Positions 1 to 64,000 are shown, numbered from the stretch's first letter. The stretch: 64,000 nucleotides of DNA from Nitrospirota bacterium (GCA_963790025.1 CAWBMP010000005.1:96001-160000), one strand, 5' to 3'. The notes: a model not told the origin generated them from the letters alone. Program-made: numbers and translations.

Positions 1-1078
1 CGCCCTTCTTAATGTCGCCAATATAATTTGCATTCTTATGCTGGCCGATCGATTGTCAAATCCGATTGTAGCAGTAGCGATAGGCGTTGTGTTTGGAGGT
101 TTTGTGCAGTTCGGATGCCAGGTACCTTCTTTCTTTAAAAGCGGGTACGTGTTTTTTCAGAGGAAGAAAAATACAGAGCGCGATGCTTTCTGGCATCCTG
201 GGCTCAAGAAAATCGGGCGACTTATTGTTCCGGCTACTGCCGGACTCGCGATAACCCAGATAAACATATTTATAAGCACGATCCTTGCCTCGAGTCTTCC
301 GATAGGCAGCATCACCTATCTGTATTATTCGATGAGACTGATCCATTTCCCTGTAGGCATCTTCGGAGTTGCCATGGGAATGGCAGTGCTGCCGGCATTA
401 TCGGAGCATTCGGCAAATGGCGAAACCGACAAGATCAGGGAAGATTTCTCATTTGCGCTTCGCCTCCTGTTCTTTATATCTGTGCCTGCCATGGCAGGGC
501 TAATAGCTCTGAGGTATCCCATTGTTTCCACCCTGTACATGAGGGGCAGGTTCGGCATGGCAGCGACTACAGGAACTGCTGATGCCCTGATGTTCTATTC
601 TGTCGGTATATGGTCTATGGTCGGCGTCAGGGTCATTACAGCGACGTTTTATTCAATGCAGAATACGCGCACCCCGGTGATTATAGCGGGGGCAGCAATG
701 CTGACAAATATTCTGTTGAGCCTGGCGTTAATGGGCCCGATGCTGCACCGTGGCCTTGCCTTCGCGAATGCCATAGCCTCGGGAGTAAATTTTCTGCTTC
801 TTTTCTATTTCCTTAGAAAAAGGCTCGGCAGTCTCGGCACAAGGAGGATAGTCCTATCGTTTGCAAAGACATTTCTGGCGGCTGCCTTAATGGGATTTAC
901 AGGATGGCTACTGGCAAGGCGTACCTTGATATGGACTGAGGGCGGACACGAGCTTCATAGGGCGGGATACCTCGCCGTAATCATGGTTTTATGCCTCGGA
1001 ATATATGCCGCTGTATCGTATTTGATAAAAAATGAGGAAATGGGATATATAATAAAGAAGATAAGAAGTAGGCAGTAA
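1..1078 (+). CDS. murJ: Lipid II flippase MurJ/MviN, 5'-truncated by the window edge
   Basis: The frame stays open upstream of the tracked Met to the window start. Multi-TM protein with QINIFISTILAS..GSITYLYYSMRL..FPVGIFG and FYS..NTRTP motifs. Confidence 0.93.
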   Translation, partial: ALLNVANIICILMLADRLSNPIVAVAIGVVFGGFVQFGCQVPSFFKSGYVFFQRKKNTERDAFWHPGLKKIGRLIVPATAGLAITQINIFISTILASSLPIGSITYLYYSMRLIHFPVGIFGVAMGMAVLPALSEHSANGETDKIREDFSFALRLLFFISVPAMAGLIALRYPIVSTLYMRGRFGMAATTGTADALMFYSVGIWSMVGVRVITATFYSMQNTRTPVIIAGAAMLTNILLSLALMGPMLHRGLAFANAIASGVNFLLLFYFLRKRLGSLGTRRIVLSFAKTFLAAALMGFTGWLLARRTLIWTEGGHELHRAGYLAVIMVLCLGIYAAVSYLIKNEEMGYIIKKIRSRQ

Positions 1079-1143
1079 GCAGCAAAGGACAAATATACAA
1101 GACCTATAAGTGAATTTTTTTGCTGCTTACTGCCTGCTTCTTA
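1062..1143. repeat. 25-bp inverted repeat built from heptamer units (hairpin at the murJ 3' end)
   Basis: taagaagtaggcagtaagcagcaaa (1062-1086) pairs with tttgctgcttactgcctgcttctta (1119-1143); the only difference is a G-U wobble. Confidence 0.85.
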
Positions 1144-1161
1144 CTATTTTTAGGGGGTGCT

Positions 1162-1788
1162 ATGATCGTAAAAAGTATTGCTGTCGGGCCGCTTCAGGCC
1201 AATTGTATTATAGTTGCCGACGAGCCGTCCAAAAAAGCCATTATTGTGGACCCCGGAGACGAGCCTGACCGGATAATTGACATTATCAATGACATGGGAC
1301 TAACCGTTGAATGTATAGTATGCACGCACGGCCATTTTGATCATATGGGCGTGGTAAGCGATATTAAAAAAGAGACAGGGGCACGGGTTGCCATACACCG
1401 GGACGAGCTTACGGTATATAAAGGCTCAAAGGATATGGCTGCGATGTGGGGTTTTTCTATGGACTCCGTTCCTGAGCCCGATATCTTATTGTGTGAAGGC
1501 GATACTGTGGTGGTGGGAGATTTAAACCTTGCCGTTCTCCATACGCCGGGACACAGTCCCGGAGGTATATGTCTTTACGGAGAAAATACGGTTATAACGG
1601 GCGACACCCTGTTTCAGGGCTCTGTAGGGAGGACAGACTTTTACGGCGGTGACATGGAAAAGCTCAAACAATCTTTTCGCAGGCTGATGGCGCTGCCGGA
1701 AGATACGAAAGTTTTTCCGGGGCATGGGCCTGCCACGACTATCGGCCATGAGAAAAAATGGAACATGTTTTCAGAAGAATTCCTGTAG
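1162..1788 (+). CDS. MBL-fold metallo-hydrolase (glyoxalase II-like)
   Basis: THGHFDH, HTPGHSPG, GDTLF, PGHG motifs; ATG 1162 follows AGGGGG. Confidence 0.9.
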   Translation: MIVKSIAVGPLQANCIIVADEPSKKAIIVDPGDEPDRIIDIINDMGLTVECIVCTHGHFDHMGVVSDIKKETGARVAIHRDELTVYKGSKDMAAMWGFSMDSVPEPDILLCEGDTVVVGDLNLAVLHTPGHSPGGICLYGENTVITGDTLFQGSVGRTDFYGGDMEKLKQSFRRLMALPEDTKVFPGHGPATTIGHEKKWNMFSEEFL

Positions 1789-1987
1789 TTAAGGCAGTTG
1801 ATGAATGACCTGAAAAAATAGCGGACATAAGAGAGAAATTTGTTATCCATTTCGATTTTCACCTTTAAAATTTTCTTCTTTAAGGTACTCTTCGTTAACA
1901 ATAGGCAAACATATTTCTCCCGGCTGATTGCGTGTGGTATAATTGCTAAGTTTATTTATTGTTAAACAATGAAACAGGAGGAGAGAA

Positions 1988-3259
1988 ATGAAGCGTTTGT
2001 GGCTGTTGGTTGTTATTACTATATTTGGCACGGCATTGTTTGCGGTTTTTCAGACCGGCACGTTTGCTTCCGAACGCCCAGGGGTCTCCGAAAAGTCGAA
2101 GACTTTTGGGGGTTCAGATGGAAGCGGCATTACCTTGCAGGTGGATAAGACGTCGCTGAATAATGGCGGGACAATTACAATTACAGGATCGGCCCCTCCG
2201 GGTAAGCCCGTCTATATTGAAGTATGGTCCGAAAAGCAGGTGCGCGCATCCCGTTTCGATTCCGATGTGGACAAGGATACGGGGAAAAGACCTTATATTC
2301 TTTACATGACTCATGAAATGCCTGCTTACTACAACATCTTTGTCCCGAAAGACCAGAAGGACAATCTGGACAAGATAAAAAAAGAAGGTAAGCAGTGGAG
2401 TTTCTCAAAGGCCCTGAAGGATGTAGGCGCCGACGAGGTTTACTCTGTACCGGCGGCAATAAAGATAGACAGATATCAGGCCACGCTTATGGGCAGCATT
2501 ATAGGGTCCCGGGGAGATATGCTTCCGGCAATGGACAAAAAAGAGAACCGGAAACTTTCAATGCAGTTGGCAAAAGTCCGTTTCAGATCTCCCGACAAAG
2601 TACTCGGGGCAGGAGTTGAAGTAAACCCGGACGGCACTTATAAGGCAGTTCTGGACATCAGGAAAGGGCTTGCCCCCGGCAAATATAATATCGTGGCGGC
2701 AATTGACAAGAACACAAGAAGCCGGCCTGCTGTTTTTGAAAACAATATTACATTTCCGCATATTTATCTCGGCAACGCCGGTACGAGCCTGAACATTTTC
2801 TGGCCCTTTTTCCTGTCTCTGATCGTCTCTATATTCGGGGTGCTTATGGGCGCTGGAGGCGGTTTCATAATGAACCCTCTTCTGGTTTCCATCTGGCCGC
2901 TTCCGCATGCAGTTGTGGCCGGGACTGTTATGCCCACTGTCCTGTTTTCGCAAGGCAGCGGTATTTATAACTATTCGAGGATAAAATTCATCAGTTGGAA
3001 GCTGGGCATCGCCATAGGGCTCGCAATGGTTGTCGGAGGTTTTATCGGACCAAAGCTGACCGAGTTGATTACTCTCGATCAGTTTAAATTCGTCTTCGGA
3101 TGGATCCTGATTGTGCTTGCGGCACTTATGTATTGGCAGACGACGCCGGGATATATGTCAAGGAACAAGAAGGAACAGGCCATCCTGAAGGAATTCAAGA
3201 AAAAGGCCGAGGAATGCATAAAGGCCAAAGAAGAATGCTCATTGAATGAAGCTAAATAG
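1988..3259 (+). CDS. TauE/SafE (TSUP) transporter N-half fused to a large exported soluble domain
   Basis: Signal peptide, ~250 aa hydrophilic region, then the TauE motif FGVLMGAGGGFIMNPLL..AVVAGT and ~4-5 TM helices; RBS AGGAGG. Confidence 0.8.
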   Translation: MKRLWLLVVITIFGTALFAVFQTGTFASERPGVSEKSKTFGGSDGSGITLQVDKTSLNNGGTITITGSAPPGKPVYIEVWSEKQVRASRFDSDVDKDTGKRPYILYMTHEMPAYYNIFVPKDQKDNLDKIKKEGKQWSFSKALKDVGADEVYSVPAAIKIDRYQATLMGSIIGSRGDMLPAMDKKENRKLSMQLAKVRFRSPDKVLGAGVEVNPDGTYKAVLDIRKGLAPGKYNIVAAIDKNTRSRPAVFENNITFPHIYLGNAGTSLNIFWPFFLSLIVSIFGVLMGAGGGFIMNPLLVSIWPLPHAVVAGTVMPTVLFSQGSGIYNYSRIKFISWKLGIAIGLAMVVGGFIGPKLTELITLDQFKFVFGWILIVLAALMYWQTTPGYMSRNKKEQAILKEFKKKAEECIKAKEECSLNEAK

Positions 3260-3268
3260 GAGGCTGGA

Positions 3269-3658
3269 ATGAAAGTTACTTTTTGGGGACACGAATTTGA
3301 AGTTAATTTAATATTAGGGTGTATAGGAGGTTTCCTCATAGCGATAGTCTCATCGATGTTCGGTTTCGGAGGCGGCCCTTTTATGGTGCCGCTTATGACC
3401 GTAGGCCTCGGACTGCCCATGTACATCGTGGTCGGCAGCTCCCTTCTGGCTATTTTCTTTAATACATTGATGGGGACCATGCGCCATTACCAGTTTGGGA
3501 ACTTCGACCTTGTTTTCTTTCTTGTCATGTTCCCCGCCGCGGTCCTGGGCGGTTTTATCGGTCCGCAGATTGCTAAGAGGGTGAGTCCACTGGTGGTAAA
3601 GAGGATAGCTGTCGCCGGGTTGTTTATTCTGGCATTGAATCTGCTTGGGGTTTACTGA
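3269..3658 (+). CDS. TauE/SafE transporter C-half (separate polypeptide)
   Basis: SSMFGFGGGPFMVPLM..VVGSSL TauE repeat, ~4 TM helices, own RBS GGAGG. Confidence 0.82.
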   Translation: MKVTFWGHEFEVNLILGCIGGFLIAIVSSMFGFGGGPFMVPLMTVGLGLPMYIVVGSSLLAIFFNTLMGTMRHYQFGNFDLVFFLVMFPAAVLGGFIGPQIAKRVSPLVVKRIAVAGLFILALNLLGVY

Positions 3659-3660
3659 TC

Positions 3661-3720
3661 GGTAAAGGAGTATATGGGCCTATTCACTCGTTTACTCATT
3701 CACTCTTTTACCCATATACT
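3661..3720. repeat. Degenerate octamer tandem repeat with inverted arm
   Basis: attcactc gtttactc attcactc ttttaccc atatact, preceded by complementary ggtaaag gagtatat ggg. Confidence 0.6.
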
Positions 3721-3737
3721 ATAAATTGGAGGTAATG

Positions 3738-5825
3738 ATGGGAGATATATCATCAGTTTACAGCATGTGCGGAATGTGCGCTGTAAGATGTCCGATCAGG
3801 GTGGAGGTAGAGGACGGCGTACTGAAATGGATTGAGGGTAATCAGCACGTACCGGGGATACAAGGAAGCCTTTGTGCAAAAGGGTCTGCCGGGCTGGCAT
3901 TTGAATATGATACGGAGAGGCCCCAATATCCCATGATAAGGACCGGCCCGAGGGGTTCTGGAGAGTGGCGGAAGGCAACATGGGGCGAAGCACTGGATTT
4001 CATAACAGATAGCCTAAAAAAAATAAGGGAAAAATACGGCAGTAAGGCAATTGCTATTGCAGACAGGTCCGGCCCTTTTACGGACCTGTCCAAAAGCTTT
4101 ATTAAGGCACTTGGATCTCCAAACTACTTTGACCATGACGACGCGTGCGCCAAGAATGTAAATCTGGCTTGCCAATCTGTTTTCGGATATGGACGCGGCG
4201 ACATATCTTACGATTTTGCGAATACCGGCCATATTGTGTTATACGGAAGAAATGTATTCGAATCGCTGCAGGTCAAGGAAGTAAATAATATCCTCGATGC
4301 CATGGACGCGGGTACAAAACTGACTTATATAGATATCAGGGCAACGGTGACTGCTTCAAAAGCTGACAAGTTCCTCATGATCAGACCCGGGACGGATTAT
4401 GCACTTAATCTCGCCCTTATTCATGTGATTTTAAAAGAGAGGCTGTATGATGCCGACTTTGTAAATAAATGGGTGGCGGGGCTGACGGAGCTTGAAGGCT
4501 TCGTTGCGCCTTATACTCCGGAATGGGCTGAAAAGGAAACAGGGATACCGGCTTATGAAATTACCGGTCTGGCGCATGATGTGGGCCGGAACAGGCCAAG
4601 AGTAATATTTCACGGCGGCTGGATGCTCTCGCGTTACATCGATTCATTTTACAGCAGCAGGTCGATTTATATCTTAAATGCCTTGATGGGAAATATCGAG
4701 ACGAAAGGCGGACTGATTATTGCAAAAGGACCGAAGGACGCAGGAGCAAGGCCGCTGCGTTCTCTCGGAGAATCGATTCCGGAGGTCAAAGACAAGATAG
4801 TCGACGCAGGGATGCCGGACAAGTCTCTGGGGACAGGACATATCATAAACCTGTACAAGGCGATTAAAACAGGAGTTCCTTATCCTGTAAAGGCGTTTTT
4901 CGCATATCGTTATGACCCTATGGCGTCTCTGCCTGACCCTGAAGCTCAGAAAAAGGTACTGGACAATCTTGACCTGCTTGTTTCCATAGACGTTAATTAT
5001 AGTGAAACTGGATGGTATTCTGATGTAATACTGCCCGAAGCCACATATCTGGAGAGGTCCAATATAATAGCGACGCAGAAGGGTCCGAAGCCGGGCTTTA
5101 TAATGAGGAGGCAAGCTATTGCGCCAAGATTTGACAGCAAGCCTGCATGGGAGATATTCACGCTTGTTGGCGGGAAAATGGGAGCCGGCGAGTATTTCCC
5201 GTACAAGAGCATAGAGGACATCTGGAATTACCAGCTGTCGGGCACAGGGATTACGATTGACGACTTCGACAAGAAGGGAATGGTGGGCCTTGCAGAAAAA
5301 CCTTTGCTTATGGACAGGGACGATCTCAAATTCAAGACCCCCTCCGGGAAGATCGAGTTTGTTTCCGGGGTGCTGTCAAAGAACACTTTCGAGTCATTTG
5401 CTTCTTATGTGAGTCCCCAAAAACCCGAAGACGGTTGTTTCAGGCTGGCATTCGGGAGGACGGCGGTCCATGCCCACGCTCAGTCGCAGAACAATATCTA
5501 TCTCAACGAGATTATTTCCGAAAATGTGCTCTGGATAAACAGGGAGGCGGCGGACAAGCTCGGTATAAACGATGGCGAAATGGTGGAAGTGAGCACTGAC
5601 GGATACAGCGGCAGGATCAGGGCAAAAGTTACGCCATACATACATCTCGAAGCGGTTTTTATGCTGCATGGCTTCGGCAATGAGATCCCGCTGAAAACCA
5701 GGTCTTTTAAAAAGGGACTGAGGGACACGAAGTTCGCCGGTGGGCTGCTGGAAACAGTGGATCCTGTCGGGGGCGGCGTTGCCTATCTTGAATGCATGGT
5801 GAGGGTCAGGAGGATTAAAGAATGA
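3738..5825 (+). CDS. Molybdopterin oxidoreductase catalytic subunit, polysulfide/thiosulfate reductase (PsrA/PhsA)-like, no Tat leader
   Basis: N-terminal CGMCAVRC..C 4Fe-4S motif, GSLCAKG, HDDAC candidate Mo-ligand Cys, DVILPEATYLER, C-terminal molybdopterin-binding domain. RBS GGAGG; alternative ATG at 3735. Confidence 0.85.
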   Translation: MGDISSVYSMCGMCAVRCPIRVEVEDGVLKWIEGNQHVPGIQGSLCAKGSAGLAFEYDTERPQYPMIRTGPRGSGEWRKATWGEALDFITDSLKKIREKYGSKAIAIADRSGPFTDLSKSFIKALGSPNYFDHDDACAKNVNLACQSVFGYGRGDISYDFANTGHIVLYGRNVFESLQVKEVNNILDAMDAGTKLTYIDIRATVTASKADKFLMIRPGTDYALNLALIHVILKERLYDADFVNKWVAGLTELEGFVAPYTPEWAEKETGIPAYEITGLAHDVGRNRPRVIFHGGWMLSRYIDSFYSSRSIYILNALMGNIETKGGLIIAKGPKDAGARPLRSLGESIPEVKDKIVDAGMPDKSLGTGHIINLYKAIKTGVPYPVKAFFAYRYDPMASLPDPEAQKKVLDNLDLLVSIDVNYSETGWYSDVILPEATYLERSNIIATQKGPKPGFIMRRQAIAPRFDSKPAWEIFTLVGGKMGAGEYFPYKSIEDIWNYQLSGTGITIDDFDKKGMVGLAEKPLLMDRDDLKFKTPSGKIEFVSGVLSKNTFESFASYVSPQKPEDGCFRLAFGRTAVHAHAQSQNNIYLNEIISENVLWINREAADKLGINDGEMVEVSTDGYSGRIRAKVTPYIHLEAVFMLHGFGNEIPLKTRSFKKGLRDTKFAGGLLETVDPVGGGVAYLECMVRVRRIKE

Positions 5826-6331
5826 GCGAGTATTACATATATCAGGACCAGAAGAGATGCATAGGATGCTATGCATGCGAGGTGCACTGCAAGACCAAAA
5901 ACAATCTGCCGGTCGGCCCCAGGTTCTGCAGGATCATCCCGGTAGGGCCGAAGATGACAGCGGGTATCCCGAAAATGCAGTTTATCTTCATGCCCTGTTT
6001 CCATTGCGAAAAGCCGTGGTGTGTTTCGGCATGCCCGACAGGGGCGATGCAGAGAAGGGCAAAGGACGGCATTGTATTCGTTGAGCAGTCGTTGTGTGTG
6101 GGCTGCAAGTCATGCATAACCGCCTGCCCGTGGGGTGTGCCCCAGTGGGACCATGAAACCGGCAAAGTAATAAAGTGCGATTACTGCAGGGACCGGGTTG
6201 ACAAAGGCCTGAAACCGGCATGCGTCATCAAATGCACTGCACACGCGCTTCGCTGGGTCACTCCGGAAGAAGCATCCGGTTTGAAAAGAGAAAGATTTGC
6301 AAAAGAGGTCGCCGAAAATTTCAATTACTAA
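5822..6331 (+). CDS. 4Fe-4S electron-transfer subunit (PsrB/DmsB/NrfC family)
   Basis: CIGCYACEVHC, CFHCEKPWCVSACP, CVGCKSCITACP, KCDYC..PACV; ATGA overlap with the upstream gene. Confidence 0.92.
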   Translation: MSEYYIYQDQKRCIGCYACEVHCKTKNNLPVGPRFCRIIPVGPKMTAGIPKMQFIFMPCFHCEKPWCVSACPTGAMQRRAKDGIVFVEQSLCVGCKSCITACPWGVPQWDHETGKVIKCDYCRDRVDKGLKPACVIKCTAHALRWVTPEEASGLKRERFAKEVAENFNY

Positions 6332-6344
6332 TCTGCATAAGACC

Positions 6345-7145
6345 ATGACTGTAAGATTTGAAATCGACGGTAAAAAAATTGTTGCGGAGCAGGGAGTGAC
6401 TGTTCTGGATGCGGCCGGCAGAGAAGGCATCCGGATCCCCACGCTTTGTTACCATAAGGCACTCGGGCCGAATGGTGTGTGCAGATTATGCATAGTCGAA
6501 GCGCAGGGACCTGGGTTAAGCGGTATGGTCACTACCTCATGCAATCTCAAAGCCACAGAAGGCATGGTTGTCGAAACATCTTCGGAGCATATAATTTCGA
6601 TGAGAAAGACTTTGCTCGACCTGCTGCTTTCCGGCACGGTTTTATCCGCACAACTTAAGGAATTGGCGGAGGCTGCCGGTGTTCGCGGGGGCCGGTTTAA
6701 AATCGAAAAGAGCGATAAGTGCATATTATGCGGACTCTGTGTGAGAGTGTGCCGTAACGTTATAGGGGCAGCCGCATTGCTTTTCGAAACATCGGGCAAG
6801 AACCGCAACAGCGTTGCGGAAGAGATCAGTTTGCTTCGGGAACGCTGCATAGGTTGCGGAGCATGCGCCGCTGTTTGCCCGGTATCCGCCATAAGGATGG
6901 AGGATACCGGTTTAAAGCGAAATATTATTGTTTATGGCGATATCGCAAATGCTTTGGATTTGGTTTCATGCAATATGTGCGGAACGCCATATGCGCCGCA
7001 GAAATTCATAGATTCGGTCGTGTCCCGGATCGATGTGGAATTGAGAAAAGGAATAAAAAAACTTTGTCCCGAATGTGCCCGTCGCTTTTATGTGGGGGCG
7101 TTAACAGGGGAGTTTCAGCCTGATTCTTTTCAAGTGCGGGAGTAA
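6345..7145 (+). CDS. 2Fe-2S/4Fe-4S protein (NuoG-N/HoxU-like diaphorase small subunit)
   Basis: IPTLC..GVCRLC..C 2Fe-2S motif, CILCGLCVRVC, CIGCGACAAVCP, extra CNMCG/CPEC. Confidence 0.85.
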   Translation: MTVRFEIDGKKIVAEQGVTVLDAAGREGIRIPTLCYHKALGPNGVCRLCIVEAQGPGLSGMVTTSCNLKATEGMVVETSSEHIISMRKTLLDLLLSGTVLSAQLKELAEAAGVRGGRFKIEKSDKCILCGLCVRVCRNVIGAAALLFETSGKNRNSVAEEISLLRERCIGCGACAAVCPVSAIRMEDTGLKRNIIVYGDIANALDLVSCNMCGTPYAPQKFIDSVVSRIDVELRKGIKKLCPECARRFYVGALTGEFQPDSFQVRE

Positions 7146-7148
7146 AAC

Positions 7149-9098
7149 ATGGTTGAAAAAGCCTTTTCTTTTTGGAATAACGAACTGAACGAAACTTTTG
7201 CGCCTCTTAAACACGGAGAAAAACAGCTTGCGGCAGTTATAGGCTGGGACGGAATCCAGGTATTCGATCCCGGCATCGACATCATCAGTCTTTGCTATGA
7301 ATATGCCTGTGCTGTGCGGGAAAGTTCCTGCGGGCAATGTATACCTTGCAGAACGGGTTCACGCGTACTGGCGGATATTTTCAGGAGAATAAGAGACGGC
7401 GAAGGACGGCCTGTTGACCTTGACGACATAAAAAGCATCTCGACGGCAATGGCTGAAGCCTCGATGTGCGAGATAGGCAAAAGCTCCCTGCGCGTGTTCC
7501 TATTCCTCATGGAGAAGGTCAAGGATATATTCATGGCTGCAATCAAGGGCACCACGGAGAAGAGGAATGGATATATATATAAATCCATAGTAACAGCCCC
7601 CTGCATACAGGCATGTCCCATACATCTTGACATCCCGAAATATATTGAGGAAATAAAATTCGGAAGGTTCCGAGAATCATTGGAAGTTATAAGGCAACGA
7701 CTCCCTCTGCCGGGTGTCGTGGGCAGGGTCTGCGTGCGGCCATGTGAGTCCAACTGCAGGCGGGGACTCGTCGATGAGCCGATACAAATAAAACACCTGA
7801 AGCGGTTTGCTGCGGACAATGCGGCTGTTGAGGAAGCTGTGCAGTGTGGGCGGCGCGGGGTGCGGGTGGCGATAGTGGGCGCCGGCCCCTCCGGGCTCAC
7901 ATGTGCACATTTTCTTGCTCGACTGGGGTATGACGTCACCATCTTCGAGATGCTGCCTGAACCCGGCGGTATGGCTGCGGTCGGCATTCCCGATTACCGG
8001 CTGCCCCGAGCTGTGCTGCGCAGTGAAGTAAAAGCCATAGAAGATCAGGGCGTTAAAATATTTTATGGGCATGCGCTCGGTGTACATTTCACTTTGGACG
8101 ACCTTGAAGAACAGGGATTCAAGGCCGTCTTTATAGGCATGGGTTGCCATTGCCATAAAAAAATGGACATCGAGGGAGAGGACGCCGGATATTACGGTTA
8201 TGTGCCGGGCGTATATTTCCTGAGGAATATTAATCTCGGACTTATGGATGAAGTGCCACGAGGAAAAAAAATTGCAGTTGTCGGAGGAGGCAATGTTGCG
8301 ATAGATTGTGCGCGCATCGCCTTCAGATCAGGTTTTGAGGAATCTCATGTTGTTTACCGCCGTTCGCGCAAAGAGATGCCTGCCGACCCTGTTGAAATTG
8401 CCGATGCCGGGGCCGAAGGGGTGCAATACCATTTTCTTACCGCCCCCAAAAAGATTATTGGTGAAAGCGGGAAAGTGACAGGACTGGAGTGCTTCAGGAT
8501 GGAACTGGGTGAGCCCGATGCCTCGGGCAGAAGAAGACCGGTTGGAGTCAAGGGTTCCGAATTTGTAATAAACGCCGATGTTATTGTTGCGGCCATCGGT
8601 CAGGAGGGAGATTTCTCATGCGTATGCAATCTTCCCGGCGTCAAAACATCGGAAAGGGGAGCGTTGATTGTCGATGAAAATTTAATGACTTCCAGAAAGG
8701 GTGTATTTGCCGGGGGCGACTGCGTTACCGGACCCGATGTGCTCATACGCGCCTGCGCTCACGGCAGGCTGGTAGGCCTTAAAATCGACCGGTTTATAAC
8801 GACGGGAAAGATCGGGGTCCTTGAAGAGGAAATGGATGAAAAGCTTTTGAACAGTTTCAGCGGCCTTGATGCGAATGAGAAGGTGAAAGTGCCCGGCGGA
8901 ACTGTGCGCATTCCTGTAAGACATGAGCCGCCGACGGCGAGAAAGGGGGATTTCCGGGAGGTGGATAAAGGGTTCACTCCTGAAGAAGCGGTTTCAGAGG
9001 CGAGCCGGTGTCTAAGGTGCTACAGAGTGCTCATGTATGTATATTCCAAACCCAATAGAACGTATATTGCAGAAGATAATAGTTCCGGAACTTTATAA
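7149..9098 (+). CDS. FAD/NAD(P)H-dependent Fe-S oxidoreductase (NuoF-type 4Fe-4S domain fused to a GltD/SudA-like domain)
   Basis: ESSCGQCIPCRTG..MCEIG, CIQACP, GRVCVRPCE, GAGPSG, GGGNVAIDCAR, YRRS, EASRCLRC. Confidence 0.88.
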   Translation: MVEKAFSFWNNELNETFAPLKHGEKQLAAVIGWDGIQVFDPGIDIISLCYEYACAVRESSCGQCIPCRTGSRVLADIFRRIRDGEGRPVDLDDIKSISTAMAEASMCEIGKSSLRVFLFLMEKVKDIFMAAIKGTTEKRNGYIYKSIVTAPCIQACPIHLDIPKYIEEIKFGRFRESLEVIRQRLPLPGVVGRVCVRPCESNCRRGLVDEPIQIKHLKRFAADNAAVEEAVQCGRRGVRVAIVGAGPSGLTCAHFLARLGYDVTIFEMLPEPGGMAAVGIPDYRLPRAVLRSEVKAIEDQGVKIFYGHALGVHFTLDDLEEQGFKAVFIGMGCHCHKKMDIEGEDAGYYGYVPGVYFLRNINLGLMDEVPRGKKIAVVGGGNVAIDCARIAFRSGFEESHVVYRRSRKEMPADPVEIADAGAEGVQYHFLTAPKKIIGESGKVTGLECFRMELGEPDASGRRRPVGVKGSEFVINADVIVAAIGQEGDFSCVCNLPGVKTSERGALIVDENLMTSRKGVFAGGDCVTGPDVLIRACAHGRLVGLKIDRFITTGKIGVLEEEMDEKLLNSFSGLDANEKVKVPGGTVRIPVRHEPPTARKGDFREVDKGFTPEEAVSEASRCLRCYRVLMYVYSKPNRTYIAEDNSSGTL

Positions 9099-9121
9099 TA
9101 TGTTAACGAAGTCGGAATGGC

Positions 9122-9625
9122 ATGATGGAAGGAACGCAGGAAATGGACCCACAGCCCGATAGCGAGCTCGTCCGGTATTCGACTGCCAAAGCAGAAGGCG
9201 TCAGGACTGTTCTCTTTGTATGCAGTGGTAATGCATTTCGTTCACAGGTCGCCGAGGGACTGGTAAATCATTATTTTAAGGGGCAATGGGCTGCCTTTTC
9301 CGCCGGGTTGCTGCCGGCTGGGATTCCCCGTGACCTTGTTAAAGTGATGGCCGAGCAGGGTATAGACATTAAAAGCCACCGATCAAAACATCTTGACCTG
9401 TTTACCGGGTGCTGTTTCGACAAGGTGTTCATCCTCTGTGCCGATGTAAGCCGGATCTGCCCGGAACTTCCCGGATATGGAGAAACAGAGGTCCTGTGTT
9501 TCCCCGACCCGCTTTCCGCTGCTGGATATGCCGAAGGATGCTGCATTGGAATAAAGGCGACTTTTCGAAGCCTTCGCGATTCAATGAAAACGACCCTTCT
9601 ATCTGTCATGAAGCGCCTCACATGA
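9122..9625 (+). CDS. LMW protein-tyrosine phosphatase / thioredoxin-type arsenate reductase family protein
   Basis: P-loop CSGNAFRSQVAEG (C-x5-R), SAG, distal C..CP and DP motifs; start codon uncertain. Confidence 0.8.
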   Translation: MMEGTQEMDPQPDSELVRYSTAKAEGVRTVLFVCSGNAFRSQVAEGLVNHYFKGQWAAFSAGLLPAGIPRDLVKVMAEQGIDIKSHRSKHLDLFTGCCFDKVFILCADVSRICPELPGYGETEVLCFPDPLSAAGYAEGCCIGIKATFRSLRDSMKTTLLSVMKRLT

Positions 9626-12285
9626 AAAAATTACGCGGAATTCTTGCCCTGCAAAGGGGACGGGCTTTCCGGAAAGAGGCGGGAGATATCGGAGCAAAGT
9701 ACCGGTTTTTCAGGCATCTTCTGAGGCACAACAAAGCTGCGCTTACAGCTATTGCCGACATGGAACAGCTTTATTACAGCGGTAAACCTTTCAGCCTTAC
9801 CACAATTAGAATAAAGTATGAGGAACTGCTTGAGGCTGTTAACGGAATCCTCTACGCTTATAGTGTATTGTCGGAGCACGACATAGACGTCCTATCTGAA
9901 AAGCTCGCCGCCCTGGACCGGGGTCTTTTTCACTATTTCAATCCGCACTGCGATTCAGCGGACAGGAGGTTTATTCTGCCGTTTGAATCGATTACTCCCG
10001 CCATGAAAAAGATCGTGGGCGGGAAGGCCGCCAATCTTGCCGCAATACATAATATGATGGGACTGTCCGTGCCCCGGGCCTTTTCCGTTACGGCCCATGC
10101 TTTTGAATACTTTGTCGAGCACAACGGGTTGCGGAGGTACATGAATGAGGAATTTGTCCGAATTTCTTCCGGTTCAACCGCGGATCTCGAAAAGACGTGC
10201 GCCCGGCTTAGAAGTGTTTTCCTCGAGGCGGATGTGCCTCCGCTGTTGGAAAAGGAAATACTTAGCGCATACGCGGTGCTTGAGAAGGCCACTCATCCCG
10301 GGGTGCGCATCGCTATGAGAAGCAGTGCCGTCGGTGAGGATGCCGAGGCCAGTTTTGCCGGCCAGTATGAAACTGTGCTTAATGTAAAAGAGGGCGATAT
10401 TCTGAACGCTTACAAGCGTGTTATTGCGAGCAAGTACTCGGTGCAGGCTATCACGTATCGACAGCAGCACGGACTTTTCGACCGCGAGACGCCCATGGGT
10501 GTTATCGGAATTGTCATGATCGATTCGAAAGCGAGCGGGGTTCTCTATTCAGTGGACCCTCTTTCGCCGTGTTCCTGCACTATGAGGATCAATTCACTCT
10601 GGGGCGTGGGAGAGCAACTTGTCGACGGGAGCGCCTCGCCTGACATTTTTGTTATCGGCAGGGAAAAGAGGAAAATACTAGAGCGGCATATTGCAGCAAA
10701 AACCTCACGGCTGGTGAGCCTTGAAAGCGGAGGGGTCCGGATGGAGGAGGTAGGCGCATATGAGGCCGCTGTTCCATCCCTTGACGATGCTCAGGTGATT
10801 ACCCTGGCCGATTGCGGATGGCGTCTTGAGGAATTTTTCTCGTCTCCGCAGGACGTTGAATGGGCCCTCGATGCGAACGGCTCCCTCTACATACTTCAGT
10901 CGCGGCCACTACATCTGCCCAATAAGGCCGCGGAAGATAAAGGACATGATTCTATCGACTGTCCGGTGCTTTTTTCGAGAGGCATTACAGCGTCACCAGG
11001 CGTTGCGACAGGGAAGGTTTTTATTGTGGAAAAGGACGCGGACCTGAATGCGGTCCCCGACGACGCAATCCTCGTATCCAGGACAGCGTCCCCCCACCTG
11101 GCAAAGGTCATCGGAAGGATCAGGGGAATTATCACCGACATCGGAAGCGTCACAAGCCACCTGTCATCGGTTGCTCGCGAATTCGGCATACCGGCCCTTG
11201 TCGATACCGGGACTGCCACTGGTTCCCTTCGCAATGGCGAGATCATAACAATGTCGGCAACGGCCGCTAAAGTGTACGAAGGTGTCGTTGAGTCTCTTGC
11301 AAGGCAAATGCGGCCTGCGCGGAATCCAATGTTTGATAGTCCGGTCCACCGGTTGATGAGGGACATCCTCGACAAGATCGCCCCGCTGGGCCTGACCGAT
11401 CCGGAAGCCCCGCAATTTGCTCCTGAGGGGTGCGCTACTTATCACGATATAATACGCTATACGCATGAAATGGCGGTGCGCTCGATGTTCGGGATCTCGG
11501 ATGAGGCGCGGCCTTCAAAATCATCCGTGGAACTTATCACTAATGTCCCCCTGTCTATCAGTCTTATCGACATGGGCGGCGGATTGAAGGAGGGACTTGC
11601 TGTTTCCGGGCTTGTCACCCCTGATTCTATTCAATCAGTTCCAATGCGCGCTGCATGGAAAGGATTCACGCACCCGGGGGTCAACTGGGAAGGCACTATG
11701 AATTTTGGAGGCAGCAAACTTGCCGGCCTGCTTGCAGTCACTGCTATCTCGGAATTAGGAGAACAGGGCGGCGGAGAGAGCTATGCGCTTATTTCACGTG
11801 ATTACATGAACATGAATGTCAGGTTCGCCTATCACTTTGCTGCAATCGACACATTGTGCGGCGAGGACAGTCAGCAGAATTATATCTCGCTCCAGTTTTC
11901 GGGCGGAGCCGGAAACTACTACGGACGCTCACTCAGAGCGCGGTTGATCAGCGAGATTCTGGAACGGTTGGAGTTCAGGGTAACTTTGAAGGGTGACTTT
12001 GTAGAGGCCTCGTTTTCACGGTACGACAGAAAAGCTACCGAAGATCGGCTCGACCTGACGGGGAGGCTGCTGGCCTCTGTCCGCCTGCTGGACATGACCC
12101 TGTCGAACCAGGAGGAGGTGTCGGTGCATACAGAGGAGTTTTTAAAAGGCAACTATGATTTTCTGGCAAAAAGACGTGACGATGAACTGGGCAATTTCTA
12201 TGTTCGGGGCGGGTACTGGAAACGTCTCACCTGGATGGACGGCCCTGCTGTATGCAGGACGGTGCCCGCTGGGGCCGGGGGATAG
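9622..12285 (+). CDS. PEP-synthase-like protein (ATP-grasp plus swivel His domain plus uncharacterised C-terminal domain)
   Basis: VGGKAANL, MRSSAVGED.ASFAGQYETVLN, PQDVEWA..ILQSRP, GSVTSHLSSVARE. ATG 9622 overlaps the upstream stop (ATGA). No PEP-binding TIM barrel recognisable. Confidence 0.85.
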   Translation: MKKLRGILALQRGRAFRKEAGDIGAKYRFFRHLLRHNKAALTAIADMEQLYYSGKPFSLTTIRIKYEELLEAVNGILYAYSVLSEHDIDVLSEKLAALDRGLFHYFNPHCDSADRRFILPFESITPAMKKIVGGKAANLAAIHNMMGLSVPRAFSVTAHAFEYFVEHNGLRRYMNEEFVRISSGSTADLEKTCARLRSVFLEADVPPLLEKEILSAYAVLEKATHPGVRIAMRSSAVGEDAEASFAGQYETVLNVKEGDILNAYKRVIASKYSVQAITYRQQHGLFDRETPMGVIGIVMIDSKASGVLYSVDPLSPCSCTMRINSLWGVGEQLVDGSASPDIFVIGREKRKILERHIAAKTSRLVSLESGGVRMEEVGAYEAAVPSLDDAQVITLADCGWRLEEFFSSPQDVEWALDANGSLYILQSRPLHLPNKAAEDKGHDSIDCPVLFSRGITASPGVATGKVFIVEKDADLNAVPDDAILVSRTASPHLAKVIGRIRGIITDIGSVTSHLSSVAREFGIPALVDTGTATGSLRNGEIITMSATAAKVYEGVVESLARQMRPARNPMFDSPVHRLMRDILDKIAPLGLTDPEAPQFAPEGCATYHDIIRYTHEMAVRSMFGISDEARPSKSSVELITNVPLSISLIDMGGGLKEGLAVSGLVTPDSIQSVPMRAAWKGFTHPGVNWEGTMNFGGSKLAGLLAVTAISELGEQGGGESYALISRDYMNMNVRFAYHFAAIDTLCGEDSQQNYISLQFSGGAGNYYGRSLRARLISEILERLEFRVTLKGDFVEASFSRYDRKATEDRLDLTGRLLASVRLLDMTLSNQEEVSVHTEEFLKGNYDFLAKRRDDELGNFYVRGGYWKRLTWMDGPAVCRTVPAGAGG

Positions 12286-12797
12286 CTTCAGGGCTTTCCG
12301 GACTGGTGGGCAAAGTGGTGGGCAATGCATACCGTGATTTTCTCGACACGATCGAAGCGTATTATTATTTCCCTTTCGCTGTGGCAAAGGGAATTGAACT
12401 TTCCCATGGCACAGTTCATGTGAAAATTAAGCCGCTGGCCGGCAATATCGACAGGGCAGGCGGCATCGCTGTTGCTATAAAAAATATCGATAATTACTTT
12501 GTGCTCAGGACAAACGCACTTGAGGGGAATGTGGTCCTTTTCGAATACAGGAACGGGCGGCGGTTTGCACTCGTCAATGTGAGGAAAAAGGTCGAGACCG
12601 GTGTCTGGCACAGTCTAAGTGTCGAAATTGAAGGAGACACTCTTAAAGGATATCTGAACGGGGAGCAGATGCTTGAGTACAGGGCGGACGGGCCTCTGCA
12701 TGGGTACATAGGGCTATGGACGAAATCAGATTCAGTCATTTATTTTGATGAATTTACATTGGAAACCTCCGGGAGAAAGCAGATTATCGAATTTTGA
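12252..12797 (+). CDS. LamG/DUF1080-like beta-sandwich domain, probably the frameshifted C-terminus of the upstream protein
   Basis: DRAGGI, NYFVLRTNALEGNV, WHSLSV, GYIGLWTKSDSVIYFD; frame is open back into the upstream ORF near 12230. Confidence 0.65.
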   Translation: MQDGARWGRGIASGLSGLVGKVVGNAYRDFLDTIEAYYYFPFAVAKGIELSHGTVHVKIKPLAGNIDRAGGIAVAIKNIDNYFVLRTNALEGNVVLFEYRNGRRFALVNVRKKVETGVWHSLSVEIEGDTLKGYLNGEQMLEYRADGPLHGYIGLWTKSDSVIYFDEFTLETSGRKQIIEF

Positions 12798-12841
12798 TGG
12801 ACCATAAATAGCGTTGTTTTTGGGGTGTATCAGGCTGTGTA

Positions 12842-12850
12842 TGCTATAAT
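12842..12850 (+). promoter_or_regulatory. Extended -10 sigma70 promoter element upstream of cdaA
   Basis: TGcTATAAT about 80 nt before the cdaA start. Confidence 0.5.
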
Positions 12851-12928
12851 AACTCTGCGTGTTTTGCGGAGCCATCCGTTTTTTTTTGCACAACTCTCGG
12901 CGTTATTTTGTTTGGATAAGGGGAATCG

Positions 12929-13729
12929 TTGTTAGAATTATTTAGGCAGATCAGGTGGCAGGATTTTCTTGATATCGCTATCGTCTCGGTAGTACTGTAC
13001 CAGGCCCTTCTCATTGTCAGGGGCACCAAGGCGGCGCAAATGCTCCTCGGGCTTGGTGTCCTGCTTATCGCTTACTTTTTCTCAAATTTTTTCCAACTCT
13101 ACACTATGGACTGGATTATCCAGAGTTTCTGGTCCCAGGTGGTTATTGTGCTGATCGTGCTTTTCCAGCCTGAAATCAGAAGGGCACTGGCGCAGATGGG
13201 GGAGTCTTCATTTTTCCAGAATTTGACCGTTGCAGAGGAGTTGAAATCCCTGGAAGAGATAGTCAAGGCGTCTATCGCATTGGCCCACAGGAAAATCGGG
13301 GCATTGATCGTTATTGAAAGAGAGGTCAGCCTCAAGGACTATGTTGAAATTGCCACGCAGTTGGATGCAAAGGTTTCCAAGGAATTACTGCTGAGCATAT
13401 TTCATCCTACCTCGCCGATTCACGACGGTGCGATAGTCATCAGGGGGAACAGGGTTGTTGCCGCAGGATGTTTCCTGCCGATAACGCTCGGATCGGATGT
13501 CAGCAAATCGCTGGGCACCCGGCACCGGGCCGGTATCGGTATTACCGAGGATACAGATGCAGTGGCTATCATTGTTTCGGAGGAGACTGCAATGATTTCG
13601 GTGGCCCTGCACGGCAGGTTCGAGACCCATGTCGACATGGGCACGTTGCGCGATATCCTCACCGACCTGTTTGCCGAATCAAAAAAAGGGAAGGCCGCTG
13701 CAAAAAAAATTATTTCGAAGGACTCGTAA
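12929..13729 (+). CDS. cdaA: Diadenylate cyclase CdaA
   Basis: Three N-terminal TM helices, FQPEIRRAL, HDGA and GTRHRA catalytic motifs, VSEET. Confidence 0.95.
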   Translation: MLELFRQIRWQDFLDIAIVSVVLYQALLIVRGTKAAQMLLGLGVLLIAYFFSNFFQLYTMDWIIQSFWSQVVIVLIVLFQPEIRRALAQMGESSFFQNLTVAEELKSLEEIVKASIALAHRKIGALIVIEREVSLKDYVEIATQLDAKVSKELLLSIFHPTSPIHDGAIVIRGNRVVAAGCFLPITLGSDVSKSLGTRHRAGIGITEDTDAVAIIVSEETAMISVALHGRFETHVDMGTLRDILTDLFAESKKGKAAAKKIISKDS

Positions 13730-13735
13730 GATATA

Positions 13736-14374
13736 ATGAAAAAGATACTTTTCAACAATCCCGGCACCAAGGTACTTGCGGTTGTCCTTGCGATATCCAT
13801 GTGGATATTTGTTACCTATCGGGGGCAGTCGGAAATGGCCATTGATGTTCCTATCGCGTTCAAGAATGTGCCGAAAGGACTGGAACTGCTGCGCGTGAGC
13901 GCGAAGATGGCGGCATTGAATTTGCGCGGACACGAGAGTCTGCTGAAAAGTCTGAGACCTGTAGACATCGGCGTTGTTATTGACCTGTCCAAAGCGAAGA
14001 AAGGGGAGGCCATATATTATTTGGACAAGAACTCCATAGTCGTACCGGGGACCGTCGATATCCTGAGAATAGAGCCGACGTCGGTCAAAGTAGTGCTTGA
14101 TGAATCACTGATGAAGACGCTTCCGGTGAAGGCAACTATTATAGGTACTCCTGAAAGAGGATTTAAAGTTGTTTCTGTTGATGTCAAGCCTTCTTCAGTG
14201 ACGGTTGAAGGTTCCAGGACAGAACTTGCCAGACTTGCGGTCCTGAGGACGGAGACGATCGATGTGACTGGACTCGATTCGAATGTCACAGAGAGCGTCC
14301 GGATTAATACCAACGGCAGGAATATAAGGGTAAAGACACCTGAAGTAATAGTAAGCATTGCCATAAGGAGGTAA
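13736..14374 (+). CDS. cdaR: CdaR/YbbR-domain regulator
   Basis: KVLAVVLAISMW TM anchor, YbbR-type beta repeats, position between cdaA and glmM. Confidence 0.88.
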   Translation: MKKILFNNPGTKVLAVVLAISMWIFVTYRGQSEMAIDVPIAFKNVPKGLELLRVSAKMAALNLRGHESLLKSLRPVDIGVVIDLSKAKKGEAIYYLDKNSIVVPGTVDILRIEPTSVKVVLDESLMKTLPVKATIIGTPERGFKVVSVDVKPSSVTVEGSRTELARLAVLRTETIDVTGLDSNVTESVRINTNGRNIRVKTPEVIVSIAIRR

Positions 14375-14378
14375 TATA

Positions 14379-15728
14379 GTGAAGTTGTTTGGTACCGATG
14401 GGATCAGGGGAAAAGTGAACAAATATCCCATGACTCCTGAAAATGTGTTGCGTATCGGTATGGCAATCGCCTCGGTCTTGAGTACTGACCACGGGCGGCG
14501 TATGGTACTGATAGGCAAGGACACGCGGCTTTCCGGCTACATGATCGAAAGCGCTCTTACCTCCGGCATTTGCTCAATGGGAATGGATGTTACTCTTGTC
14601 GGACCCATCCCCACCCCCGGCGGCGCCTACCTGACGCGTGCGCTGCGGCTTGATGCCGGCATTATTATTTCGGCCTCGCATAATCCATTTCAGGACAACG
14701 GTATAAAAATATTTTCTTCCGAAGGGTTTAAGCTTTCCGATGAGATCGAGCACAAAATAGAGCTGCTTATCGAGGATAATACGTTCCCTGCGCGCCGGTC
14801 ATCCGGGGACGGGATCGGCAAGGCATTTCGTTTGGCAGATGCTGAAGGGCGCTATATTGAGTATATAAAATCCACCATCCCGAGGGGGGCCGACCTGGAA
14901 GGACTCAAAGTGGTGGTCGATACGGCCAACGGTGCGGCGTATAAAGTTACTCCTATGTTGTTGCGCGAACTCGGCGCGCAGGTTGTGGCTATCAACGATA
15001 AGCCTGACGGTGTCAATATCAATGCTAACTGCGGCTCGCTGCACCTGGACCGTCTTGCCGCCGCGGTAAAGAAGGAAAAAGCCCACGTGGGCATTGCCCA
15101 CGATGGCGATGCCGACAGGACGCTCCTGGTGGATGAACGAGGTAATCAAGTCGACGGGGACATGATTCTGGGGATATGGGCTTCAGAGCTTAAAAAAGAG
15201 GGTCGGCTCCAGGGAAACGGCGTAGTTGCGACCGTTATGAGCAACCTCGGTCTTGAACAGTATCTTGCCCGACAAGGGGTCAAGTTCCTGAGGACCATGG
15301 TCGGCGACCGGTATGTCGTTGAAGAGATGATCAAAAGAGGCCACAATTTGGGCGGCGAGCAATCCGGCCATATCATATCATTTGATTACAACACAACTGG
15401 AGACGGACCCATAACCGCTCTGCAGGTGCTATATATGATGAGAAAAAAGAATGTTCTCCTTTCCGAATTGACGGCCGGGATTGAACTTTATCCTCAGGTG
15501 CTTCTGAATGTTCCTAGTGGAAAGAGAAGTGACATTAAAGGAATCCCGGAGATAACGAGGGCCATTGACGATGCAACTAAAAAACTCGGCAGCAGAGGCA
15601 GGATACTTGTCAGACCTTCCGGTACAGAGCCTAAAATACGTGTCATGGTAGAGGCAGAGGATTCAGGCATGGCAACCGGCCTGGCTGAGCAGGTGGCCGG
15701 GGTCATCCAGGAGAAGCTGGGCGCTTAG
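14379..15728 (+). CDS. glmM: Phosphoglucosamine mutase
   Basis: FGTDGIRG, ISASHNP, DGDADR, GGEQSGH, RPSGTEP. Confidence 0.96.
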   Translation: MKLFGTDGIRGKVNKYPMTPENVLRIGMAIASVLSTDHGRRMVLIGKDTRLSGYMIESALTSGICSMGMDVTLVGPIPTPGGAYLTRALRLDAGIIISASHNPFQDNGIKIFSSEGFKLSDEIEHKIELLIEDNTFPARRSSGDGIGKAFRLADAEGRYIEYIKSTIPRGADLEGLKVVVDTANGAAYKVTPMLLRELGAQVVAINDKPDGVNINANCGSLHLDRLAAAVKKEKAHVGIAHDGDADRTLLVDERGNQVDGDMILGIWASELKKEGRLQGNGVVATVMSNLGLEQYLARQGVKFLRTMVGDRYVVEEMIKRGHNLGGEQSGHIISFDYNTTGDGPITALQVLYMMRKKNVLLSELTAGIELYPQVLLNVPSGKRSDIKGIPEITRAIDDATKKLGSRGRILVRPSGTEPKIRVMVEAEDSGMATGLAEQVAGVIQEKLGA

Positions 15729-16194
15729 CATTACGAAAAGAGCCGGTGATGATCAATGTGATCCCGTCGGCAAGCAGCATTAAATTTAATGTCATGCTGA
15801 TTCCATGTAATGTACTGAACCGCTTCCTGGCCGGCGAGTCAACCGGAGATCTCTCAAAAGACACTATCTCCTGCTTCGTTTTCTTTACCTCGGGATAAAG
15901 GCCAAAGTTTAAGACCAGGCCGATCAAAATTCCAACAACAAGAAGAGTGAAAGTGAGCCTATCTCTTAAACTTTTTTTTAGCCCGGATAGAAGAAAGAAG
16001 CTAAAAGTCAGCATTGCGATCACGAGAATATATGGGAAATACAAAGGAAACAGTCTATCGACGATCGCGCCGGCGGTGTCGCGCCCGAAAGACTTAAATA
16101 TAAGTGGAGTAATTAGGAATGAGAATATGAAGATGCCGCCAACCCAAAGGGCGAGCATTAAATTATAAAGAGCCACGACCATACTTTGCTCCAA
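15703..16194 (-). CDS. DUF4149/TMEM205-like membrane protein
   Basis: LWVGG..FSF.ITP.IF, AGAIVDRLFP.YF, RFSTLHGISM.LN; converges on glmM with a 26-nt overlap. Confidence 0.75.
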   Translation of the reverse strand: MEQSMVVALYNLMLALWVGGIFIFSFLITPLIFKSFGRDTAGAIVDRLFPLYFPYILVIAMLTFSFFLLSGLKKSLRDRLTFTLLVVGILIGLVLNFGLYPEVKKTKQEIVSFERSPVDSPARKRFSTLHGISMTLNLMLLADGITLIITGSFRNAKRPASPG

Positions 16195-16313
16195 TCTCTT
16201 GTCGATATTGATTATTGGTGTGATCTGCAGATTATAAACTAAATTGGGCCGCCAACGTAAATTATTATTTGAAGAACGTTAAATGGAAGAACGCTGAGTG
16301 GTATAATGAAGAT

Positions 16314-16682
16314 ATGATGAGGTCGGCAAGAATCCTGGTTATTTATTTGTTGTATGTGGTAACAAGCTGCACCGTCGCTCCCTCAGATGGTGACATAAAG
16401 AGGGCGATCACTGATTATTTTGACAAACAAGACTATAGAGTGGCTTATCTAAAGATAGGGAGAATTGAAGATATTCATCTTGCCGAAAAAACCTACATGG
16501 GAACGCCCAGTTTTGTCGTTGAGATTTCCAGCATTGTTCTGGAAGCCCAACGGGATAAGGGCCCAGATATCATGAAGGGGAATCGCCTGACCTTTTCCGG
16601 TGCAAAAATAGGTATGAGCCAGGATGTTGAAAATAAAAGCCTCTGGCATATCTCAATTGTTTCAGGGATTGCGGTACATTGA
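16314..16682 (+). CDS. Hypothetical lipoprotein
   Basis: Hydrophobic leader ending VTSC (lipobox-like); TGGTATAAT just upstream. Confidence 0.55.
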   Translation: MMRSARILVIYLLYVVTSCTVAPSDGDIKRAITDYFDKQDYRVAYLKIGRIEDIHLAEKTYMGTPSFVVEISSIVLEAQRDKGPDIMKGNRLTFSGAKIGMSQDVENKSLWHISIVSGIAVH

Positions 16683-16756
16683 TTTATTTTGGCAACTGTC
16701 ATAAAGTAATACTGGTACGAAAATCTTGACGGATACTGAGTAGAAGGAGGTAATCA

Positions 16757-18028
16757 ATGGCCAAACCATTGCAGGGTGAGGGCAAGGCAAGTGAAGGCAC
16801 GACCGCACAGAAAACTTCAATGACATTGATGAGCATCGAGGCCCTTCCTGTTGGCCTGAGTGTGCCCTTTGACGTTTTTCGGAAAGATGGGAGTACATAT
16901 CAGATTCTTTTAAAAAAATGGACAAAATTCGATCCTAATTTCAAGAGTACATGGAAGAGCAATGGGATTTTTTTTGTCTATGTGGAAGGGGACCCGGCGA
17001 AAGTCTATGAGTATTTTGAGAAGAAACCGGAAGAGGACCCGGCAGCAAAAATTGCCGCACATGCCTCATATGTAAAAGACAAGAATGCGTACCATAATGT
17101 CAGCAGGCTTGTATTTAAGGTTGGGTCTACCGTTGATTTTAGCCTTTTCAGAGTGGACAATCTGCGGTTTGTACCTATTCTCCAGGTATTGCAGGGCAAA
17201 ACGGCCGAGATTACCGAGGCTGTTAAGGCTTCTGAAGGAGAATGGGCAATCAAGGAGACGGATATTCCCTTATACAGGGCATATCTTTCAGCTTCTATGA
17301 AAAAAGTGGCTGCCGACAACGCTTCGTTGCAGATAAAAGTTGCCGGTGTAAAAGAAACGACGAAAATCAGCATCCGTGATGTACTTGCCGATCCGACTAA
17401 CTCAAAAAATATCGAAGGGGTAGTGTTTTCGGCAAATAGTGTAATAGGGATGCTGAAACACAAGGACGCTGTATTGGGCAATCTATTGAGCAAGAATGCA
17501 AAGGACTTCCATATATATAACCATTCCAGCAACGTAGCAGTGCTGTCGGCTTCGATGGGGATTGCCCTGCGCATGAGCGACAAGCAGGTCGAGAACCTAA
17601 GTATTGGGGCCATGATGCACGATATTGGCAAGGGTAGCATCCCCATCGAACTGCTTAATAAAAGGGAGAGGTTGACGGACCAGGAATTTGAGGTATGGAA
17701 AAAGCATGTGCCCGATGGTGTCAAGATAGCGCAGAGTCATTCGGGATTGCCGCGCGAGTGTTTCTCGGCCATAGAGCAACACCACGAACGGATGTCAGGC
17801 AACGGATATCCCAGTCGCTTGTCAGGCTCAATGATGACGAACTTCGGCAAAATCATTTCGATCATCGATTGCTTTGATTTATTGGTCACGCCTAAGCCTT
17901 TTAAGATAGCACTGACGCCTTTTATGGCACTGGATCTGATCATGAGGGAAACTAACGAAAAGAAGTATTTTGATCTGGAGCTCGTTAAGCTTTTTGTCAA
18001 AATCCTGAGATCACAGGGAAAGGTATGA
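16757..18028 (+). CDS. HD-GYP domain cyclic-dinucleotide phosphodiesterase
   Basis: HSSNV, HDIGK, HHERMSGNGYP; RBS AAGGAGG. Confidence 0.88.
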   Translation: MAKPLQGEGKASEGTTAQKTSMTLMSIEALPVGLSVPFDVFRKDGSTYQILLKKWTKFDPNFKSTWKSNGIFFVYVEGDPAKVYEYFEKKPEEDPAAKIAAHASYVKDKNAYHNVSRLVFKVGSTVDFSLFRVDNLRFVPILQVLQGKTAEITEAVKASEGEWAIKETDIPLYRAYLSASMKKVAADNASLQIKVAGVKETTKISIRDVLADPTNSKNIEGVVFSANSVIGMLKHKDAVLGNLLSKNAKDFHIYNHSSNVAVLSASMGIALRMSDKQVENLSIGAMMHDIGKGSIPIELLNKRERLTDQEFEVWKKHVPDGVKIAQSHSGLPRECFSAIEQHHERMSGNGYPSRLSGSMMTNFGKIISIIDCFDLLVTPKPFKIALTPFMALDLIMRETNEKKYFDLELVKLFVKILRSQGKV

Positions 18029-18452
18029 TAACGTGCGCCGGCCTTCGTGAATATTGAGGGTTTGTTCCGGTAATATTTTTCTCGAAGAGGATTTTAGTTT
18101 TTAAACAAAAAGTTCCGAAGATGCCACTGAACTCTTGTGTCGTTGTGGACGTCCGCATTCTGTTAGAAGCTTTTCAACTTTTGCATCTTTCTTAATCTTT
18201 ATTGTGTCGCTCATTGCGTTAACCGTCGTAAAAGCGCGGTTACTCAATACTGAGGCTAATCAATAGCTTGCACTCTCACCCACAATGATCTTTATGCAAG
18301 CACTGTCTTCTCCGTGGCCAGGGAGGACGCATATTCAAGACACGCGAGGATATTACTGAAAATACATTTCTTGCCTGTTATAATAATGACAATTGAATGG
18401 GAAAAGGTGGAAAGCGAAACACAGGGTAAAGGTCAAATCGGTGGGGGCGTTT

Positions 18453-19154
18453 ATGGAGCATTCAGAAAGACTTAAAGCCATCGCAAAGGAAGCCGGCGCC
18501 GATCTCTGCGGCATTGCCGATCTGGCGCCTTTCAAGGAGAGTTGGATTGTAATACCGAAGCACCTACTGGATCATTATACGATGGCCGTGTCGATAGCCG
18601 TGAGGCTCGACAATGCGATTATTGATGCAATCAGTGATGCTCCGACAGTTGACTATGCACGGCATTACCGTGAGACTAACATGAGGCTTGATGACATTAC
18701 AGCACAGATCGTTGCATGGATAGGTACAAAAGGCTTTCAATCGTCAGCTGTACCAGCCTCTCACGTTGCCGATGAGGAAAACCTTCTTGGCTCTCTCTCG
18801 CACAAAGCAGTTGCACGCATGGCCGGCATCGGGTGGCAGGGCAAAAGCCTCCTCATTGTAAGTCCACAGTACGGCCCCAGAATTCGTCTTGCCACTGTCA
18901 TTACTGATATGCCGCTGGCGTTTGACCAGCCGATCCGAAACAGATGCGGGGAGTGTAGGGAATGCTCCGAGGCATGTCCTGTCTCAGCGATCAGAAATGT
19001 CTCAACTGGTTCTCAATACGAAAGCAGGGATGCAGCGATCGACCTCAAGAAATGTGCTGACAGGACACTTGAAGTAAAGGCTTTGCCTGGAATTGGCGTT
19101 CGTGCTTGTGGTGTATGCGTCAGGGCATGCCCTTTTGGAAGAAAGAAAAGATGA
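18453..19154 (+). CDS. QueG-like (epoxyqueuosine reductase / reductive dehalogenase-fold) 4Fe-4S protein
   Basis: SHKAVARMAGIG..GKS, YGPRIRL..TD, CGECRECSEACP, CGVCVRACP. Confidence 0.8.
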   Translation: MEHSERLKAIAKEAGADLCGIADLAPFKESWIVIPKHLLDHYTMAVSIAVRLDNAIIDAISDAPTVDYARHYRETNMRLDDITAQIVAWIGTKGFQSSAVPASHVADEENLLGSLSHKAVARMAGIGWQGKSLLIVSPQYGPRIRLATVITDMPLAFDQPIRNRCGECRECSEACPVSAIRNVSTGSQYESRDAAIDLKKCADRTLEVKALPGIGVRACGVCVRACPFGRKKR

Positions 19155-19184
19155 ATGGCGGTTAATAAACGAATAGGAGGCTAC

Positions 19185-19751
19185 ATGGAACTTTTTGAGG
19201 CGATTAGAACCAGACGTAGTACCAGGAGATATCTTGACAAACCGGTTGAAGAGGATAAGCTCCGGGCAGTACTGGAGGCTGTTCGCATGTCTCCGTCCTG
19301 GGCCAACATGCAGTGCTGGCGCATGGTTGTTGTAAAGGACAGGAATGTGCGCGGCAGGATTAGCGAACTGTCGTATGTCGAATCTTTATTATCTCCCAAA
19401 GGGTTCAAGTCCAACCCTTCCCAGAAAGCCCTTGCCGAGGCACCCGTAATGATTGCTCTTTGTGCCGACCCTGAAAACTCAGGGACAATTTGGGGGCAGA
19501 ACTATTATCTTGTCGACCTTGGCATTGCAGCACAGAACTTGATGCTCGCCGCCGTGGCTCAGGGTCTCGGCAGCGTATTTGTCGGGGTTTTCGACGAAGA
19601 GAAAATTAAAGCGCTTCTAAGCATCCCTGAGTCTGTTCGTATCGTAGGTCTTTTCCCGCTGGGATATCCGGCTGAAGACAAGAGAGAGGGGCCAGCCAGG
19701 AAGCAGCTCAGTGAAATCAGTTGTGATGAGAAATGGACTTTGAAGAAATAA
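19185..19751 (+). CDS. Nitroreductase family protein
   Basis: [47 protein letters not shown]. Confidence 0.92.
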
Positions 19752-19793
19752 ATCCTTAAATTGCAATATAAACTATGACTCTCCATTGAACTG

Positions 19794-19874
19794 GGGTCAG
19801 GACTTGAAAAATCATTTTTCCCATTCTTGGTTGTCTACAAACTAGATGGAAACTAATGTTTCAAGACCTGACCC
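19794..19874. repeat. REP/MITE-like element with 16-bp terminal inverted repeats
   Basis: gggtcaggacttgaaa (19794-19809) ... tttcaagacctgaccc (19859-19874), 15/16 complementary. Confidence 0.75.
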
Positions 19875-20096
19875 TACCGACCTCCAGGACCAATGTTTCG
19901 AATGGAAATACGTAAAAGCTGTTATTAACAAATTTGCGTAGTATTCACCCATATAGAGGGCAAAGATGTTTTTTGGTTAACAGGAGTTTTTTGCAGTTTT
20001 GCAGGTCTTATCCGCAGCAGCTTGGTTTTGGCATTTTCAACATTCACCGGGATAAAGAAAATTTGGAATAGATTTTAAGTGATGCAATTCGGACAC

Positions 20097-20125
20097 TTGC
20101 CAATAAGTGTTTTTTTTGATATTCT
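20097..20125 (+). promoter_or_regulatory. Sigma70-type promoter of the AKR-DUF362 operon
   Basis: TTGCCA-N17-TATTCT. Confidence 0.5.
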
Positions 20126-20203
20126 TTAATTATAGTTTAATTGAATTTCCATCCATAACTTCATGTCTGTGCTGAACCATAAATTATCGGAGGAGGTTTC
20201 GCA

Positions 20204-21403
20204 ATGAACAGAAGGGATTTTCTGAAGGCGGCGGCGGTTGCAACTGCTGCAGCAGCAGCAAAGCCGCTGCACGCCAGTGAACCGGAAAAGTCGCAAACTG
20301 CGGTATCCATCAAGAGCTATCGTGCAATCGGTAAGACGGGCCTGAAGATGAGTGATATATCTTTCGGGGCCGGAAAGCTCTCAGTCGCATCCCTGGTGCT
20401 CAGGGCCGTTGACAGTGGGATCAATTACTTTGACACGGCGCCTGATTACGGGATTTCGGAGAAAAGCATTGGCGAAGCCATGGGCAGGATTCAGCGGGAC
20501 AAGATAATCATCACTACCAAATTCTGTCACTCTGTGCCTTATCCCGGACATCTGCCGCCTGGCTCAAAGAAGAAAGATTTCATAGCTGCTGTCGAAGGAA
20601 GTCTGTCGAGAATGAAGACCGATTACATAGATTTTATTTTTGTCCATGCAATCGGCGATATGAGCAAGGACCTGGAAGACGAGAAGAAAAGGCTGCTCAG
20701 CGACGAGATGTTCGAGGCATTTGGAGAGCTGAAGAAGGCCGGAAAAGTCCGTTTCATGGGGACTTCTTCTCACGGCCCCAATCATATGGAAGAACTCCTT
20801 ATGACTGCAGTTAAATCGGGCCGTTTCGATCTGATCCAGCCGGCCTTCAATTTCATGAAGTTCCCCAAGTTGCCTGAGGTGATGAAAGAGGCCCACAAAC
20901 GCGGAATGGGTGTGATTGCCATGAAGACGCTTGCCGGTGCAAAAGACATGAACGTGAACGCCAAAGGGGAGGAGTTCTCCCATGCGGCTTTCAAGTGGGT
21001 GCTCAAGCACCCCGAAGTGAGCGGGCTTATTATCTCGATGAAAACGGTCTCTGATTTGGAGCTATATATCAAAGCATCTGGTCAGGAGTTCACGTCTGCG
21101 GACCAAAAAGCGCTTGACCGTTATGCGCGGCTGTACAGTAAAGAATATTGCAGGACAGGCTGCGGCGAATGCGAGGCATCATGCTCTGCCGGAGTGCAGA
21201 TAGCAACGGTGATGAGGTATCGTATGTATTTTAAGGATTATGGTATGGAGAAGAGGGCAATGGAATCTTATGCGTCCCTGAAAGGGAACGCGGCAGCCTG
21301 TGCAACATGCATCGAGCCGGCGTGCATAGCAAAATGTCCGTACGATTTACCGGTGAAGGACATGCTCTGCGATGCACATGAGACTATGTCGTTCATGGCA
21401 TGA
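20204..21403 (+). CDS. Tat-signal aldo/keto reductase with C-terminal 4Fe-4S dicluster
   Basis: MNRRDFLK leader; GINYFDTAPDY, GVIAMKT; CRTGCGECEASC and CATC..CIAKCP. Confidence 0.9.
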   Translation: MNRRDFLKAAAVATAAAAAKPLHASEPEKSQTAVSIKSYRAIGKTGLKMSDISFGAGKLSVASLVLRAVDSGINYFDTAPDYGISEKSIGEAMGRIQRDKIIITTKFCHSVPYPGHLPPGSKKKDFIAAVEGSLSRMKTDYIDFIFVHAIGDMSKDLEDEKKRLLSDEMFEAFGELKKAGKVRFMGTSSHGPNHMEELLMTAVKSGRFDLIQPAFNFMKFPKLPEVMKEAHKRGMGVIAMKTLAGAKDMNVNAKGEEFSHAAFKWVLKHPEVSGLIISMKTVSDLELYIKASGQEFTSADQKALDRYARLYSKEYCRTGCGECEASCSAGVQIATVMRYRMYFKDYGMEKRAMESYASLKGNAAACATCIEPACIAKCPYDLPVKDMLCDAHETMSFMA

Positions 21404-22380
21404 TGCGTTCTGTTTCACTCGGATATCGCCTTTTACTGCTGGGGCTGCTTCCATGTATCGCTGCTGTCCTGTATGTAAGAGGCCAAAGCTATGATCCTGC
21501 CCTTATCGATTTTAAGACAGCAGCGGGACCGGTGATGCCTGTGGTGAGCGCACCCCAACAACTTGTGGAGCAGGCCATGCCTGCCCCGGCTTTGCAGGAG
21601 ATTGCCGGTTTCCGGCGCTTGGGTGAGGAGCAGCACTTTACAAAGGACAATCTCTACGAACGTGTGGACGGCCATGCCGAATTTTTTATCGGCGCGGGGT
21701 TTACGGGACTTACGGTGACCGAATACGTTTCTGCCGGGTCCCGGGCGAAACAGGCGGAGATTGAGGTTGAGGTCTACGATATGGGAAAGGGCATACAGGC
21801 TTTTGGCGTCCTGTCTGATGAGTCGGGAGACAACCCGAAGGAAGTTTCTGTAGGGGCAATGGGATTCAAGACCTCGGGAGGAGTGAACTTCATTAAGGGT
21901 CGCTCCTATGTGAAGATATCTGCTTTCGACGTGAAGACCCCTGTGCTCAAATTTGCGAAAGCGTTTAGCGATACTATTTTTTCTGGTCCTCCCGGAGAGG
22001 ACTCCTTCGATAAGGTCTTCTCCAGATTTCCGGACCTGGGAAAAGTCGAAAAAACCAGGTTTATAAAGGAGGGCTATCGCGGTCTTGATTTTCTGCACAA
22101 CGTCATAGAACGCGAGTACTCCACAGGGGACAAAAAGATAGAGGTAGCACTGATGACAGGCAGCGCACAGGAAATGAAAGTGCTCCTGGCGTCTTTTGTG
22201 GATTATTTCAGGAAGTCCGGTATACGGTACGAGAGGGCCGGGAGAGACGGCAGTGAAGTATACAAGGTAATGGACAAATATGAGGGCAACTGGTTTCTTA
22301 TTCCTGCGCGCAATACGCTTTTCGGTGTGTTCGGAACGGGTGACGAAGAAATCCTGAAACACTTTGTAAAAGGGAAGTGA
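21400..22380 (+). CDS. Exported or membrane-anchored conserved protein (DUF6599-like)
   Basis: N-terminal TM, NLYERVDGHAE.F, EVYDMG...AFG, F.KG..YVKI; overlaps the AKR stop. Confidence 0.65.
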   Translation: MMRSVSLGYRLLLLGLLPCIAAVLYVRGQSYDPALIDFKTAAGPVMPVVSAPQQLVEQAMPAPALQEIAGFRRLGEEQHFTKDNLYERVDGHAEFFIGAGFTGLTVTEYVSAGSRAKQAEIEVEVYDMGKGIQAFGVLSDESGDNPKEVSVGAMGFKTSGGVNFIKGRSYVKISAFDVKTPVLKFAKAFSDTIFSGPPGEDSFDKVFSRFPDLGKVEKTRFIKEGYRGLDFLHNVIEREYSTGDKKIEVALMTGSAQEMKVLLASFVDYFRKSGIRYERAGRDGSEVYKVMDKYEGNWFLIPARNTLFGVFGTGDEEILKHFVKGK

Positions 22381-22384
22381 GTTC

Positions 22385-23377
22385 ATGGCGTCGAAGAACA
22401 GCAAAAAAATTGAAGAGGTAAGCAGAAGACAGTTTCTCCTTAGAGCTGCAGTTACCTGCGGCCTCGCGGCAACTGCAGGGGCCTGGGGGTATGTTTTTTA
22501 CAGCAAAGAACCGGTACGAAGAAGCGATACAAAAATATATACGTTCGGAAATTACCGTGTTGAAGATAAAAAGGTGTATCCGCAATTGGCAGTAGTCCAT
22601 GGGACGGATGCCGACAAGATGGTGCGGGCCGCCATAGAAAAAGTGGGCGGCATAGGCCGCTTTGTGAATCCTGGTGAAAAGGTTTTGCTGAAGCCGAATG
22701 CTGCGTGGGACAGACAGCCGGAGCAGGCAGCAAACACTAACCCCGCTGTAGTGGCGGCTGTAGTGAAACTCTGCCTCGAGGCCCGGGCCTCCGAGGTATG
22801 GGTGACCGATGTTTCGGTAAACGATCCATACAGGTGTTTCAGTCGCTCCGGGATTGAGGATGCCGTGAAAAGGGCTGGAGGAAAGATCAGAGTGGCGACA
22901 GAGAACGACTTTGTGCCCACTGACCTGAAAGGAGAATCTCTTAAAGTATGGCCTGTAAGCCGCTTCTATCATCAAGTGGACAAACTTATCAACCTTCCCG
23001 TAGTGAAGAACCATTCGTTGAGTAAATGTACGATGGGGATGAAAAACCTTTATGGCTCTTTGGGTGGCCAGAGGAACCGATTACATCAGGACATCAATAC
23101 TGCTATTGCTGATCTGGCCTCAGCTATCAAACCCACGCTCACTGTTATGGACGCCACGCGAGTTCTCAAAAGAAACGGTCCTACCGGCGGGAACCTGTCA
23201 GACGTTTCCTTGGAAAATACGGTCATCGCCGGGACGGATATAGTAGCGGTGGAGGCATACGGTCTCAGGTTCCTTGACCTGAAGGTGGAAGACATTCCTT
23301 TCATCATGATGGCAGAAAAAAGGGGTGTTGGAGTTTCCGCCTGGAAATCCCTCAATGTTTCCGAACTCAACGTTTGA
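22385..23377 (+). CDS. DUF362 domain protein with Tat-like leader
   Basis: SRRQFL, VLLKPN..W, NTNP, INLPVVKNH, TMGMKNLYG, NGPTGG. Confidence 0.88.
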   Translation: MASKNSKKIEEVSRRQFLLRAAVTCGLAATAGAWGYVFYSKEPVRRSDTKIYTFGNYRVEDKKVYPQLAVVHGTDADKMVRAAIEKVGGIGRFVNPGEKVLLKPNAAWDRQPEQAANTNPAVVAAVVKLCLEARASEVWVTDVSVNDPYRCFSRSGIEDAVKRAGGKIRVATENDFVPTDLKGESLKVWPVSRFYHQVDKLINLPVVKNHSLSKCTMGMKNLYGSLGGQRNRLHQDINTAIADLASAIKPTLTVMDATRVLKRNGPTGGNLSDVSLENTVIAGTDIVAVEAYGLRFLDLKVEDIPFIMMAEKRGVGVSAWKSLNVSELNV

Positions 23378-24891
23378 TGGAAAAACTTCTTAGTTTAAGA
23401 AATATCAGACGGATATATGCAGTTTTCTTTGCAGTGCTGTTTGTGCTCCTCCTTTGGCTTACAAGCTTCAGGCGCATGAAAGGCTATGAGACTCCCTTCT
23501 TCCTTGAGCTTGATCCGCTTGTGGCAATCGCCTCTTTTCTCACGAGCTGGACTGTTTACAAGGGACTTGCCCTCTCGTTGGTTACAATCATCGGCACACT
23601 ATTCCTTGGCCGGTTTTTTTGTTCCTGGATATGTCCTCTGGGGATTATTAACCAGGCTGCGGGAAGTATTTTTTCTAAATTAAGGGCAGTAGATACAATT
23701 GCACTAAATTCCTACCGCCCTCTTTACAGGCTCAAATACTATTTTCTGGCGATCTTTCTTGTGGTCGCTGCCTTTGGTTCTCTCCAGACAGGACTACTGG
23801 ACCCATTGCCGTTTGTCACGAGGTCTTTTGCAATATCAGTATTTCCGGGGCTCAATCACAGCAGCGGCTGGCTCTATCTCAAACAGCCTCTTTTCAACGG
23901 CGGAACGCTTCTTGGAATCATTTTTCTTGCCGTGATTTTTGCAAACAGGTTTCTTCCACGTTTCTGGTGCCGCGCCATCTGCCCGTTGGGCGCTCTGCTC
24001 GGACTACTGTCTTTTAGACCGTTTGCAAGGGTATGGCGCAATGTGGACCTCTGCACCGACTGCAAAAAATGTATAGGACATTGCCACGGCGCCTGCGATC
24101 CTCATACAGCACTGCGGACCAGTGAATGTCATGTCTGCATGAACTGCATTGAGGATTGCCCTGAAGGCGCTCTCCATTATGGGTTCTCCAGGCCCTCAAG
24201 TGCAGCGCACATGCCACTTGATGTCAGCCGCCGCAGACTGATCGAAAGCGCCCTTGCAGGGGCGGTCTTTTTCCCTGTAATGCGGAGCACTATCACTTCC
24301 AAAACTTCACCGCAGTCCCTCGTGATACGGCCTCCCGGCTCATTAACGGAAGGAGATTTCCTGCGAAGATGTATCAAGTGCGGCGAATGTATGAAGGTCT
24401 GTCCTACCAATGTAATTCAGCCGTCGTTGACAGAGGCGGGATTTGAGGGAATCTGGACGCCGGTACTTATCAACCGGATCGGGTATTGTGAATATAACTG
24501 TGTGCTCTGCAGCCGCGTATGTCCCACTGGTGCCATTACACCTCTCACAGTTGAAAGAAAATTGGGAAAGGCTGCCGGACAGACACCGATCAAAATCGGC
24601 ACTGCCTTCTATGACCGGGGAAGGTGCCTGCCGTGGGCCATGAATATCGATTGCATAGTCTGCGAAGAGATGTGTCCCACATCCCCGAAGGCTATCTGGT
24701 TTGAAACCGTCCAGGTCACGCTTAGAGATGGATCAACGAAAAAATTGAAACGTCCTTATGTAGATCCCAAGCTTTGTATCGGTTGCGGGATCTGCGAGAA
24801 TAAATGCCCGATCCATGATCGCGCTGCAGTGCGTGTCACTTCCATAGGAGAAACACGCTCCTCGACTAACCAGATGATACTTAAATCCTGA
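23377..24891 (+). CDS. Membrane polyferredoxin (NapH/MauN-like fused to NapG/MauM-like)
   Basis: GRFFCSWICPLG, RFWCRAICPLG, several CxxCxxCxxxCP clusters, IRPPG..F.RRCIKCGEC. Confidence 0.88.
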   Translation: MEKLLSLRNIRRIYAVFFAVLFVLLLWLTSFRRMKGYETPFFLELDPLVAIASFLTSWTVYKGLALSLVTIIGTLFLGRFFCSWICPLGIINQAAGSIFSKLRAVDTIALNSYRPLYRLKYYFLAIFLVVAAFGSLQTGLLDPLPFVTRSFAISVFPGLNHSSGWLYLKQPLFNGGTLLGIIFLAVIFANRFLPRFWCRAICPLGALLGLLSFRPFARVWRNVDLCTDCKKCIGHCHGACDPHTALRTSECHVCMNCIEDCPEGALHYGFSRPSSAAHMPLDVSRRRLIESALAGAVFFPVMRSTITSKTSPQSLVIRPPGSLTEGDFLRRCIKCGECMKVCPTNVIQPSLTEAGFEGIWTPVLINRIGYCEYNCVLCSRVCPTGAITPLTVERKLGKAAGQTPIKIGTAFYDRGRCLPWAMNIDCIVCEEMCPTSPKAIWFETVQVTLRDGSTKKLKRPYVDPKLCIGCGICENKCPIHDRAAVRVTSIGETRSSTNQMILKS

Positions 24892-24894
24892 CTT

Positions 24895-27378
24895 GTGCAG
24901 TACGCGATCGCATTCATTTGCGGTTCCGCTCTTTTTTATATATACCGGTTCTTTCCGGTAACAAGTCTTCTGTTGTCGGTCCTGCTCCTGGGGCTTTCCA
25001 CCTTCAAAAAACCCCGTGCAGTCACTCAAAACTTTAGGGAAATACATTACTCTGTCAGGCGCAGACTGCTGTCTGTTCTTGCTGTAATCATTATGGCGCT
25101 CTTCGGTTTCTGTTCTGCATACCTGCGCACTGTTCCTCTGGACCCTGTTTCAGCTATTGCCGGACAAATTATAGTTGTTAAGGGCACCGTGCGTTCCGGA
25201 CCTGTACCTATGCATTCACGCACGGGAAGCTTCTCTCACATTATAGATATCTCGGAGGCGGCCGATGATCGGGGCGACCACCTGAGTTTGCGGGAAATGA
25301 GAGTCATGAGTGACAGTGTCATGACTGCCGGCAAGGCGTATTTGATCACGGTGCAGATTCCTCCTGATGCATACTTTATGAATCCGGGCAGCAAGCCCTT
25401 ACTTGCCGGCTTTGCGCTTGGGATAGTGCTTGTCGACAACTCCTCCGGTCAGGTTTGGGCGCGCCCCGCAAAATTCTTCGGGACATTGCGGGCGCGGCTG
25501 AATGAGGCCTTTAAAAATTCTCTTTCCCCCGGTTCCGCGCCTTTTATCATGGCGCTCATCACGGGAGAGCGTGGTCTGTTGACAAAGGAAACAAACGATG
25601 CCTTCACCGTTACAGGGCTCTCTCATATTCTGCACAAAGCGGGACTGCATTTTGGACTGCTATTGTTCTTTTTTTTCGGGGTGACCTGTTTTTTTATCAA
25701 GGCGCTACCCCATAGGGTATTCTCACGTCTTACCATTTATGCGTCGCCCTCTCAAATTGCAGCCCTCGTTTGTTTGCCCTTCATGATCTGTTATTTAGGC
25801 ATCTCTCCGCCGGACTTCGGTACTTTGAGGGCCTTTATAATGATATGTTTTTTTCTATTCGGTCTTTTGTTTCAGAGAAAGGGCTTTTGGCTGAATAGCC
25901 TGATGGCGGCCGTTTTTATCATTGTCCTCTATCAGCCGGATTCATTGCTGAATCTGTCGTTTCAGTTATCATTTCTCTCGGTGCTTTGCATCGGCATAGC
26001 CGTAGGCGGAAAGCACGTACGCGATGCAAACCATGAAAACGGCCCCGTTGTCCGAAGCGCTTCTGCATTTTCCCGCCTGCGGTCTTCCCTAATGTCTTAT
26101 TCCCGCTCTTCAATGCTGATAACCCTGGCAGCAAATGCGGGCACGGCACCTCTTATCATCAATTATTTTCATATGTTTTCTATCATCTCACCGATGAGCA
26201 ATCTTATTGTCATCCCTGTCGTCGGTTTTATCATTTTGCCTCTGGCCTTTTTATCTTCTTTTTTCTATTTATTCTTTAATTTCCTTCCGCTCCGTACTTT
26301 GCTCGATGCTCTGACCCGGCACCTCTTATCATGCGTTTATCACGTCGCTAAATGGGAATTCATGGCCGTAAAGGTGCCCGCATTTCCTCCGATACTGCTC
26401 ATCTGCTTTTATGCCGGCCTTGCTATTTATACCGCGCTGGTTTATTCGGGAAATAAAAGCCGTGCAGAAGCGGTCCGTCTTCCTTTCCGCATCTTATTAT
26501 TCCCCTGTGTGATTGCAATAGCTCCCATAATTATCTTTTCAGTTATGTCCTCTGCCGGAAAGAGCAGGCTATCCGTCACCTTTCTCGATGTGGGCCAGGG
26601 TGATGGCGCTGTTATAGAATTGCCGGACCACCGCACGATGATTATAGATACGGGGAAGAGCGGTTTTCAGATAGGCGAGTTTCTGCGTTACCGCGGCGTC
26701 GATGAAATTGAGGCCCTGGTCCTCTCGCATCCGGATAATGATCATGTCGGGGGCTCCGGCTATCTGCTCAATAATTTTAAGGTGCATATGGTCTGGGACA
26801 ACAGCCGGATGGACTACAAAGATGGATTTCTTGGACAGGCCGGACACAGGGGGCTTCAAAGGGGTGACACGCTTCACGGCAAGGGATATACAATTATGGC
26901 GCTCCACCCTTACGATGGCTTTTATTCCGGCAGTGGAAAAAAATTCGATGAAAACAATGATTCGCTTCTCTTGAGAGTACAGGGTGCCACGGCCTCATTT
27001 TTGTTTACCGGGGACCTTGAAAAAGAAGGGGAAGAAGATGCGGTCCATATCGCCCCCTATCTCAAAAGCACTGTCCTGAAAGTCGCCCACCATGGCAGTC
27101 GCTCTTCATCATCGGAGGTATTTCTTAACGCTGTTTCACCGGAGATTGCAGTGATCAGCGTTGGGCGGAAAAACAGTTATGGGCATCCTCACCCGGAAAC
27201 TCTATACGCACTCTCAAGTTGCAGGGTGCTGAGGACCGACATTAATGGGGCTGTTGAGATCCGCGAAGGGGATGGCGGCAAGTTACAGGTGAAGACGTGG
27301 AGGGATTTCCGGATAACTGAAGTGAGCGGAGTCTGGGATGAATGGATGAATATAAACAGGCTGTTTTGGGTGTGGTGA
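24895..27378 (+). CDS. comEC: DNA internalization competence protein ComEC/Rec2
   Basis: Competence domain (TGLSHI..GLH, SFQLSF) and beta-lactamase-like domain (DVGQGD, SHPDNDHVGG, KVAHHGS, YGHPH). Confidence 0.92.
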   Translation: MQYAIAFICGSALFYIYRFFPVTSLLLSVLLLGLSTFKKPRAVTQNFREIHYSVRRRLLSVLAVIIMALFGFCSAYLRTVPLDPVSAIAGQIIVVKGTVRSGPVPMHSRTGSFSHIIDISEAADDRGDHLSLREMRVMSDSVMTAGKAYLITVQIPPDAYFMNPGSKPLLAGFALGIVLVDNSSGQVWARPAKFFGTLRARLNEAFKNSLSPGSAPFIMALITGERGLLTKETNDAFTVTGLSHILHKAGLHFGLLLFFFFGVTCFFIKALPHRVFSRLTIYASPSQIAALVCLPFMICYLGISPPDFGTLRAFIMICFFLFGLLFQRKGFWLNSLMAAVFIIVLYQPDSLLNLSFQLSFLSVLCIGIAVGGKHVRDANHENGPVVRSASAFSRLRSSLMSYSRSSMLITLAANAGTAPLIINYFHMFSIISPMSNLIVIPVVGFIILPLAFLSSFFYLFFNFLPLRTLLDALTRHLLSCVYHVAKWEFMAVKVPAFPPILLICFYAGLAIYTALVYSGNKSRAEAVRLPFRILLFPCVIAIAPIIIFSVMSSAGKSRLSVTFLDVGQGDGAVIELPDHRTMIIDTGKSGFQIGEFLRYRGVDEIEALVLSHPDNDHVGGSGYLLNNFKVHMVWDNSRMDYKDGFLGQAGHRGLQRGDTLHGKGYTIMALHPYDGFYSGSGKKFDENNDSLLLRVQGATASFLFTGDLEKEGEEDAVHIAPYLKSTVLKVAHHGSRSSSSEVFLNAVSPEIAVISVGRKNSYGHPHPETLYALSSCRVLRTDINGAVEIREGDGGKLQVKTWRDFRITEVSGVWDEWMNINRLFWVW

Positions 27379-27446
27379 AAATAGTTTAACTGAGAACAAC
27401 CTTATTTTTTCTCAAGTGCTTGTTTTGTAGAACTTTTTTATTCTCA

Positions 27447-27474
27447 TGTAACCTTATGACCTTTTTTGTCGACT
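27447..27474 (+). promoter_or_regulatory. Putative ECF-sigma promoter, copy 1
   Basis: TGTAACCTTAT..., GTAACC-N15-TCGACT; same motif and spacing at 28860. Confidence 0.65.
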
Positions 27475-27524
27475 TAACAATAAATGAAACTGTCAGTTGA
27501 CAGCATGTAAAAAGGGGGAAAAGT

Positions 27525-28076
27525 ATGAAAAAATTAGCATTGATTTGTCTTGCATTTCTTTTTGTAATGGGGCTTGCAGTCAATTCCGGCGCCGCGGACA
27601 AGAATATGAGCGGTGGCCCGCATGGCGGCATGTACAAACAGGAGGGTGGCTGTGGATGTGGCGGGCCGCATTCACATATGGCAATGTTCAAGAAACTCGG
27701 ACTCGACGAAAAACAGAAGGAAACTATAAAGCAGATTCATTTCAAGACAATGAAGGAAATGGTAAAGAAGAGGGCCGATATCAAGGTGGCAAAGATTGAA
27801 TTGAGGGAGATACTCTCTAAGGACCCATTGGATATGGCGGCAGCCGAATCAGCAGTAAAAAAGATAGAAGGGTTGAAGGTCGAAATGAAGATGATGCATA
27901 TTAAGACGATGGAAGAAATAAAGTCCAACCTGAATCCCGAACAGAGAAAGAAATTTATCGAAATGATCGGAATGATGGTGAGACACCATGGTGCAATGAA
28001 AGGCAATTGTTCCTGTGGTATGCATGGGATGGGTCCTATGAAAGAAAAGGCAGAGATGAAACATAAGCATAATTAA
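27525..28076 (+). CDS. Spy/CpxP/ZraP-family periplasmic protein, His/Met-rich
   Basis: Signal peptide, LGLDEKQ and LNPEQR (LTxxQ-type) motifs. Confidence 0.85.
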   Translation: MKKLALICLAFLFVMGLAVNSGAADKNMSGGPHGGMYKQEGGCGCGGPHSHMAMFKKLGLDEKQKETIKQIHFKTMKEMVKKRADIKVAKIELREILSKDPLDMAAAESAVKKIEGLKVEMKMMHIKTMEEIKSNLNPEQRKKFIEMIGMMVRHHGAMKGNCSCGMHGMGPMKEKAEMKHKHN

Positions 28077-28090
28077 ACCCAGCGGTTGTC

Positions 28091-28133
28091 AAAAACCGGG
28101 AAAGGCACAGCATATGCTTTTCCCGGTTTTTTT
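28091..28133 (+). terminator. Rho-independent terminator
   Basis: aaaaaccgggaaaggca-loop-tgcttttcccggttttttt. Confidence 0.85.
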
Positions 28134-28242
28134 CAACTTGTTGGCTGCGATGATCGGCTGCTGATCATTGAAAAATAGCGATAATATGTACCAGTCACAG
28201 GTTTTATAATTTACCAGTCGGTAATAAAATTTGGAGGGTTCA

Positions 28243-28785
28243 ATGAAAAAAATTCTTTTGGTGATGATTGTTGGATTTGCAGTGATGATAAGCGGTGCAC
28301 GGTCTATTGTTAATGCAGCCGATATGAAAATAGGTGTTTGTGATATCGACAGAACTGCAAATGACTCGGAAGAGGGGAAAAAAGCAATAAGCGGATTAAA
28401 GGATTATATGTCATCAAAGCAGGCTACAATCAAGGAAAAGGAAAATGAAATCAGTAAGATGAAGAGCGATCTGGACAAACAGGGGGCTGTCATGTCTTCC
28501 GATGCTAAAAAGTCAAAGATGGAAGAATTAGAACGGTCGGAAAGAGAATTCCAGAGGATGGTGTCGGATGCAAATCAGGAGTTTGAGAAAAAAAGGAGGG
28601 AATCTACGACAGTCGTATATAAGGAAATAATCGAGGTAATCGACAAGTTTGGACAGGATGAGAAATACAGCATTATTCTGCCGGTACAGTCGTTGCTTTA
28701 TGGCGACAAAACCCTTGATATTACCGATATCATCATGAAGAAATACAATGAAAAAAAGGGCATGAAGCCAACTCCTGAGAAGTAG
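28243..28785 (+). CDS. skp: Skp/OmpH periplasmic chaperone
   Basis: Signal peptide, KIGVCD..S.EGK, coiled-coil body, DITD C-terminus. Confidence 0.85.
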   Translation: MKKILLVMIVGFAVMISGARSIVNAADMKIGVCDIDRTANDSEEGKKAISGLKDYMSSKQATIKEKENEISKMKSDLDKQGAVMSSDAKKSKMEELERSEREFQRMVSDANQEFEKKRRESTTVVYKEIIEVIDKFGQDEKYSIILPVQSLLYGDKTLDITDIIMKKYNEKKGMKPTPEK

Positions 28786-28859
28786 GCCCGGTGCGAAATC
28801 CTGCAAAGAAAGGCTTGACACGATCCCTACTTATTGGGAGTTTTCAGCCAAGATTTCAT

Positions 28860-28887
28860 TGTAACCTTATAATTGCGTTTATCGACT
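28860..28887 (+). promoter_or_regulatory. Putative ECF-sigma promoter, copy 2
   Basis: TGTAACCTTAT..., GTAACC-N15-TCGACT. Confidence 0.65.
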
Positions 28888-28942
28888 AAAATAAATGGAT
28901 GGAGATAAATACACTCACATAAAAAAGAAGGAGGGGATGGAG

Positions 28943-29293
28943 ATGAAAAAAAGCGTGTTTATTGTTGTTTTTGTTGCTGTTTTGGCACTACTGTTAACAA
29001 GCGCGCTGCCCGGATATGCGCATGAACGATTCGGTTTTAGAGGAGATATATGGATTGGTCCGGGATTGGGACCGTGGTGGGGACCGCCGTATTATGGGCC
29101 TTACTATCCCCCATATGTGGCTCCGCCTGTTGTAATCCAGCAGCAGCCTCCGGTATATGTGCAGCCGGCACCCCAGCCGGCGGAAGATAATTACTGGTAT
29201 TTCTGCACTAATCCCGAGGGCTACTATCCATACGTGAAACAATGTCCTAACGGCTGGATGAAGGTTGTACCTCCTTCTCCTGCGGCACAATAG
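28943..29293 (+). CDS. Secreted Pro/Tyr-rich small protein
   Basis: Signal peptide, PYYP/PPVYVQ region, YWYFC..GYYPYVKQCP.GW.KV.P tail; RBS AAGGAGG. Confidence 0.8.
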   Translation: MKKSVFIVVFVAVLALLLTSALPGYAHERFGFRGDIWIGPGLGPWWGPPYYGPYYPPYVAPPVVIQQQPPVYVQPAPQPAEDNYWYFCTNPEGYYPYVKQCPNGWMKVVPPSPAAQ

Positions 29294-29353
29294 CCGTTTG
29301 CCGTGGGAAGAGGCGTTTGCAGGTAGTTAGTACACGGGCGAAAGGGGCTATCA

Positions 29354-29671
29354 ATGAAAACGCACGATGAAAAAGTTGGGACAATCGAGAAAGTATTGAA
29401 GTTGGCTTATCTTAGAAGGCAGCATTGTCCGGTGAAGTCTGAATGGGAAAAGAGGGTCATGTCTCACGTCCTTTATCTCAATACTACTCCATTTCAGGTC
29501 AGCATGTGGGATACCCCTATTTTATGGAAGGCCGCAGCAGCTGTCAGCATGAGTGCTCTGATTATTTTAGCTTACTCCTTCACTGCTAACATCGGTCCTG
29601 AGTATGAAGCGGCACGTATGTTCCTCGATGACCCGATGGGCATTATATCGACCCAACTGTTGTTCCCATGA
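29354..29671 (+). CDS. Hypothetical single-TM protein (anti-sigma-like topology)
   Basis: Cytoplasmic N-terminus (WEKRVM.HV), one TM helix, short tail; RBS AAGGGG. Confidence 0.55.
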   Translation: MKTHDEKVGTIEKVLKLAYLRRQHCPVKSEWEKRVMSHVLYLNTTPFQVSMWDTPILWKAAAAVSMSALIILAYSFTANIGPEYEAARMFLDDPMGIISTQLLFP

Positions 29672-29746
29672 TCAAAATGGCTGTGCGTGTCTTGACAAAT
29701 TCATAGTCAGTTTATAATAATGAAATGCTCATTGAGCGGGTCTGAT

Positions 29747-29846
29747 CTTTAACGAAAGGGCAAACCATTCGAAAGAATGGGACGCAAAGCCTACGACCTA
29801 AAGACTGAAAGCAGCAGTCGACGGTAGCGGGGTTGCCGATGAAAGG
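29747..29846 (+). ncRNA. c-di-GMP-I (GEMM-I) riboswitch
   Basis: CG-AAA-GGGCAAACCATTC-GAAA-GAATGG-GACGCAAAGCC-TACGACCTAAAG...ACGGTAGCGGGGTTGCCGAT: GNRA tetraloop, receptor and junction nucleotides match the consensus. Confidence 0.93.
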
Positions 29847-30084
29847 GATGTTTTCGTCTTTTCAGAGTATTCTCTTTAATCCCTTCATATGGCTGTCGCC
29901 AAAATTGTGCTCTTTATTGTCTGAGTAGAGTCATCGCCGGCGCTGACACCAAAAAGTCATGGACTTTTGGCGTCATTCAGGATGTTATCTCGCAGGCAGT
30001 GATTGTAGGCATCTTCTTGTTTTTTTTAGAAAATGCCGGTCGGCTACTAAGGGCTGAATATCATCTTACGGGGGGACCAGAGCT

Positions 30085-30357
30085 GTGACCAAGACTGAAT
30101 TGATAGAACAAATTTCTTTGCTGACGGGCTTGTCAAGACAGGCAGCGGGTAAGGTGCTTGCTGCGGCGCTGGAAGCAATTACCGCAGAAATGAAAAAGGG
30201 GCACAAGATAATTCTGCTCGACTTCGGGACGTTCTTCGTGTCAAAACGAATGGCACGGGTAGGACGCAATCCGAAAACCGGGAAAATTATGAAAATTCCC
30301 GCTGCCAGGGTTCCGAAGTTCACTGCCGTCAAGGGACTCAAAGAGGCGGTCAAGTAA
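30085..30357 (+). CDS. hup: HU family DNA-binding protein
   Basis: MTKTELI, FGTF, RVGRNPKTG, PKF..GLKEAVK. Confidence 0.92.
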   Translation: MTKTELIEQISLLTGLSRQAAGKVLAAALEAITAEMKKGHKIILLDFGTFFVSKRMARVGRNPKTGKIMKIPAARVPKFTAVKGLKEAVK

Positions 30358-30396
30358 GAGAGTATTATTATAACTATCTCTTTTTAAACCAGCTCT

Positions 30397-30427
30397 TATT
30401 GAAATATTTCACATATTCCCCTAATAT
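30397..30427 (+). promoter_or_regulatory. Rex-like operator overlapping a sigma70 promoter
   Basis: TATTGAAATATTTCACAT (30397-30414) resembles TTGTGAANNNNTTCACAA; TTGAAA-N17-TAATAT. Confidence 0.55.
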
Positions 30428-30464
30428 AGTATGAATGCCTTGTGTAATGATGAAAGGACGTCTA

Positions 30465-31826
30465 ATGTTGAACAGGAGCATGGCAGCATTCCTTGCTGCA
30501 GCCATTGCAGCCTTTTCCCTGCTTTTAAACACGCCCCTGAACGCTGATATATCGCAGAAGCCGAAAATAGCTGCGCCTTGTAAGCAGTGTCATAAACCTG
30601 ATGAGAACATTTTGCGCGGATTATTTTCGGGTGTATCGAACAGGGGCAATATAATCCGTATGAGGGTAGGTCACGCAGTGTGGCTTGTGAAATATAATGA
30701 TGATACAAAGCTGATCGGAGCTGAAAACTGGAGCAAAATACAGAAAGACAGAGAGATAGCTATAGCAATATCTCAAAAGGATGGAGAACTGTTCGCGGTC
30801 AGTGTAACACTTGAGCCGCTGGTGAAATTGCCTCCGGAAAAGCATGCCTCCGTAGGGGATGTTGCCAGGCTGGTTGCAATCGGCCCTGAAAAGGGAAATT
30901 TTCAAATTGTGGATTCCAGATCTTCCGTTCTATACAATGAAGGACACATTCCCTGGGCCATTTCTGTGCCCGAGCACGAATTTAATAAATTGGAGGGAAG
31001 GCTTTCCAAAGAAAAGGATAAGCTCCTCATTTTTTATTGTTCCAGTCCTGCATGCAGGCTGAGCCTGTTCTCGATGGGCAAGGCGGAAAAAATGGGATAT
31101 ACCAGGATGAAAAATTTTACGGATGGATTGTATGGATGGAAGAAGGCTGGTAATCTCGTCGTATCCTCTGTGCAGTATTACAAGGACTGCCTGGAAAAGG
31201 ATATGCCGGTTGTTCTGATTGATCTCAGACCGGTCGATGAGGCCAAAAAAGGCCATATTATTAATGCGGTGTCTATTCCCGGCAAGGACATCCCGAATTC
31301 GAGAGAGAGGTTCCCTTCGGATAAATCTGCTCCGATAATACTTTATGGTAACGATACAAAGGGTGCATCCGACGATTTTGTGAATGTCAGGGGATGGGGC
31401 TATATTAATGTCTCGGTGCTGGAAGGCGGCTTCGAAGAATGGAAACGCTTCGGCGGACTCGTCATCAACGGCGATGTTGCAACAAAGCTTGTTTATGTGC
31501 CGAAGCTAAGGACGGGCGAAATTTCTATCGAAGAATTTAAGCGGATAGCGGAAGCATTCCCGTCCGATAAGGTGCTTCTGGACGTGCGTGACCAGGATGA
31601 GGCCATGCAGGGGATGATCAAGGACGCCCTCAATATTCCTGTCGATGACATTAAAGGCAGGCTGACTGACATACCGAGAGATAAGGAGATCGTCACTTAT
31701 TCGGTCTCAGGAATAAGGGCCGAGGTCGCATATCACATTCTTAAAGAGGCCGGCTGCAAGGTGCGCTTTCTCAACGCAGTTATCAGAATCGAGAAGGACG
31801 GAAGATTCGTTATAACAAAAGAGTAG
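30465..31826 (+). CDS. Exported multi-rhodanese protein with a single CxxCH motif
   Basis: Signal peptide, CKQCH, three rhodanese repeats (DSR..GHIPWA..FYCSSPAC; DLR..GHIINA..LYG; DVR..GMIKDA..TYSVSGIRA). Confidence 0.85.
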   Translation: MLNRSMAAFLAAAIAAFSLLLNTPLNADISQKPKIAAPCKQCHKPDENILRGLFSGVSNRGNIIRMRVGHAVWLVKYNDDTKLIGAENWSKIQKDREIAIAISQKDGELFAVSVTLEPLVKLPPEKHASVGDVARLVAIGPEKGNFQIVDSRSSVLYNEGHIPWAISVPEHEFNKLEGRLSKEKDKLLIFYCSSPACRLSLFSMGKAEKMGYTRMKNFTDGLYGWKKAGNLVVSSVQYYKDCLEKDMPVVLIDLRPVDEAKKGHIINAVSIPGKDIPNSRERFPSDKSAPIILYGNDTKGASDDFVNVRGWGYINVSVLEGGFEEWKRFGGLVINGDVATKLVYVPKLRTGEISIEEFKRIAEAFPSDKVLLDVRDQDEAMQGMIKDALNIPVDDIKGRLTDIPRDKEIVTYSVSGIRAEVAYHILKEAGCKVRFLNAVIRIEKDGRFVITKE

Positions 31827-31834
31827 TAAAAAAA

Positions 31835-31981
31835 CAGTAGGGAGTCGGCAGTATGCAGTAACACCAAAAAAGAGCGAATTCCCGCCTACTCGGGAATTAC
31901 AGCTCTGCTACAAATCTATTTTTTTATTACGGCCTCCCCTTACTTTTCTTCTGTTTACTGCGTACTCCCTACTGCTTACTT
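31835..31981. repeat. Heptamer-repeat inverted element with an internal hairpin, between convergent genes
   Basis: cagtagg gagtcgg cagtatg cagtaac ... tttactg cgtactc cctactg cttactt; internal aattcccg/cgggaatt stem at 31877-31898. Confidence 0.75.
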
Positions 31982-32524
31982 TCTTTTATACAATCCTATG
32001 ATTTGTGTTTGTGAAATTACATGTCCTTTCATGGCTTTTTCAAGATCAGGCTTCTTTGCGCCGGCAGGCAGGTTCAATGTAGTATCGAGGGCGTAAAGCT
32101 TGAAAAAGTAACGATGGGTGCCGGATGGCGGACAGGGACCGCCATAGGATTGTTTCCTGAAGTCGTTCAGTCCGGTCTCTGCGCCTTTCGGTGTGTCGTT
32201 TTCTTTTATCTCTTTAATGTTGGGGGCGATGTTCCAGACAACCCAATGGACCCATGTGCCCATCGGCGCGTCGGGATCATCGACAATCAAAGCCAGGGAT
32301 TTGGTCCCCGGCGGGACATTCCCTATGACCAACTGTGGATTTATATCGCTTCCGTCACAGGTATATTTTGATGGGATAGACCCGTTATTCTGAAAGACGG
32401 CACTCGACAGTTTAAATTCGCTCATCGTCGCTCCCTCCTTGCTCAAAGTGATCGATACGAAAAAAATCACAACAGCAATTGCGAACCAAACGGGTGTTAG
32501 AATTATTTTCGTTTTTTTTATCAC
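31976..32524 (-). CDS. YbhB/YbcL (PEBP/RKIP-like) protein
   Basis: YTCDG, DDPDAP..WVHW, GPCPPSGTHRY.F; GTG 32524 with signal peptide, internal ATG 32425. Confidence 0.92.
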   Translation of the reverse strand: MIKKTKIILTPVWFAIAVVIFFVSITLSKEGATMSEFKLSSAVFQNNGSIPSKYTCDGSDINPQLVIGNVPPGTKSLALIVDDPDAPMGTWVHWVVWNIAPNIKEIKENDTPKGAETGLNDFRKQSYGGPCPPSGTHRYFFKLYALDTTLNLPAGAKKPDLEKAMKGHVISQTQIIGLYKRK

Positions 32525-32610
32525 ACCATTACCTCCAGCACAGCGCATCCTGCAACACCGATGGCTCTTTTTCCAGGGCGTTTGTTTTTATTAGAATAAT
32601 AAATTAATCT

Positions 32611-33816
32611 TCATCTATTTGCAATCCCTTTGACGGGAACAATATCTCCGACTCCATAGTGGAAGGCAGAGGCAGCAATCAGCACCACAAGTGATGCAGC
32701 GATAAAAGAGCCGGCAAAACCGAGATAGGCAGCTATAAATCCCGATATCAGAGGGCCGGTCGTATGCCCTGTATCCATAATCGAACCTAAAATTCCCATG
32801 GCCAAGCCCCGGTTTTTATAAGTGCTCAAATCCGCAATGAAAGAAGACGTTGCGGAGGTGACGACCGAGAGGCTGAAGCCGAACAGTATGCTAAGTGCAA
32901 GCATGCCGGTAAAGGACGCGGCGAAAGAAAAAGCAGCGATACACCCGGCGCCGATAATAGCGCCTGAAATTATTTGGGGCTTCCTGCCGTGTCTATCCGA
33001 AAACTTTCCCATCAACGGTTTTGTGAGCGCAAGTGTGATGATCTGGGAGGACAGAAATATACCGACATGATAGGCGCTCAGGCCTTTCTTGATGGCATAG
33101 AGCGGCAGAAAGGTCTCGAATGTTCCGTATGCAAAAAGAATGGCCGCCTCAACGAGAGCGGTCAGGATAATGGGTCTGCGCGACAGTACTGATCTGAAGG
33201 CACGAAATGATTCATGCCACTCTTTGCCGGTCCCGTGTTTTTTTTCCTGCACCGGAAGCTTAATGCCGGGGACGATAAGCAGCGATGCCATACCCGCCAG
33301 ACCGCAAACAAGGTAGACTGTCTTGTAACTTGTCTGGGGATTGTAAGCCATCAGTCCGATAATGCCGCCTCCTGAAAGAGGCGCTGCAAAGCGGCCCAAA
33401 AGCGTTGCCGAGGAAAACCATCCTATCTTTTCTCCCCGCCCGTGGTGAAAAAGATCGGAGACTGAGGCCATTGCGACGGGTACGAATATGGCTGTGGCCA
33501 GACCGTGATAAAATCTTACAAATGCCAGCTGCCATATGTTTGTTACGCATAAATAGAGAAATGGCGCCGTGGCAAATACGGCGGCTGAAGTAACCAGCAT
33601 TTGTTTTCTTCCCCACCGGTCGGATAGTATCCCCGCCGGTATACTTACTATGATCCCGGTAAGGGCCGACACTGCGGCAACCAAGCCCACACCTGAAGGA
33701 CCTGCGCCCAGGTAAGTGGAAAAAAGCGGCAACACGGGGCTTTTTGAAATGGTGGAGCTAAAAATTGCAAAAAAACCCGTGATGCAGATAAGTACGAATG
33801 GACCCGGTCTAAACAT
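32611..33816 (-). CDS. MFS transporter
   Basis: ~12 TM helices, GILSDRWGRK and GKFSDRHGRK loop motifs. Confidence 0.9.
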   Translation of the reverse strand: MFRPGPFVLICITGFFAIFSSTISKSPVLPLFSTYLGAGPSGVGLVAAVSALTGIIVSIPAGILSDRWGRKQMLVTSAAVFATAPFLYLCVTNIWQLAFVRFYHGLATAIFVPVAMASVSDLFHHGRGEKIGWFSSATLLGRFAAPLSGGGIIGLMAYNPQTSYKTVYLVCGLAGMASLLIVPGIKLPVQEKKHGTGKEWHESFRAFRSVLSRRPIILTALVEAAILFAYGTFETFLPLYAIKKGLSAYHVGIFLSSQIITLALTKPLMGKFSDRHGRKPQIISGAIIGAGCIAAFSFAASFTGMLALSILFGFSLSVVTSATSSFIADLSTYKNRGLAMGILGSIMDTGHTTGPLISGFIAAYLGFAGSFIAASLVVLIAASAFHYGVGDIVPVKGIANR

Positions 33817-34008
33817 GCTGATGCTGACCTCCTGTCTGTTCCATGCGATGTTCATACATAATAGTGCAATCTATGGCTAAAATCCATTATCTCCGACAGC
33901 CCTTTCTGTTGTATAATAAACATTGAAGCGTAGACTAAAGTACGGTATATATATGCTTCCCTCAGAGCCTGCGACCTTTGGGGGAGCCGCATAAGCAGGA
34001 GGGTCAAG

Positions 34009-34854
34009 ATGAACGGGTTGAAAACAATGGTTTTGATGGTGACACTCACCTTGTTGCTTGTTGCTATCGGGGGGATGCTGGGCGGAAGGACTGGGATGAC
34101 CTTCGCGCTTATCATGGCCTTTGGTATGAATTTCATAAGTTACTGGTTCAGTGATAAGATTGTGCTGAGGATGTACCGTGCCAAAGAGGTTAGCGCTTCT
34201 GAAGCGCCTGAACTTTATGAGATAGTAAGAAGACTCGCCAACAGGGCGGAGCTTCCAATGCCCAAAGTATACATGATAGACGAGGACCAGCCAAATGCAT
34301 TTGCAACTGGACGGAACCCGGCCCATGGTGCGGTTGCGGTCACAAGAGGTATTATGCGGATTCTTTCTAAGGAAGAGCTTGAAGGTGTTCTGGCACATGA
34401 AATGTCTCATATAAAACACAGGGATATACTGGTAAGTACAGTTGCCGCTGCTATTGCCGGCGCTATCAGCTACCTTGCACAAATGGCGCAGTGGGCCATG
34501 ATCTTCGGCGGCGGGCGCGACGATGACGACAGGGGCAATCCGATTGCAGCCATAGTGATGATGATCGTCGGACCGATAGCTGCAATGCTGGTACAGATGG
34601 CGATATCCCGCTCCAGGGAATATGGGGCCGATGAAGGCGGGGCAAGGCTCACGGGAAACCCCCGGTATCTTGCCGGCGCGCTCAGGAAGCTTCAGGCCGC
34701 TTCACAACGGATACCCATGGATGCCAACCCTGCGACATCACACATGTTTATTGTTAACCCCCTTACGGGTGGGGGTCTCGTTAAGCTTTTCAGCACGCAT
34801 CCCCCGATAGAGGAAAGGATTGCGCGGCTTGAATCGATGTCGAAGGGAAGATAA
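34009..34854 (+). CDS. htpX: Zinc metalloprotease HtpX
   Basis: PNAFATG, HEMSH, SRSREY.AD, STHPP..ERI. Confidence 0.95.
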
Positions 34855-35351
34855 TGAAGCCTATGAAGAAACCATTAATTGGGATCCTGGTCGGAAGTGA
34901 AAGCGACCTTCCTGTTATGGAGCAGACAGCGAGGGTGCTGAAAGAGTTTGGCATCCCTTATGAAATGCGTATAAGTTCTGCTCACCGTCTGCCTGACCAG
35001 ACGGCTGATTATGCTAAGCGGGCCAGGGAACGCGGCATCGAAGTACTGATTGCCGGGGCCGGAATGGCAGCGCATCTTGCAGGAGCGCTGGCGTCCAATA
35101 CCACACTGCCGGTGATCGGCGTTCCTCTGGCGTCAGGTCCGATGGGCGGCCTGGATGCCCTGTGTGCCACGGTACAGATGCCTCCCGGGATTCCTGTGGC
35201 AACTGTAGCGATAGACGGCGCAAGGAATGCTGCATTCCTTGCGTGCTCGATACTCTCAGTTAAATATCCCGACCTGTCCGAGAAACTGGAACAATACCGC
35301 AAAAAGACAAGAAAGAGTCTCCTAAGCGCAGGCAAAAGACTCAAAGGCTGA
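34854..35351 (+). CDS. purE: N5-CAIR mutase
   Basis: [32 protein letters not shown]. Confidence 0.95.
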
Positions 35352-35400
35352 GCCTTGGCCTATCGCCTTTAGCCCGTGCTTATTTTTTTTGGAGGAAGAT

Positions 35401-36279
35401 ATGGCAGAAGTTATTATGAAAACAGATTTCAATGATGTTAAACTGCTCCGGCGCGGCAAGGTGCGCGATGTGTACGAGATAGATGCTTATCTTTTGATTA
35501 TAGCCACGGACCGGGTTTCGGCATTTGATGTGGTATTGCCCAACGGCATATCGGAAAAAGGCAAGTTGCTTACCAGGATATCTCTTTACTGGTTCAAACA
35601 GATGTCGGACCTCATCGAAAACCATATCGTTGCAACTGAAGTGAGTGATTATCCCAGCGTACTCCATAAATACGCTGATGTTCTTGAGGGCAGAAGCATG
35701 CTGGTGAGGAAGGCACAGCCGGTACCCATCGAATGCATTGTGAGGGGGTATCTTTCGGGTTCGGGATGGGGTGAATACAAGGAGAGCGGTATGGTATGCG
35801 GCATCGGGTTGCCGTCAGGCCTTCTGGAGTCAGCGCGGCTCGATGATCCCATATTTACGCCGAGCACTAAAGCTGAAGAGGGGCACGACATTAATATAAG
35901 CTTTGATGAAATGAAGAGGATAGTGGACGGGCCCCTTGCTGAACAGCTCAGGCAAGCCAGCCTCGCCGTATACGGCAGGGCAAGGGAACTGGCCGAGAGC
36001 AGGGGCATAATCATAGCCGACACCAAAATGGAATTCGGAATTTGCGCCGGCAAACTGATTCTTATAGATGAGTTGCTTACCCCTGATTCGTCCCGCTTCT
36101 GGTCAGCGAAGGAATACAAGCCGGGCAGGGGGCAGGACAGTTTCGATAAGCAGATAGTGAGGGATTATCTTCTCACGCTGGACTGGAACAAGACATATCC
36201 TGGACCCACACTCCCGGATGATATAATCCGGAAAACAGCAGACCGGTACAGGGAAATCACGGAAATACTGACGAAATAA
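35401..36279 (+). CDS. purC: SAICAR synthase
   Basis: RGKVRDVY, TDRVSAFD, FTPSTKA, DTKMEFG, TPDSSRFW. Confidence 0.96.
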   Translation: MAEVIMKTDFNDVKLLRRGKVRDVYEIDAYLLIIATDRVSAFDVVLPNGISEKGKLLTRISLYWFKQMSDLIENHIVATEVSDYPSVLHKYADVLEGRSMLVRKAQPVPIECIVRGYLSGSGWGEYKESGMVCGIGLPSGLLESARLDDPIFTPSTKAEEGHDINISFDEMKRIVDGPLAEQLRQASLAVYGRARELAESRGIIIADTKMEFGICAGKLILIDELLTPDSSRFWSAKEYKPGRGQDSFDKQIVRDYLLTLDWNKTYPGPTLPDDIIRKTADRYREITEILTK

Positions 36280-36369
36280 GAGTTGTCAATATCTTCTGCC
36301 CTTTTTCATATTTTCCGGTTATTCAGCAGATTTACGTCAAAAATTAGTCATAGTGGTTTTGGTATAATT

Positions 36370-37134
36370 ATGGATAATCTTCAAAAATTATTGGATATAA
36401 TGGAAAGGCTTCGCGCTAAGAACGGCTGCCCATGGGATAGGGAACAGACGAAGGAGTCTCTTACACCATATCTTGTGGAAGAGGCCTACGAGGTCATTGA
36501 GGCAATTGCGGAAAATTCTCCTGAGAAAATAAAAGAGGAACTCGGCGATCTTCTTTTTCAAATTGTTTTCCACTGCCAGCTGGCGAAAGAGCAGGGTGAA
36601 TTCAGCATTGAAGACGTGATTGATGCGATTAGTGAAAAATTAACGAGAAGACACCCGCACGTTTTCGGCGATGCCAGGTTTGAGACGTCGGAACAGGTGC
36701 TGAAGCAGTGGGAGGACCGGAAGAAAGAGGAGGGCAAGAACAGGGAATCAATTCTCGAAGGCGTCCCGAAAGAACTCCCCTCTCTTCTCAGGGCGCACAG
36801 GATACAGTCGAGGGCGGCCCGTGTTGGATTTGACTGGAACAGCGTCGAGGGTGTCATGGATAAACTGGACGAAGAACTGTCCGAATTCAGAGATGCCCTT
36901 GAGAAGAAAGACCCGGCAGCGATTGAAGACGAACTTGGTGATGTTTTCTTCGTTCTTGTAAACCTTTCCCGTTTTGTTCGCGTCAATCCCGAAGATGCCC
37001 TGAGGAAGACGATCATGAAATTCATAACCCGTTTTCGCTTTATGGAAATGAAGGCCGCTGGGACCCACCGGAAGCTTGCGGACATGACACCGGAAGAACT
37101 GGATGAACTGTGGGAAGAAGCAAAGAAAGGGTAG
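36370..37134 (+). CDS. mazG: Nucleoside triphosphate pyrophosphohydrolase MazG
   Basis: [34 protein letters not shown]. Confidence 0.95.
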
Positions 37135-37232
37135 ACATTTTGGATGCAATATGGTATAAATTTCGTATTGCGACGGATTGTGTCGTAATTGAGCAATTCC
37201 CGGAAACAGGAAAAAAGGAGGATTTGGCAGTC

Positions 37233-37436
37233 ATGGCTTTTGAAGGTAAGGTTAAGTGGTTCAATGAGTCAAAGGGTTTTGGTTTTATCCAACAGGATAA
37301 CGGTTCGGATGTCTTTGTTCACTTTTCTTCTATTAAGAGCGAGGGATTCAAGACATTGGCCGAAGGTCAAAGAGTGCAGTTTGATATTGAAGAGGGAGAT
37401 CGCGGACCAAAGGCCGTAAACGTTATAAAAATCTGA
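37233..37436 (+). CDS. Cold-shock domain protein
   Basis: GKVKWFN..KGFGFI, DVFVHFS; RBS AAGGAGG; TAGACA-N17-TATAAA promoter candidate at 37132-37160. Confidence 0.95.
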
Positions 37437-37544
37437 CACATCGAGGGCCTGACAAAGGCTATTTTTATTTTTCTTCAAATTGCCCATCCTTGCTGTAAAG
37501 CAACCGGTTGTGCCATATAAGGCTTGTTGTGTAAAGAGTAAACT

Positions 37545-38399
37545 ATGCGCTTACCCGACTGGATTAAAACAACTGCGGCTGATTTACATTATACAAAGGA
37601 CCTTTTGAGGAGCCACCGTCTCACGACTGTTTGTGAAGAGGCCCGGTGTCCAAATAAAGGGGTCTGTTTTTCAAAACCGACAGCCGCCTTTATGATAATG
37701 GGTGACTGCTGTACTAGAAATTGCGCTTTCTGTTCTGTCAAGCCTGGCGTCCCCGAAGAACTCGATGCTGCTGAACCGGAAAGGGTTGCAGAAGCTGCGC
37801 TTGAATTTGGCTTGCGCTATGTGGTTGTTACTTCGGTGACAAGGGATGACCTGCAGGACGGGGGGGCCTCGCATTTTGCGGCAACGATCACGGCGTTAAA
37901 AAACGCTCTGCCGGATGCAAAGATAGAGGTACTGACCCCCGACTTCCGTGGGGACGCGGCTGCTCTGGAAACAGTATTGGATGCATGCCCGGACGTATTC
38001 AACCATAATATTGAAACGGTTAAAAGACTCTATTCCACTGTCCGGCCCCAGGCTGATTACCGGCGCTCACTCGAGGTACATAGAATTGCCAGGGCCATGA
38101 GGGCCGATATAAAGACAAAATCCGGCCTGATGGTAGGGCTCGGTGAAACGGTCGATGAGGTGAAGGAAGTGATCAGAGATATCAGGACATCCGGTTGCGA
38201 CTTTTTGACGGTGGGCCAATATCTAAGGCCTGCAAAAAAAAATCTTCCTGTTGTAGAATACATACATCCTGAAGTTTTTGATGAGCTGAAAGCATATGCT
38301 CTTGGCCTTGGTTTTGAATTTGTCGCTTCCGGTCCGCTTGTGCGGAGCTCGATGAATGCGGAGGAAATGTTTACAGGCGCCGGGCGCCTGACGAAATAA
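37545..38399 (+). CDS. lipA: Lipoyl synthase
   Basis: [12 protein letters not shown] and CTRNCAFC motifs, VTRDD, NHNIET, GPLVRSS. Confidence 0.95.
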
Positions 38400-38410
38400 G
38401 GAGGTTTTTA

Positions 38411-39589
38411 GTGTTTGAGTTTAACAGGATCAAGAGACTGCCGCCCTATGTGTTTGCAATAGTAAACGCATTAAAAATGGATTATAGGAGAAAGGGTGAA
38501 GATATTATCGATCTTGGCATGGGCAACCCTGACCTGCCGACTCCGAAACATATCGTTGAAAAGCTCTGTGAGGCCGCTCATAATCCCAAAAACCACCGCT
38601 ATTCCGCTTCAAAAGGAATAACACAGCTCAGAATGGCGATTTCCGAATGGTACAAAAGAAGGTTTGATGTCGACATCGATCCGGAATCCGAGGCGGTGGT
38701 CTCTATAGGCTCAAAGGAAGGGCTCTCACATTTGACGCTCGCCTCTATTCAACCGGGAGATGTGGTGATGACGCCGACCCCTGCCTATCCCATTCACCCC
38801 TACGGTATTGTTATTGCCGGCGGTGAAGTAACCGGTGTGCCCATAGGCCCCCATATAGATTTTTTTGACGAACTGGATAAGGCCCTTAAGAAGACATGGC
38901 CGCGACCAAAGATGCTCATTCTCAATTTCCCTCATAATCCCACTACTACTGTTGTCGAGGGGCTCGATTTTTTTACAAAGATTGTGGGCTTTGCCCGTGA
39001 GAACAACATTATGGTCATTCAGGATTTTGCCTATGCAGACCTTACCTTTGATGATTACAAGGCGCCGAGCATTCTCCAGGTCCCGGATGCCAAGGATGTG
39101 GCGGTTGAGTTCTTTTCCCTTACCAAGAGTTATTCAATGGCTGGATGGAGGGTCGGCTTTTGCGTCGGCAACAAGGAAATGGTCGGAGCGCTGATAAAAA
39201 TCAAGAGCTATCTCGATTACGGGATGTTTCAGCCCATTCAGATAGCAAGCATTGTAGCGCTTCGGGGGCCCCAGGACTGCGTTGAGGAGATGCGGAAGAC
39301 CTATCAGGCCCGCAGGAATGTCCTGATAAAGGGATTGAATAATGCGGGATGGAAAATCGACTCTCCGAAGGCAACCATGTTTGTATGGGCCGAGATCCCG
39401 GAGCAATTCAAAAAAATGGGATCGCTCGAATTCTGCAAATATCTCATAACGGAGGCCAAGGTTGCCGTGTCACCGGGTATCGGCTTCGGAGAGGGCGGCG
39501 ATGACTATGTCAGGTTTGCGCTCGTAGAGAACGAGCATAGAATACGGCAGGCCGTTGCCGGCATAAAAAAGGTGCTCGGCAGGGGATAA
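38411..39589 (+). CDS. alaC: PLP class I/II aminotransferase, AlaC-like
   Basis: [48 protein letters not shown]. Confidence 0.8.
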
Positions 39590-39591
39590 GA

Positions 39592-40911
39592 ATGAAAAAG
39601 AATACTGTTTCGGTGGGTATCATAGGATTCGGAACTGTTGGTTCAGGTACAGTGCGTATCCTGCTCGAAAGCGCTCCTATTCTCAAAGAGAGGACAGGCT
39701 TTGATATCGATCTGAAGAGAATAGCGGACCTCGATGTCATCAGAGACAGGGGGATCAGCGTTCCTGCGGGTGTCCTGACTACAGATGCAGCAGCAGTAAT
39801 CAACGATCCCGAAATTGATATTGTCGTTGAGCTTATGGGAGGCATTCATCCTGCAAAGGAATTCATACTCCAGGCGATCAGGAATAAAAAGCATGTGGTC
39901 ACGGCCAATAAGGCGCTGCTTGCCACAGAGGGGAATGAACTGTTTGCCGAGGCTGAGCGCTGCGGTGTTGAAATAGGGTTCGAGGCATCTGCCGCCGGGG
40001 GCATCCCTATAATTAAAGTGCTAAGAGAGGGCCTGATAGCCAACAGGATTATCGCCGTATACGGCATTATCAACGGGACGTCGAATTATATCTTTACAAA
40101 GATGACCGAAGAGAAGGTCGAATTCTCTGTTGCTCTTAAAGAGGCGCAGCGGCTGGGGTATGCGGAAGCCGATCCAACGTTCGATATCGAGGGCATCGAT
40201 TCCGCCCATAAACTCACCATTCTTGCTTCGCTGGCCCATGGTATTCCTCTGTCGTATAACGAAGTCTATAAAGAGGGCATTACAAAAATAACGGCCCAGG
40301 ATATCGTTTTTGCCTCTGAACTCGGTTACAAGGTGAAGCTGCTGGCGATCACAAAGGCGACAGATGAGGGCATCGAGATGCGGGTGCATCCCACTATGGT
40401 GCCGAATGAATATTTGATCTCAAAGGTCGATGGTGTCTTCAATGCGGTGTATGTGCAGGGTGACGCGGTCGGCTCTACACTTTATTACGGCAGGGGCGCC
40501 GGAGACATGCCGACAGGAAGCGCCGTTGTTGCCGATATTATAGATATCGGACGAAATATAATGTGTGGCGGTGTCATGCGCATTCCGTGCATTCAGGCCA
40601 AAGGTGCGACAGGCACAGGGGCCAAAAAGATCAAAAGGATGGATGACATCGAGAGTATGTACTATTTCAGATTTTCCGCGCTGGATCAGCCGGGTGTCCT
40701 GTCGAAGATATCGGGCATTCTCGGCAAATATAATATCAGCATTGTCTCTGTCATCCAGAAAGGCAGGAGTGTTGTGGGCTCTGTTCCGCTTGTCGTGCTC
40801 GCGCACAGGTCCAGGGAAAAGGATGTCATTAGTGCGATAAGGGAGATCGATGACCTGCATGTTGTTTCGGAAAAAACGGTGTTCATCAGAGTCGAGGGCA
40901 GCGAAGAGTAG
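39592..40911 (+). CDS. hom: Homoserine dehydrogenase with ACT domain
   Basis: GFGTVG, VVTANK, GIINGTSNY, YAEADP, GRGAG..PT.SAV, C-terminal DQPGVL ACT domain. Confidence 0.96.
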   Translation: MKKNTVSVGIIGFGTVGSGTVRILLESAPILKERTGFDIDLKRIADLDVIRDRGISVPAGVLTTDAAAVINDPEIDIVVELMGGIHPAKEFILQAIRNKKHVVTANKALLATEGNELFAEAERCGVEIGFEASAAGGIPIIKVLREGLIANRIIAVYGIINGTSNYIFTKMTEEKVEFSVALKEAQRLGYAEADPTFDIEGIDSAHKLTILASLAHGIPLSYNEVYKEGITKITAQDIVFASELGYKVKLLAITKATDEGIEMRVHPTMVPNEYLISKVDGVFNAVYVQGDAVGSTLYYGRGAGDMPTGSAVVADIIDIGRNIMCGGVMRIPCIQAKGATGTGAKKIKRMDDIESMYYFRFSALDQPGVLSKISGILGKYNISIVSVIQKGRSVVGSVPLVVLAHRSREKDVISAIREIDDLHVVSEKTVFIRVEGSEE

Positions 40912-41097
40912 GGCAGCTTATATCGAGAACATCTCACCTTTCCAACCGGACTTTTATGCCATGCGGGTGAGTTGGGGATTTTGTCAGAATGTCTTTTACT
41001 ATCCCCTCGGTCAACTTACCGGTCCCCTGGTCTTTTTTTAAAACGATCGAAACCCTTAACCCCGATTTTATATCAGCACGATCTGTACCGCTCATAT

Positions 41098-41313
41098 TCA
41101 GTTCTCCGGCGCCTTAAGCGTGTCTGTCGTTATCTCTGCACTGTAAGTGCGTTTGCAATGCGCACACTCAAGCAACAGCCTTATCCCATCGGCAATCTCT
41201 TTTATGCCTGCATTGTGCTGTTGTAATATATTCTCCAGGATCTTTCGGATGTCCTGCTCTTGCTCCGTTTTAAGTTGATTTTCCTCTCCGCACCAGCTGC
41301 AAGTCGTTTCCAA
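41098..41313 (-). CDS. Small hypothetical protein with two CxxC pairs (zinc-ribbon-like)
   Basis: CSWC and CAHC; TTG start after AGAGG. Confidence 0.5.
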   Translation of the reverse strand: METTCSWCGEENQLKTEQEQDIRKILENILQQHNAGIKEIADGIRLLLECAHCKRTYSAEITTDTLKAPEN

Positions 41314-41433
41314 TTATTACCGCCTCTATATTGTGAACCTATCATACTACTTCCGGCTAGTGTAGTAAAAATGGTGCTACATGTGCATTGGCGTCAATAG
41401 TGTATACTTTAGTGAGAGAATGCAGCAAAGGAG

Positions 41434-41814
41434 TTGAAATTGAATATACTTGTGAGAAACCTGCCGAGGGAACTAACTGAAAAGGATATCTTCAAGCTGT
41501 TCCAGCCGTTTGGAGAGATATTGTCAGTCAACCTCGTACTGGATGGGGCAACAGGCAGGTCAAAAGGCTTTGGCTTTGTCGAGATGCCCGAGTATTTCCA
41601 AGCCGTGGCGGCGATAAATGCCTTGAACGGCAGACTCATCGGCGGCGAAAAGATTCGTGTGAAGACTACAAATCAGCCCGATAGGTCAAGGCCGAAGCTC
41701 TTTGGGGATAAAGCGGAAAAGAGCGGTGGCAAAGAAATAAACAGCCGCAAAGGGAAAACGCACGGCGTACAATCTAAACAACCCTCCAGCCGTGGGCGTC
41801 GGGAAAAGCACTGA
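41434..41814 (+). CDS. RRM (RNP-1) RNA-binding protein with basic tail
   Basis: ILVRNL (RNP2), TGRSKGFGFVEM (RNP1), AINALNG. Confidence 0.9.
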   Translation: MKLNILVRNLPRELTEKDIFKLFQPFGEILSVNLVLDGATGRSKGFGFVEMPEYFQAVAAINALNGRLIGGEKIRVKTTNQPDRSRPKLFGDKAEKSGGKEINSRKGKTHGVQSKQPSSRGRREKH

Positions 41815-42431
41815 AACTGTCCACAATCGGTTTTACCATAAATTCGCGGTAACCAGGACCTTAGCTCGGTCCTTAAGCCCCATAGCATTTTTTTGCACTC
41901 AGAGCGGCGTGCATGCCGAGGGGATGTTGCTTCATTTTCGTCATAAGCCGTTCCACATTCTCGGGAGCATAGTTATAGAGTTCCTGCTTTTTACGTAATC
42001 AAGGAAAATGATGGAGAGAAGGTGTCCTGTTCGAATGTCGTTGCAAGGATCCCCCAGGAGATACTGGAAACAGAGGATGAAGTAGATAAGGAACGTGAAC
42101 ATTTTTGGGTGGATGGACTATACAGCCATCCAAGGTACCGAGTCCCACCAGTTCCGAAATCACTGGCACCGTTTGTATCCAAAAAAAACAAACAAGAAGA
42201 TTTAGATACTTATTTTTGAAACCTGCATTAGTTGCATTACGGTGAAACTGTTGAATTTTAGAAGTTCGAGGGAGAATATTAACAGCAGTACTGTTGCAAG
42301 ATAGGCAATTCGAGAAAAACAAATGTACAGGAAGAAAGTGAGATGCTATCGTCACGAGTCCGGGATCTCACTCTTTCTGGCAATCTTGCGTTAACATGTC
42401 TGAACAATATGTGATCGATTTCCTTCGCAAT

Positions 42432-42770
42432 CTACGTTTTTTTGCCCATCGAAAATGCTTTGCCGATATGTCTGCCAATACCATAATAGGCGCTTTGCCC
42501 GGTATCGAAAATAAACGGTCTGACCTTCAGGATGTCCAGCTTGCCATCTTCGCCAAGCACCGACTCTTCGGCCTTGATGTCTATGATCTCACCAATGAAT
42601 TGCGTGTGGAGACCTATTTCCAACGTATGGATAACCTTGCACTCTATCACAACAGGGAACTCTTTTATGTATGGAGCGTCAACCAACTCACTTCGAACAG
42701 GAGTCAGATTTGTCATAGCAAACTTGTCGATATTTCGGGGAGAAACCAAAATTTCTTGATCACAGGCTAT
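42432..42770 (-). pseudogene. Flavin reductase / flavoredoxin C-terminal fragment
   Basis: DKF..NLTPVRSELVDAPYIKEFPV.IEC..HT..IG.HTQFIGEI..YY..G..IGKAFS.GK is present; the N-terminal half is not recognisable. Confidence 0.7.
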
Positions 42771-42964
42771 TGATCCCACTTCTTTCTGGTAAGCAACACG
42801 TGCTACTAACCTGATTGCACTGATGGTTACGGTTGGAAAAAAATACTTTTGTGACACCTCAAGGTATCCAGTTGGTCGTTTCTTTTATCCAGCAATTCCC
42901 TGATATATAGCGCTCTCACTTGTGATCAGAGACTAACTTTGCGAGGTGATTTGATATTGAACGA

Positions 42965-43780
42965 TCAGTCCCACATTTCAGCTTCAGATTTCCTCCAGCC
43001 AAGTAATGTGCAACACCTTGCAACATTGTCAGAGATGTTACCAGTTGAATAAACTGCCAGGTGATATGGCTGTCTGTGCAGGAAGCTCACAGGACCACGC
43101 ATACCGTCAGGAGGAGAAGGCCAGATTACAGTTGCCCTTTTCTTATCAAAGGTAAATAATTCTAAAACAACCTTCAGTCCAGGCTTTAACATAGTTTTTA
43201 ATGAATCAATGATGGTTTCCCATAGAATATTATCCGGTCCAAAAAGATCTACAAGAATGAAAAGTGTATCAATGCTTTCGGGGAGACGAATGCGATTGAG
43301 ATGAGAAGCATCTGCTAATAAGGCATGGTTTTCTTGGCGTTCCTCGTATAGTTGCTCCCGAAGGGTGGTCATTGTATCATGATTTTTTTCTGATAGTATT
43401 AGGTATGGATTGCTGACTCCCATTTCTTTCAGTGTATCTATAGCTAATCCAGCAGAGCATCTGTAATTCTTGCCATTTATGATTGCCCGTTCAGCATCCA
43501 TATAATCTTTATAGGATTGGTATAGGGACAGCTCACTACATACTTCCTTTATCCAGTGGGCATGTTTAGGGCATGAAACATTCAGCAGGAAAGCATGAGT
43601 TTCCATATAAGCAAAGCCGTGTTCATTGTGGCGTGCAAGAAGTTTAAGCAAATTAATAAGAGCTGCATGCTTGAGAATATCTCCAAGGTTTCCAACATTG
43701 CCGTATTGTGGATTGCAATTCATAATGCCGTAATGGTTCAACAAGCTAAAAAATCTTTTTTTCACGGACACCTGTTTCAC
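42965..43780 (-). CDS. RlmJ-like Rossmann methyltransferase-fold protein, divergent
   Basis: GNLGDILKH and YMETHA resemble RlmJ GNHADVLKH / YLDTHAG; Y.CS and LSE follow; the DPPY position reads DLFG. Confidence 0.55.
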   Translation of the reverse strand: MKQVSVKKRFFSLLNHYGIMNCNPQYGNVGNLGDILKHAALINLLKLLARHNEHGFAYMETHAFLLNVSCPKHAHWIKEVCSELSLYQSYKDYMDAERAIINGKNYRCSAGLAIDTLKEMGVSNPYLILSEKNHDTMTTLREQLYEERQENHALLADASHLNRIRLPESIDTLFILVDLFGPDNILWETIIDSLKTMLKPGLKVVLELFTFDKKRATVIWPSPPDGMRGPVSFLHRQPYHLAVYSTGNISDNVARCCTLLGWRKSEAEMWD

Positions 43781-43995
43781 ACCTCCAGAACCGGCATTTC
43801 ATAATCTTGTTGCAACTATGGTCTCAAAATAGGCATAAGCATGCTCCGTTAACTCACTTATGAATAACGTTGGGGTTCTTATTGTCCTCTATTTACCCCA
43901 ATTTCAATTAGTTCCATTAAACCATCTCAAGGACTTTTGCTGATAATTACTCAAAGAATTACAGACCTTCAGCTAAGACTTATGGTTAGCAGTAT

Positions 43996-44688
43996 TCAAT
44001 CTCCTGTCAGGGAGATGCGGAATTCTATGACAGCATTAAGCTTGGATAATGTTTCCGAGAGGCGTAACATGCTTTCCCTGCTTCGGGTCTGAATCAGCAT
44101 GTCATATTCAAAGCACTTTCCTCCTTCCGCAAGAGAATAACTCAGCTTCGAAATCTTGACACCGTGACTCGAAACAAGTTCTCGCAAATCCTTTTCGGAC
44201 ATAGCCCCTTCCCGGCAGAAACGCAATGAATGCTGAGCGTAGATAAGGGCTGGTATTTTTGATTCGATCCACCTGAAAATGGTTAGAGTCCCAAGAGTAA
44301 GAGCTGTTTGAATACATACCGCGGTATAAAAACCAACACCGGCCAGAATCCCTATTGCAGCAGTAATCCATATACATGCTGCCGTTGTGAGGCCGCGTAT
44401 GGAAAGTCCTTCCTTCATGATAACTCCCGCGCCGAGAAAACCGATGCCGGTCATTATGCCCTGGGCCATACGTGTCGGATCAACCCGTACGGTTTCGGTC
44501 GCGGCAGCATGAAACCATTGTCCCTGATGAATTGTGACATGCATAAGGAGGGCAGATGCCATGCACACGATAGTGTGGGTGCGAAACCCCGCGGCATGGC
44601 CGTTATAGCTTCGTTCGAGCCCTATCAGCCCTCCTGCGATCATTGCCACAATCAAGTGCAACAAAATATCAAAGAAATCGCTGTTCAT
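43996..44688 (-). CDS. mgtC: MgtC/SapB family membrane protein
   Basis: GLIGLER..HAAGFRTH, DPTRMAQGIMTGIGFLGAG, GLTTAA.IW. Confidence 0.93.
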   Translation of the reverse strand: MNSDFFDILLHLIVAMIAGGLIGLERSYNGHAAGFRTHTIVCMASALLMHVTIHQGQWFHAAATETVRVDPTRMAQGIMTGIGFLGAGVIMKEGLSIRGLTTAACIWITAAIGILAGVGFYTAVCIQTALTLGTLTIFRWIESKIPALIYAQHSLRFCREGAMSEKDLRELVSSHGVKISKLSYSLAEGGKCFEYDMLIQTRSRESMLRLSETLSKLNAVIEFRISLTGD

Positions 44689-44759
44689 CACGAATCTAAC
44701 CGGAACAGGTTATTAATGAGAAAATCTATCATATCATTTAAAATATTCATCCGTAGCAA

Positions 44760-45287
44760 TTAATTCCCCTCTACGTGTGCGAACAGTGTATGCCAGCGGT
44801 CTTCCGGTAAAGGATATTTCCTGCAGATTGCTTTCCGTTCAATGGCAAAGTCCATAGCTTCCCACGGTTGTAGTTTTTTTATTTGGGCTGTCGCAGTCAG
44901 GAAATAATCGGTCAGGCTGTTGTTAATTTGAATTAATTTCTCAGCCTTGAAGCTATCACCATATAAATGAAAAACAATATTTTGCTGCGTAGACATTAAA
45001 TTAAATATCCGTTCTCCTTTTTTGCCTGTCTCGTGGTAATCAATCCACGTCTCGAAAAAATGCTTTATATCAGGACCAAGCATGAACATTATGGTCAGCA
45101 ATCCTACCCTGTTTTGAATATATAGACCCGAGCAAATAGTGATAACCGGATTTATAAGTTTATTGCAGATTACGTCTGACTTCTCTCGCGCGAGAAAATT
45201 GACAGACTCCTCTTGATAGCATGAGAGAGTGCAAATGGCGCCGCCTGGTCGTATGTGGTGGATAAGCGGTTCAGAATCGGACAGCAT
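44760..45287 (-). CDS. Hypothetical protein
   Basis: 175-aa ORF with upstream GAGGGGAG RBS in an AT-rich patch; no recognisable motif. Confidence 0.55.
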   Translation of the reverse strand: MLSDSEPLIHHIRPGGAICTLSCYQEESVNFLAREKSDVICNKLINPVITICSGLYIQNRVGLLTIMFMLGPDIKHFFETWIDYHETGKKGERIFNLMSTQQNIVFHLYGDSFKAEKLIQINNSLTDYFLTATAQIKKLQPWEAMDFAIERKAICRKYPLPEDRWHTLFAHVEGN

Positions 45288-45821
45288 AATCTTTCTTCTC
45301 CCTCACTGATATTTAAATAACACTCTAAATGCTGTGCTCAAGTGACTAAAAGATAATAAAATAACCATTACTTACCTACTTTTAATTTACAAGATGGTAT
45401 GTGATTTTGCAACAATTGTTCGAGTTGGTGTGAACCGGCTTTCAATTATGACCCGCCTGTATCTTGACAAATTGATTGGATACAAATTTATATTGGTTAA
45501 ACTGGGTGACGATACTGGTCAAAATTGCAAGCCGATTCACACCCTGATATTTTATTTTGCTCCTGCAATCTCAACTCATTCACTGATCAGTAAAATAAAA
45601 GGCCGAACAGCCCATAGTGATTTTGCAGGTCGGCCGTCTTTTGTTACAAGATACATAACTTTCCGTCCTCTCCTAACGAAGGGTTTAGCTTGAAAGGTTA
45701 AACATAACGAATAAAATTACGATTATCAATAAATTATTCATCTCATTATTCAGCTAACAAGGGGCCAAAATGTTGTTGACATGCCATTTGAACATCTACT
45801 AAGCTACTGGACAGATAACAT

Positions 45822-46442
45822 ATGAAGTTCTTTTTTCCCAAAGAAATAAATTTTTTCGAACTCTTTGACATAGCGTCGCGGAATGTCATCAAAGGAGCGT
45901 CTCTTTTAGTCGCCTTACTCCAGAACATGGATAATCTTGAGATCCTTTCGAAGGAGGTTCGGGAATGCGAAAAGGAGGGCGACTCCATGACCCAAGATAT
46001 CATCAAAAAACTCAGCAAGACTTTCATCACGCCGATTGACCGCGAGGACCTTCATGCTTTGACTATAAAAATCGACGACGTTATCGACATAATATGGGTT
46101 TGCGTAGAACGATTTACGATTTTTAAACTGCGGAGTTCTACACCTGAAGCTGTCGCCATGGCTAGGGAACTGATGGCAACGACTGAGATCATGAGCAAGG
46201 CTGTTACAGCACTTAGGAACAAAAAATATTCATATGTCCAGGAATGCTGTATCGAGATTAATAGCTTTGAAAACCGGATTGACAGGCTTTACCGCCAGAC
46301 TCTCGTGAAACTCTTCGATGAAGTCAAAGACCCTATATTCATTATAAAATGGATGGAAATTTACGAATACCTGGAGAAAGCGTCCGATGCATGTGAGGAT
46401 GTGGCAAACATTCTCGAGGCAATAGTCCTTAAAACTGCATAA
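45822..46442 (+). CDS. DUF47 (PhoU-like, Pit-accessory) protein
   Basis: FFPKE..FF.LF, E.EGD, TFITPIDRED, E.LE..SD.CEDVAN.LE.IVLK. Confidence 0.9.
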   Translation: MKFFFPKEINFFELFDIASRNVIKGASLLVALLQNMDNLEILSKEVRECEKEGDSMTQDIIKKLSKTFITPIDREDLHALTIKIDDVIDIIWVCVERFTIFKLRSSTPEAVAMARELMATTEIMSKAVTALRNKKYSYVQECCIEINSFENRIDRLYRQTLVKLFDEVKDPIFIIKWMEIYEYLEKASDACEDVANILEAIVLKTA

Positions 46443-46486
46443 TTCTTTTTCCCTGCTGGTCTCAATATCAACATGCTGCCAGTCAA

Positions 46487-46819
46487 TCATGATTGTGGCT
46501 TGCCAGCCCTCCGAGGTCTTGTTCGCTGCCTATAGAACTTCTCTTTCTCTGCATCAGGAATGAACTCGAAAGCTTTTTCGATGAATTCTTTGAGCTCTTT
46601 CAAAAAAGGATACCGGGGATTAAAAGTATACAATCTTACTTTTCCGACAAGTCTACTTGCTACAATGCCGCTGTCTTCAAGCCTTTTGAGTTGCTGCTGA
46701 ATCCTGTTTACGGGAACTTCAAAGGTTTTTGCCATACCTAAAGGATAGCCCTCACCATAGGTGGCGATAAAGAAGAAGATTTTCTCAATAATAATGTTTC
46801 CGAAAAGACCCTCAAGCAT
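46487..46819 (-). CDS. Winged-helix DNA-binding protein (antitoxin-like)
   Basis: IQQQLKRLEDSGIV.SRLVG..RLY.FNPRYPF..EL; RBS AAGGAGG. Confidence 0.8.
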   Translation of the reverse strand: MLEGLFGNIIIEKIFFFIATYGEGYPLGMAKTFEVPVNRIQQQLKRLEDSGIVASRLVGKVRLYTFNPRYPFLKELKEFIEKAFEFIPDAEKEKFYRQRTRPRRAGKPQS

Positions 46820-46829
46820 GACTCCTCCT

Positions 46830-46867
46830 TACCATAATCATTGGTATTAATACCATATATTATGGTA
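46830..46867. promoter_or_regulatory. Palindromic operator upstream of the wHTH gene
   Basis: Two TACCA-N7-TGGTA units separated by TTAA, forming a near-perfect 38-bp palindrome. Confidence 0.75.
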
Positions 46868-46894
46868 GAGATATCAAGTGATTCGAATTTATGA

Positions 46895-48253
46895 CTAATG
46901 AGGGTTAAGTTTTTTCCTGAGGGTCAAGCGGTTTATACCGAGGATGCGCGCGGCCTCTGATTGGTTCTCCCGGGTGTGCGATAAAACATAATCGAAAATA
47001 GGTCTGTCCACTTCACGGTGTATGCTTTCATAAATATTCTTGTCCTTCTGTGCAATGGCCTGCCTTAACATCGGGATTATCACCGGGCCAAGTGTTTCGG
47101 CAGTCGTTCCCTTCTTGTATAGTGCCTGCTGGTTGACTCCGAGTTCTTTGATCTCCTGAGTGGTGAGGAAATGCGTCTTGCTCAGGGCAATGGCGGAACG
47201 TAACGTATTCTCCAGCTCTCTTATATTTCCGGGCCATTCATAGGCCTGGAGTTTTTTAAGAAATGCCTTTGTGATGCCCTTGATGGGTCTTGGCCCGGTA
47301 TTACGGTAACGGTCAACAAAAAAATTTACCAGGGGGAGAATATCTTTTCTGCGTTCGCGCAGCGGCGGGATATGTATTGTTGCCACGCGAATCCGGTGAA
47401 GCAGGTCCTCTCTGAAGGCCCCCTCTTTCACCATCGATGCGAGGTCCCTGTTTGTTGCAGAAATCACACGAACATTCACCTGCTCTTCCCTGATGCTGCC
47501 AATAGGATAAAACGTTTGAGTCTGCAGAAAGCGGAGCAGTTTTCCCTGCAAAGAAAGCGGCAACTCGGCTATCTCGTCGAAAAAGACCGTGCCTTCATCA
47601 GCGATCTTCAGCATTCCGGCCTTTGCCGAGACTGCGCCGGTAAAGGCACCCTTTTCAAAGCCGAAAAGTTCAGATTCAAGGAGCGTTTCAGGAACGGCAG
47701 CGCAGTTAACTACGACGAAGGGTTTCCCGAAACGTGAGGAAAGCTGGGCTATGGATTCAGCGATGAGTTCCTTTCCGGTACCCGTCTCGCCGGTTACCAG
47801 GACCGGGACCTCTGCCTGGGACAGCCGTGCCAGTTTTTTACAGACTTCCATAATGATCGGCGAACTCCCCACTATTGCACAGGTCGGCGCCGGCGGCAGG
47901 TTTTTAATGGGGATAGGATCCTGCAGTTCCTCTCCCATTTCATGGAGTTCCTGAAGTAATTGAAGCACGGTCTCCCGCTGCAGCGGACGATGGATTATTT
48001 CGTATGCTCCGAATGTCACTGCCTCCATCACAGGCTCGGTCCGTTTTAACTTTGTGACTGCAATAATAATGTTGGCGCGGCCCAGTTCTTTAATAAGCCC
48101 GGTCTTGACCGTATCGATATCGAAGAAGATAAATGCGTTGTGAAGGCCTGACGCGTGGGTGACTATTGTGGATCCCTTTGGGAGTACTCCCGAAAGTTCT
48201 TCACTCAGCGCCGCATCTCCGGTTAACAAAACCACTTCGTTTTTTCTTTTCAT
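46895..48253 (-). CDS. Sigma54-dependent activator (degenerate receiver, AAA+, Fis HTH)
   Basis: GETGTGKE, ESELFG..KGAFTGA, FFDEI, WPGNIREL, NQSEAARILGINR.TLRKK. Confidence 0.93.
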   Translation of the reverse strand: MKRKNEVVLLTGDAALSEELSGVLPKGSTIVTHASGLHNAFIFFDIDTVKTGLIKELGRANIIIAVTKLKRTEPVMEAVTFGAYEIIHRPLQRETVLQLLQELHEMGEELQDPIPIKNLPPAPTCAIVGSSPIIMEVCKKLARLSQAEVPVLVTGETGTGKELIAESIAQLSSRFGKPFVVVNCAAVPETLLESELFGFEKGAFTGAVSAKAGMLKIADEGTVFFDEIAELPLSLQGKLLRFLQTQTFYPIGSIREEQVNVRVISATNRDLASMVKEGAFREDLLHRIRVATIHIPPLRERRKDILPLVNFFVDRYRNTGPRPIKGITKAFLKKLQAYEWPGNIRELENTLRSAIALSKTHFLTTQEIKELGVNQQALYKKGTTAETLGPVIIPMLRQAIAQKDKNIYESIHREVDRPIFDYVLSHTRENQSEAARILGINRLTLRKKLNPH

Positions 48254-48351
48254 GTATAAATAGTATGCACTATGATTATTTATTATGCAATTATAATCTT
48301 CAGCATAGTCTTCAGCCCCGACTATTTCTTTTTATTTCAATCACTTTTTGC

Positions 48352-48368
48352 CTGGCATAACTATTGCT
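48352..48368 (+). promoter_or_regulatory. Sigma54 (-24/-12) promoter
   Basis: cTGGCAtaactaTTGCT with GG-N10-GC spacing, divergent from the sigma54 activator. Confidence 0.8.
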
Positions 48369-48414
48369 GTACTTTGGATAAAGTGCAAAACTAAACAAGG
48401 GAGCGTGAAGGGAC

Positions 48415-48732
48415 ATGGAAACAGCAAGTGTATGCGGGCTTTGTCTGGGACGGTTGAAATACCAGATCGATAATGCGAAAAAGAGGGCAGCGGCTGATAG
48501 CAGACGGGTGCGCAGCGGAAGGGTCTTGCTGGAGAGTTATTACACCGGCGAACCGGATGAAATCATAGATATCCTTGAGCTTTATCATGTAAAAGACCGG
48601 ACACTTGAGGGGGTAGTAGAGACGCTCGCTGAACTGTCCTATTCAGCATCGGTGCTTACCAGGGAGTCGCTTCATTTTGACTTTGATAAAGAGGGTCACT
48701 TCGGGCTATATCTTTCCCTCTGCAAACAATAA
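48415..48732 (+). CDS. Hypothetical protein with N-terminal CxxC
   Basis: 105-aa ORF just downstream of the sigma54 promoter; RBS AAGGGA. Confidence 0.7.
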   Translation: METASVCGLCLGRLKYQIDNAKKRAAADSRRVRSGRVLLESYYTGEPDEIIDILELYHVKDRTLEGVVETLAELSYSASVLTRESLHFDFDKEGHFGLYLSLCKQ

Positions 48733-48759
48733 GAAAATAAGTAGTTAAGGAATAAAAAC

Positions 48760-48840
48760 AAGTGAAAAGTAATAAGTAAAAAGTAGAGACGAAGACATTT
48801 TCTTTTGTTTCTTTCACTTTTTACTTCTTACTTTTTACTT
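48760..48840. repeat. Heptamer-repeat inverted hairpin
   Basis: aagtgaa aagtaat aagtaaa aagtaga ... ttcactt tttactt cttactt tttactt. Confidence 0.75.
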
Positions 48841-48878
48841 GATATATTCTATAATCGTACAGGGAGGCCGTAGAGACC

Positions 48879-49694
48879 GTGATATCGCATAACAGGGAAT
48901 TTACCGAAGATCAATTACAGAGGTATAATCGTCATATTCTCCTGCCTGAGGTCGGGGCAGCAGGACAAGGAAAGCTGCTGGATGCAAAAGTATTCATTGT
49001 GGGTGCCGGCGGTCTAGGAAGCCCTGTGGGCTATTATCTTGCTGCGGCAGGCATCGGCACTATCGGGATCATTGATAACGACAGGGTGGAAATCAGCAAC
49101 CTGCAACGGCAGATAGCGCACAGTACAAAGACGCTCGGCATGCTTAAAGTTGAATCGGCAAAGGCGACCTTCGAGGCTTTGAATCCGGATGTTAAAGTCA
49201 TAGGCCTTGCGGAAAGGCTTTCTAAAGATACGATCAGAGATATTATCATAAATTACGATGTAGTTGTGGATTGCAGCGACAACTTCCCGACCCGCTATCT
49301 GGTCAATGATGCGTGTGTGATGGTGAAAAAGCCGCTGGTAAGCGGCGCCATTCTCAGGTTTGAGGGCCAGGTGACGACAGTTTTGCCTGGAGAAGGCCAC
49401 TGCTACCGGTGTCTGTTTGAAGAAATGCCGCCGGCAGGACATGCACCCTCCTGCCAGGATGTGGGGGTCATCGGAGCGATCCCGGGAGTAGTCGGCTCTT
49501 TGCAGGCAGTTGAGGTTATCAAACTTATTCTCGGCAAGGGAGAGGTACTGAAAAACACTCTGCTGATATACGATGCCCTGAAAACAACCTTCAGGCGCGT
49601 CAGTGTCCCCAGGAATGATGAATGCCCGGTGTGCGGGGCAAACCCCATCATTACTGAACTGCAGGACTACGAGTCTGGATATTGCCGGGCTTGA
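48879..49694 (+). CDS. moeB: MoeB/ThiF family sulfur-carrier adenylyltransferase (no rhodanese tail)
   Basis: RYNRH, GAGGLG, SNLQRQ, DCSDNF.TRY, CYRC, CPVC. Confidence 0.9.
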   Translation: MISHNREFTEDQLQRYNRHILLPEVGAAGQGKLLDAKVFIVGAGGLGSPVGYYLAAAGIGTIGIIDNDRVEISNLQRQIAHSTKTLGMLKVESAKATFEALNPDVKVIGLAERLSKDTIRDIIINYDVVVDCSDNFPTRYLVNDACVMVKKPLVSGAILRFEGQVTTVLPGEGHCYRCLFEEMPPAGHAPSCQDVGVIGAIPGVVGSLQAVEVIKLILGKGEVLKNTLLIYDALKTTFRRVSVPRNDECPVCGANPIITELQDYESGYCRA

Positions 49695-50101
49695 CTGAAA
49701 CATATCAAATAACAATACCGGAGCGTATCTTTGACGAAATGATAGCCTATTGCAGGGCCGGCTATCCGAACGAGGTGTGCGGGATTTTAGCCGGCAGGGG
49801 GCAAGAGGTCTCCAGTCTTTACCGGATGCGGAACGTCGATGGTTCACCGGTAAGCTACCTGATGGATTCAAAAGAACAAATCCAGGTAATGAAAACGTTG
49901 CGTGATGAAGGGCTCTCAATGGTGGGGCTGTTCCATTCCCACCCCGATTTTGCGGCGTACCCGTCGGCAAAAGACGTGGAACTCGCGTTTTACGAAGACA
50001 GCGTCTATGTTATTGTGAGTCTGATTGAAAAAAGGCCGCGGGCTAAAGCGTTCTTCATCAGAAACGGCACGGTCGAAGAGGTAGAAATCAGAAATCGCTA
50101 A
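49691..50101 (+). CDS. JAMM/MPN+ (Mec-like, M67) metallopeptidase
   Basis: PNEVCG.L.G and HSHP...YPS..D JAMM motif. Confidence 0.9.
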   Translation: MTETYQITIPERIFDEMIAYCRAGYPNEVCGILAGRGQEVSSLYRMRNVDGSPVSYLMDSKEQIQVMKTLRDEGLSMVGLFHSHPDFAAYPSAKDVELAFYEDSVYVIVSLIEKRPRAKAFFIRNGTVEEVEIRNR

Positions 50102-50197
50102 CTACTTTGATTTTCTACCGATTTTAAAGTAAAATAAAAATTCGTTCAGGAACTGTCCAGAGGGGTTATTGCTCGCAGTAATGAACAGGAGGTCCTT

Positions 50198-51436
50198 ATG
50201 GGATTTGTCAGAGGTCTGAAGTGCAGGGAATGCGGCAGGGAGTATCCTGTTGATCCTATATATGTCTGCGAATTTTGCTTCGGTCCTTTGGAAGTCTCTT
50301 ACGACTACACAATGATCAGGAAGGCGCTGACACGCAAAACTATAGAAAAGCGGGAAAAAAACCTCTGGCGTTATAAAGAACTGCTTCCAATAAACGGCGA
50401 GCCGCAGGTGGGACTTGATTCCGGTTTTACCCCTCTGGTAAAGGCTGATAACCTTGCCGGTGCCCTCGGCATTAAGGAACTGTATGTTAAAGACGACACT
50501 GTGGTGCATCCCACTTTGTCGTTCAAGGACCGGGTTGTTGCCGTTGCGCTTACGAAAGCAAAGGAGTTCGGATTTGATACGGTGGCATGCGCATCTACCG
50601 GCAACCTGGCCCACTCGGTTTCGGCTCATGGCGCCAAGGCGGGCTTCAAACGTTTTGTGTTTATTCCCGCCTCTCTTGAGCAGAGCAAGATAGTTGCCTC
50701 GCTGGTATATGAACCGAACCTGGTGGCGGTTGACGGCAATTATGATGAGGTCAACAGGCTTTGCAGTGAGATTGCCAATAAATACCCGTGGGCCTTTGTC
50801 AATATAAACATAAGGCCGTTCTATGCGGAGGGCTCGAAGACACAGGGGTTCGAGATTATCGAGCAATTGGGATGGGAAGCCCCCGATAATGTGGTTGTGC
50901 CTTGCGCCAGCGGTTCTCTTCTGACAAAAGTGTGGAAGGCGTTCAAAGAGTTCAAGGAAATAGGACTCATCAAAAAGCTGGACACAAAAGTGTTTGCGGC
51001 CCAGGCAACAGGATGTTCTCCCATTGCCTGTGCCATAAAGCAGGGGACCGATATAATAAGGCCGGTCAAGCCTGACACGGTTGCTAAATCGCTTGCCATA
51101 GGCAACCCTGCCGATGGGTACTATGCCTGGCATGTCGTTAATGAAACCGGAGGCTACGGAGAGGATGTTTCCGATCAAGAGATTATAGAAGGGATAAAAC
51201 TTCTTGCAAGGACAGAGGGTATTTTTGCCGAAACCGCGGGAGGCGTGACAGTCGCAACGGCAAAAAAACTTATTGAGCAGGGAAAAATAGGCAGGAACGA
51301 AAGAACTGTAATATGCATTACCGGCAATGGTCTGAAGACCCAGGAAGCTCTTGACGGGCACACAGCCTCAGTGCATAATATCAAACCGAACATGGCAGCG
51401 TTCGAAGAGTTTTTTAAGAAAATAGGCGATAGGTGA
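50198..51436 (+). CDS. thrC: Threonine synthase-family PLP enzyme (possibly a sulfur-carrier-dependent sulfhydrylase)
   Basis: N-terminal CRECG..C..CFGPL, PTLSFKDR, CASTGN, EGSKT, SLAIGNPADG, TGNGLKT. Confidence 0.8.
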   Translation: MGFVRGLKCRECGREYPVDPIYVCEFCFGPLEVSYDYTMIRKALTRKTIEKREKNLWRYKELLPINGEPQVGLDSGFTPLVKADNLAGALGIKELYVKDDTVVHPTLSFKDRVVAVALTKAKEFGFDTVACASTGNLAHSVSAHGAKAGFKRFVFIPASLEQSKIVASLVYEPNLVAVDGNYDEVNRLCSEIANKYPWAFVNINIRPFYAEGSKTQGFEIIEQLGWEAPDNVVVPCASGSLLTKVWKAFKEFKEIGLIKKLDTKVFAAQATGCSPIACAIKQGTDIIRPVKPDTVAKSLAIGNPADGYYAWHVVNETGGYGEDVSDQEIIEGIKLLARTEGIFAETAGGVTVATAKKLIEQGKIGRNERTVICITGNGLKTQEALDGHTASVHNIKPNMAAFEEFFKKIGDR

Positions 51437-51468
51437 TCGCCTATAGCCTGATTTAAGGAGGTGTTTGT

Positions 51469-51756
51469 ATGGCGGTAAAAGTCAGAATCCCGACGCCCCT
51501 CCAGCGGCTTACCCAGGGGAAAGAGGAGGTTGAAGGTAAGGCTGGTGTAATTATAGAGATTATTAATGACCTTGAGGCGCGCTACCCGGGCATTGCAGAA
51601 AGAATATCGGAGGGCGGCAAGGTGAGGAGATTTGTCAACGTGTATGTCAACGAGGAGGATATCAGGTTTTTACAGGCTGAACAAACGCCTGTAAAGGACG
51701 GGGACGAGGTTTCTATTGTTCCGGCCATAGCCGGAGGTTCGGAGTCAAGGATCTAG
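51469..51756 (+). CDS. MoaD/ThiS/CysO-type sulfur carrier protein with a C-terminal extension after GG
   Basis: VRIPTPL, RRFVNVYVNEEDIRFL, SIVPAIAGG-SESRI. Confidence 0.9.
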   Translation: MAVKVRIPTPLQRLTQGKEEVEGKAGVIIEIINDLEARYPGIAERISEGGKVRRFVNVYVNEEDIRFLQAEQTPVKDGDEVSIVPAIAGGSESRI

Positions 51757-51795
51757 CGTCGCGCCTGGTGTTTGACGATTAAAAAGGAGGAGAAC

Positions 51796-52032
51796 ATGAA
51801 AAGGCGTGTAAAATTGACGTTTCCTCAGAATCTTATCAAAGAACCGGTAATATTTACCATGGCTAAAAAGTATGATATCCTGCCCAATATACGGCGGGCG
51901 CGGGTGACCGACACGATTGGCGAAATGATTCTTGAACTGGAGGGAGACGAAGAGAAACTTGAAAAAGGGATCAAGTCTTTACAGGAGCAGGGGATTGAAG
52001 TAGAGTTGATCGAAGGAGACGTAGTACAGTAA
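51796..52032 (+). CDS. Stand-alone NIL domain protein
   Basis: LTFP...KEPVI, PNIRRARV, G.MILELEG, G.EVE; RBS AAGGAGG. Confidence 0.82.
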   Translation: MKRRVKLTFPQNLIKEPVIFTMAKKYDILPNIRRARVTDTIGEMILELEGDEEKLEKGIKSLQEQGIEVELIEGDVVQ

Positions 52033-53253
52033 GTGAAATACATTGTTATTATTGGAGACGGTATGGCGGACAGGCCGGTCAGTGACATCGGCGGGCTGAC
52101 CCCGCTCAAAAAGGCTGTCACGCCTAACATGGATAGGCTTGCCAGCGAAGGGATCATCGGCAGCGTCCGTACGGTCCCGGAGGGCATGCATCCCGGTTCC
52201 GATGTTGCAAACCTTAGTATTCTCGGCTATGCACCGCAGTTTTACTATACAGGAAGAGCGCCGCTTGAAGCTGCAAGTATCGGGGTTGCGCTCGACGTGC
52301 ATGACGTCGCTTACCGGTGCAACCTGGTGACGCTGAAATTCAACGAAGACAAGACCCGCGCTGTTATGGATGATTACAGCAGCGGACATATCTCTACCGA
52401 AGAGGCGCGTGAAATTATCGCTGCGATCGGAGAGAAGCTTGGCAGGATGGATCTGGTATTCTACCCCGGTGTCAGCTACCGGCATCTCATGGTATGGAAG
52501 AACGGCTCTGCGGACCTCGAATGCACGCCGCCCCATGACATACTTGAAAAGGAGATTGCTGAATATTTGCCTGCAGGAAAGGGAGAAGACGTCCTGAAAG
52601 AGCTGATGAGAAGTTCGGTTTCTCTGCTCGAAGGACATCCGGTAAACAGGAAGCGGGTGGAGAGCGGCAAGAAACCGGCAAACAGTATCTGGTTGTGGGG
52701 CCAGGGAAGGAAACCGCAGCTTCCGACATTTAAGGAGAAATATGGTATTACCGGGGCACTTGTATCCGCAGTCGATCTTACCAAGGGGCTCGGCATATAT
52801 GCAGGATTTGAAGTGCTCGAGGTGCCTGGTGCAACAGGATGGCTTGATACCAATTATGCGGGGAAGACCGAGTATGCACTGCGCGCCCTTAATCACGTTG
52901 ATTTCGTCTATATCCATATAGAGGCGCCTGATGAAGCGGGACACGCGGGAAGCTGTAAAGACAAGATACAGGCAATAGAGGACTTTGATGCCCTTGTCGT
53001 AGGCCCCGTGATGAAGGGGTTGGAAGAGCGCTTTAAGGAATATCGCGTGCTGCTTATGCCTGATCACGCAACGCCTGTCAGGATCAGGACCCATACTGAC
53101 GAACCTGTCCCGTTCGTCATCTACGACAGCCGCAGGAAGATGATGGACCGTCACGTAGCTTATGATGAGTCCATTGTTGAAAGAAACGACAGGATGGTCG
53201 TTGAAGACGGGCACCGGCTGATGGATTTACTTATCAGGGAGGTACTGGACTGA
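52033..53253 (+). CDS. apgM: Cofactor-independent phosphoglycerate mutase-like protein (ApgM; subfamily proposed as an alternative homoserine kinase)
   Basis: [39 protein letters not shown]. Confidence 0.88.
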
Positions 53254-54473
53254 TGCTTATTGTTCAGAAATACGGAGGCACGTCCGTTGCCAATACAGAC
53301 AGGATCAAGGCGGTTGCCGAGCGTGTGGTCAAGACGGCAAAGCAAGGCAACAAGGTCGTTGTCGTTGTTTCCGCAATGTCCGGAGAAACGGACAAACTAA
53401 TAAATCTGGCCCATCAGGTTTCATCAGATCCGAGCAATCGTGAAATGGACTTGCTCCTGTCATCGGGAGAGCGTATAACCAGCGCGCTCACTGCTATTGC
53501 CATTGAAGCACTGGGACATAAGGCGATGGCGCTTACAGGAAGACAGATGGGTATTATTACCGATACGGTCCACACCAGGGCCAGGATAGAAAAAATCTCC
53601 TGCGTGAGGGCTGAAAAGGCGCTTTCGGAGGATTACATACTGGTGATCGCCGGTTTTCAGGGGATCACCGAGAATGAGGAAGTGACTACACTCGGAAGAG
53701 GAGGCTCCGATCTGTCGGCGGTGGCTATAGCCTCTGCACTGAATGCCGACCTGTGCGAGATTTATACTGATGTCGACGGCGTTTATACTACTGATCCGAA
53801 TATTGTTCCCGAGGCCAGGAAACTCGACAAGATTTCATTCGAGGAGATGATCGAACTGGCAAGCCTCGGCGCAAAAGTGCTTCAGACGAGATCGGTCGAA
53901 TTCGCCATGAAATATGAGGTGCCCCTGGTCGTACGTTCAAGCTTCAACTACAACGAGGGCACGTTGGTGACCAAGGAGGACGAGGATATGGAAAAGGTTG
54001 TGGTATCAGGGGTCGCATACGATAAAAACCAGACAAAAATTACTGTTATGGGAGTCCCTGATAGGCCCGGCATCGCTGCGACGCTGTTCAAAGGGATTGC
54101 GGATGCAAGCATCGTGGTCGATATGATTGTTCAGAACGTCAGCAGTGACGGGAAGGCCGCCGATATCTCGTTCACGGTACCGAAGACGGACAGTAAAAAG
54201 GCCCTTGAACTGACTGAGGAGATTGCAAAGGAACTCGGCGCAAAGGGAGTGCTTGTAAGGGAGGACATCTCCAAGATCTCGATTGTCGGGGTCGGCATGA
54301 GGACCCATTCCGGTGTTGCTGCGCAGATGTTCGAGACCCTTTCGAAGCACGGCGTCAACATTATTATGATCAGCACTTCGGAAATAAAAGTTTCGTGCAT
54401 CATAGACCTCAAATATACAGAACTGGCTGTGAGGGTGCTGCATGACATCTTCGGGCTGGCAGAAGGCATATAA
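53253..54473 (+). CDS. lysC: Aspartate kinase
   Basis: [31 protein letters not shown], two ACT domains. Confidence 0.96.
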
Positions 54474-54474
54474 A

Positions 54475-56052
54475 ATGATATCCGTGAGCACGATCGAAAT
54501 ATATGATACCACCCTACGGGACGGCTCACAGGCTGAGGATATTTCCCTGTCCGTTGAAGATAAACTCCGGATCACCGAGAAGCTCGACGAAATAGGTATC
54601 CATTATATTGAAGGGGGGTGGCCGGGCTCCAACCCCAAGGATGCCGAATATTTCAAGAAGGTAAAAAAACTCCCTCTTGCCAACTCGTTGGTGGCAGCTT
54701 TCGGCAGCACGCACAGCCCTAAACACAGCGTCGAGGACGACCCGAATTTAAAGGCGCTCGTTGATGCAAAGGTGGGGATTATCACCATCTTCGGAAAGAC
54801 CTGGGACTTCCATGTAAAAGAGGCATTAAGAATTTCTCTTGAAGAGAACCTAGATATTATTCACAATTCGGTCCTCTTTCTGAAAAAGTATGCCGGGAAG
54901 GTTTTCTTCGACGCAGAGCACTTTTTTAACGGTTACAAAGACAACCCCGGTTTTGCCGTTAAGTGTCTTGAAGCCGCGCAAGCCGCGGGAGCCGACTGCC
55001 TGGTTCTCTGCGATACGAACGGAGGGACATTGCCGGAGGAGATCCGGCAGATTGTGAAAACGGTCGGCAATAAAATTGAGACGCCCATCGGTATCCACGC
55101 CCACAACGATTCCGATTGCGCAGTGGCAAACTCTTTGATTGCGGTCGAAACCGGGGCTGTGCAGGTGCAAGGGACAATCAATGGGTTCGGGGAACGTTGC
55201 GGCAATGCCAATCTGTGCTCAATCATTCCCAACCTGCAGTTAAAATTGGGATATGCCTGTCTTGCAGGCGACAGGTTGAATAAATTGCGCGATGTGTCAA
55301 GGTTCGTCAACGAGATAGCGAATATGCGGCATTTCAAAAGGCAGCCGTTTGTCGGCGACAGCGCTTTTGCCCATAAGGGCGGCATTCATGTAAGCGCTGT
55401 AAGAAGGAGGCCCGAAACCTACGAGCATATCCAGCCTGAGCTGGTGGGCAATTCTCAGAGAATACTGATCTCCGACCTTGCAGGCAGGAGCAATATACTC
55501 AGGAAGGCCGAAGAATTCAATATCCATCTGGAAGCCAATTCACCTGAAGTGCAGGGCATTCTGGATTCGCTCAAAGACCTGGAGCATCAGGGCTTCCAGT
55601 TTGAGGGCGCCGAAGCGTCGTTTGAGCTGCTGCTTAAAAAAGCACTCGGGCTCCACCGGAGATTTTTTGATCTTATCGGCTTCAGGGTCATCGATGAGAA
55701 GAGGAAGGAAAGTGAGCTGCCGCTGAGCGAAGCAACGATTATGTTAAAGGTAGGCAAGAACATCGAGCACACAGCAGCCGCCGGCCACGGTCCTGTCAAT
55801 GCCCTCGACAACGCCCTGAGGAAAGCACTTGAGAAATTCTACCCTGAGTTGAAATCGGTCAAGCTGCACGATTATAAGGTACGCGTCCTGACCGCGGGTA
55901 AGGGCACCTCTGCACGCGTGCGGGTTTTGGTGGAGTCCGGTGATGAGATGCACAGTTGGGGGACCGTTGGAGTTTCCGAAAATATCATCGAGGCATCCTG
56001 GCAGGCGCTCGTCGACAGCATCGATTACAAATTGCTGAAAGAAAAAGAGTAG
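54475..56052 (+). CDS. cimA: Citramalate synthase
   Basis: [46 protein letters not shown]. Confidence 0.92.
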
Positions 56053-56209
56053 AGCTGGAGAATTACCACTACTTGACCGCCTGATAATACATTATCAAGT
56101 CCTGCCTTATGTTTGTTATTCATCAGTATTAGCCGAGATTACTTTCCAAAGTTGAAGCTCGCAGTTATACTTAATATAAATAGACGTCTTCACTGAGGAG
56201 GACCAAGCC

Positions 56210-56311
56210 ATGAAGGTTATAGTTATAGGTGCAACGGCCACAATGGGAAAAGCCATAGTGAAAGCCCTCGAAGGCTCCATGGATGGTGAGGTGATTGATG
56301 CAATCCGATAG
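56210..56311 (+). pseudogene. Internally deleted short-chain dehydrogenase remnant
   Basis: Strong RBS GAGGAGG, then MKVIVIGATATMGKAIVKALE-GSMDGEVIDAIR*: a Rossmann start joined to an SDR-like C-terminus. Confidence 0.6.
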
Positions 56312-56333
56312 TAAAACCGGCGGCTACTGCTTC

Positions 56334-56981
56334 ATGGATATCGTTGCCAGGGAGGCAGAAGAGTATGCTGCAGACCATACAACACCCCTGTCCGCGCTCC
56401 TTGAGGAGATCGAATACTTTACCCTGACGAGGACACCCTATCCCTCTATGCTCACAGGACGGGTTGAAGGCCGGTTCCTGCAGATCATAGCTCAACTGTC
56501 CAAGGCACGGCACATCGTCGATATTGGCACTTTTACCGGCTATTCGGCCCTTGCCATGGCCGGGGTCCTGCCCGATAACGGTAAACTTCTGACCATCGAA
56601 TATAATCCCGACTACGCGAAGATCGCCCAGAATTTCTTCGATCGCAGTCCAATCGGCTTTAAGATCGCCCTGCGTATGGGCAATGCCCTGGATATTCTGA
56701 AGACCCTGCCGGATGCCGAGACCGACCTTGTCTTCATCGATGCCGATAAACGAAACTACAGCGCCTATTACAAGGAATCGGTCCGGATTTTACGAAATGG
56801 CGGGTTGATACTTGCCGACAATGCCCTATGGTACGGCAGGGTCTTTGATCCGAAAGACGATGAAAGCCGGGCAATGGCAGACTTCAACGAACTGGTGAAA
56901 GGAGATAACCGGGTCGAGAAGCTGTTTCTTACCATCCGTGACGGGATTTATTTGATAAGAAAACATGCCGGCGTTGAATGA
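56334..56981 (+). CDS. O-methyltransferase (CCoAOMT/TrmR-like)
   Basis: DIGTFTGYSAL, FIDADK..Y, GGLI.ADN.LW.G, IRDG. Confidence 0.9.
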   Translation: MDIVAREAEEYAADHTTPLSALLEEIEYFTLTRTPYPSMLTGRVEGRFLQIIAQLSKARHIVDIGTFTGYSALAMAGVLPDNGKLLTIEYNPDYAKIAQNFFDRSPIGFKIALRMGNALDILKTLPDAETDLVFIDADKRNYSAYYKESVRILRNGGLILADNALWYGRVFDPKDDESRAMADFNELVKGDNRVEKLFLTIRDGIYLIRKHAGVE

Positions 56982-56987
56982 ACCCAC

Positions 56988-57386
56988 TTATGGCCTCCTG
57001 GGGATAAAATCGCCTGTTCTTGGATTATAGTATCCGTTTTTAGACGGGAAATAATATTCGCCCGTTCGGGGATTTATCACTCCCTCTCCTGATGGAGGCA
57101 GGTATTCTCCGGTCTGTGGATTTATCACACCGCGACGTTCCTGTTGCTGAGGCTGAACAGGTGACGATGGAACAGTTATAACCGGTGGCTTTGGGACGCT
57201 TATCTCAGGTGGTGGCGGCACATTTATTGCGGGTAGCCGTGGCATAACTATACCGGGTGGCGGCTGCATCTTTATCTGCATATCGCCGGTGCTATCATCT
57301 TTTGCTTCTTTATTGTTGGAGTAACCGGTCGAGGCAGTGATAACTGTTAGAAGAAGACCCAGTGATAGTAGAATTGTATACCGCAT
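56988..57386 (-). CDS. Secreted proline-rich protein with three C-terminal NP.TG repeats
   Basis: Signal peptide, Pro-rich linker, GVINPQTGEY / GVINPRTGEY / GYYNPRTGDF. Confidence 0.7.
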   Translation of the reverse strand: MRYTILLSLGLLLTVITASTGYSNNKEAKDDSTGDMQIKMQPPPGIVMPRLPAINVPPPPEISVPKPPVITVPSSPVQPQQQERRGVINPQTGEYLPPSGEGVINPRTGEYYFPSKNGYYNPRTGDFIPRRP

Positions 57387-57500
57387 AATATATCCCTATA
57401 ACTATACATACACCATTTTTTTAAATCGGTCAAATTGACCTACTACCAGATCGTTACCCATGTTTACTGTGCAATGGGATATATAGTAGGATAAATAGTC

Positions 57501-57938
57501 ATGGAAGAAATTGGGGTTGTAAAGGAAATCAAGGGCATAAAGGCTCTAATTACCGTACCGAAGCAGGACTCGTGCAAGTCTTGCCCGGGCACCGTTCTTT
57601 GTGAATCACTCGGAGCGGGCGAGGCGGTTATGGAGGCATACAACCATGTAGGCGCCAGGATCGGAGATACTGTTAGGGTGGGTTTCAAGTCCTCGAACTA
57701 TTTGAAAGGAACCATAATTGTTTATGGTCTTCCGGCTTTAATGCTCATTACAGGAGCGGTACTGGGAAAGGAATATATGGGCCCGTTTTTCCCCACCGTT
57801 GATCCCGATCTTGTATCTGCCGCCGCTGGATTCGGTCTGTTCGCTGTCACTTTTTTGATCTTAAAGCTGTGTTCAAAGTTGTTTGAGAATAAAAAAGAAT
57901 ACATGCCAATAATAGAAGAAATTATAAACAGGGGGTAG
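57501..57938 (+). CDS. rseC: RseC/MucC family protein
   Basis: EEIGVV, SCKSC..C, GD.V.V, YGLP, two TM helices, C-terminal P.I. Confidence 0.85.
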   Translation: MEEIGVVKEIKGIKALITVPKQDSCKSCPGTVLCESLGAGEAVMEAYNHVGARIGDTVRVGFKSSNYLKGTIIVYGLPALMLITGAVLGKEYMGPFFPTVDPDLVSAAAGFGLFAVTFLILKLCSKLFENKKEYMPIIEEIINRG

Positions 57939-57940
57939 TT

Positions 57941-60037
57941 ATGTCAAAATTGAGCGCTGGACAAATAAGGAACGTAGCAATTATCGCTCACAGCGGCGCC
58001 GGCAAGACCTCATTGACCGAGGCTGTTCTGTTCGATGCCGGAGCTGTAGACAGGATTGGAAGCGTGGAGGCTGGAAATACCACAACCGATTGCGAACCTG
58101 AAGAGATCTCGAGGAAGATAAGCGTGGTATCGGCAGTTGCCTACTGTGACTGGAAAGGCACGCGGATAAACCTCATCGACACACCGGGCTTTATAAATTT
58201 TATAGAAGACACCAGAGGAAGTCTCAGGATCTCTGATGGGGCCGTCGTGATTGTAAGTGCCCTTTCCGGGGTCAAGGCGGAAACCGAAAAGATCTGGAAG
58301 TACGCCTGCGAATTCGAAGTGCCGAGAGTAGTCTTCATCAATAAGCTCGACAAGGAGGCGGCAAATTTTCACATGGCCCTGGGCGAGCTTGAGAAGTCCT
58401 TTGAGTCAGAGGCCGTTCCTCTTTATATCCCTATTGGGGAGGGCGCGGACTTCAAGGGTATTGTGGACCTTATCACCATGAAGGCGTTTATTGCAGAAAA
58501 CGGCAAGGTGGTGGAAGCTGATATTCCGTCTTCCCTGCAGGACAGTGCCGGCGACTACAGGAAGAAGCTTGTGGAGAAGATTGCGGAATCAGATGACGCG
58601 CTCCTCGAGAAATATCTCGAAGGAAATGAGCTTACCAGTGAAGAAATCATGAAAGGCGTTCGTGAGGGCTCTATGACGAGAAGGTTTATTCCGGTGATAT
58701 GCGGCTCGGCCACGCTCAATATCGGGGCCAGCCAGCTCCTCGATGCTATGCTCCTCTGCCTGCCTTCGCCGGAGGACATGAGCAGGATTTCACCCATCAG
58801 GGGAAAAAATCCCAAAGAGGGCAAAGAGGTGGAAAGAAAACCGGTCGAGACCGATCCTCTTACCGCATATGTCTTCAAGACCGTAGCGGACCCCTATTCC
58901 GGGAAAATGTCTATTTTCAGGGTCTATTCCGGTATATTTAAAGCTGACTCAACAGTCCTGAACTCAAATACCGGCGCCAAGGAAAGGATAGGCCAGGTCT
59001 TTTACCTGCAGGGCAAGAAACATGTTCCGACACCGGCTGCCGGGCCGGGTGAAATTGCAGCAGTTGTAAAATTGAAAGACACCAATGTGGGTGATACGTT
59101 ATGTGAAGAACACCATCCCCTGGTGCTTGAGAGGGTCAATTTCGCAGAGCCGCTTATTTCATACGCTATTGTGTCCAAAACCAAAGGTGATGAAGAAAAG
59201 GTAAGCGTAGGACTGAACAGGATACTTGAAGAGGACCCAACGCTTCGCTTCACCCGCGATGAGGAGTCCAAAGAAATGATCCTCTCCGGAATGGGGCAGG
59301 TACACCTTGAGGTTGCACTTGAAAAATTGAAAAGAAAGTTCGGTGTTGAGGTGGTCATGAAGACGCCGAAGATCCCATACAGGGAGACCATACGGGCTTT
59401 TGCAAAGGGGCAGGGCAGGTATAAGAAACAGTCCGGGGGGCGCGGACAGTACGGAGACTGCTGGATTGAAATGGAACCGCGGCCGAGGGGGGCGGGTTAC
59501 GAGTTCGTAGATAGAATCGTCGGCGGTGTCATTCCCCAACAGTACAGGCCCGCAGTCGAGAAAGGAATTGTTGAGGCTATGCGCGAGGGTGTTATTGCAG
59601 GATATCCGATGGTGGACGTGAAGGTGACTCTTTATGACGGTACTTACCACTCCGTAGATTCCTCTGAAATGGCCTTCAAAATAGCCGGCTCGATGGCCCT
59701 GAAAAAAGTGGTACAGGATGCAAAACCTGTTTTACTGGAACCGATGATGCAAGTTGAAGTTACTGTCCCTGAAGATACGCTCGGATCGGTCATAGGAGAT
59801 CTGAACACGCGGCGAGGCAAGGTCCAGGGTGTAGAGCCGCAGGCAGGCGGAAACCAGAAGATCAATGCGCTGGTCCCGATGGCGGAGATGCTTACTTACG
59901 CGAACCAGCTTCAGAGCATAACATCCGGAAGGGGGCTCTATTCTATGGAATTTTCCAATTACGAGGAAGTGCCTTCTCACATTACTCAGAAGATCATAGC
60001 GGAACGCCAGAAACTGAAGGCGGACGAGAACCAGTAA
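57941..60037 (+). CDS. fusA: Elongation factor G paralog (EF-G2-like)
   Basis: AHSGAGKTSL (non-canonical G1), DTPG, NKLD, KKQSGGRGQY, DSSEMAF; not located in a str operon. Confidence 0.9.
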   Translation: MSKLSAGQIRNVAIIAHSGAGKTSLTEAVLFDAGAVDRIGSVEAGNTTTDCEPEEISRKISVVSAVAYCDWKGTRINLIDTPGFINFIEDTRGSLRISDGAVVIVSALSGVKAETEKIWKYACEFEVPRVVFINKLDKEAANFHMALGELEKSFESEAVPLYIPIGEGADFKGIVDLITMKAFIAENGKVVEADIPSSLQDSAGDYRKKLVEKIAESDDALLEKYLEGNELTSEEIMKGVREGSMTRRFIPVICGSATLNIGASQLLDAMLLCLPSPEDMSRISPIRGKNPKEGKEVERKPVETDPLTAYVFKTVADPYSGKMSIFRVYSGIFKADSTVLNSNTGAKERIGQVFYLQGKKHVPTPAAGPGEIAAVVKLKDTNVGDTLCEEHHPLVLERVNFAEPLISYAIVSKTKGDEEKVSVGLNRILEEDPTLRFTRDEESKEMILSGMGQVHLEVALEKLKRKFGVEVVMKTPKIPYRETIRAFAKGQGRYKKQSGGRGQYGDCWIEMEPRPRGAGYEFVDRIVGGVIPQQYRPAVEKGIVEAMREGVIAGYPMVDVKVTLYDGTYHSVDSSEMAFKIAGSMALKKVVQDAKPVLLEPMMQVEVTVPEDTLGSVIGDLNTRRGKVQGVEPQAGGNQKINALVPMAEMLTYANQLQSITSGRGLYSMEFSNYEEVPSHITQKIIAERQKLKADENQ

Positions 60038-60040
60038 AAT

Positions 60041-61414
60041 ATGAAAAAACCCTGGGCAGGAAGGTTCACCGGAAAGACTTCCAAAAGTGTAGAAGACTAT
60101 ACGGAGTCAATATCGTTTGATAAAAGGATATGGAAATACGACATCGAAGGCAGTATCGCCCACGCAAAGATGCTGTCTAAACAAGGGATTATTCCGAAGC
60201 GCCACGCCGGCCGCATTGTCGGCGGACTCAAGGAAATCTACACGGAAATAGAAGAGGGCAGATTCAAATTCAGCCTCGAACTGGAAGACATTCACATGAA
60301 CATCGAAGCTGCACTCATAAGGAAAATTGGCGACACAGGCGGCATGCTGCACACTGCCAGATCTCGGAATGACCAGGTGTCGCTCGATCTCCGGCTTTAC
60401 CTCAGGGCCTCGGTTAAGGACATACTCATGCTTCTCCGGGACCTTGAAACCGTTCTCGTTGACATGGCTGAAAACAATATCGGCCTGATCATGCCGGGCT
60501 ACACACACATGCAGAGGGCTCAGCCGGTGCTTCTTTCGCACCACCTTATGGCATACGCCCAGATGTTTGACAGGGACCGGATGAGATTAGGCGACGCGCT
60601 GAAGCGGATCAATGTCCTGCCGCTCGGTTCCTGCGCGCTCGCCGGCACCGCGATGGATGTAGACAGGCAGTATGTTGCAGCTTTGCTGGGTTTTGATGCC
60701 GTTTCGGAAAACAGCATGGACTCAGTTTCAGACCGGGACTTTGCGCTCGAATTTCTTTCCTGTGCTGCGTTGCTTATGATGCATGTTTCCCGTATGGCGG
60801 AGGAGATTATTCTGTGGTCGTCCGAAGAGTTCGGTTTTATCGGGCTGTCCGATGCTTTTACTACCGGGTCCAGCATTATGCCGCAGAAAAAAAACCCCGA
60901 TGTCGCTGAACTGATGCGTGGCAAGACAGGCAGGGTCTACGGCAATCTTATGGGTCTCCTTACTACCATGAAAGGCCTTCCACTTACTTACAACAGGGAC
61001 ATGCAGGAAGATAAGGAGCCGGTCTTCGATACGGTCGATACTGTCAAGGCCACGCTCTCGATTCTCCCTGGGATGTTGAAAAACATAATTTTTAACAAGA
61101 AGCGCATGAAAAATAGCGGGGATGCCGCATTTTCCACTGCTACCGACATTGCCGAATATCTGGTGAAAAAAGGAGTGCCATTCAGGACTGCCCATGGGAT
61201 CACCGGCAGGATAGTCCGCTTTTGCATTGATAAGGGCAAGCGTCTGAATGATTTGGATATCGGTACGTATCAATCCTTTTCCCGGCTTATAGAAAAAGAT
61301 GTTTTTGGCATTATAAGCGCCGAGGCTTCTGTCAATGCCAAAAAATCATATGGAGGCACATCACCCCAGGCAGTCCGGGCGCAGATCAAGAAGTTCAGGA
61401 AACAACTTAAATGA
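60041..61414 (+). CDS. argH: Argininosuccinate lyase
   Basis: W.GRF, EDIH, ARSRNDQ, GSSIMPQKKNPD, YNRDMQEDKE. Confidence 0.97.
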   Translation: MKKPWAGRFTGKTSKSVEDYTESISFDKRIWKYDIEGSIAHAKMLSKQGIIPKRHAGRIVGGLKEIYTEIEEGRFKFSLELEDIHMNIEAALIRKIGDTGGMLHTARSRNDQVSLDLRLYLRASVKDILMLLRDLETVLVDMAENNIGLIMPGYTHMQRAQPVLLSHHLMAYAQMFDRDRMRLGDALKRINVLPLGSCALAGTAMDVDRQYVAALLGFDAVSENSMDSVSDRDFALEFLSCAALLMMHVSRMAEEIILWSSEEFGFIGLSDAFTTGSSIMPQKKNPDVAELMRGKTGRVYGNLMGLLTTMKGLPLTYNRDMQEDKEPVFDTVDTVKATLSILPGMLKNIIFNKKRMKNSGDAAFSTATDIAEYLVKKGVPFRTAHGITGRIVRFCIDKGKRLNDLDIGTYQSFSRLIEKDVFGIISAEASVNAKKSYGGTSPQAVRAQIKKFRKQLK

Positions 61415-62367
61415 AAGTTGGAGATTGGATTATTGTGGTGCTTATCAGCGCGCTGCTTATGTCATGCGGGCAAAAGGGAGACCCGACGCTTACTACTTTT
61501 GTGAAACCCTCGCCTGTAGGAAACATTACGGCGGTGCACCGTGAGAATTCGTTACAGCTTTCATGGGACTATTCCGATACGCAGGAGCTTATAAAGGGTT
61601 TTTATCTTGAGAAATCCGAAGTTGCAGGCGGTAATGATCGTCCCGGAGAATTCAAAAAGATCGCTTTCCTTCCTGACAGCGCCAGGCATTACGCGGACAC
61701 AGAATTCGTTGTCGGCAGGACTTATTTCTACAGGATAACTGTAGTAAGTCTCAGAAAAATTTTAAGTAATTTGTCACCGGTGCTGAAGGTTGTCCCGGCA
61801 GTGCCTCCTGCGCCCCCATCAGGATTGTCCTATGAACTGACAAACGAAGCCGTGATAATCAAGTGGAACGAGGTGTCCGTAAAGGTGAAATACAATATAT
61901 ACAAGAGCCATGACAAGAAAGTCTTCCCCGATTCGCCGTTGAATAACCTGGAACTCGACAGGCCGGTTTACAGTGACAAAGTGGAAACCGGATTGCCGTC
62001 ATACTATGCGGTCAGATCAGTCCTCAATACACCGATTAAAGACGAAGGGCCCCTTTCTGAAGCGCTTGAGGTAAACCCTGAAACCTTTGTGCCGTCCAGG
62101 CCCTCCGGTTTAAAATACGTCTATGCCCCCAAGGGGATTGTGCTTATCTGGAATGAGAATCCGGAGACTTGGGTGAAGCGGTACCGTGTGTATCGGAAGA
62201 GAGCTGGTGAAAGCGTTTTCAGCTTTATCGGTGAGGTCGTCACTCCCACATTCAGGGACAACGATCCTCTGACGTCTAAAACTGAATATTACATCACCGC
62301 TCTCGGGCCCTCACGGGAAAGCGGGCCGCTGGAGCCGGTAGAAGTGAGTCCCGAGGTTCAAAGATAA
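61411..62367 (+). CDS. Lipoprotein with fibronectin type III repeats
   Basis: Lipobox LMSC followed by GQKGDP; three Fn3-like units. Confidence 0.8.
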   Translation: MKVGDWIIVVLISALLMSCGQKGDPTLTTFVKPSPVGNITAVHRENSLQLSWDYSDTQELIKGFYLEKSEVAGGNDRPGEFKKIAFLPDSARHYADTEFVVGRTYFYRITVVSLRKILSNLSPVLKVVPAVPPAPPSGLSYELTNEAVIIKWNEVSVKVKYNIYKSHDKKVFPDSPLNNLELDRPVYSDKVETGLPSYYAVRSVLNTPIKDEGPLSEALEVNPETFVPSRPSGLKYVYAPKGIVLIWNENPETWVKRYRVYRKRAGESVFSFIGEVVTPTFRDNDPLTSKTEYYITALGPSRESGPLEPVEVSPEVQR

Positions 62368-62368
62368 G

Positions 62369-63376
62369 ATGGAACGTATCCTTCTCGGCCACGGAAGCGG
62401 CGGAAAACTCATGCATAGTCTGATCAGGGAATATTTCGAACCCGTATTTAATCTTGGTACGCTGGGTGACGCGGCGGTAATCGAATACGGCAGCCGGGGG
62501 CAAAAGTTTGCTTTTACAACAGATTCCTATGTCGTATCACCGCTGTTCTTCCCGGGCGGCAACATAGGCGAACTTGCAATCAACGGGACGGTAAATGATC
62601 TATCCATGGTGGGCTCAAAGCCCCTCTACATCACCACAGGCTTTATTATAGAGGAAGGGTTTGCTGTCAATGATTTGAAGCGTATCATCGGATCAATGGC
62701 AGCGGCAGCTCAAAAGGCCGGCGTCCGTATTGTTGCCGGCGATACAAAGGTTGTAGATAAGGGCAAGGGTGACGGACTGTTTATCAACACATCAGGTATC
62801 GGCATGGTCCCTGATGGCAGGGAACTCGGCCCACACAAGATCATGGAGGGAGATAAGGTAATTATCAGCGGCCTTATAGGAAGCCATGGAGTAGCAGTTA
62901 TGGCTGAGCGTAACGGGCTTGCATTTGATCCGCCTGTGATAAGCGATACGGCAGCCCTGAACGGCCTTGTTGAGGCGATGTTCGGTGCATCAGCCGGTTT
63001 GCGGATGATGAGAGACCCCACAAGGGGCGGTGTTGCAACAACGCTGAAGGAAATCGCCCTGGAATCGGGGAATTGCATATCCATAAACGAACAGTCCCTG
63101 CCTGTGCCCGAGGGAGTCAGAGGGGCCTGTGAATTGCTTGGCCTCGATCCTCTCTTTGTGGCAAATGAAGGAATACTTATTGCCATAGCTCCGGCTGACG
63201 ATGCAGGGAGGCTGATTGCAATAATGAAAGAGCACCCGCTCGGCGTGCGCGCTGCTGTAATCGGCGAAGTCTGCGGGGAAAAGCGCGATCGTGGGATGGT
63301 ACTCCTTAAAACGGCCATCGGGGGTACACGTATCATAGATATGCTTACCGGGGAGCAACTGCCGAGAATATGCTAG
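62369..63376 (+). CDS. hypE: Hydrogenase maturation protein HypE
   Basis: HGSGG, TTDSYVV, GTVND, GDTKVV, RDPTRGG, C-terminal LPRIC. Confidence 0.96.
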   Translation: MERILLGHGSGGKLMHSLIREYFEPVFNLGTLGDAAVIEYGSRGQKFAFTTDSYVVSPLFFPGGNIGELAINGTVNDLSMVGSKPLYITTGFIIEEGFAVNDLKRIIGSMAAAAQKAGVRIVAGDTKVVDKGKGDGLFINTSGIGMVPDGRELGPHKIMEGDKVIISGLIGSHGVAVMAERNGLAFDPPVISDTAALNGLVEAMFGASAGLRMMRDPTRGGVATTLKEIALESGNCISINEQSLPVPEGVRGACELLGLDPLFVANEGILIAIAPADDAGRLIAIMKEHPLGVRAAVIGEVCGEKRDRGMVLLKTAIGGTRIIDMLTGEQLPRIC

Positions 63377-63392
63377 AATACACAGATAACAT

Positions 63393-63564
63393 CAGGTAAA
63401 GGTATAGGTATAGGTGAAGACAAGAGAATCAGGTAAAGGGAAAGACACAGGTACAGGCAGAGGTACAGGTATGGAGATAGGTAATGACTAATATAAAAAA
63501 GAAAGTTTTCTTTGTTTTGGCTTTACCTATGCCTATACCTGTGTCTTTATTTTCCCTCTGCCTT
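63393..63564. repeat. Hexamer-repeat inverted element
   Basis: aggtaa aggtat aggtat aggtga ... aggtac aggcag aggtac aggtat, followed by complementary ttacct atgcct atacct gtgtct. Confidence 0.7.
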
Positions 63565-63584
63565 GTTTAATTGGAGGTGTGGTT

Positions 63585-64000
63585 ATGATTAAAAAGGGTT
63601 TCGTTGCCTCATGGCTTATTGTGGCTGCCTTTGCGTCAGTTTCGCAAAGCGCAATATTGCTTGACAAGGTGATTGCTATTGTAAACAAAGAGGTCATAAC
63701 CTGGAGCGATGTATACCGGGAAATGGAGTTTAACTCCAGCGATGAGATAAAGGCAATGAAGGACACGGAAAGGCGGCGTTATTTTAAAGAGCATGAAACG
63801 AGTTTTCTGGAGAACCTGATCGATATGAAGCTGAAGTTGCAAGAGGCTGAAAGGATCGGAATAACCGCTACTGACAATGATGTTGAATCCGCTGTCAAGA
63901 ACATAAAAAGTAAATACTCCATGACCGACGAGACGTTGATCGAAACAATCAAGAAAGACGGGTTTACTCTCCCGACTTATAAGAAGAAGATAGCAGAGCA
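63585..64000 (+). CDS. surA: SurA-family periplasmic chaperone/PPIase, 3'-truncated by the window edge (absent from the ORF track)
   Basis: Own translation: MIKKGF..ILLDKVIAIVNKEVITWSDV..LENLIDMKLKLQEAERIGI; RBS GGAGG. Confidence 0.85.
   Translation, partial: MIKKGFVASWLIVAAFASVSQSAILLDKVIAIVNKEVITWSDVYREMEFNSSDEIKAMKDTERRRYFKEHETSFLENLIDMKLKLQEAERIGITATDNDVESAVKNIKSKYSMTDETLIETIKKDGFTLPTYKKKIAE

Follow-up and report, generated by a model that had tools for sequence, protein, structure and literature searches.

A leaderless molybdenum subunit beside a predicted NADP(H) flavoprotein: a candidate cytoplasmic thiosulfate/polysulfide-reductase-type system in a Nitrospirota bacterium

Thiosulfate occupies a central place in the anoxic sulfur cycle, and two matters concerning it are unsettled in the field: which intracellular enzyme cleaves it in sulfate reducers and disproportionators, and how its low potential is paid for. 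The locus described here raises the question of whether a molybdenum enzyme of the thiosulfate/polysulfide reductase lineage could do so in the cytoplasm at the expense of NADPH. It lies in a 64,000-nucleotide stretch of DNA from a Nitrospirota bacterium (GCA_963790025.1, CAWBMP010000005.1:96001-160000), the whole of which we call the window.

A sequence-only reading of this DNA had described nine co-directional, tightly spaced or overlapping ORFs at 1988..12797 as an undescribed NADPH-coupled sulfur-oxyanion redox system with its own transporter and kinase/phosphatase pair. All nine ORFs were recovered on the plus strand; neighbours overlap by 4 nt (ATGA) at 5822 and at 9622, and are otherwise 3-77 nt apart. 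The last of them, however, taken there as a separate dikinase tail, is the frameshifted 3' end of the dikinase gene. The intact dikinases of two related loci, L011 (1060 aa) and L004 (1059 aa), match the window across two frames, in one frame to about 12219-12279 and in the other from about 12234-12240, with the frameshift at about 12220-12250; thus, there are nine ORFs but eight genes. The genes at 1988-9098 constitute the redox system, and those at 9122-12797 a separate two-gene module. The predicted features are as follows.

1988..3259, plus strand: N-terminal half of a TauE/TSUP permease, four TM helices (Pfam TauE, E 9e-19, profile positions 2-113 of 237)
3269..3658, plus strand: C-terminal half of the TauE/TSUP permease (Pfam TauE, E 3e-22, profile positions 127-237 of 237)
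3735..5825 (ORF from 3726), plus strand: leaderless PhsA/PsrA-family Mo/W-bisPGD catalytic subunit, 696 aa (Pfam Molybdop_Fe4S4, Molybdopterin and Molydop_binding)
5822..6331, plus strand: PsrB/DmsB-type ferredoxin with four [4Fe-4S] motifs, 169 aa (Fer4_11, E 3e-24)
6345..7145 (ORF open from 6297), plus strand: NuoG-N-terminal/BfuA/WorA-like adaptor (Fer2_4, E 3e-18)
7149..9098, plus strand: flavoprotein, a NuoF-C 4-helix [4Fe-4S] domain fused to a GltD/NfnA-type module (PF10589, NADH_4Fe-4S; PF14691, Fer4_20; PF07992, Pyr_redox_2)
9122..9625, plus strand: ArsC-like (thioredoxin-type) low-molecular-weight phosphatase-fold protein (LMWPc, E 4e-12)
9622..12797 (ORFs 9622-12285 and 12252-12797), plus strand: PEP-synthase-like dikinase, frameshifted (PPDK_N, E 3e-83; PEP-utilizers, E 1e-16)
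12866..12879, plus strand: terminator-like hairpin with T-run, from a consensus scan only, between the cluster and cdaA

Site counts in the terminator and promoter scans equalled the shuffle expectation. A sigma-54-type site (TGGCAT-N5-CTGCT) is found at 3630-3645, sigma-54 matches over the window as a whole being at chance level (36 vs 32). Positions 1-16000 gave no Rfam match of note; a single sub-threshold Rfam hairpin lies at 1064-1141.

The molybdenum subunit and its ferredoxin

Among the 26 NCBIfam models that match the catalytic subunit, PhsA (NF012032) ranks first with 508 bits, which is below its curated cut-off of 694 yet well above Fdh-alpha (252) and ArrA (133). The top PDB match is PsrA (2vpw_A; 384 bits, E 1.4e-113), followed by a match of 186 bits. 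For comparison, 80 related loci were assembled, 40 of them from Thermodesulfobacteriota and 22 from Nitrospirota, by a locus scan with a 9-sequence alignment. In the tree, 84 leaderless rows, consisting of 73 locus ORFs (the window included) and 11 database representatives, form one clade (SH-aLRT 100) nested among 18 Tat-bearing representatives. Scores and tree agree in placing the subunit in the Psr/Phs lineage and not with the formate dehydrogenases, and on both an identity as formate dehydrogenase or acetylene hydratase was rejected.

The absence of a twin-arginine leader, asserted in the sequence-only reading, holds up. Thermus thermophilus PsrA aligns to the subunit only from its residue 36 onward, a GGAGG stands just 5' of the ATG at 3735, and no start codon occurs between the stop of the second TauE half (3658) and 3726, so there is no room for a Tat leader. 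Counted from the ATG at 3735, the C-x2-C-x3-C motif occupies residues 12-19, with the first Fe-S cysteine at residue 12. The same is seen across the clade: even in the longest possible ORFs of the 73 locus rows the first Fe-S cysteine has a median position of residue 11, and an RR-like string precedes it in two of them and in none of the other 71, whereas all 18 Tat-bearing representatives carry the RR motif. The membrane anchor is likewise missing, as had been claimed: no NrfD/PsrC protein was found among 14 proteins scanned in 1-15728 (elsewhere in the window the scan used NCBIfam models at E<=1e-20 and, for 19 ORFs, Pfam as well), and no NrfD/PsrC-type cluster recurs in the 80 related loci. 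Judged from these sequences, the subunit is a member of the PhsA/PsrA lineage without Tat leader or membrane anchor.

The Mo-ligand cysteine, aligned with C173 of PsrA, is present in the window and kept in 79 of the 84 clade members. H145 and R332 of T. thermophilus PsrA, on the other hand, which we take to be active-site residues, correspond to Arg (79/84 in the clade) and Trp (Trp in 70/84, Tyr in 9/84) in the window, so the substrate could differ from that of PsrA.

The ferredoxin (148 bits against the DMSO_dmsB model, cut-off 214) has 16 cysteines that are invariant across 19 homologues, and its gene adjoins the Mo gene in 68 of the 80 loci. Eight long relatives included no Mo-adaptor fusion; the fusions present were Mo-ferredoxin (P0124 and P0222). 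What stays constant is the Mo-FeS core, whose electron partner changes from locus to locus. With PsrABC/PhsABC (T. thermophilus, 2vpw; Salmonella PhsABC) this core shares the catalytic lineage, the FS0 motif, the Cys Mo ligand, and the four-cluster beta subunit. Unlike those systems, it has no Tat leader, NrfD/PsrC anchor, or quinol site, and a soluble flavoprotein module of the NADP(H) type is its predicted partner.

Electron partners in the window and in related loci

The adaptor carries motifs for one [2Fe-2S] and two [4Fe-4S] clusters and a Cys-rich helical C-terminus, and over its whole length it best matches WorA in the PDB (9mqx_A, E 1e-37). That the 2Fe-2S subunit belongs with the four-cluster ferredoxin, as the proposal of a four-subunit complex implied, is supported by a complex model in which their docking reaches 0.79, while the highest-scoring of three controls stays at 0.00. 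The docking passes a mark that 116 of 157 solved complexes attain, as do 2 of 215 mismatched pairs, a calibration that holds only roughly here because the model was built on self-made alignments. The runs agreed in at least 93% of contacts, with partner pLDDT of at least 82, and the predicted contacts bring Cys motifs of the ferredoxin (64-75, 90-107) to adaptor residues 171-177 and the adaptor's C-terminus (217-254). The model may be leaning on the solved WorA-WorS structure.

In the flavoprotein, the GltD/NfnA-type module is predicted to hold two [4Fe-4S] clusters, FAD, and an NADP(H) site. Its top PDB match is the NADPH-oxidising NfnA (9bov_A, E 2e-111), with NfnL and GltD also among the best. 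The NADP(H) motif pointed out earlier in this GltD-like protein (GGGN-A...YRRSRKEMPA in the window) could be aligned with five relatives, namely two NfnA, NfnL (5jca_L), the NfnB-type 4ylf_B, and StnC, all conforming to GGGNxA...YRR(S/T)RxEMPA; NADPH-named GltD chains matched the flavoprotein as well and stayed outside the motif alignment. The flavoprotein thus probably uses NADP(H). The FMN/NADH domain PF01512 and the NuoE-like PF01257 are absent from the window cluster, where PF10589 alone is present. The same NuoF-C::GltD fusion occurs in L001, L011, and L013, and NuoF::GltD fusions also in L035.

Solved complexes offer parallels for either part of this module. WorABCSL of Acetomicrobium mobile (9mqx), as described in PMC12318220, likewise sets a pterin subunit on a four-cluster ferredoxin with a small NuoG-N-like recruiter, the C-terminal helix of WorA recruiting the ferredoxin. 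It is a Bfu-type tungsten aldehyde oxidoreductase, whose catalytic subunit belongs to the WOR family and not to the DMSO reductase family, and in place of its FMN subunit (WorB) and NuoE-like subunit (WorC) the window has a GltD-type FAD protein. NfnABC, StnABC, and NfnSL (9bov, 9n5u, 8oh5, 5jca) likewise contain a GltD-type module that combines two [4Fe-4S] clusters and FAD with the NADP(H) motif. In NfnA and StnC, however, that module is fused to an adaptor and a cofactor-less Mo-like domain and works with B and C subunits, whereas in the window the NuoF-type 4-helix Fe-S domain is its only fusion partner, and it stands next to a true Mo enzyme with a Cys ligand.

Partners were counted in the 62 loci whose sequence continues for at least 4 kb downstream. 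The commonest architecture (24/62) is an 11-subunit Nuo cluster without NuoEFG, in which nuoD is followed by nuoH; several Nitrospirota relatives (L014, L017, L022, L024, and others) have the Mo-FeS pair with Nuo. A GltD-like flavoprotein gene lies downstream in 20/62 loci by ORF clustering (23/80 by tblastn), and NuoE/F-type genes in 2/62, L004 and L079, with both PF01512 and PF01257 present in L004. ORF clustering recognised no partner in 16/62, in three of which (L029, L053, L063) tblastn places a GltD-like gene downstream. The idea of a soluble four-subunit NADPH system is therefore only partly sustained: the Mo-FeS core and GltD-like partners do recur, but Nuo occurs as often, and the exact four-subunit order of the window is conserved in three loci only (L001, L011, L013).

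To call the system undescribed was an overstatement. Papers of 2016-2026 (PMC5165239, PMC9751629, PMC13490349) already report PhsAB-like enzymes of the cytoplasm as well as a PsrAB-Nuo linkage, and the published pairs, from bacteria that reduce sulfate or disproportionate sulfur, resemble ours in consisting of Tat-less, anchor-less A and B subunits without a C subunit. In these papers they come with no named NAD(P)H module, their donor being left open or Nuo being suggested; where PsrAB-Nuo systems have Nuo, the window has adaptor and flavoprotein. The Nuo-linked form is noted in this group of papers for Thermodesulfovibrio sp. N1, and the gene order given for GF1 (PhsA-1, PhsB-1, then Nuo subunits; PMC9751629) matches the Nuo-linked architecture of our related loci. 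A Tat-less, PhsC-less PhsAB-like pair is described as being among the most increased proteins during thiosulfate disproportionation by Dissulfuribacter thermophilus (PMC13490349), and PhsAB mutants of D. alaskensis G20 are described as having mild defects on thiosulfate (PMC4215793). The strains of DITHS69_2028, GF1_30490, and THER_0567 are not among the named matches of our database searches. Two candidates were set aside: the MOLY cluster found in sulfur disproportionators comes with a TorD/DmsD chaperone, and its export is predicted (PMC9676032, PMC12998232), and D. amilsii PhsAB carries a Tat signal (PMC6378623) and hence falls outside the leaderless clade. A literature search of limited coverage returned no NAD(P)H-linked or Bfu-linked Psr/Phs enzyme.

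Taken together, these architectures allow the tentative view that leaderless PhsAB is a plug-in sulfur cartridge, wired to an NADPH flavoprotein, to Bfu-type NuoE/F/G (L004, L079), or to the 11-subunit Nuo proton pump without NuoEFG. Such a cartridge could run in either direction, sulfur-reducing or sulfur-oxidising. If this is true, the low potential of thiosulfate would be met in the first case by NADPH together with removal of the products, in the second by flavin-based bifurcation, and in the third by pmf-driven reverse electron flow through machinery resembling complex I. The Nuo-linked form would then be the energy-dependent thiosulfate reductase that has long been sought in thiosulfate disproportionation, and the window form the first molybdenum-type NADPH:thiosulfate oxidoreductase that is soluble. 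The cluster and its relatives provide concrete, testable wirings (NADPH, Bfu-type, Nuo).

Reaction, direction, and competing explanations

With moderate confidence, we read the genes at 1988-9098 as a cytoplasmic, NADPH-fed Mo system of the thiosulfate/polysulfide reductase type. This reading builds on the domains, the missing leader and anchor, the clade membership, the recurrent neighbourhoods, and the predicted adaptor-ferredoxin interface. The Tat-less, anchor-less PhsA/PsrA-lineage subunit and its four-cluster ferredoxin would form the catalytic core, and the membrane quinol subunit would be replaced by a soluble two-protein electron-input module (adaptor plus flavoprotein), of which the WorA/BfuA-like adaptor would dock on the distal end of the ferredoxin. 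Electrons would then pass from NADPH, the donor suggested by motif and homology, to FAD, the Fe-S chain, and finally Mo-bisPGD. The most likely reaction would be an intracellular one, either thiosulfate to sulfide and sulfite or the reduction of polysulfide/sulfane sulfur, and the split TauE permease would move a sulfur anion in or out. As the standard potential of thiosulfate (-402 mV) lies below that of NADPH (-320 mV), NADPH-driven reduction would be uphill, and low product concentrations would be needed.

There is a small but real chance that the same complex works in reverse, oxidising a low-potential sulfur couple and reducing NADP+, which would provide an anaerobe with NADPH, while TauE exports the product. 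By the potentials just given, thiosulfate formation with NADP+ reduction would be downhill at standard conditions; the TauE/SafE family is named as a sulfite exporter; and related Mo-FeS pairs linked to Nuo occupy the place of the NADH-oxidising module of complex I, a position that fits an electron-donating role. We saw no feature in the sequences of the Mo system that tells the reaction direction. What speaks against reversal is that proteomics, as reported in PMC13490349, ties the PhsAB-like pair to thiosulfate consumption, and that the Psr, Phs, and Srr enzymes in the table of PMC10100899 are all described as reductases. Couples named for the reverse direction are sulfide plus sulfite to thiosulfate, sulfide to polysulfide, and sulfite to sulfate.

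The substrate could also be another oxyanion, the Mo enzyme reducing selenite, selenate, tellurite, or arsenate for detoxification with the ArsC-like protein in the same pathway. The selenite reductase SrrA belongs to the same lineage (PMC10100899), the flavoprotein matches the model of the putative selenate reductase subunit YgfK (310 bits, cut-off 835), an ArsC-like gene is adjacent, and the active-site residues are unlike those of PsrA. The clade is, however, concentrated in sulfate-reducing and disproportionating lineages, as the phylum counts given above illustrate, the ArsC-like gene is found near the Mo gene in 2 of the 80 loci only and is tied to the dikinase instead, and the ArrA score is low, with no ars genes nearby. 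We therefore regard a metalloid or chalcogen substrate as an outside chance.

Electron bifurcation or confurcation, by which NADPH electrons would be split at the GltD-type FAD between the low-potential Mo site and a second acceptor such as ferredoxin or NAD+, has a comparably slim prospect. The nearest solved relatives of both accessory subunits do belong to bifurcating enzymes, NfnABC, NfnSL, and WorABCSL (PMC11829005, PMC12318220), and in L004 and L079 NuoE/NuoF-type genes accompany the Mo-FeS core and complete a BfuABC-like set. In the window cluster, on the other hand, the FMN domain, a NuoE-like subunit, and an NfnS-like second flavoprotein are all missing, so the known bifurcating sites are incomplete.

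Adaptor and flavoprotein might finally be an independent NADPH:ferredoxin-type oxidoreductase, the Mo-FeS pair having its partner elsewhere, e.g., in a distant Nuo. The varying partner genes, the 16 loci without a recognised adjacent partner, and the use of Nuo by close Nitrospirota relatives are in line with this, but the overlapping or 3-nt gene spacing in the window, the independent recurrence of different NAD(P)H modules beside the same core, and the adaptor-ferredoxin docking make it very doubtful.

The NADPH-fed sulfur system thus remains the preferred reading, and it could help explain thiosulfate reduction in sulfur-cycling anaerobes. Its four subunits would be a small soluble target for expression, assay, and cryo-EM. 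Should it be confirmed, predicting thiosulfate reduction and disproportionation from genomes would require Tat-less PhsAB pairs to be counted together with their partner modules.

The permease and the ArsC-like/dikinase pair

Both TauE halves score above the PF01925 gathering cut-off (68.5 and 79.8 bits vs 32.6), and in the window the permease is encoded by two genes and not as one polypeptide with both halves. Its association with the enzyme, another element of the sequence-only reading, is borne out by related loci: a TauE gene occurs no more than 4 kb upstream of the Mo gene in 32 of the 64 loci with enough upstream sequence, and the loci concerned span Nitrospirota, Thermodesulfobacteriota, and Bacillota. 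Both halves stand upstream, with the split kept, in 19 of the 80 loci; the second half alone is seen at the contig edge in 2 further ones, and single-gene forms occur in L013, L034, L054, and L041.

Before its TauE half, the 1988-3259 product has a signal peptide and then an extra N-terminal region of about 235-240 residues, which AlphaFold predicts to be a periplasmic domain of two beta-sandwiches (pLDDT about 85-92 over residues 50-260). The domain aligns over most or all of its length, at 48-77% identity, in 17 Nitrospirota loci, or in 20 when partial matches are counted. It has no Pfam match and no Foldseek match in the PDB at E<=0.001; the best Atlas score, 0.77, is a lead only.

Of the two genes that follow the redox system, the first encodes what had been noted as a CX5R protein, and its pattern is the three-cysteine one of thioredoxin-type ArsC: aligned to B. 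subtilis ArsC (1jl3), it keeps the equivalents of CX5R, C82, C89, and D105. Unlike thioredoxin-coupled ArsC, it scores below the cut-off of arsC_pI258_fam (TIGR02691; 78 bits vs 174.3) and has no ars operon around it. The dikinase combines an ATP-grasp domain (PPDK_N, 280 bits) with a swivel His domain (PEP-utilizers, 60 bits) in which the TSH motif is present. It differs from PEP synthase and pyruvate phosphate dikinase in having no PEP/pyruvate-binding C-terminal domain. The last 328 residues of its first ORF have no Pfam match, PDB matches stop at about residue 570, and the middle domain gave neither a Pfam match nor a Foldseek list other than one dominated by the lectin domain. Its C-terminal part (ORF 12252-12797) is a ConA-like lectin domain, CBM66/DUF1080-like, that matches the CBM66 4b1m (E 6e-12).

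Phospho-control of the redox enzyme by this pair, and with it a single nine-gene system, is very improbable in our view. The genes run in one direction with overlaps, 7 of the 80 loci have a dikinase homologue in the 7-9 kb examined on either side of the Mo gene (in several arrangements and two phyla), and in four Desulfobacterota loci the dikinase stands beside a dual-specificity phosphatase, but the pair is missing from the closest relative L001, where cdaA directly follows the GltD-like gene, the window dikinase is frameshifted and ends in a carbohydrate-binding-module-like fold, its family is large (642 matches among the candidates scored) and mostly away from Mo genes, and the conserved regulators beside the Mo genes are two-component sigma-54 systems, with a response regulator in 19 loci.

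By their sequences, the ArsC-like protein and the dikinase nevertheless appear to be a genuine unit, a separate module and not a regulator of the enzyme. Among the 120 dikinase relatives listed, six have an LMWPc domain fused N-terminally, with the ArsC Cys pattern present there too, and one is fused to PP2C. GWD-type dikinases pair with glucan phosphatases, and the window pair resembles them in its ATP-grasp domain, swivel His, and carbohydrate-binding-module-like domain, as well as in having a phosphatase paired with or fused to the dikinase.

Gene layout and flanks

Judged by its sequence, the redox system within the cluster at 1988-12797 is a known kind of enzyme in a new wiring; the cytoplasmic form of this enzyme is already in print, and its function is putative. 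All nine plus-strand open reading frames (ORFs) on which the sequence-only reading was built are present as described there.

ORFs of the cluster and their content according to Pfam
1988-3259, plus strand: TauE1, the N-terminal TauE half behind a signal peptide and an extra domain of ~240 residues
3269-3658, plus strand: TauE2, the C-terminal TauE half
3735-5825, plus strand: Mo subunit, a molybdopterin oxidoreductase with Fe4S4 domain
5822-6331, plus strand: ferredoxin, a four-cluster Fer4_11 protein
6345-7145 (open from 6297), plus strand: adaptor, a Fer2_4 plus 4Fe-4S protein
7149-9098, plus strand: flavoprotein with NADH_4Fe-4S, Fer4_20 and Pyr_redox_2
9122-9625, plus strand: ArsC-like LMWPc protein
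9622-12285, plus strand: dikinase with PPDK_N and PEP-utilizers domains
12252-12797, plus strand: ORF with ConA-like lectin fold

Two junctions are ATGA overlaps, the remaining gaps measure 3-77 nt, and a terminator-like hairpin lies 3' of the cluster at 12866. The flanks are housekeeping in nature, with murJ and a metallo-beta-lactamase (MBL)-fold gene upstream and cdaA-ybbR-glmM downstream. An extended -10-like TGTGGTATAAT is found at 1934-1944, 45 nt 5' of the TauE1 start, and a sigma-54-like TGGCAT-N5-CTGCT at 3630-3645 within the end of TauE2, a type of match that occurs in the window at chance frequency.

The MBL-fold gene (1120-1788, plus strand) directly precedes the TauE genes and is placed likewise in the closest related locus, L001 (82% identity); a further match (69%) stands at the start of related locus L007, ~8 kb from its TauE genes. 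An MBL-family protein is one of eight CDSs common to six vent disproportionators (PMC9676032). Elsewhere in the window, 30435-31826 (plus strand, ~18 kb from the cluster) encodes a protein of 463 aa that combines a signal peptide, a single CxxCH haem-type motif and three rhodanese domains, and 20204-24891 (plus strand) holds four co-directional genes for an aldo/keto-reductase-like protein, a DUF6599 protein, a DUF362 protein and a 505-aa NapG-like polyferredoxin with Fer4_5.

The leaderless molybdenum subunit

There is no room for a Tat leader on the Mo ORF, since GGAGG precedes ATG 3735, not a single start codon occurs between the upstream stop and 3726, and the alignment of Thermus thermophilus PsrA begins only at PsrA residue 36. 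Pfam finds no NrfD/PsrC protein in the cluster. Among family models, thiosulfate reductase PhsA scores best (508 bits, under its cut-off of 694), far ahead of formate dehydrogenase alpha (252 bits), and the top solved relative is PsrA (2vpw, 384 bits), followed by acetylene hydratase (186) and FdhF (170).

Among 1.84 billion cluster representatives, 13,410 matched at E<=0.001; the top full-length ones (40-51% identity) begin directly at the Fe-S motif, and Tat-bearing relatives appear from ~40% identity downwards. A genome scan yielded at least 585 confirmed relatives, the best 80 of which (50-88% identity) were examined with their flanks. By record title, these loci comprise 40 Thermodesulfobacteriota, 22 Nitrospirota, 5 Myxococcota-labelled MAGs, 1 Bacillota, 1 Chloroflexota, 1 Pseudomonadota MAG and 10 untyped records.

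We built a tree by a quick LG+G4 search of 109 rows, namely 73 ORFs from the loci and the window, 11 leaderless representatives, 18 Tat representatives and 7 distant outgroups; seven locus ORFs shorter than 600 aa or mis-called were excluded. All 84 leaderless rows group in a single clade (SH-aLRT 100) that is nested within the Tat-bearing ones, a result that together with the PhsA score bears out the proposed affiliation; the deep branching order is unsure owing to long branches among the representatives. In the 73 leaderless locus ORFs, even when extended to their longest possible length, the first Fe-S cysteine sits at median residue 11, and only two have an RR-like string ahead of it, as against an RR motif in 18/18 Tat representatives. 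In the leaderless clade, 79/84 members retain the cysteine at the position of the PsrA Mo ligand. Two further positions, H145 and R332, which we take to act in PsrA catalysis, are replaced: the former by Arg in 79/84 (His in 8/18 Tat representatives), the latter by Trp in 70/84 and Tyr in 9/84 (Arg in 10/18 Tat representatives).

Cytoplasmic PhsAB-like enzymes and a PsrAB-Nuo link have been reported before, and undescribed is too strong a word for the system (PMC5165239, PMC9751629, PMC13490349). Frank et al. (2016) tied PsrAB genes of Thermodesulfovibrio sp. N1 to a Nuo cluster without NuoEFG and suggested sulfur-redox coupling (PMC5165239). Hashimoto et al. (2022) described PhsAB without subunit C, the genes for PhsA-1/B-1 (GF1_30490/30500) being numbered just ahead of those for Nuo proteins detected only under thiosulfate disproportionation, and stated that PhsAB function was not yet analysed (PMC9751629). 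In 2026 proteomics of Dissulfuribacter thermophilus, a Tat-less PhsAB-like pair was among the most increased proteins during thiosulfate disproportionation, its electron donor being left open by the authors (PMC13490349). D. alaskensis G20 mutated in PhsAB was mildly impaired on thiosulfate (PMC4215793). PsrA, PhsA and SrrA are entered as periplasmic in a survey of the superfamily (PMC10100899). Outside subscription journals, we found no published description of an NAD(P)H- or Bfu-linked Psr/Phs form.

Redox partners, proposed electron path and energetics

The Mo gene is followed by the ferredoxin gene in 68/80 loci (tblastn); of the 12 others, six are contig ends and six belong to one subclade with FmdE/FdhE-like neighbours. 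The expected conservation of gene order holds for this Mo-FeS pair but not for the exact order of the window, as an adaptor followed by a NuoF-C::GltD flavoprotein occurs only in L001, L011 and L013 among the loci examined. ORF clustering over the 62 loci having at least 4 kb downstream recognised a nuoA/B/C/D/H/I/J/K/L/M/N cluster without nuoEFG as downstream partner in 24, a GltD-like flavoprotein in 20, NuoE/NuoF-type genes in two (L004, L079) and no partner in 16; Pfam confirmed the calls on 14 loci. By tblastn, a GltD-like gene lies downstream of the Mo gene in 23/80 loci. L035 has full NuoF::GltD fusions; in the remaining GltD-like proteins of Desulfobacterota the NuoF-C domain is missing, and their genes usually stand ahead of the adaptor gene. 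On the Mo tree, partners switch to Nuo at least five times and to GltD at least ten times, and the Nitrospirota subclade contains all three partner types.

In the nuo-linked loci (L014, L017, L022, L024, L026, L028, L030-L034, L036-L039, L043-L046, L051, L066, L069, L070, L073), the Mo-FeS pair stands directly upstream of an 11-subunit cluster in which nuoD is followed by nuoH and nuoEFG is absent. These relatives suggest that the same Mo-FeS cartridge may be driven by, or drive, a proton pump. A cartridge coupled in this manner would agree with a long-standing postulate, which goes back to uncoupler sensitivity, that thiosulfate reduction during disproportionation depends on energy.

Among solved structures, the closest match to the adaptor over its full length is WorA, from the WorABCSL complex of A. 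mobile (E 1e-37). The flavoprotein is closest to C. saccharolyticus NfnA (9bov, E 2e-111), followed by archaeal NfnA, StnC-like 8oh5_C, NfnL/NfnB and GltD, and its GGGN-A...YRRSRKEMPA stretch lines up with this motif in the five chains aligned (both NfnA, NfnL/NfnB-type and StnC); 9bov is described as an NADPH-oxidising NfnABC. The core of the sequence-only reading was right: a Tat-less PhsA/PsrA-type enzyme without NrfD/PsrC in its cluster and with a flavoprotein whose motif aligns to NfnA.

Of the four-subunit complex envisaged there, one pair gains support. The modelled ferredoxin-adaptor complex scored 0.79, against 0.00 for the best of three controls. The mark was attained by 116/157 solved complexes and 2/215 mismatched pairs, a calibration that holds only roughly as each partner was input as a custom-built alignment. 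Contacts agree to at least 93% between runs, with a partner pLDDT of 82 or more. Likeness to a solved look-alike may account for part of the pass: in WorA-WorS, a C-terminal helix of WorA recruits four-cluster WorS, with clusters S4 and A4 within 10.7 A (PMC12318220). The model supports, but does not show, binding of ferredoxin by the adaptor.

Electrons would pass from NADPH to FAD and along an Fe-S chain (flavoprotein, adaptor, ferredoxin, FS0) to Mo, where thiosulfate or polysulfide would be reduced in the cytoplasm, the TauE pair moving the sulfur anion. The standard potentials are -402 mV for thiosulfate/sulfide plus sulfite, -320 mV for NADP and about -70 mV for menaquinone, so NADPH-driven thiosulfate reduction is uphill by ~80 mV and would be feasible only at low levels of sulfite and sulfide, which DsrAB, for instance, could maintain. 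The same complex run in the opposite direction is a live rival. Bifurcation of the Bfu type is unlikely for the window system, as Pfam finds neither the FMN domain nor the NuoE-like subunit of Bfu enzymes in the cluster. That set is present in L004 (12620-15484) and L079 (9980-11764), where a CBS protein, a NuoE-like protein and a NuoF-like (FMN) protein follow the Mo-FeS core and could form a bifurcating version of the enzyme.

As for the transporter, TauE lies within 4 kb upstream of the Mo gene in 32/64 loci with enough sequence. Both split halves occur in 19/80 loci, every one in the Nitrospirota subclade, and the TauE1 periplasmic domain is conserved at 48-77% identity. Upstream of the split TauE genes in Nitrospirota loci, a universal stress protein gene recurs 11 times and a gene for a PhnD-like periplasmic binding protein five times (loci with such genes include L002, L006, L007, L017, L020, L022, L024, L028, L032 and L036); both are absent from the window. 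Sigma-54 response regulators (19 loci) and histidine kinases (16 loci) are frequent neighbours of the Mo genes and absent from the window cluster. L029 (314-5847) and L039 (5904-12600) each hold two tandem copies of the leaderless Mo-FeS pair. In L054 (12649-15447, Desulfofundulus australicus DSM 11792), the GltD-like ORF beside the pair extends into an MCP signalling domain (932 aa) and is followed by a dCache chemoreceptor.

The ArsC-like and dikinase genes

The ninth ORF (12252-12797), previously taken for a separated tail, is not a gene of its own. Intact dikinases of L011 (1060 aa) and L004 (1059 aa) match the window in one frame to ~12219-12279 and in another from ~12234-12240, which makes this ORF the frameshifted end of the dikinase gene; the frame change at 12220-12250 marks a true pseudogene or else stems from faulty assembly. 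The nine ORFs make up eight genes.

The dikinase combines ATP-grasp and swivel His domains as in PEP synthase and rifampicin phosphotransferase; a PEP-binding domain was not found by Pfam, family-model or PDB comparisons. When the intact L011 protein is modelled (mean pLDDT 70.5, ~80-95 over the lectin part), its C-terminus matches CBM66 (E 6e-12) and other lectin folds. Aligned to B. subtilis ArsC, the ArsC-like protein retains the CX5R loop together with the equivalents of C82, C89 and D105, but it scores under the ArsC family cut-off.

Phospho-control of the redox enzyme by this pair, as had been proposed, finds no support: a dikinase is near the Mo gene in 7/80 loci and an ArsC-like gene in 2/80, and L001 lacks both, its flavoprotein gene being followed by cdaA. 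The pairing itself is real but a unit of its own, given the fusions and phosphatase neighbours among relatives. The dikinase family is large (642 matches among 7,997 scored candidates, typically ~1060 aa long), and among its best 120 relatives six begin with an LMWPc domain in which these cysteines recur, and one has a PP2C domain (fused proteins P0310, P0323, P0336, P0347, P0357, P0373 and P0369). A dual-specificity phosphatase adjoins the dikinase in Desulfobacterota loci L033, L038, L074 and L077; three phosphatase folds are thus tied to one dikinase family. The target of this dikinase might be of a glycan type, by no more than analogy with pairs of glucan dikinase and phosphatase.

In L011, a thioredoxin-reductase-like flavoprotein (17341-18297, 318 aa, Pyr_redox_2) is encoded directly after the ArsC-like/dikinase pair, a neighbour that fits a thioredoxin-coupled role for the ArsC-like protein.
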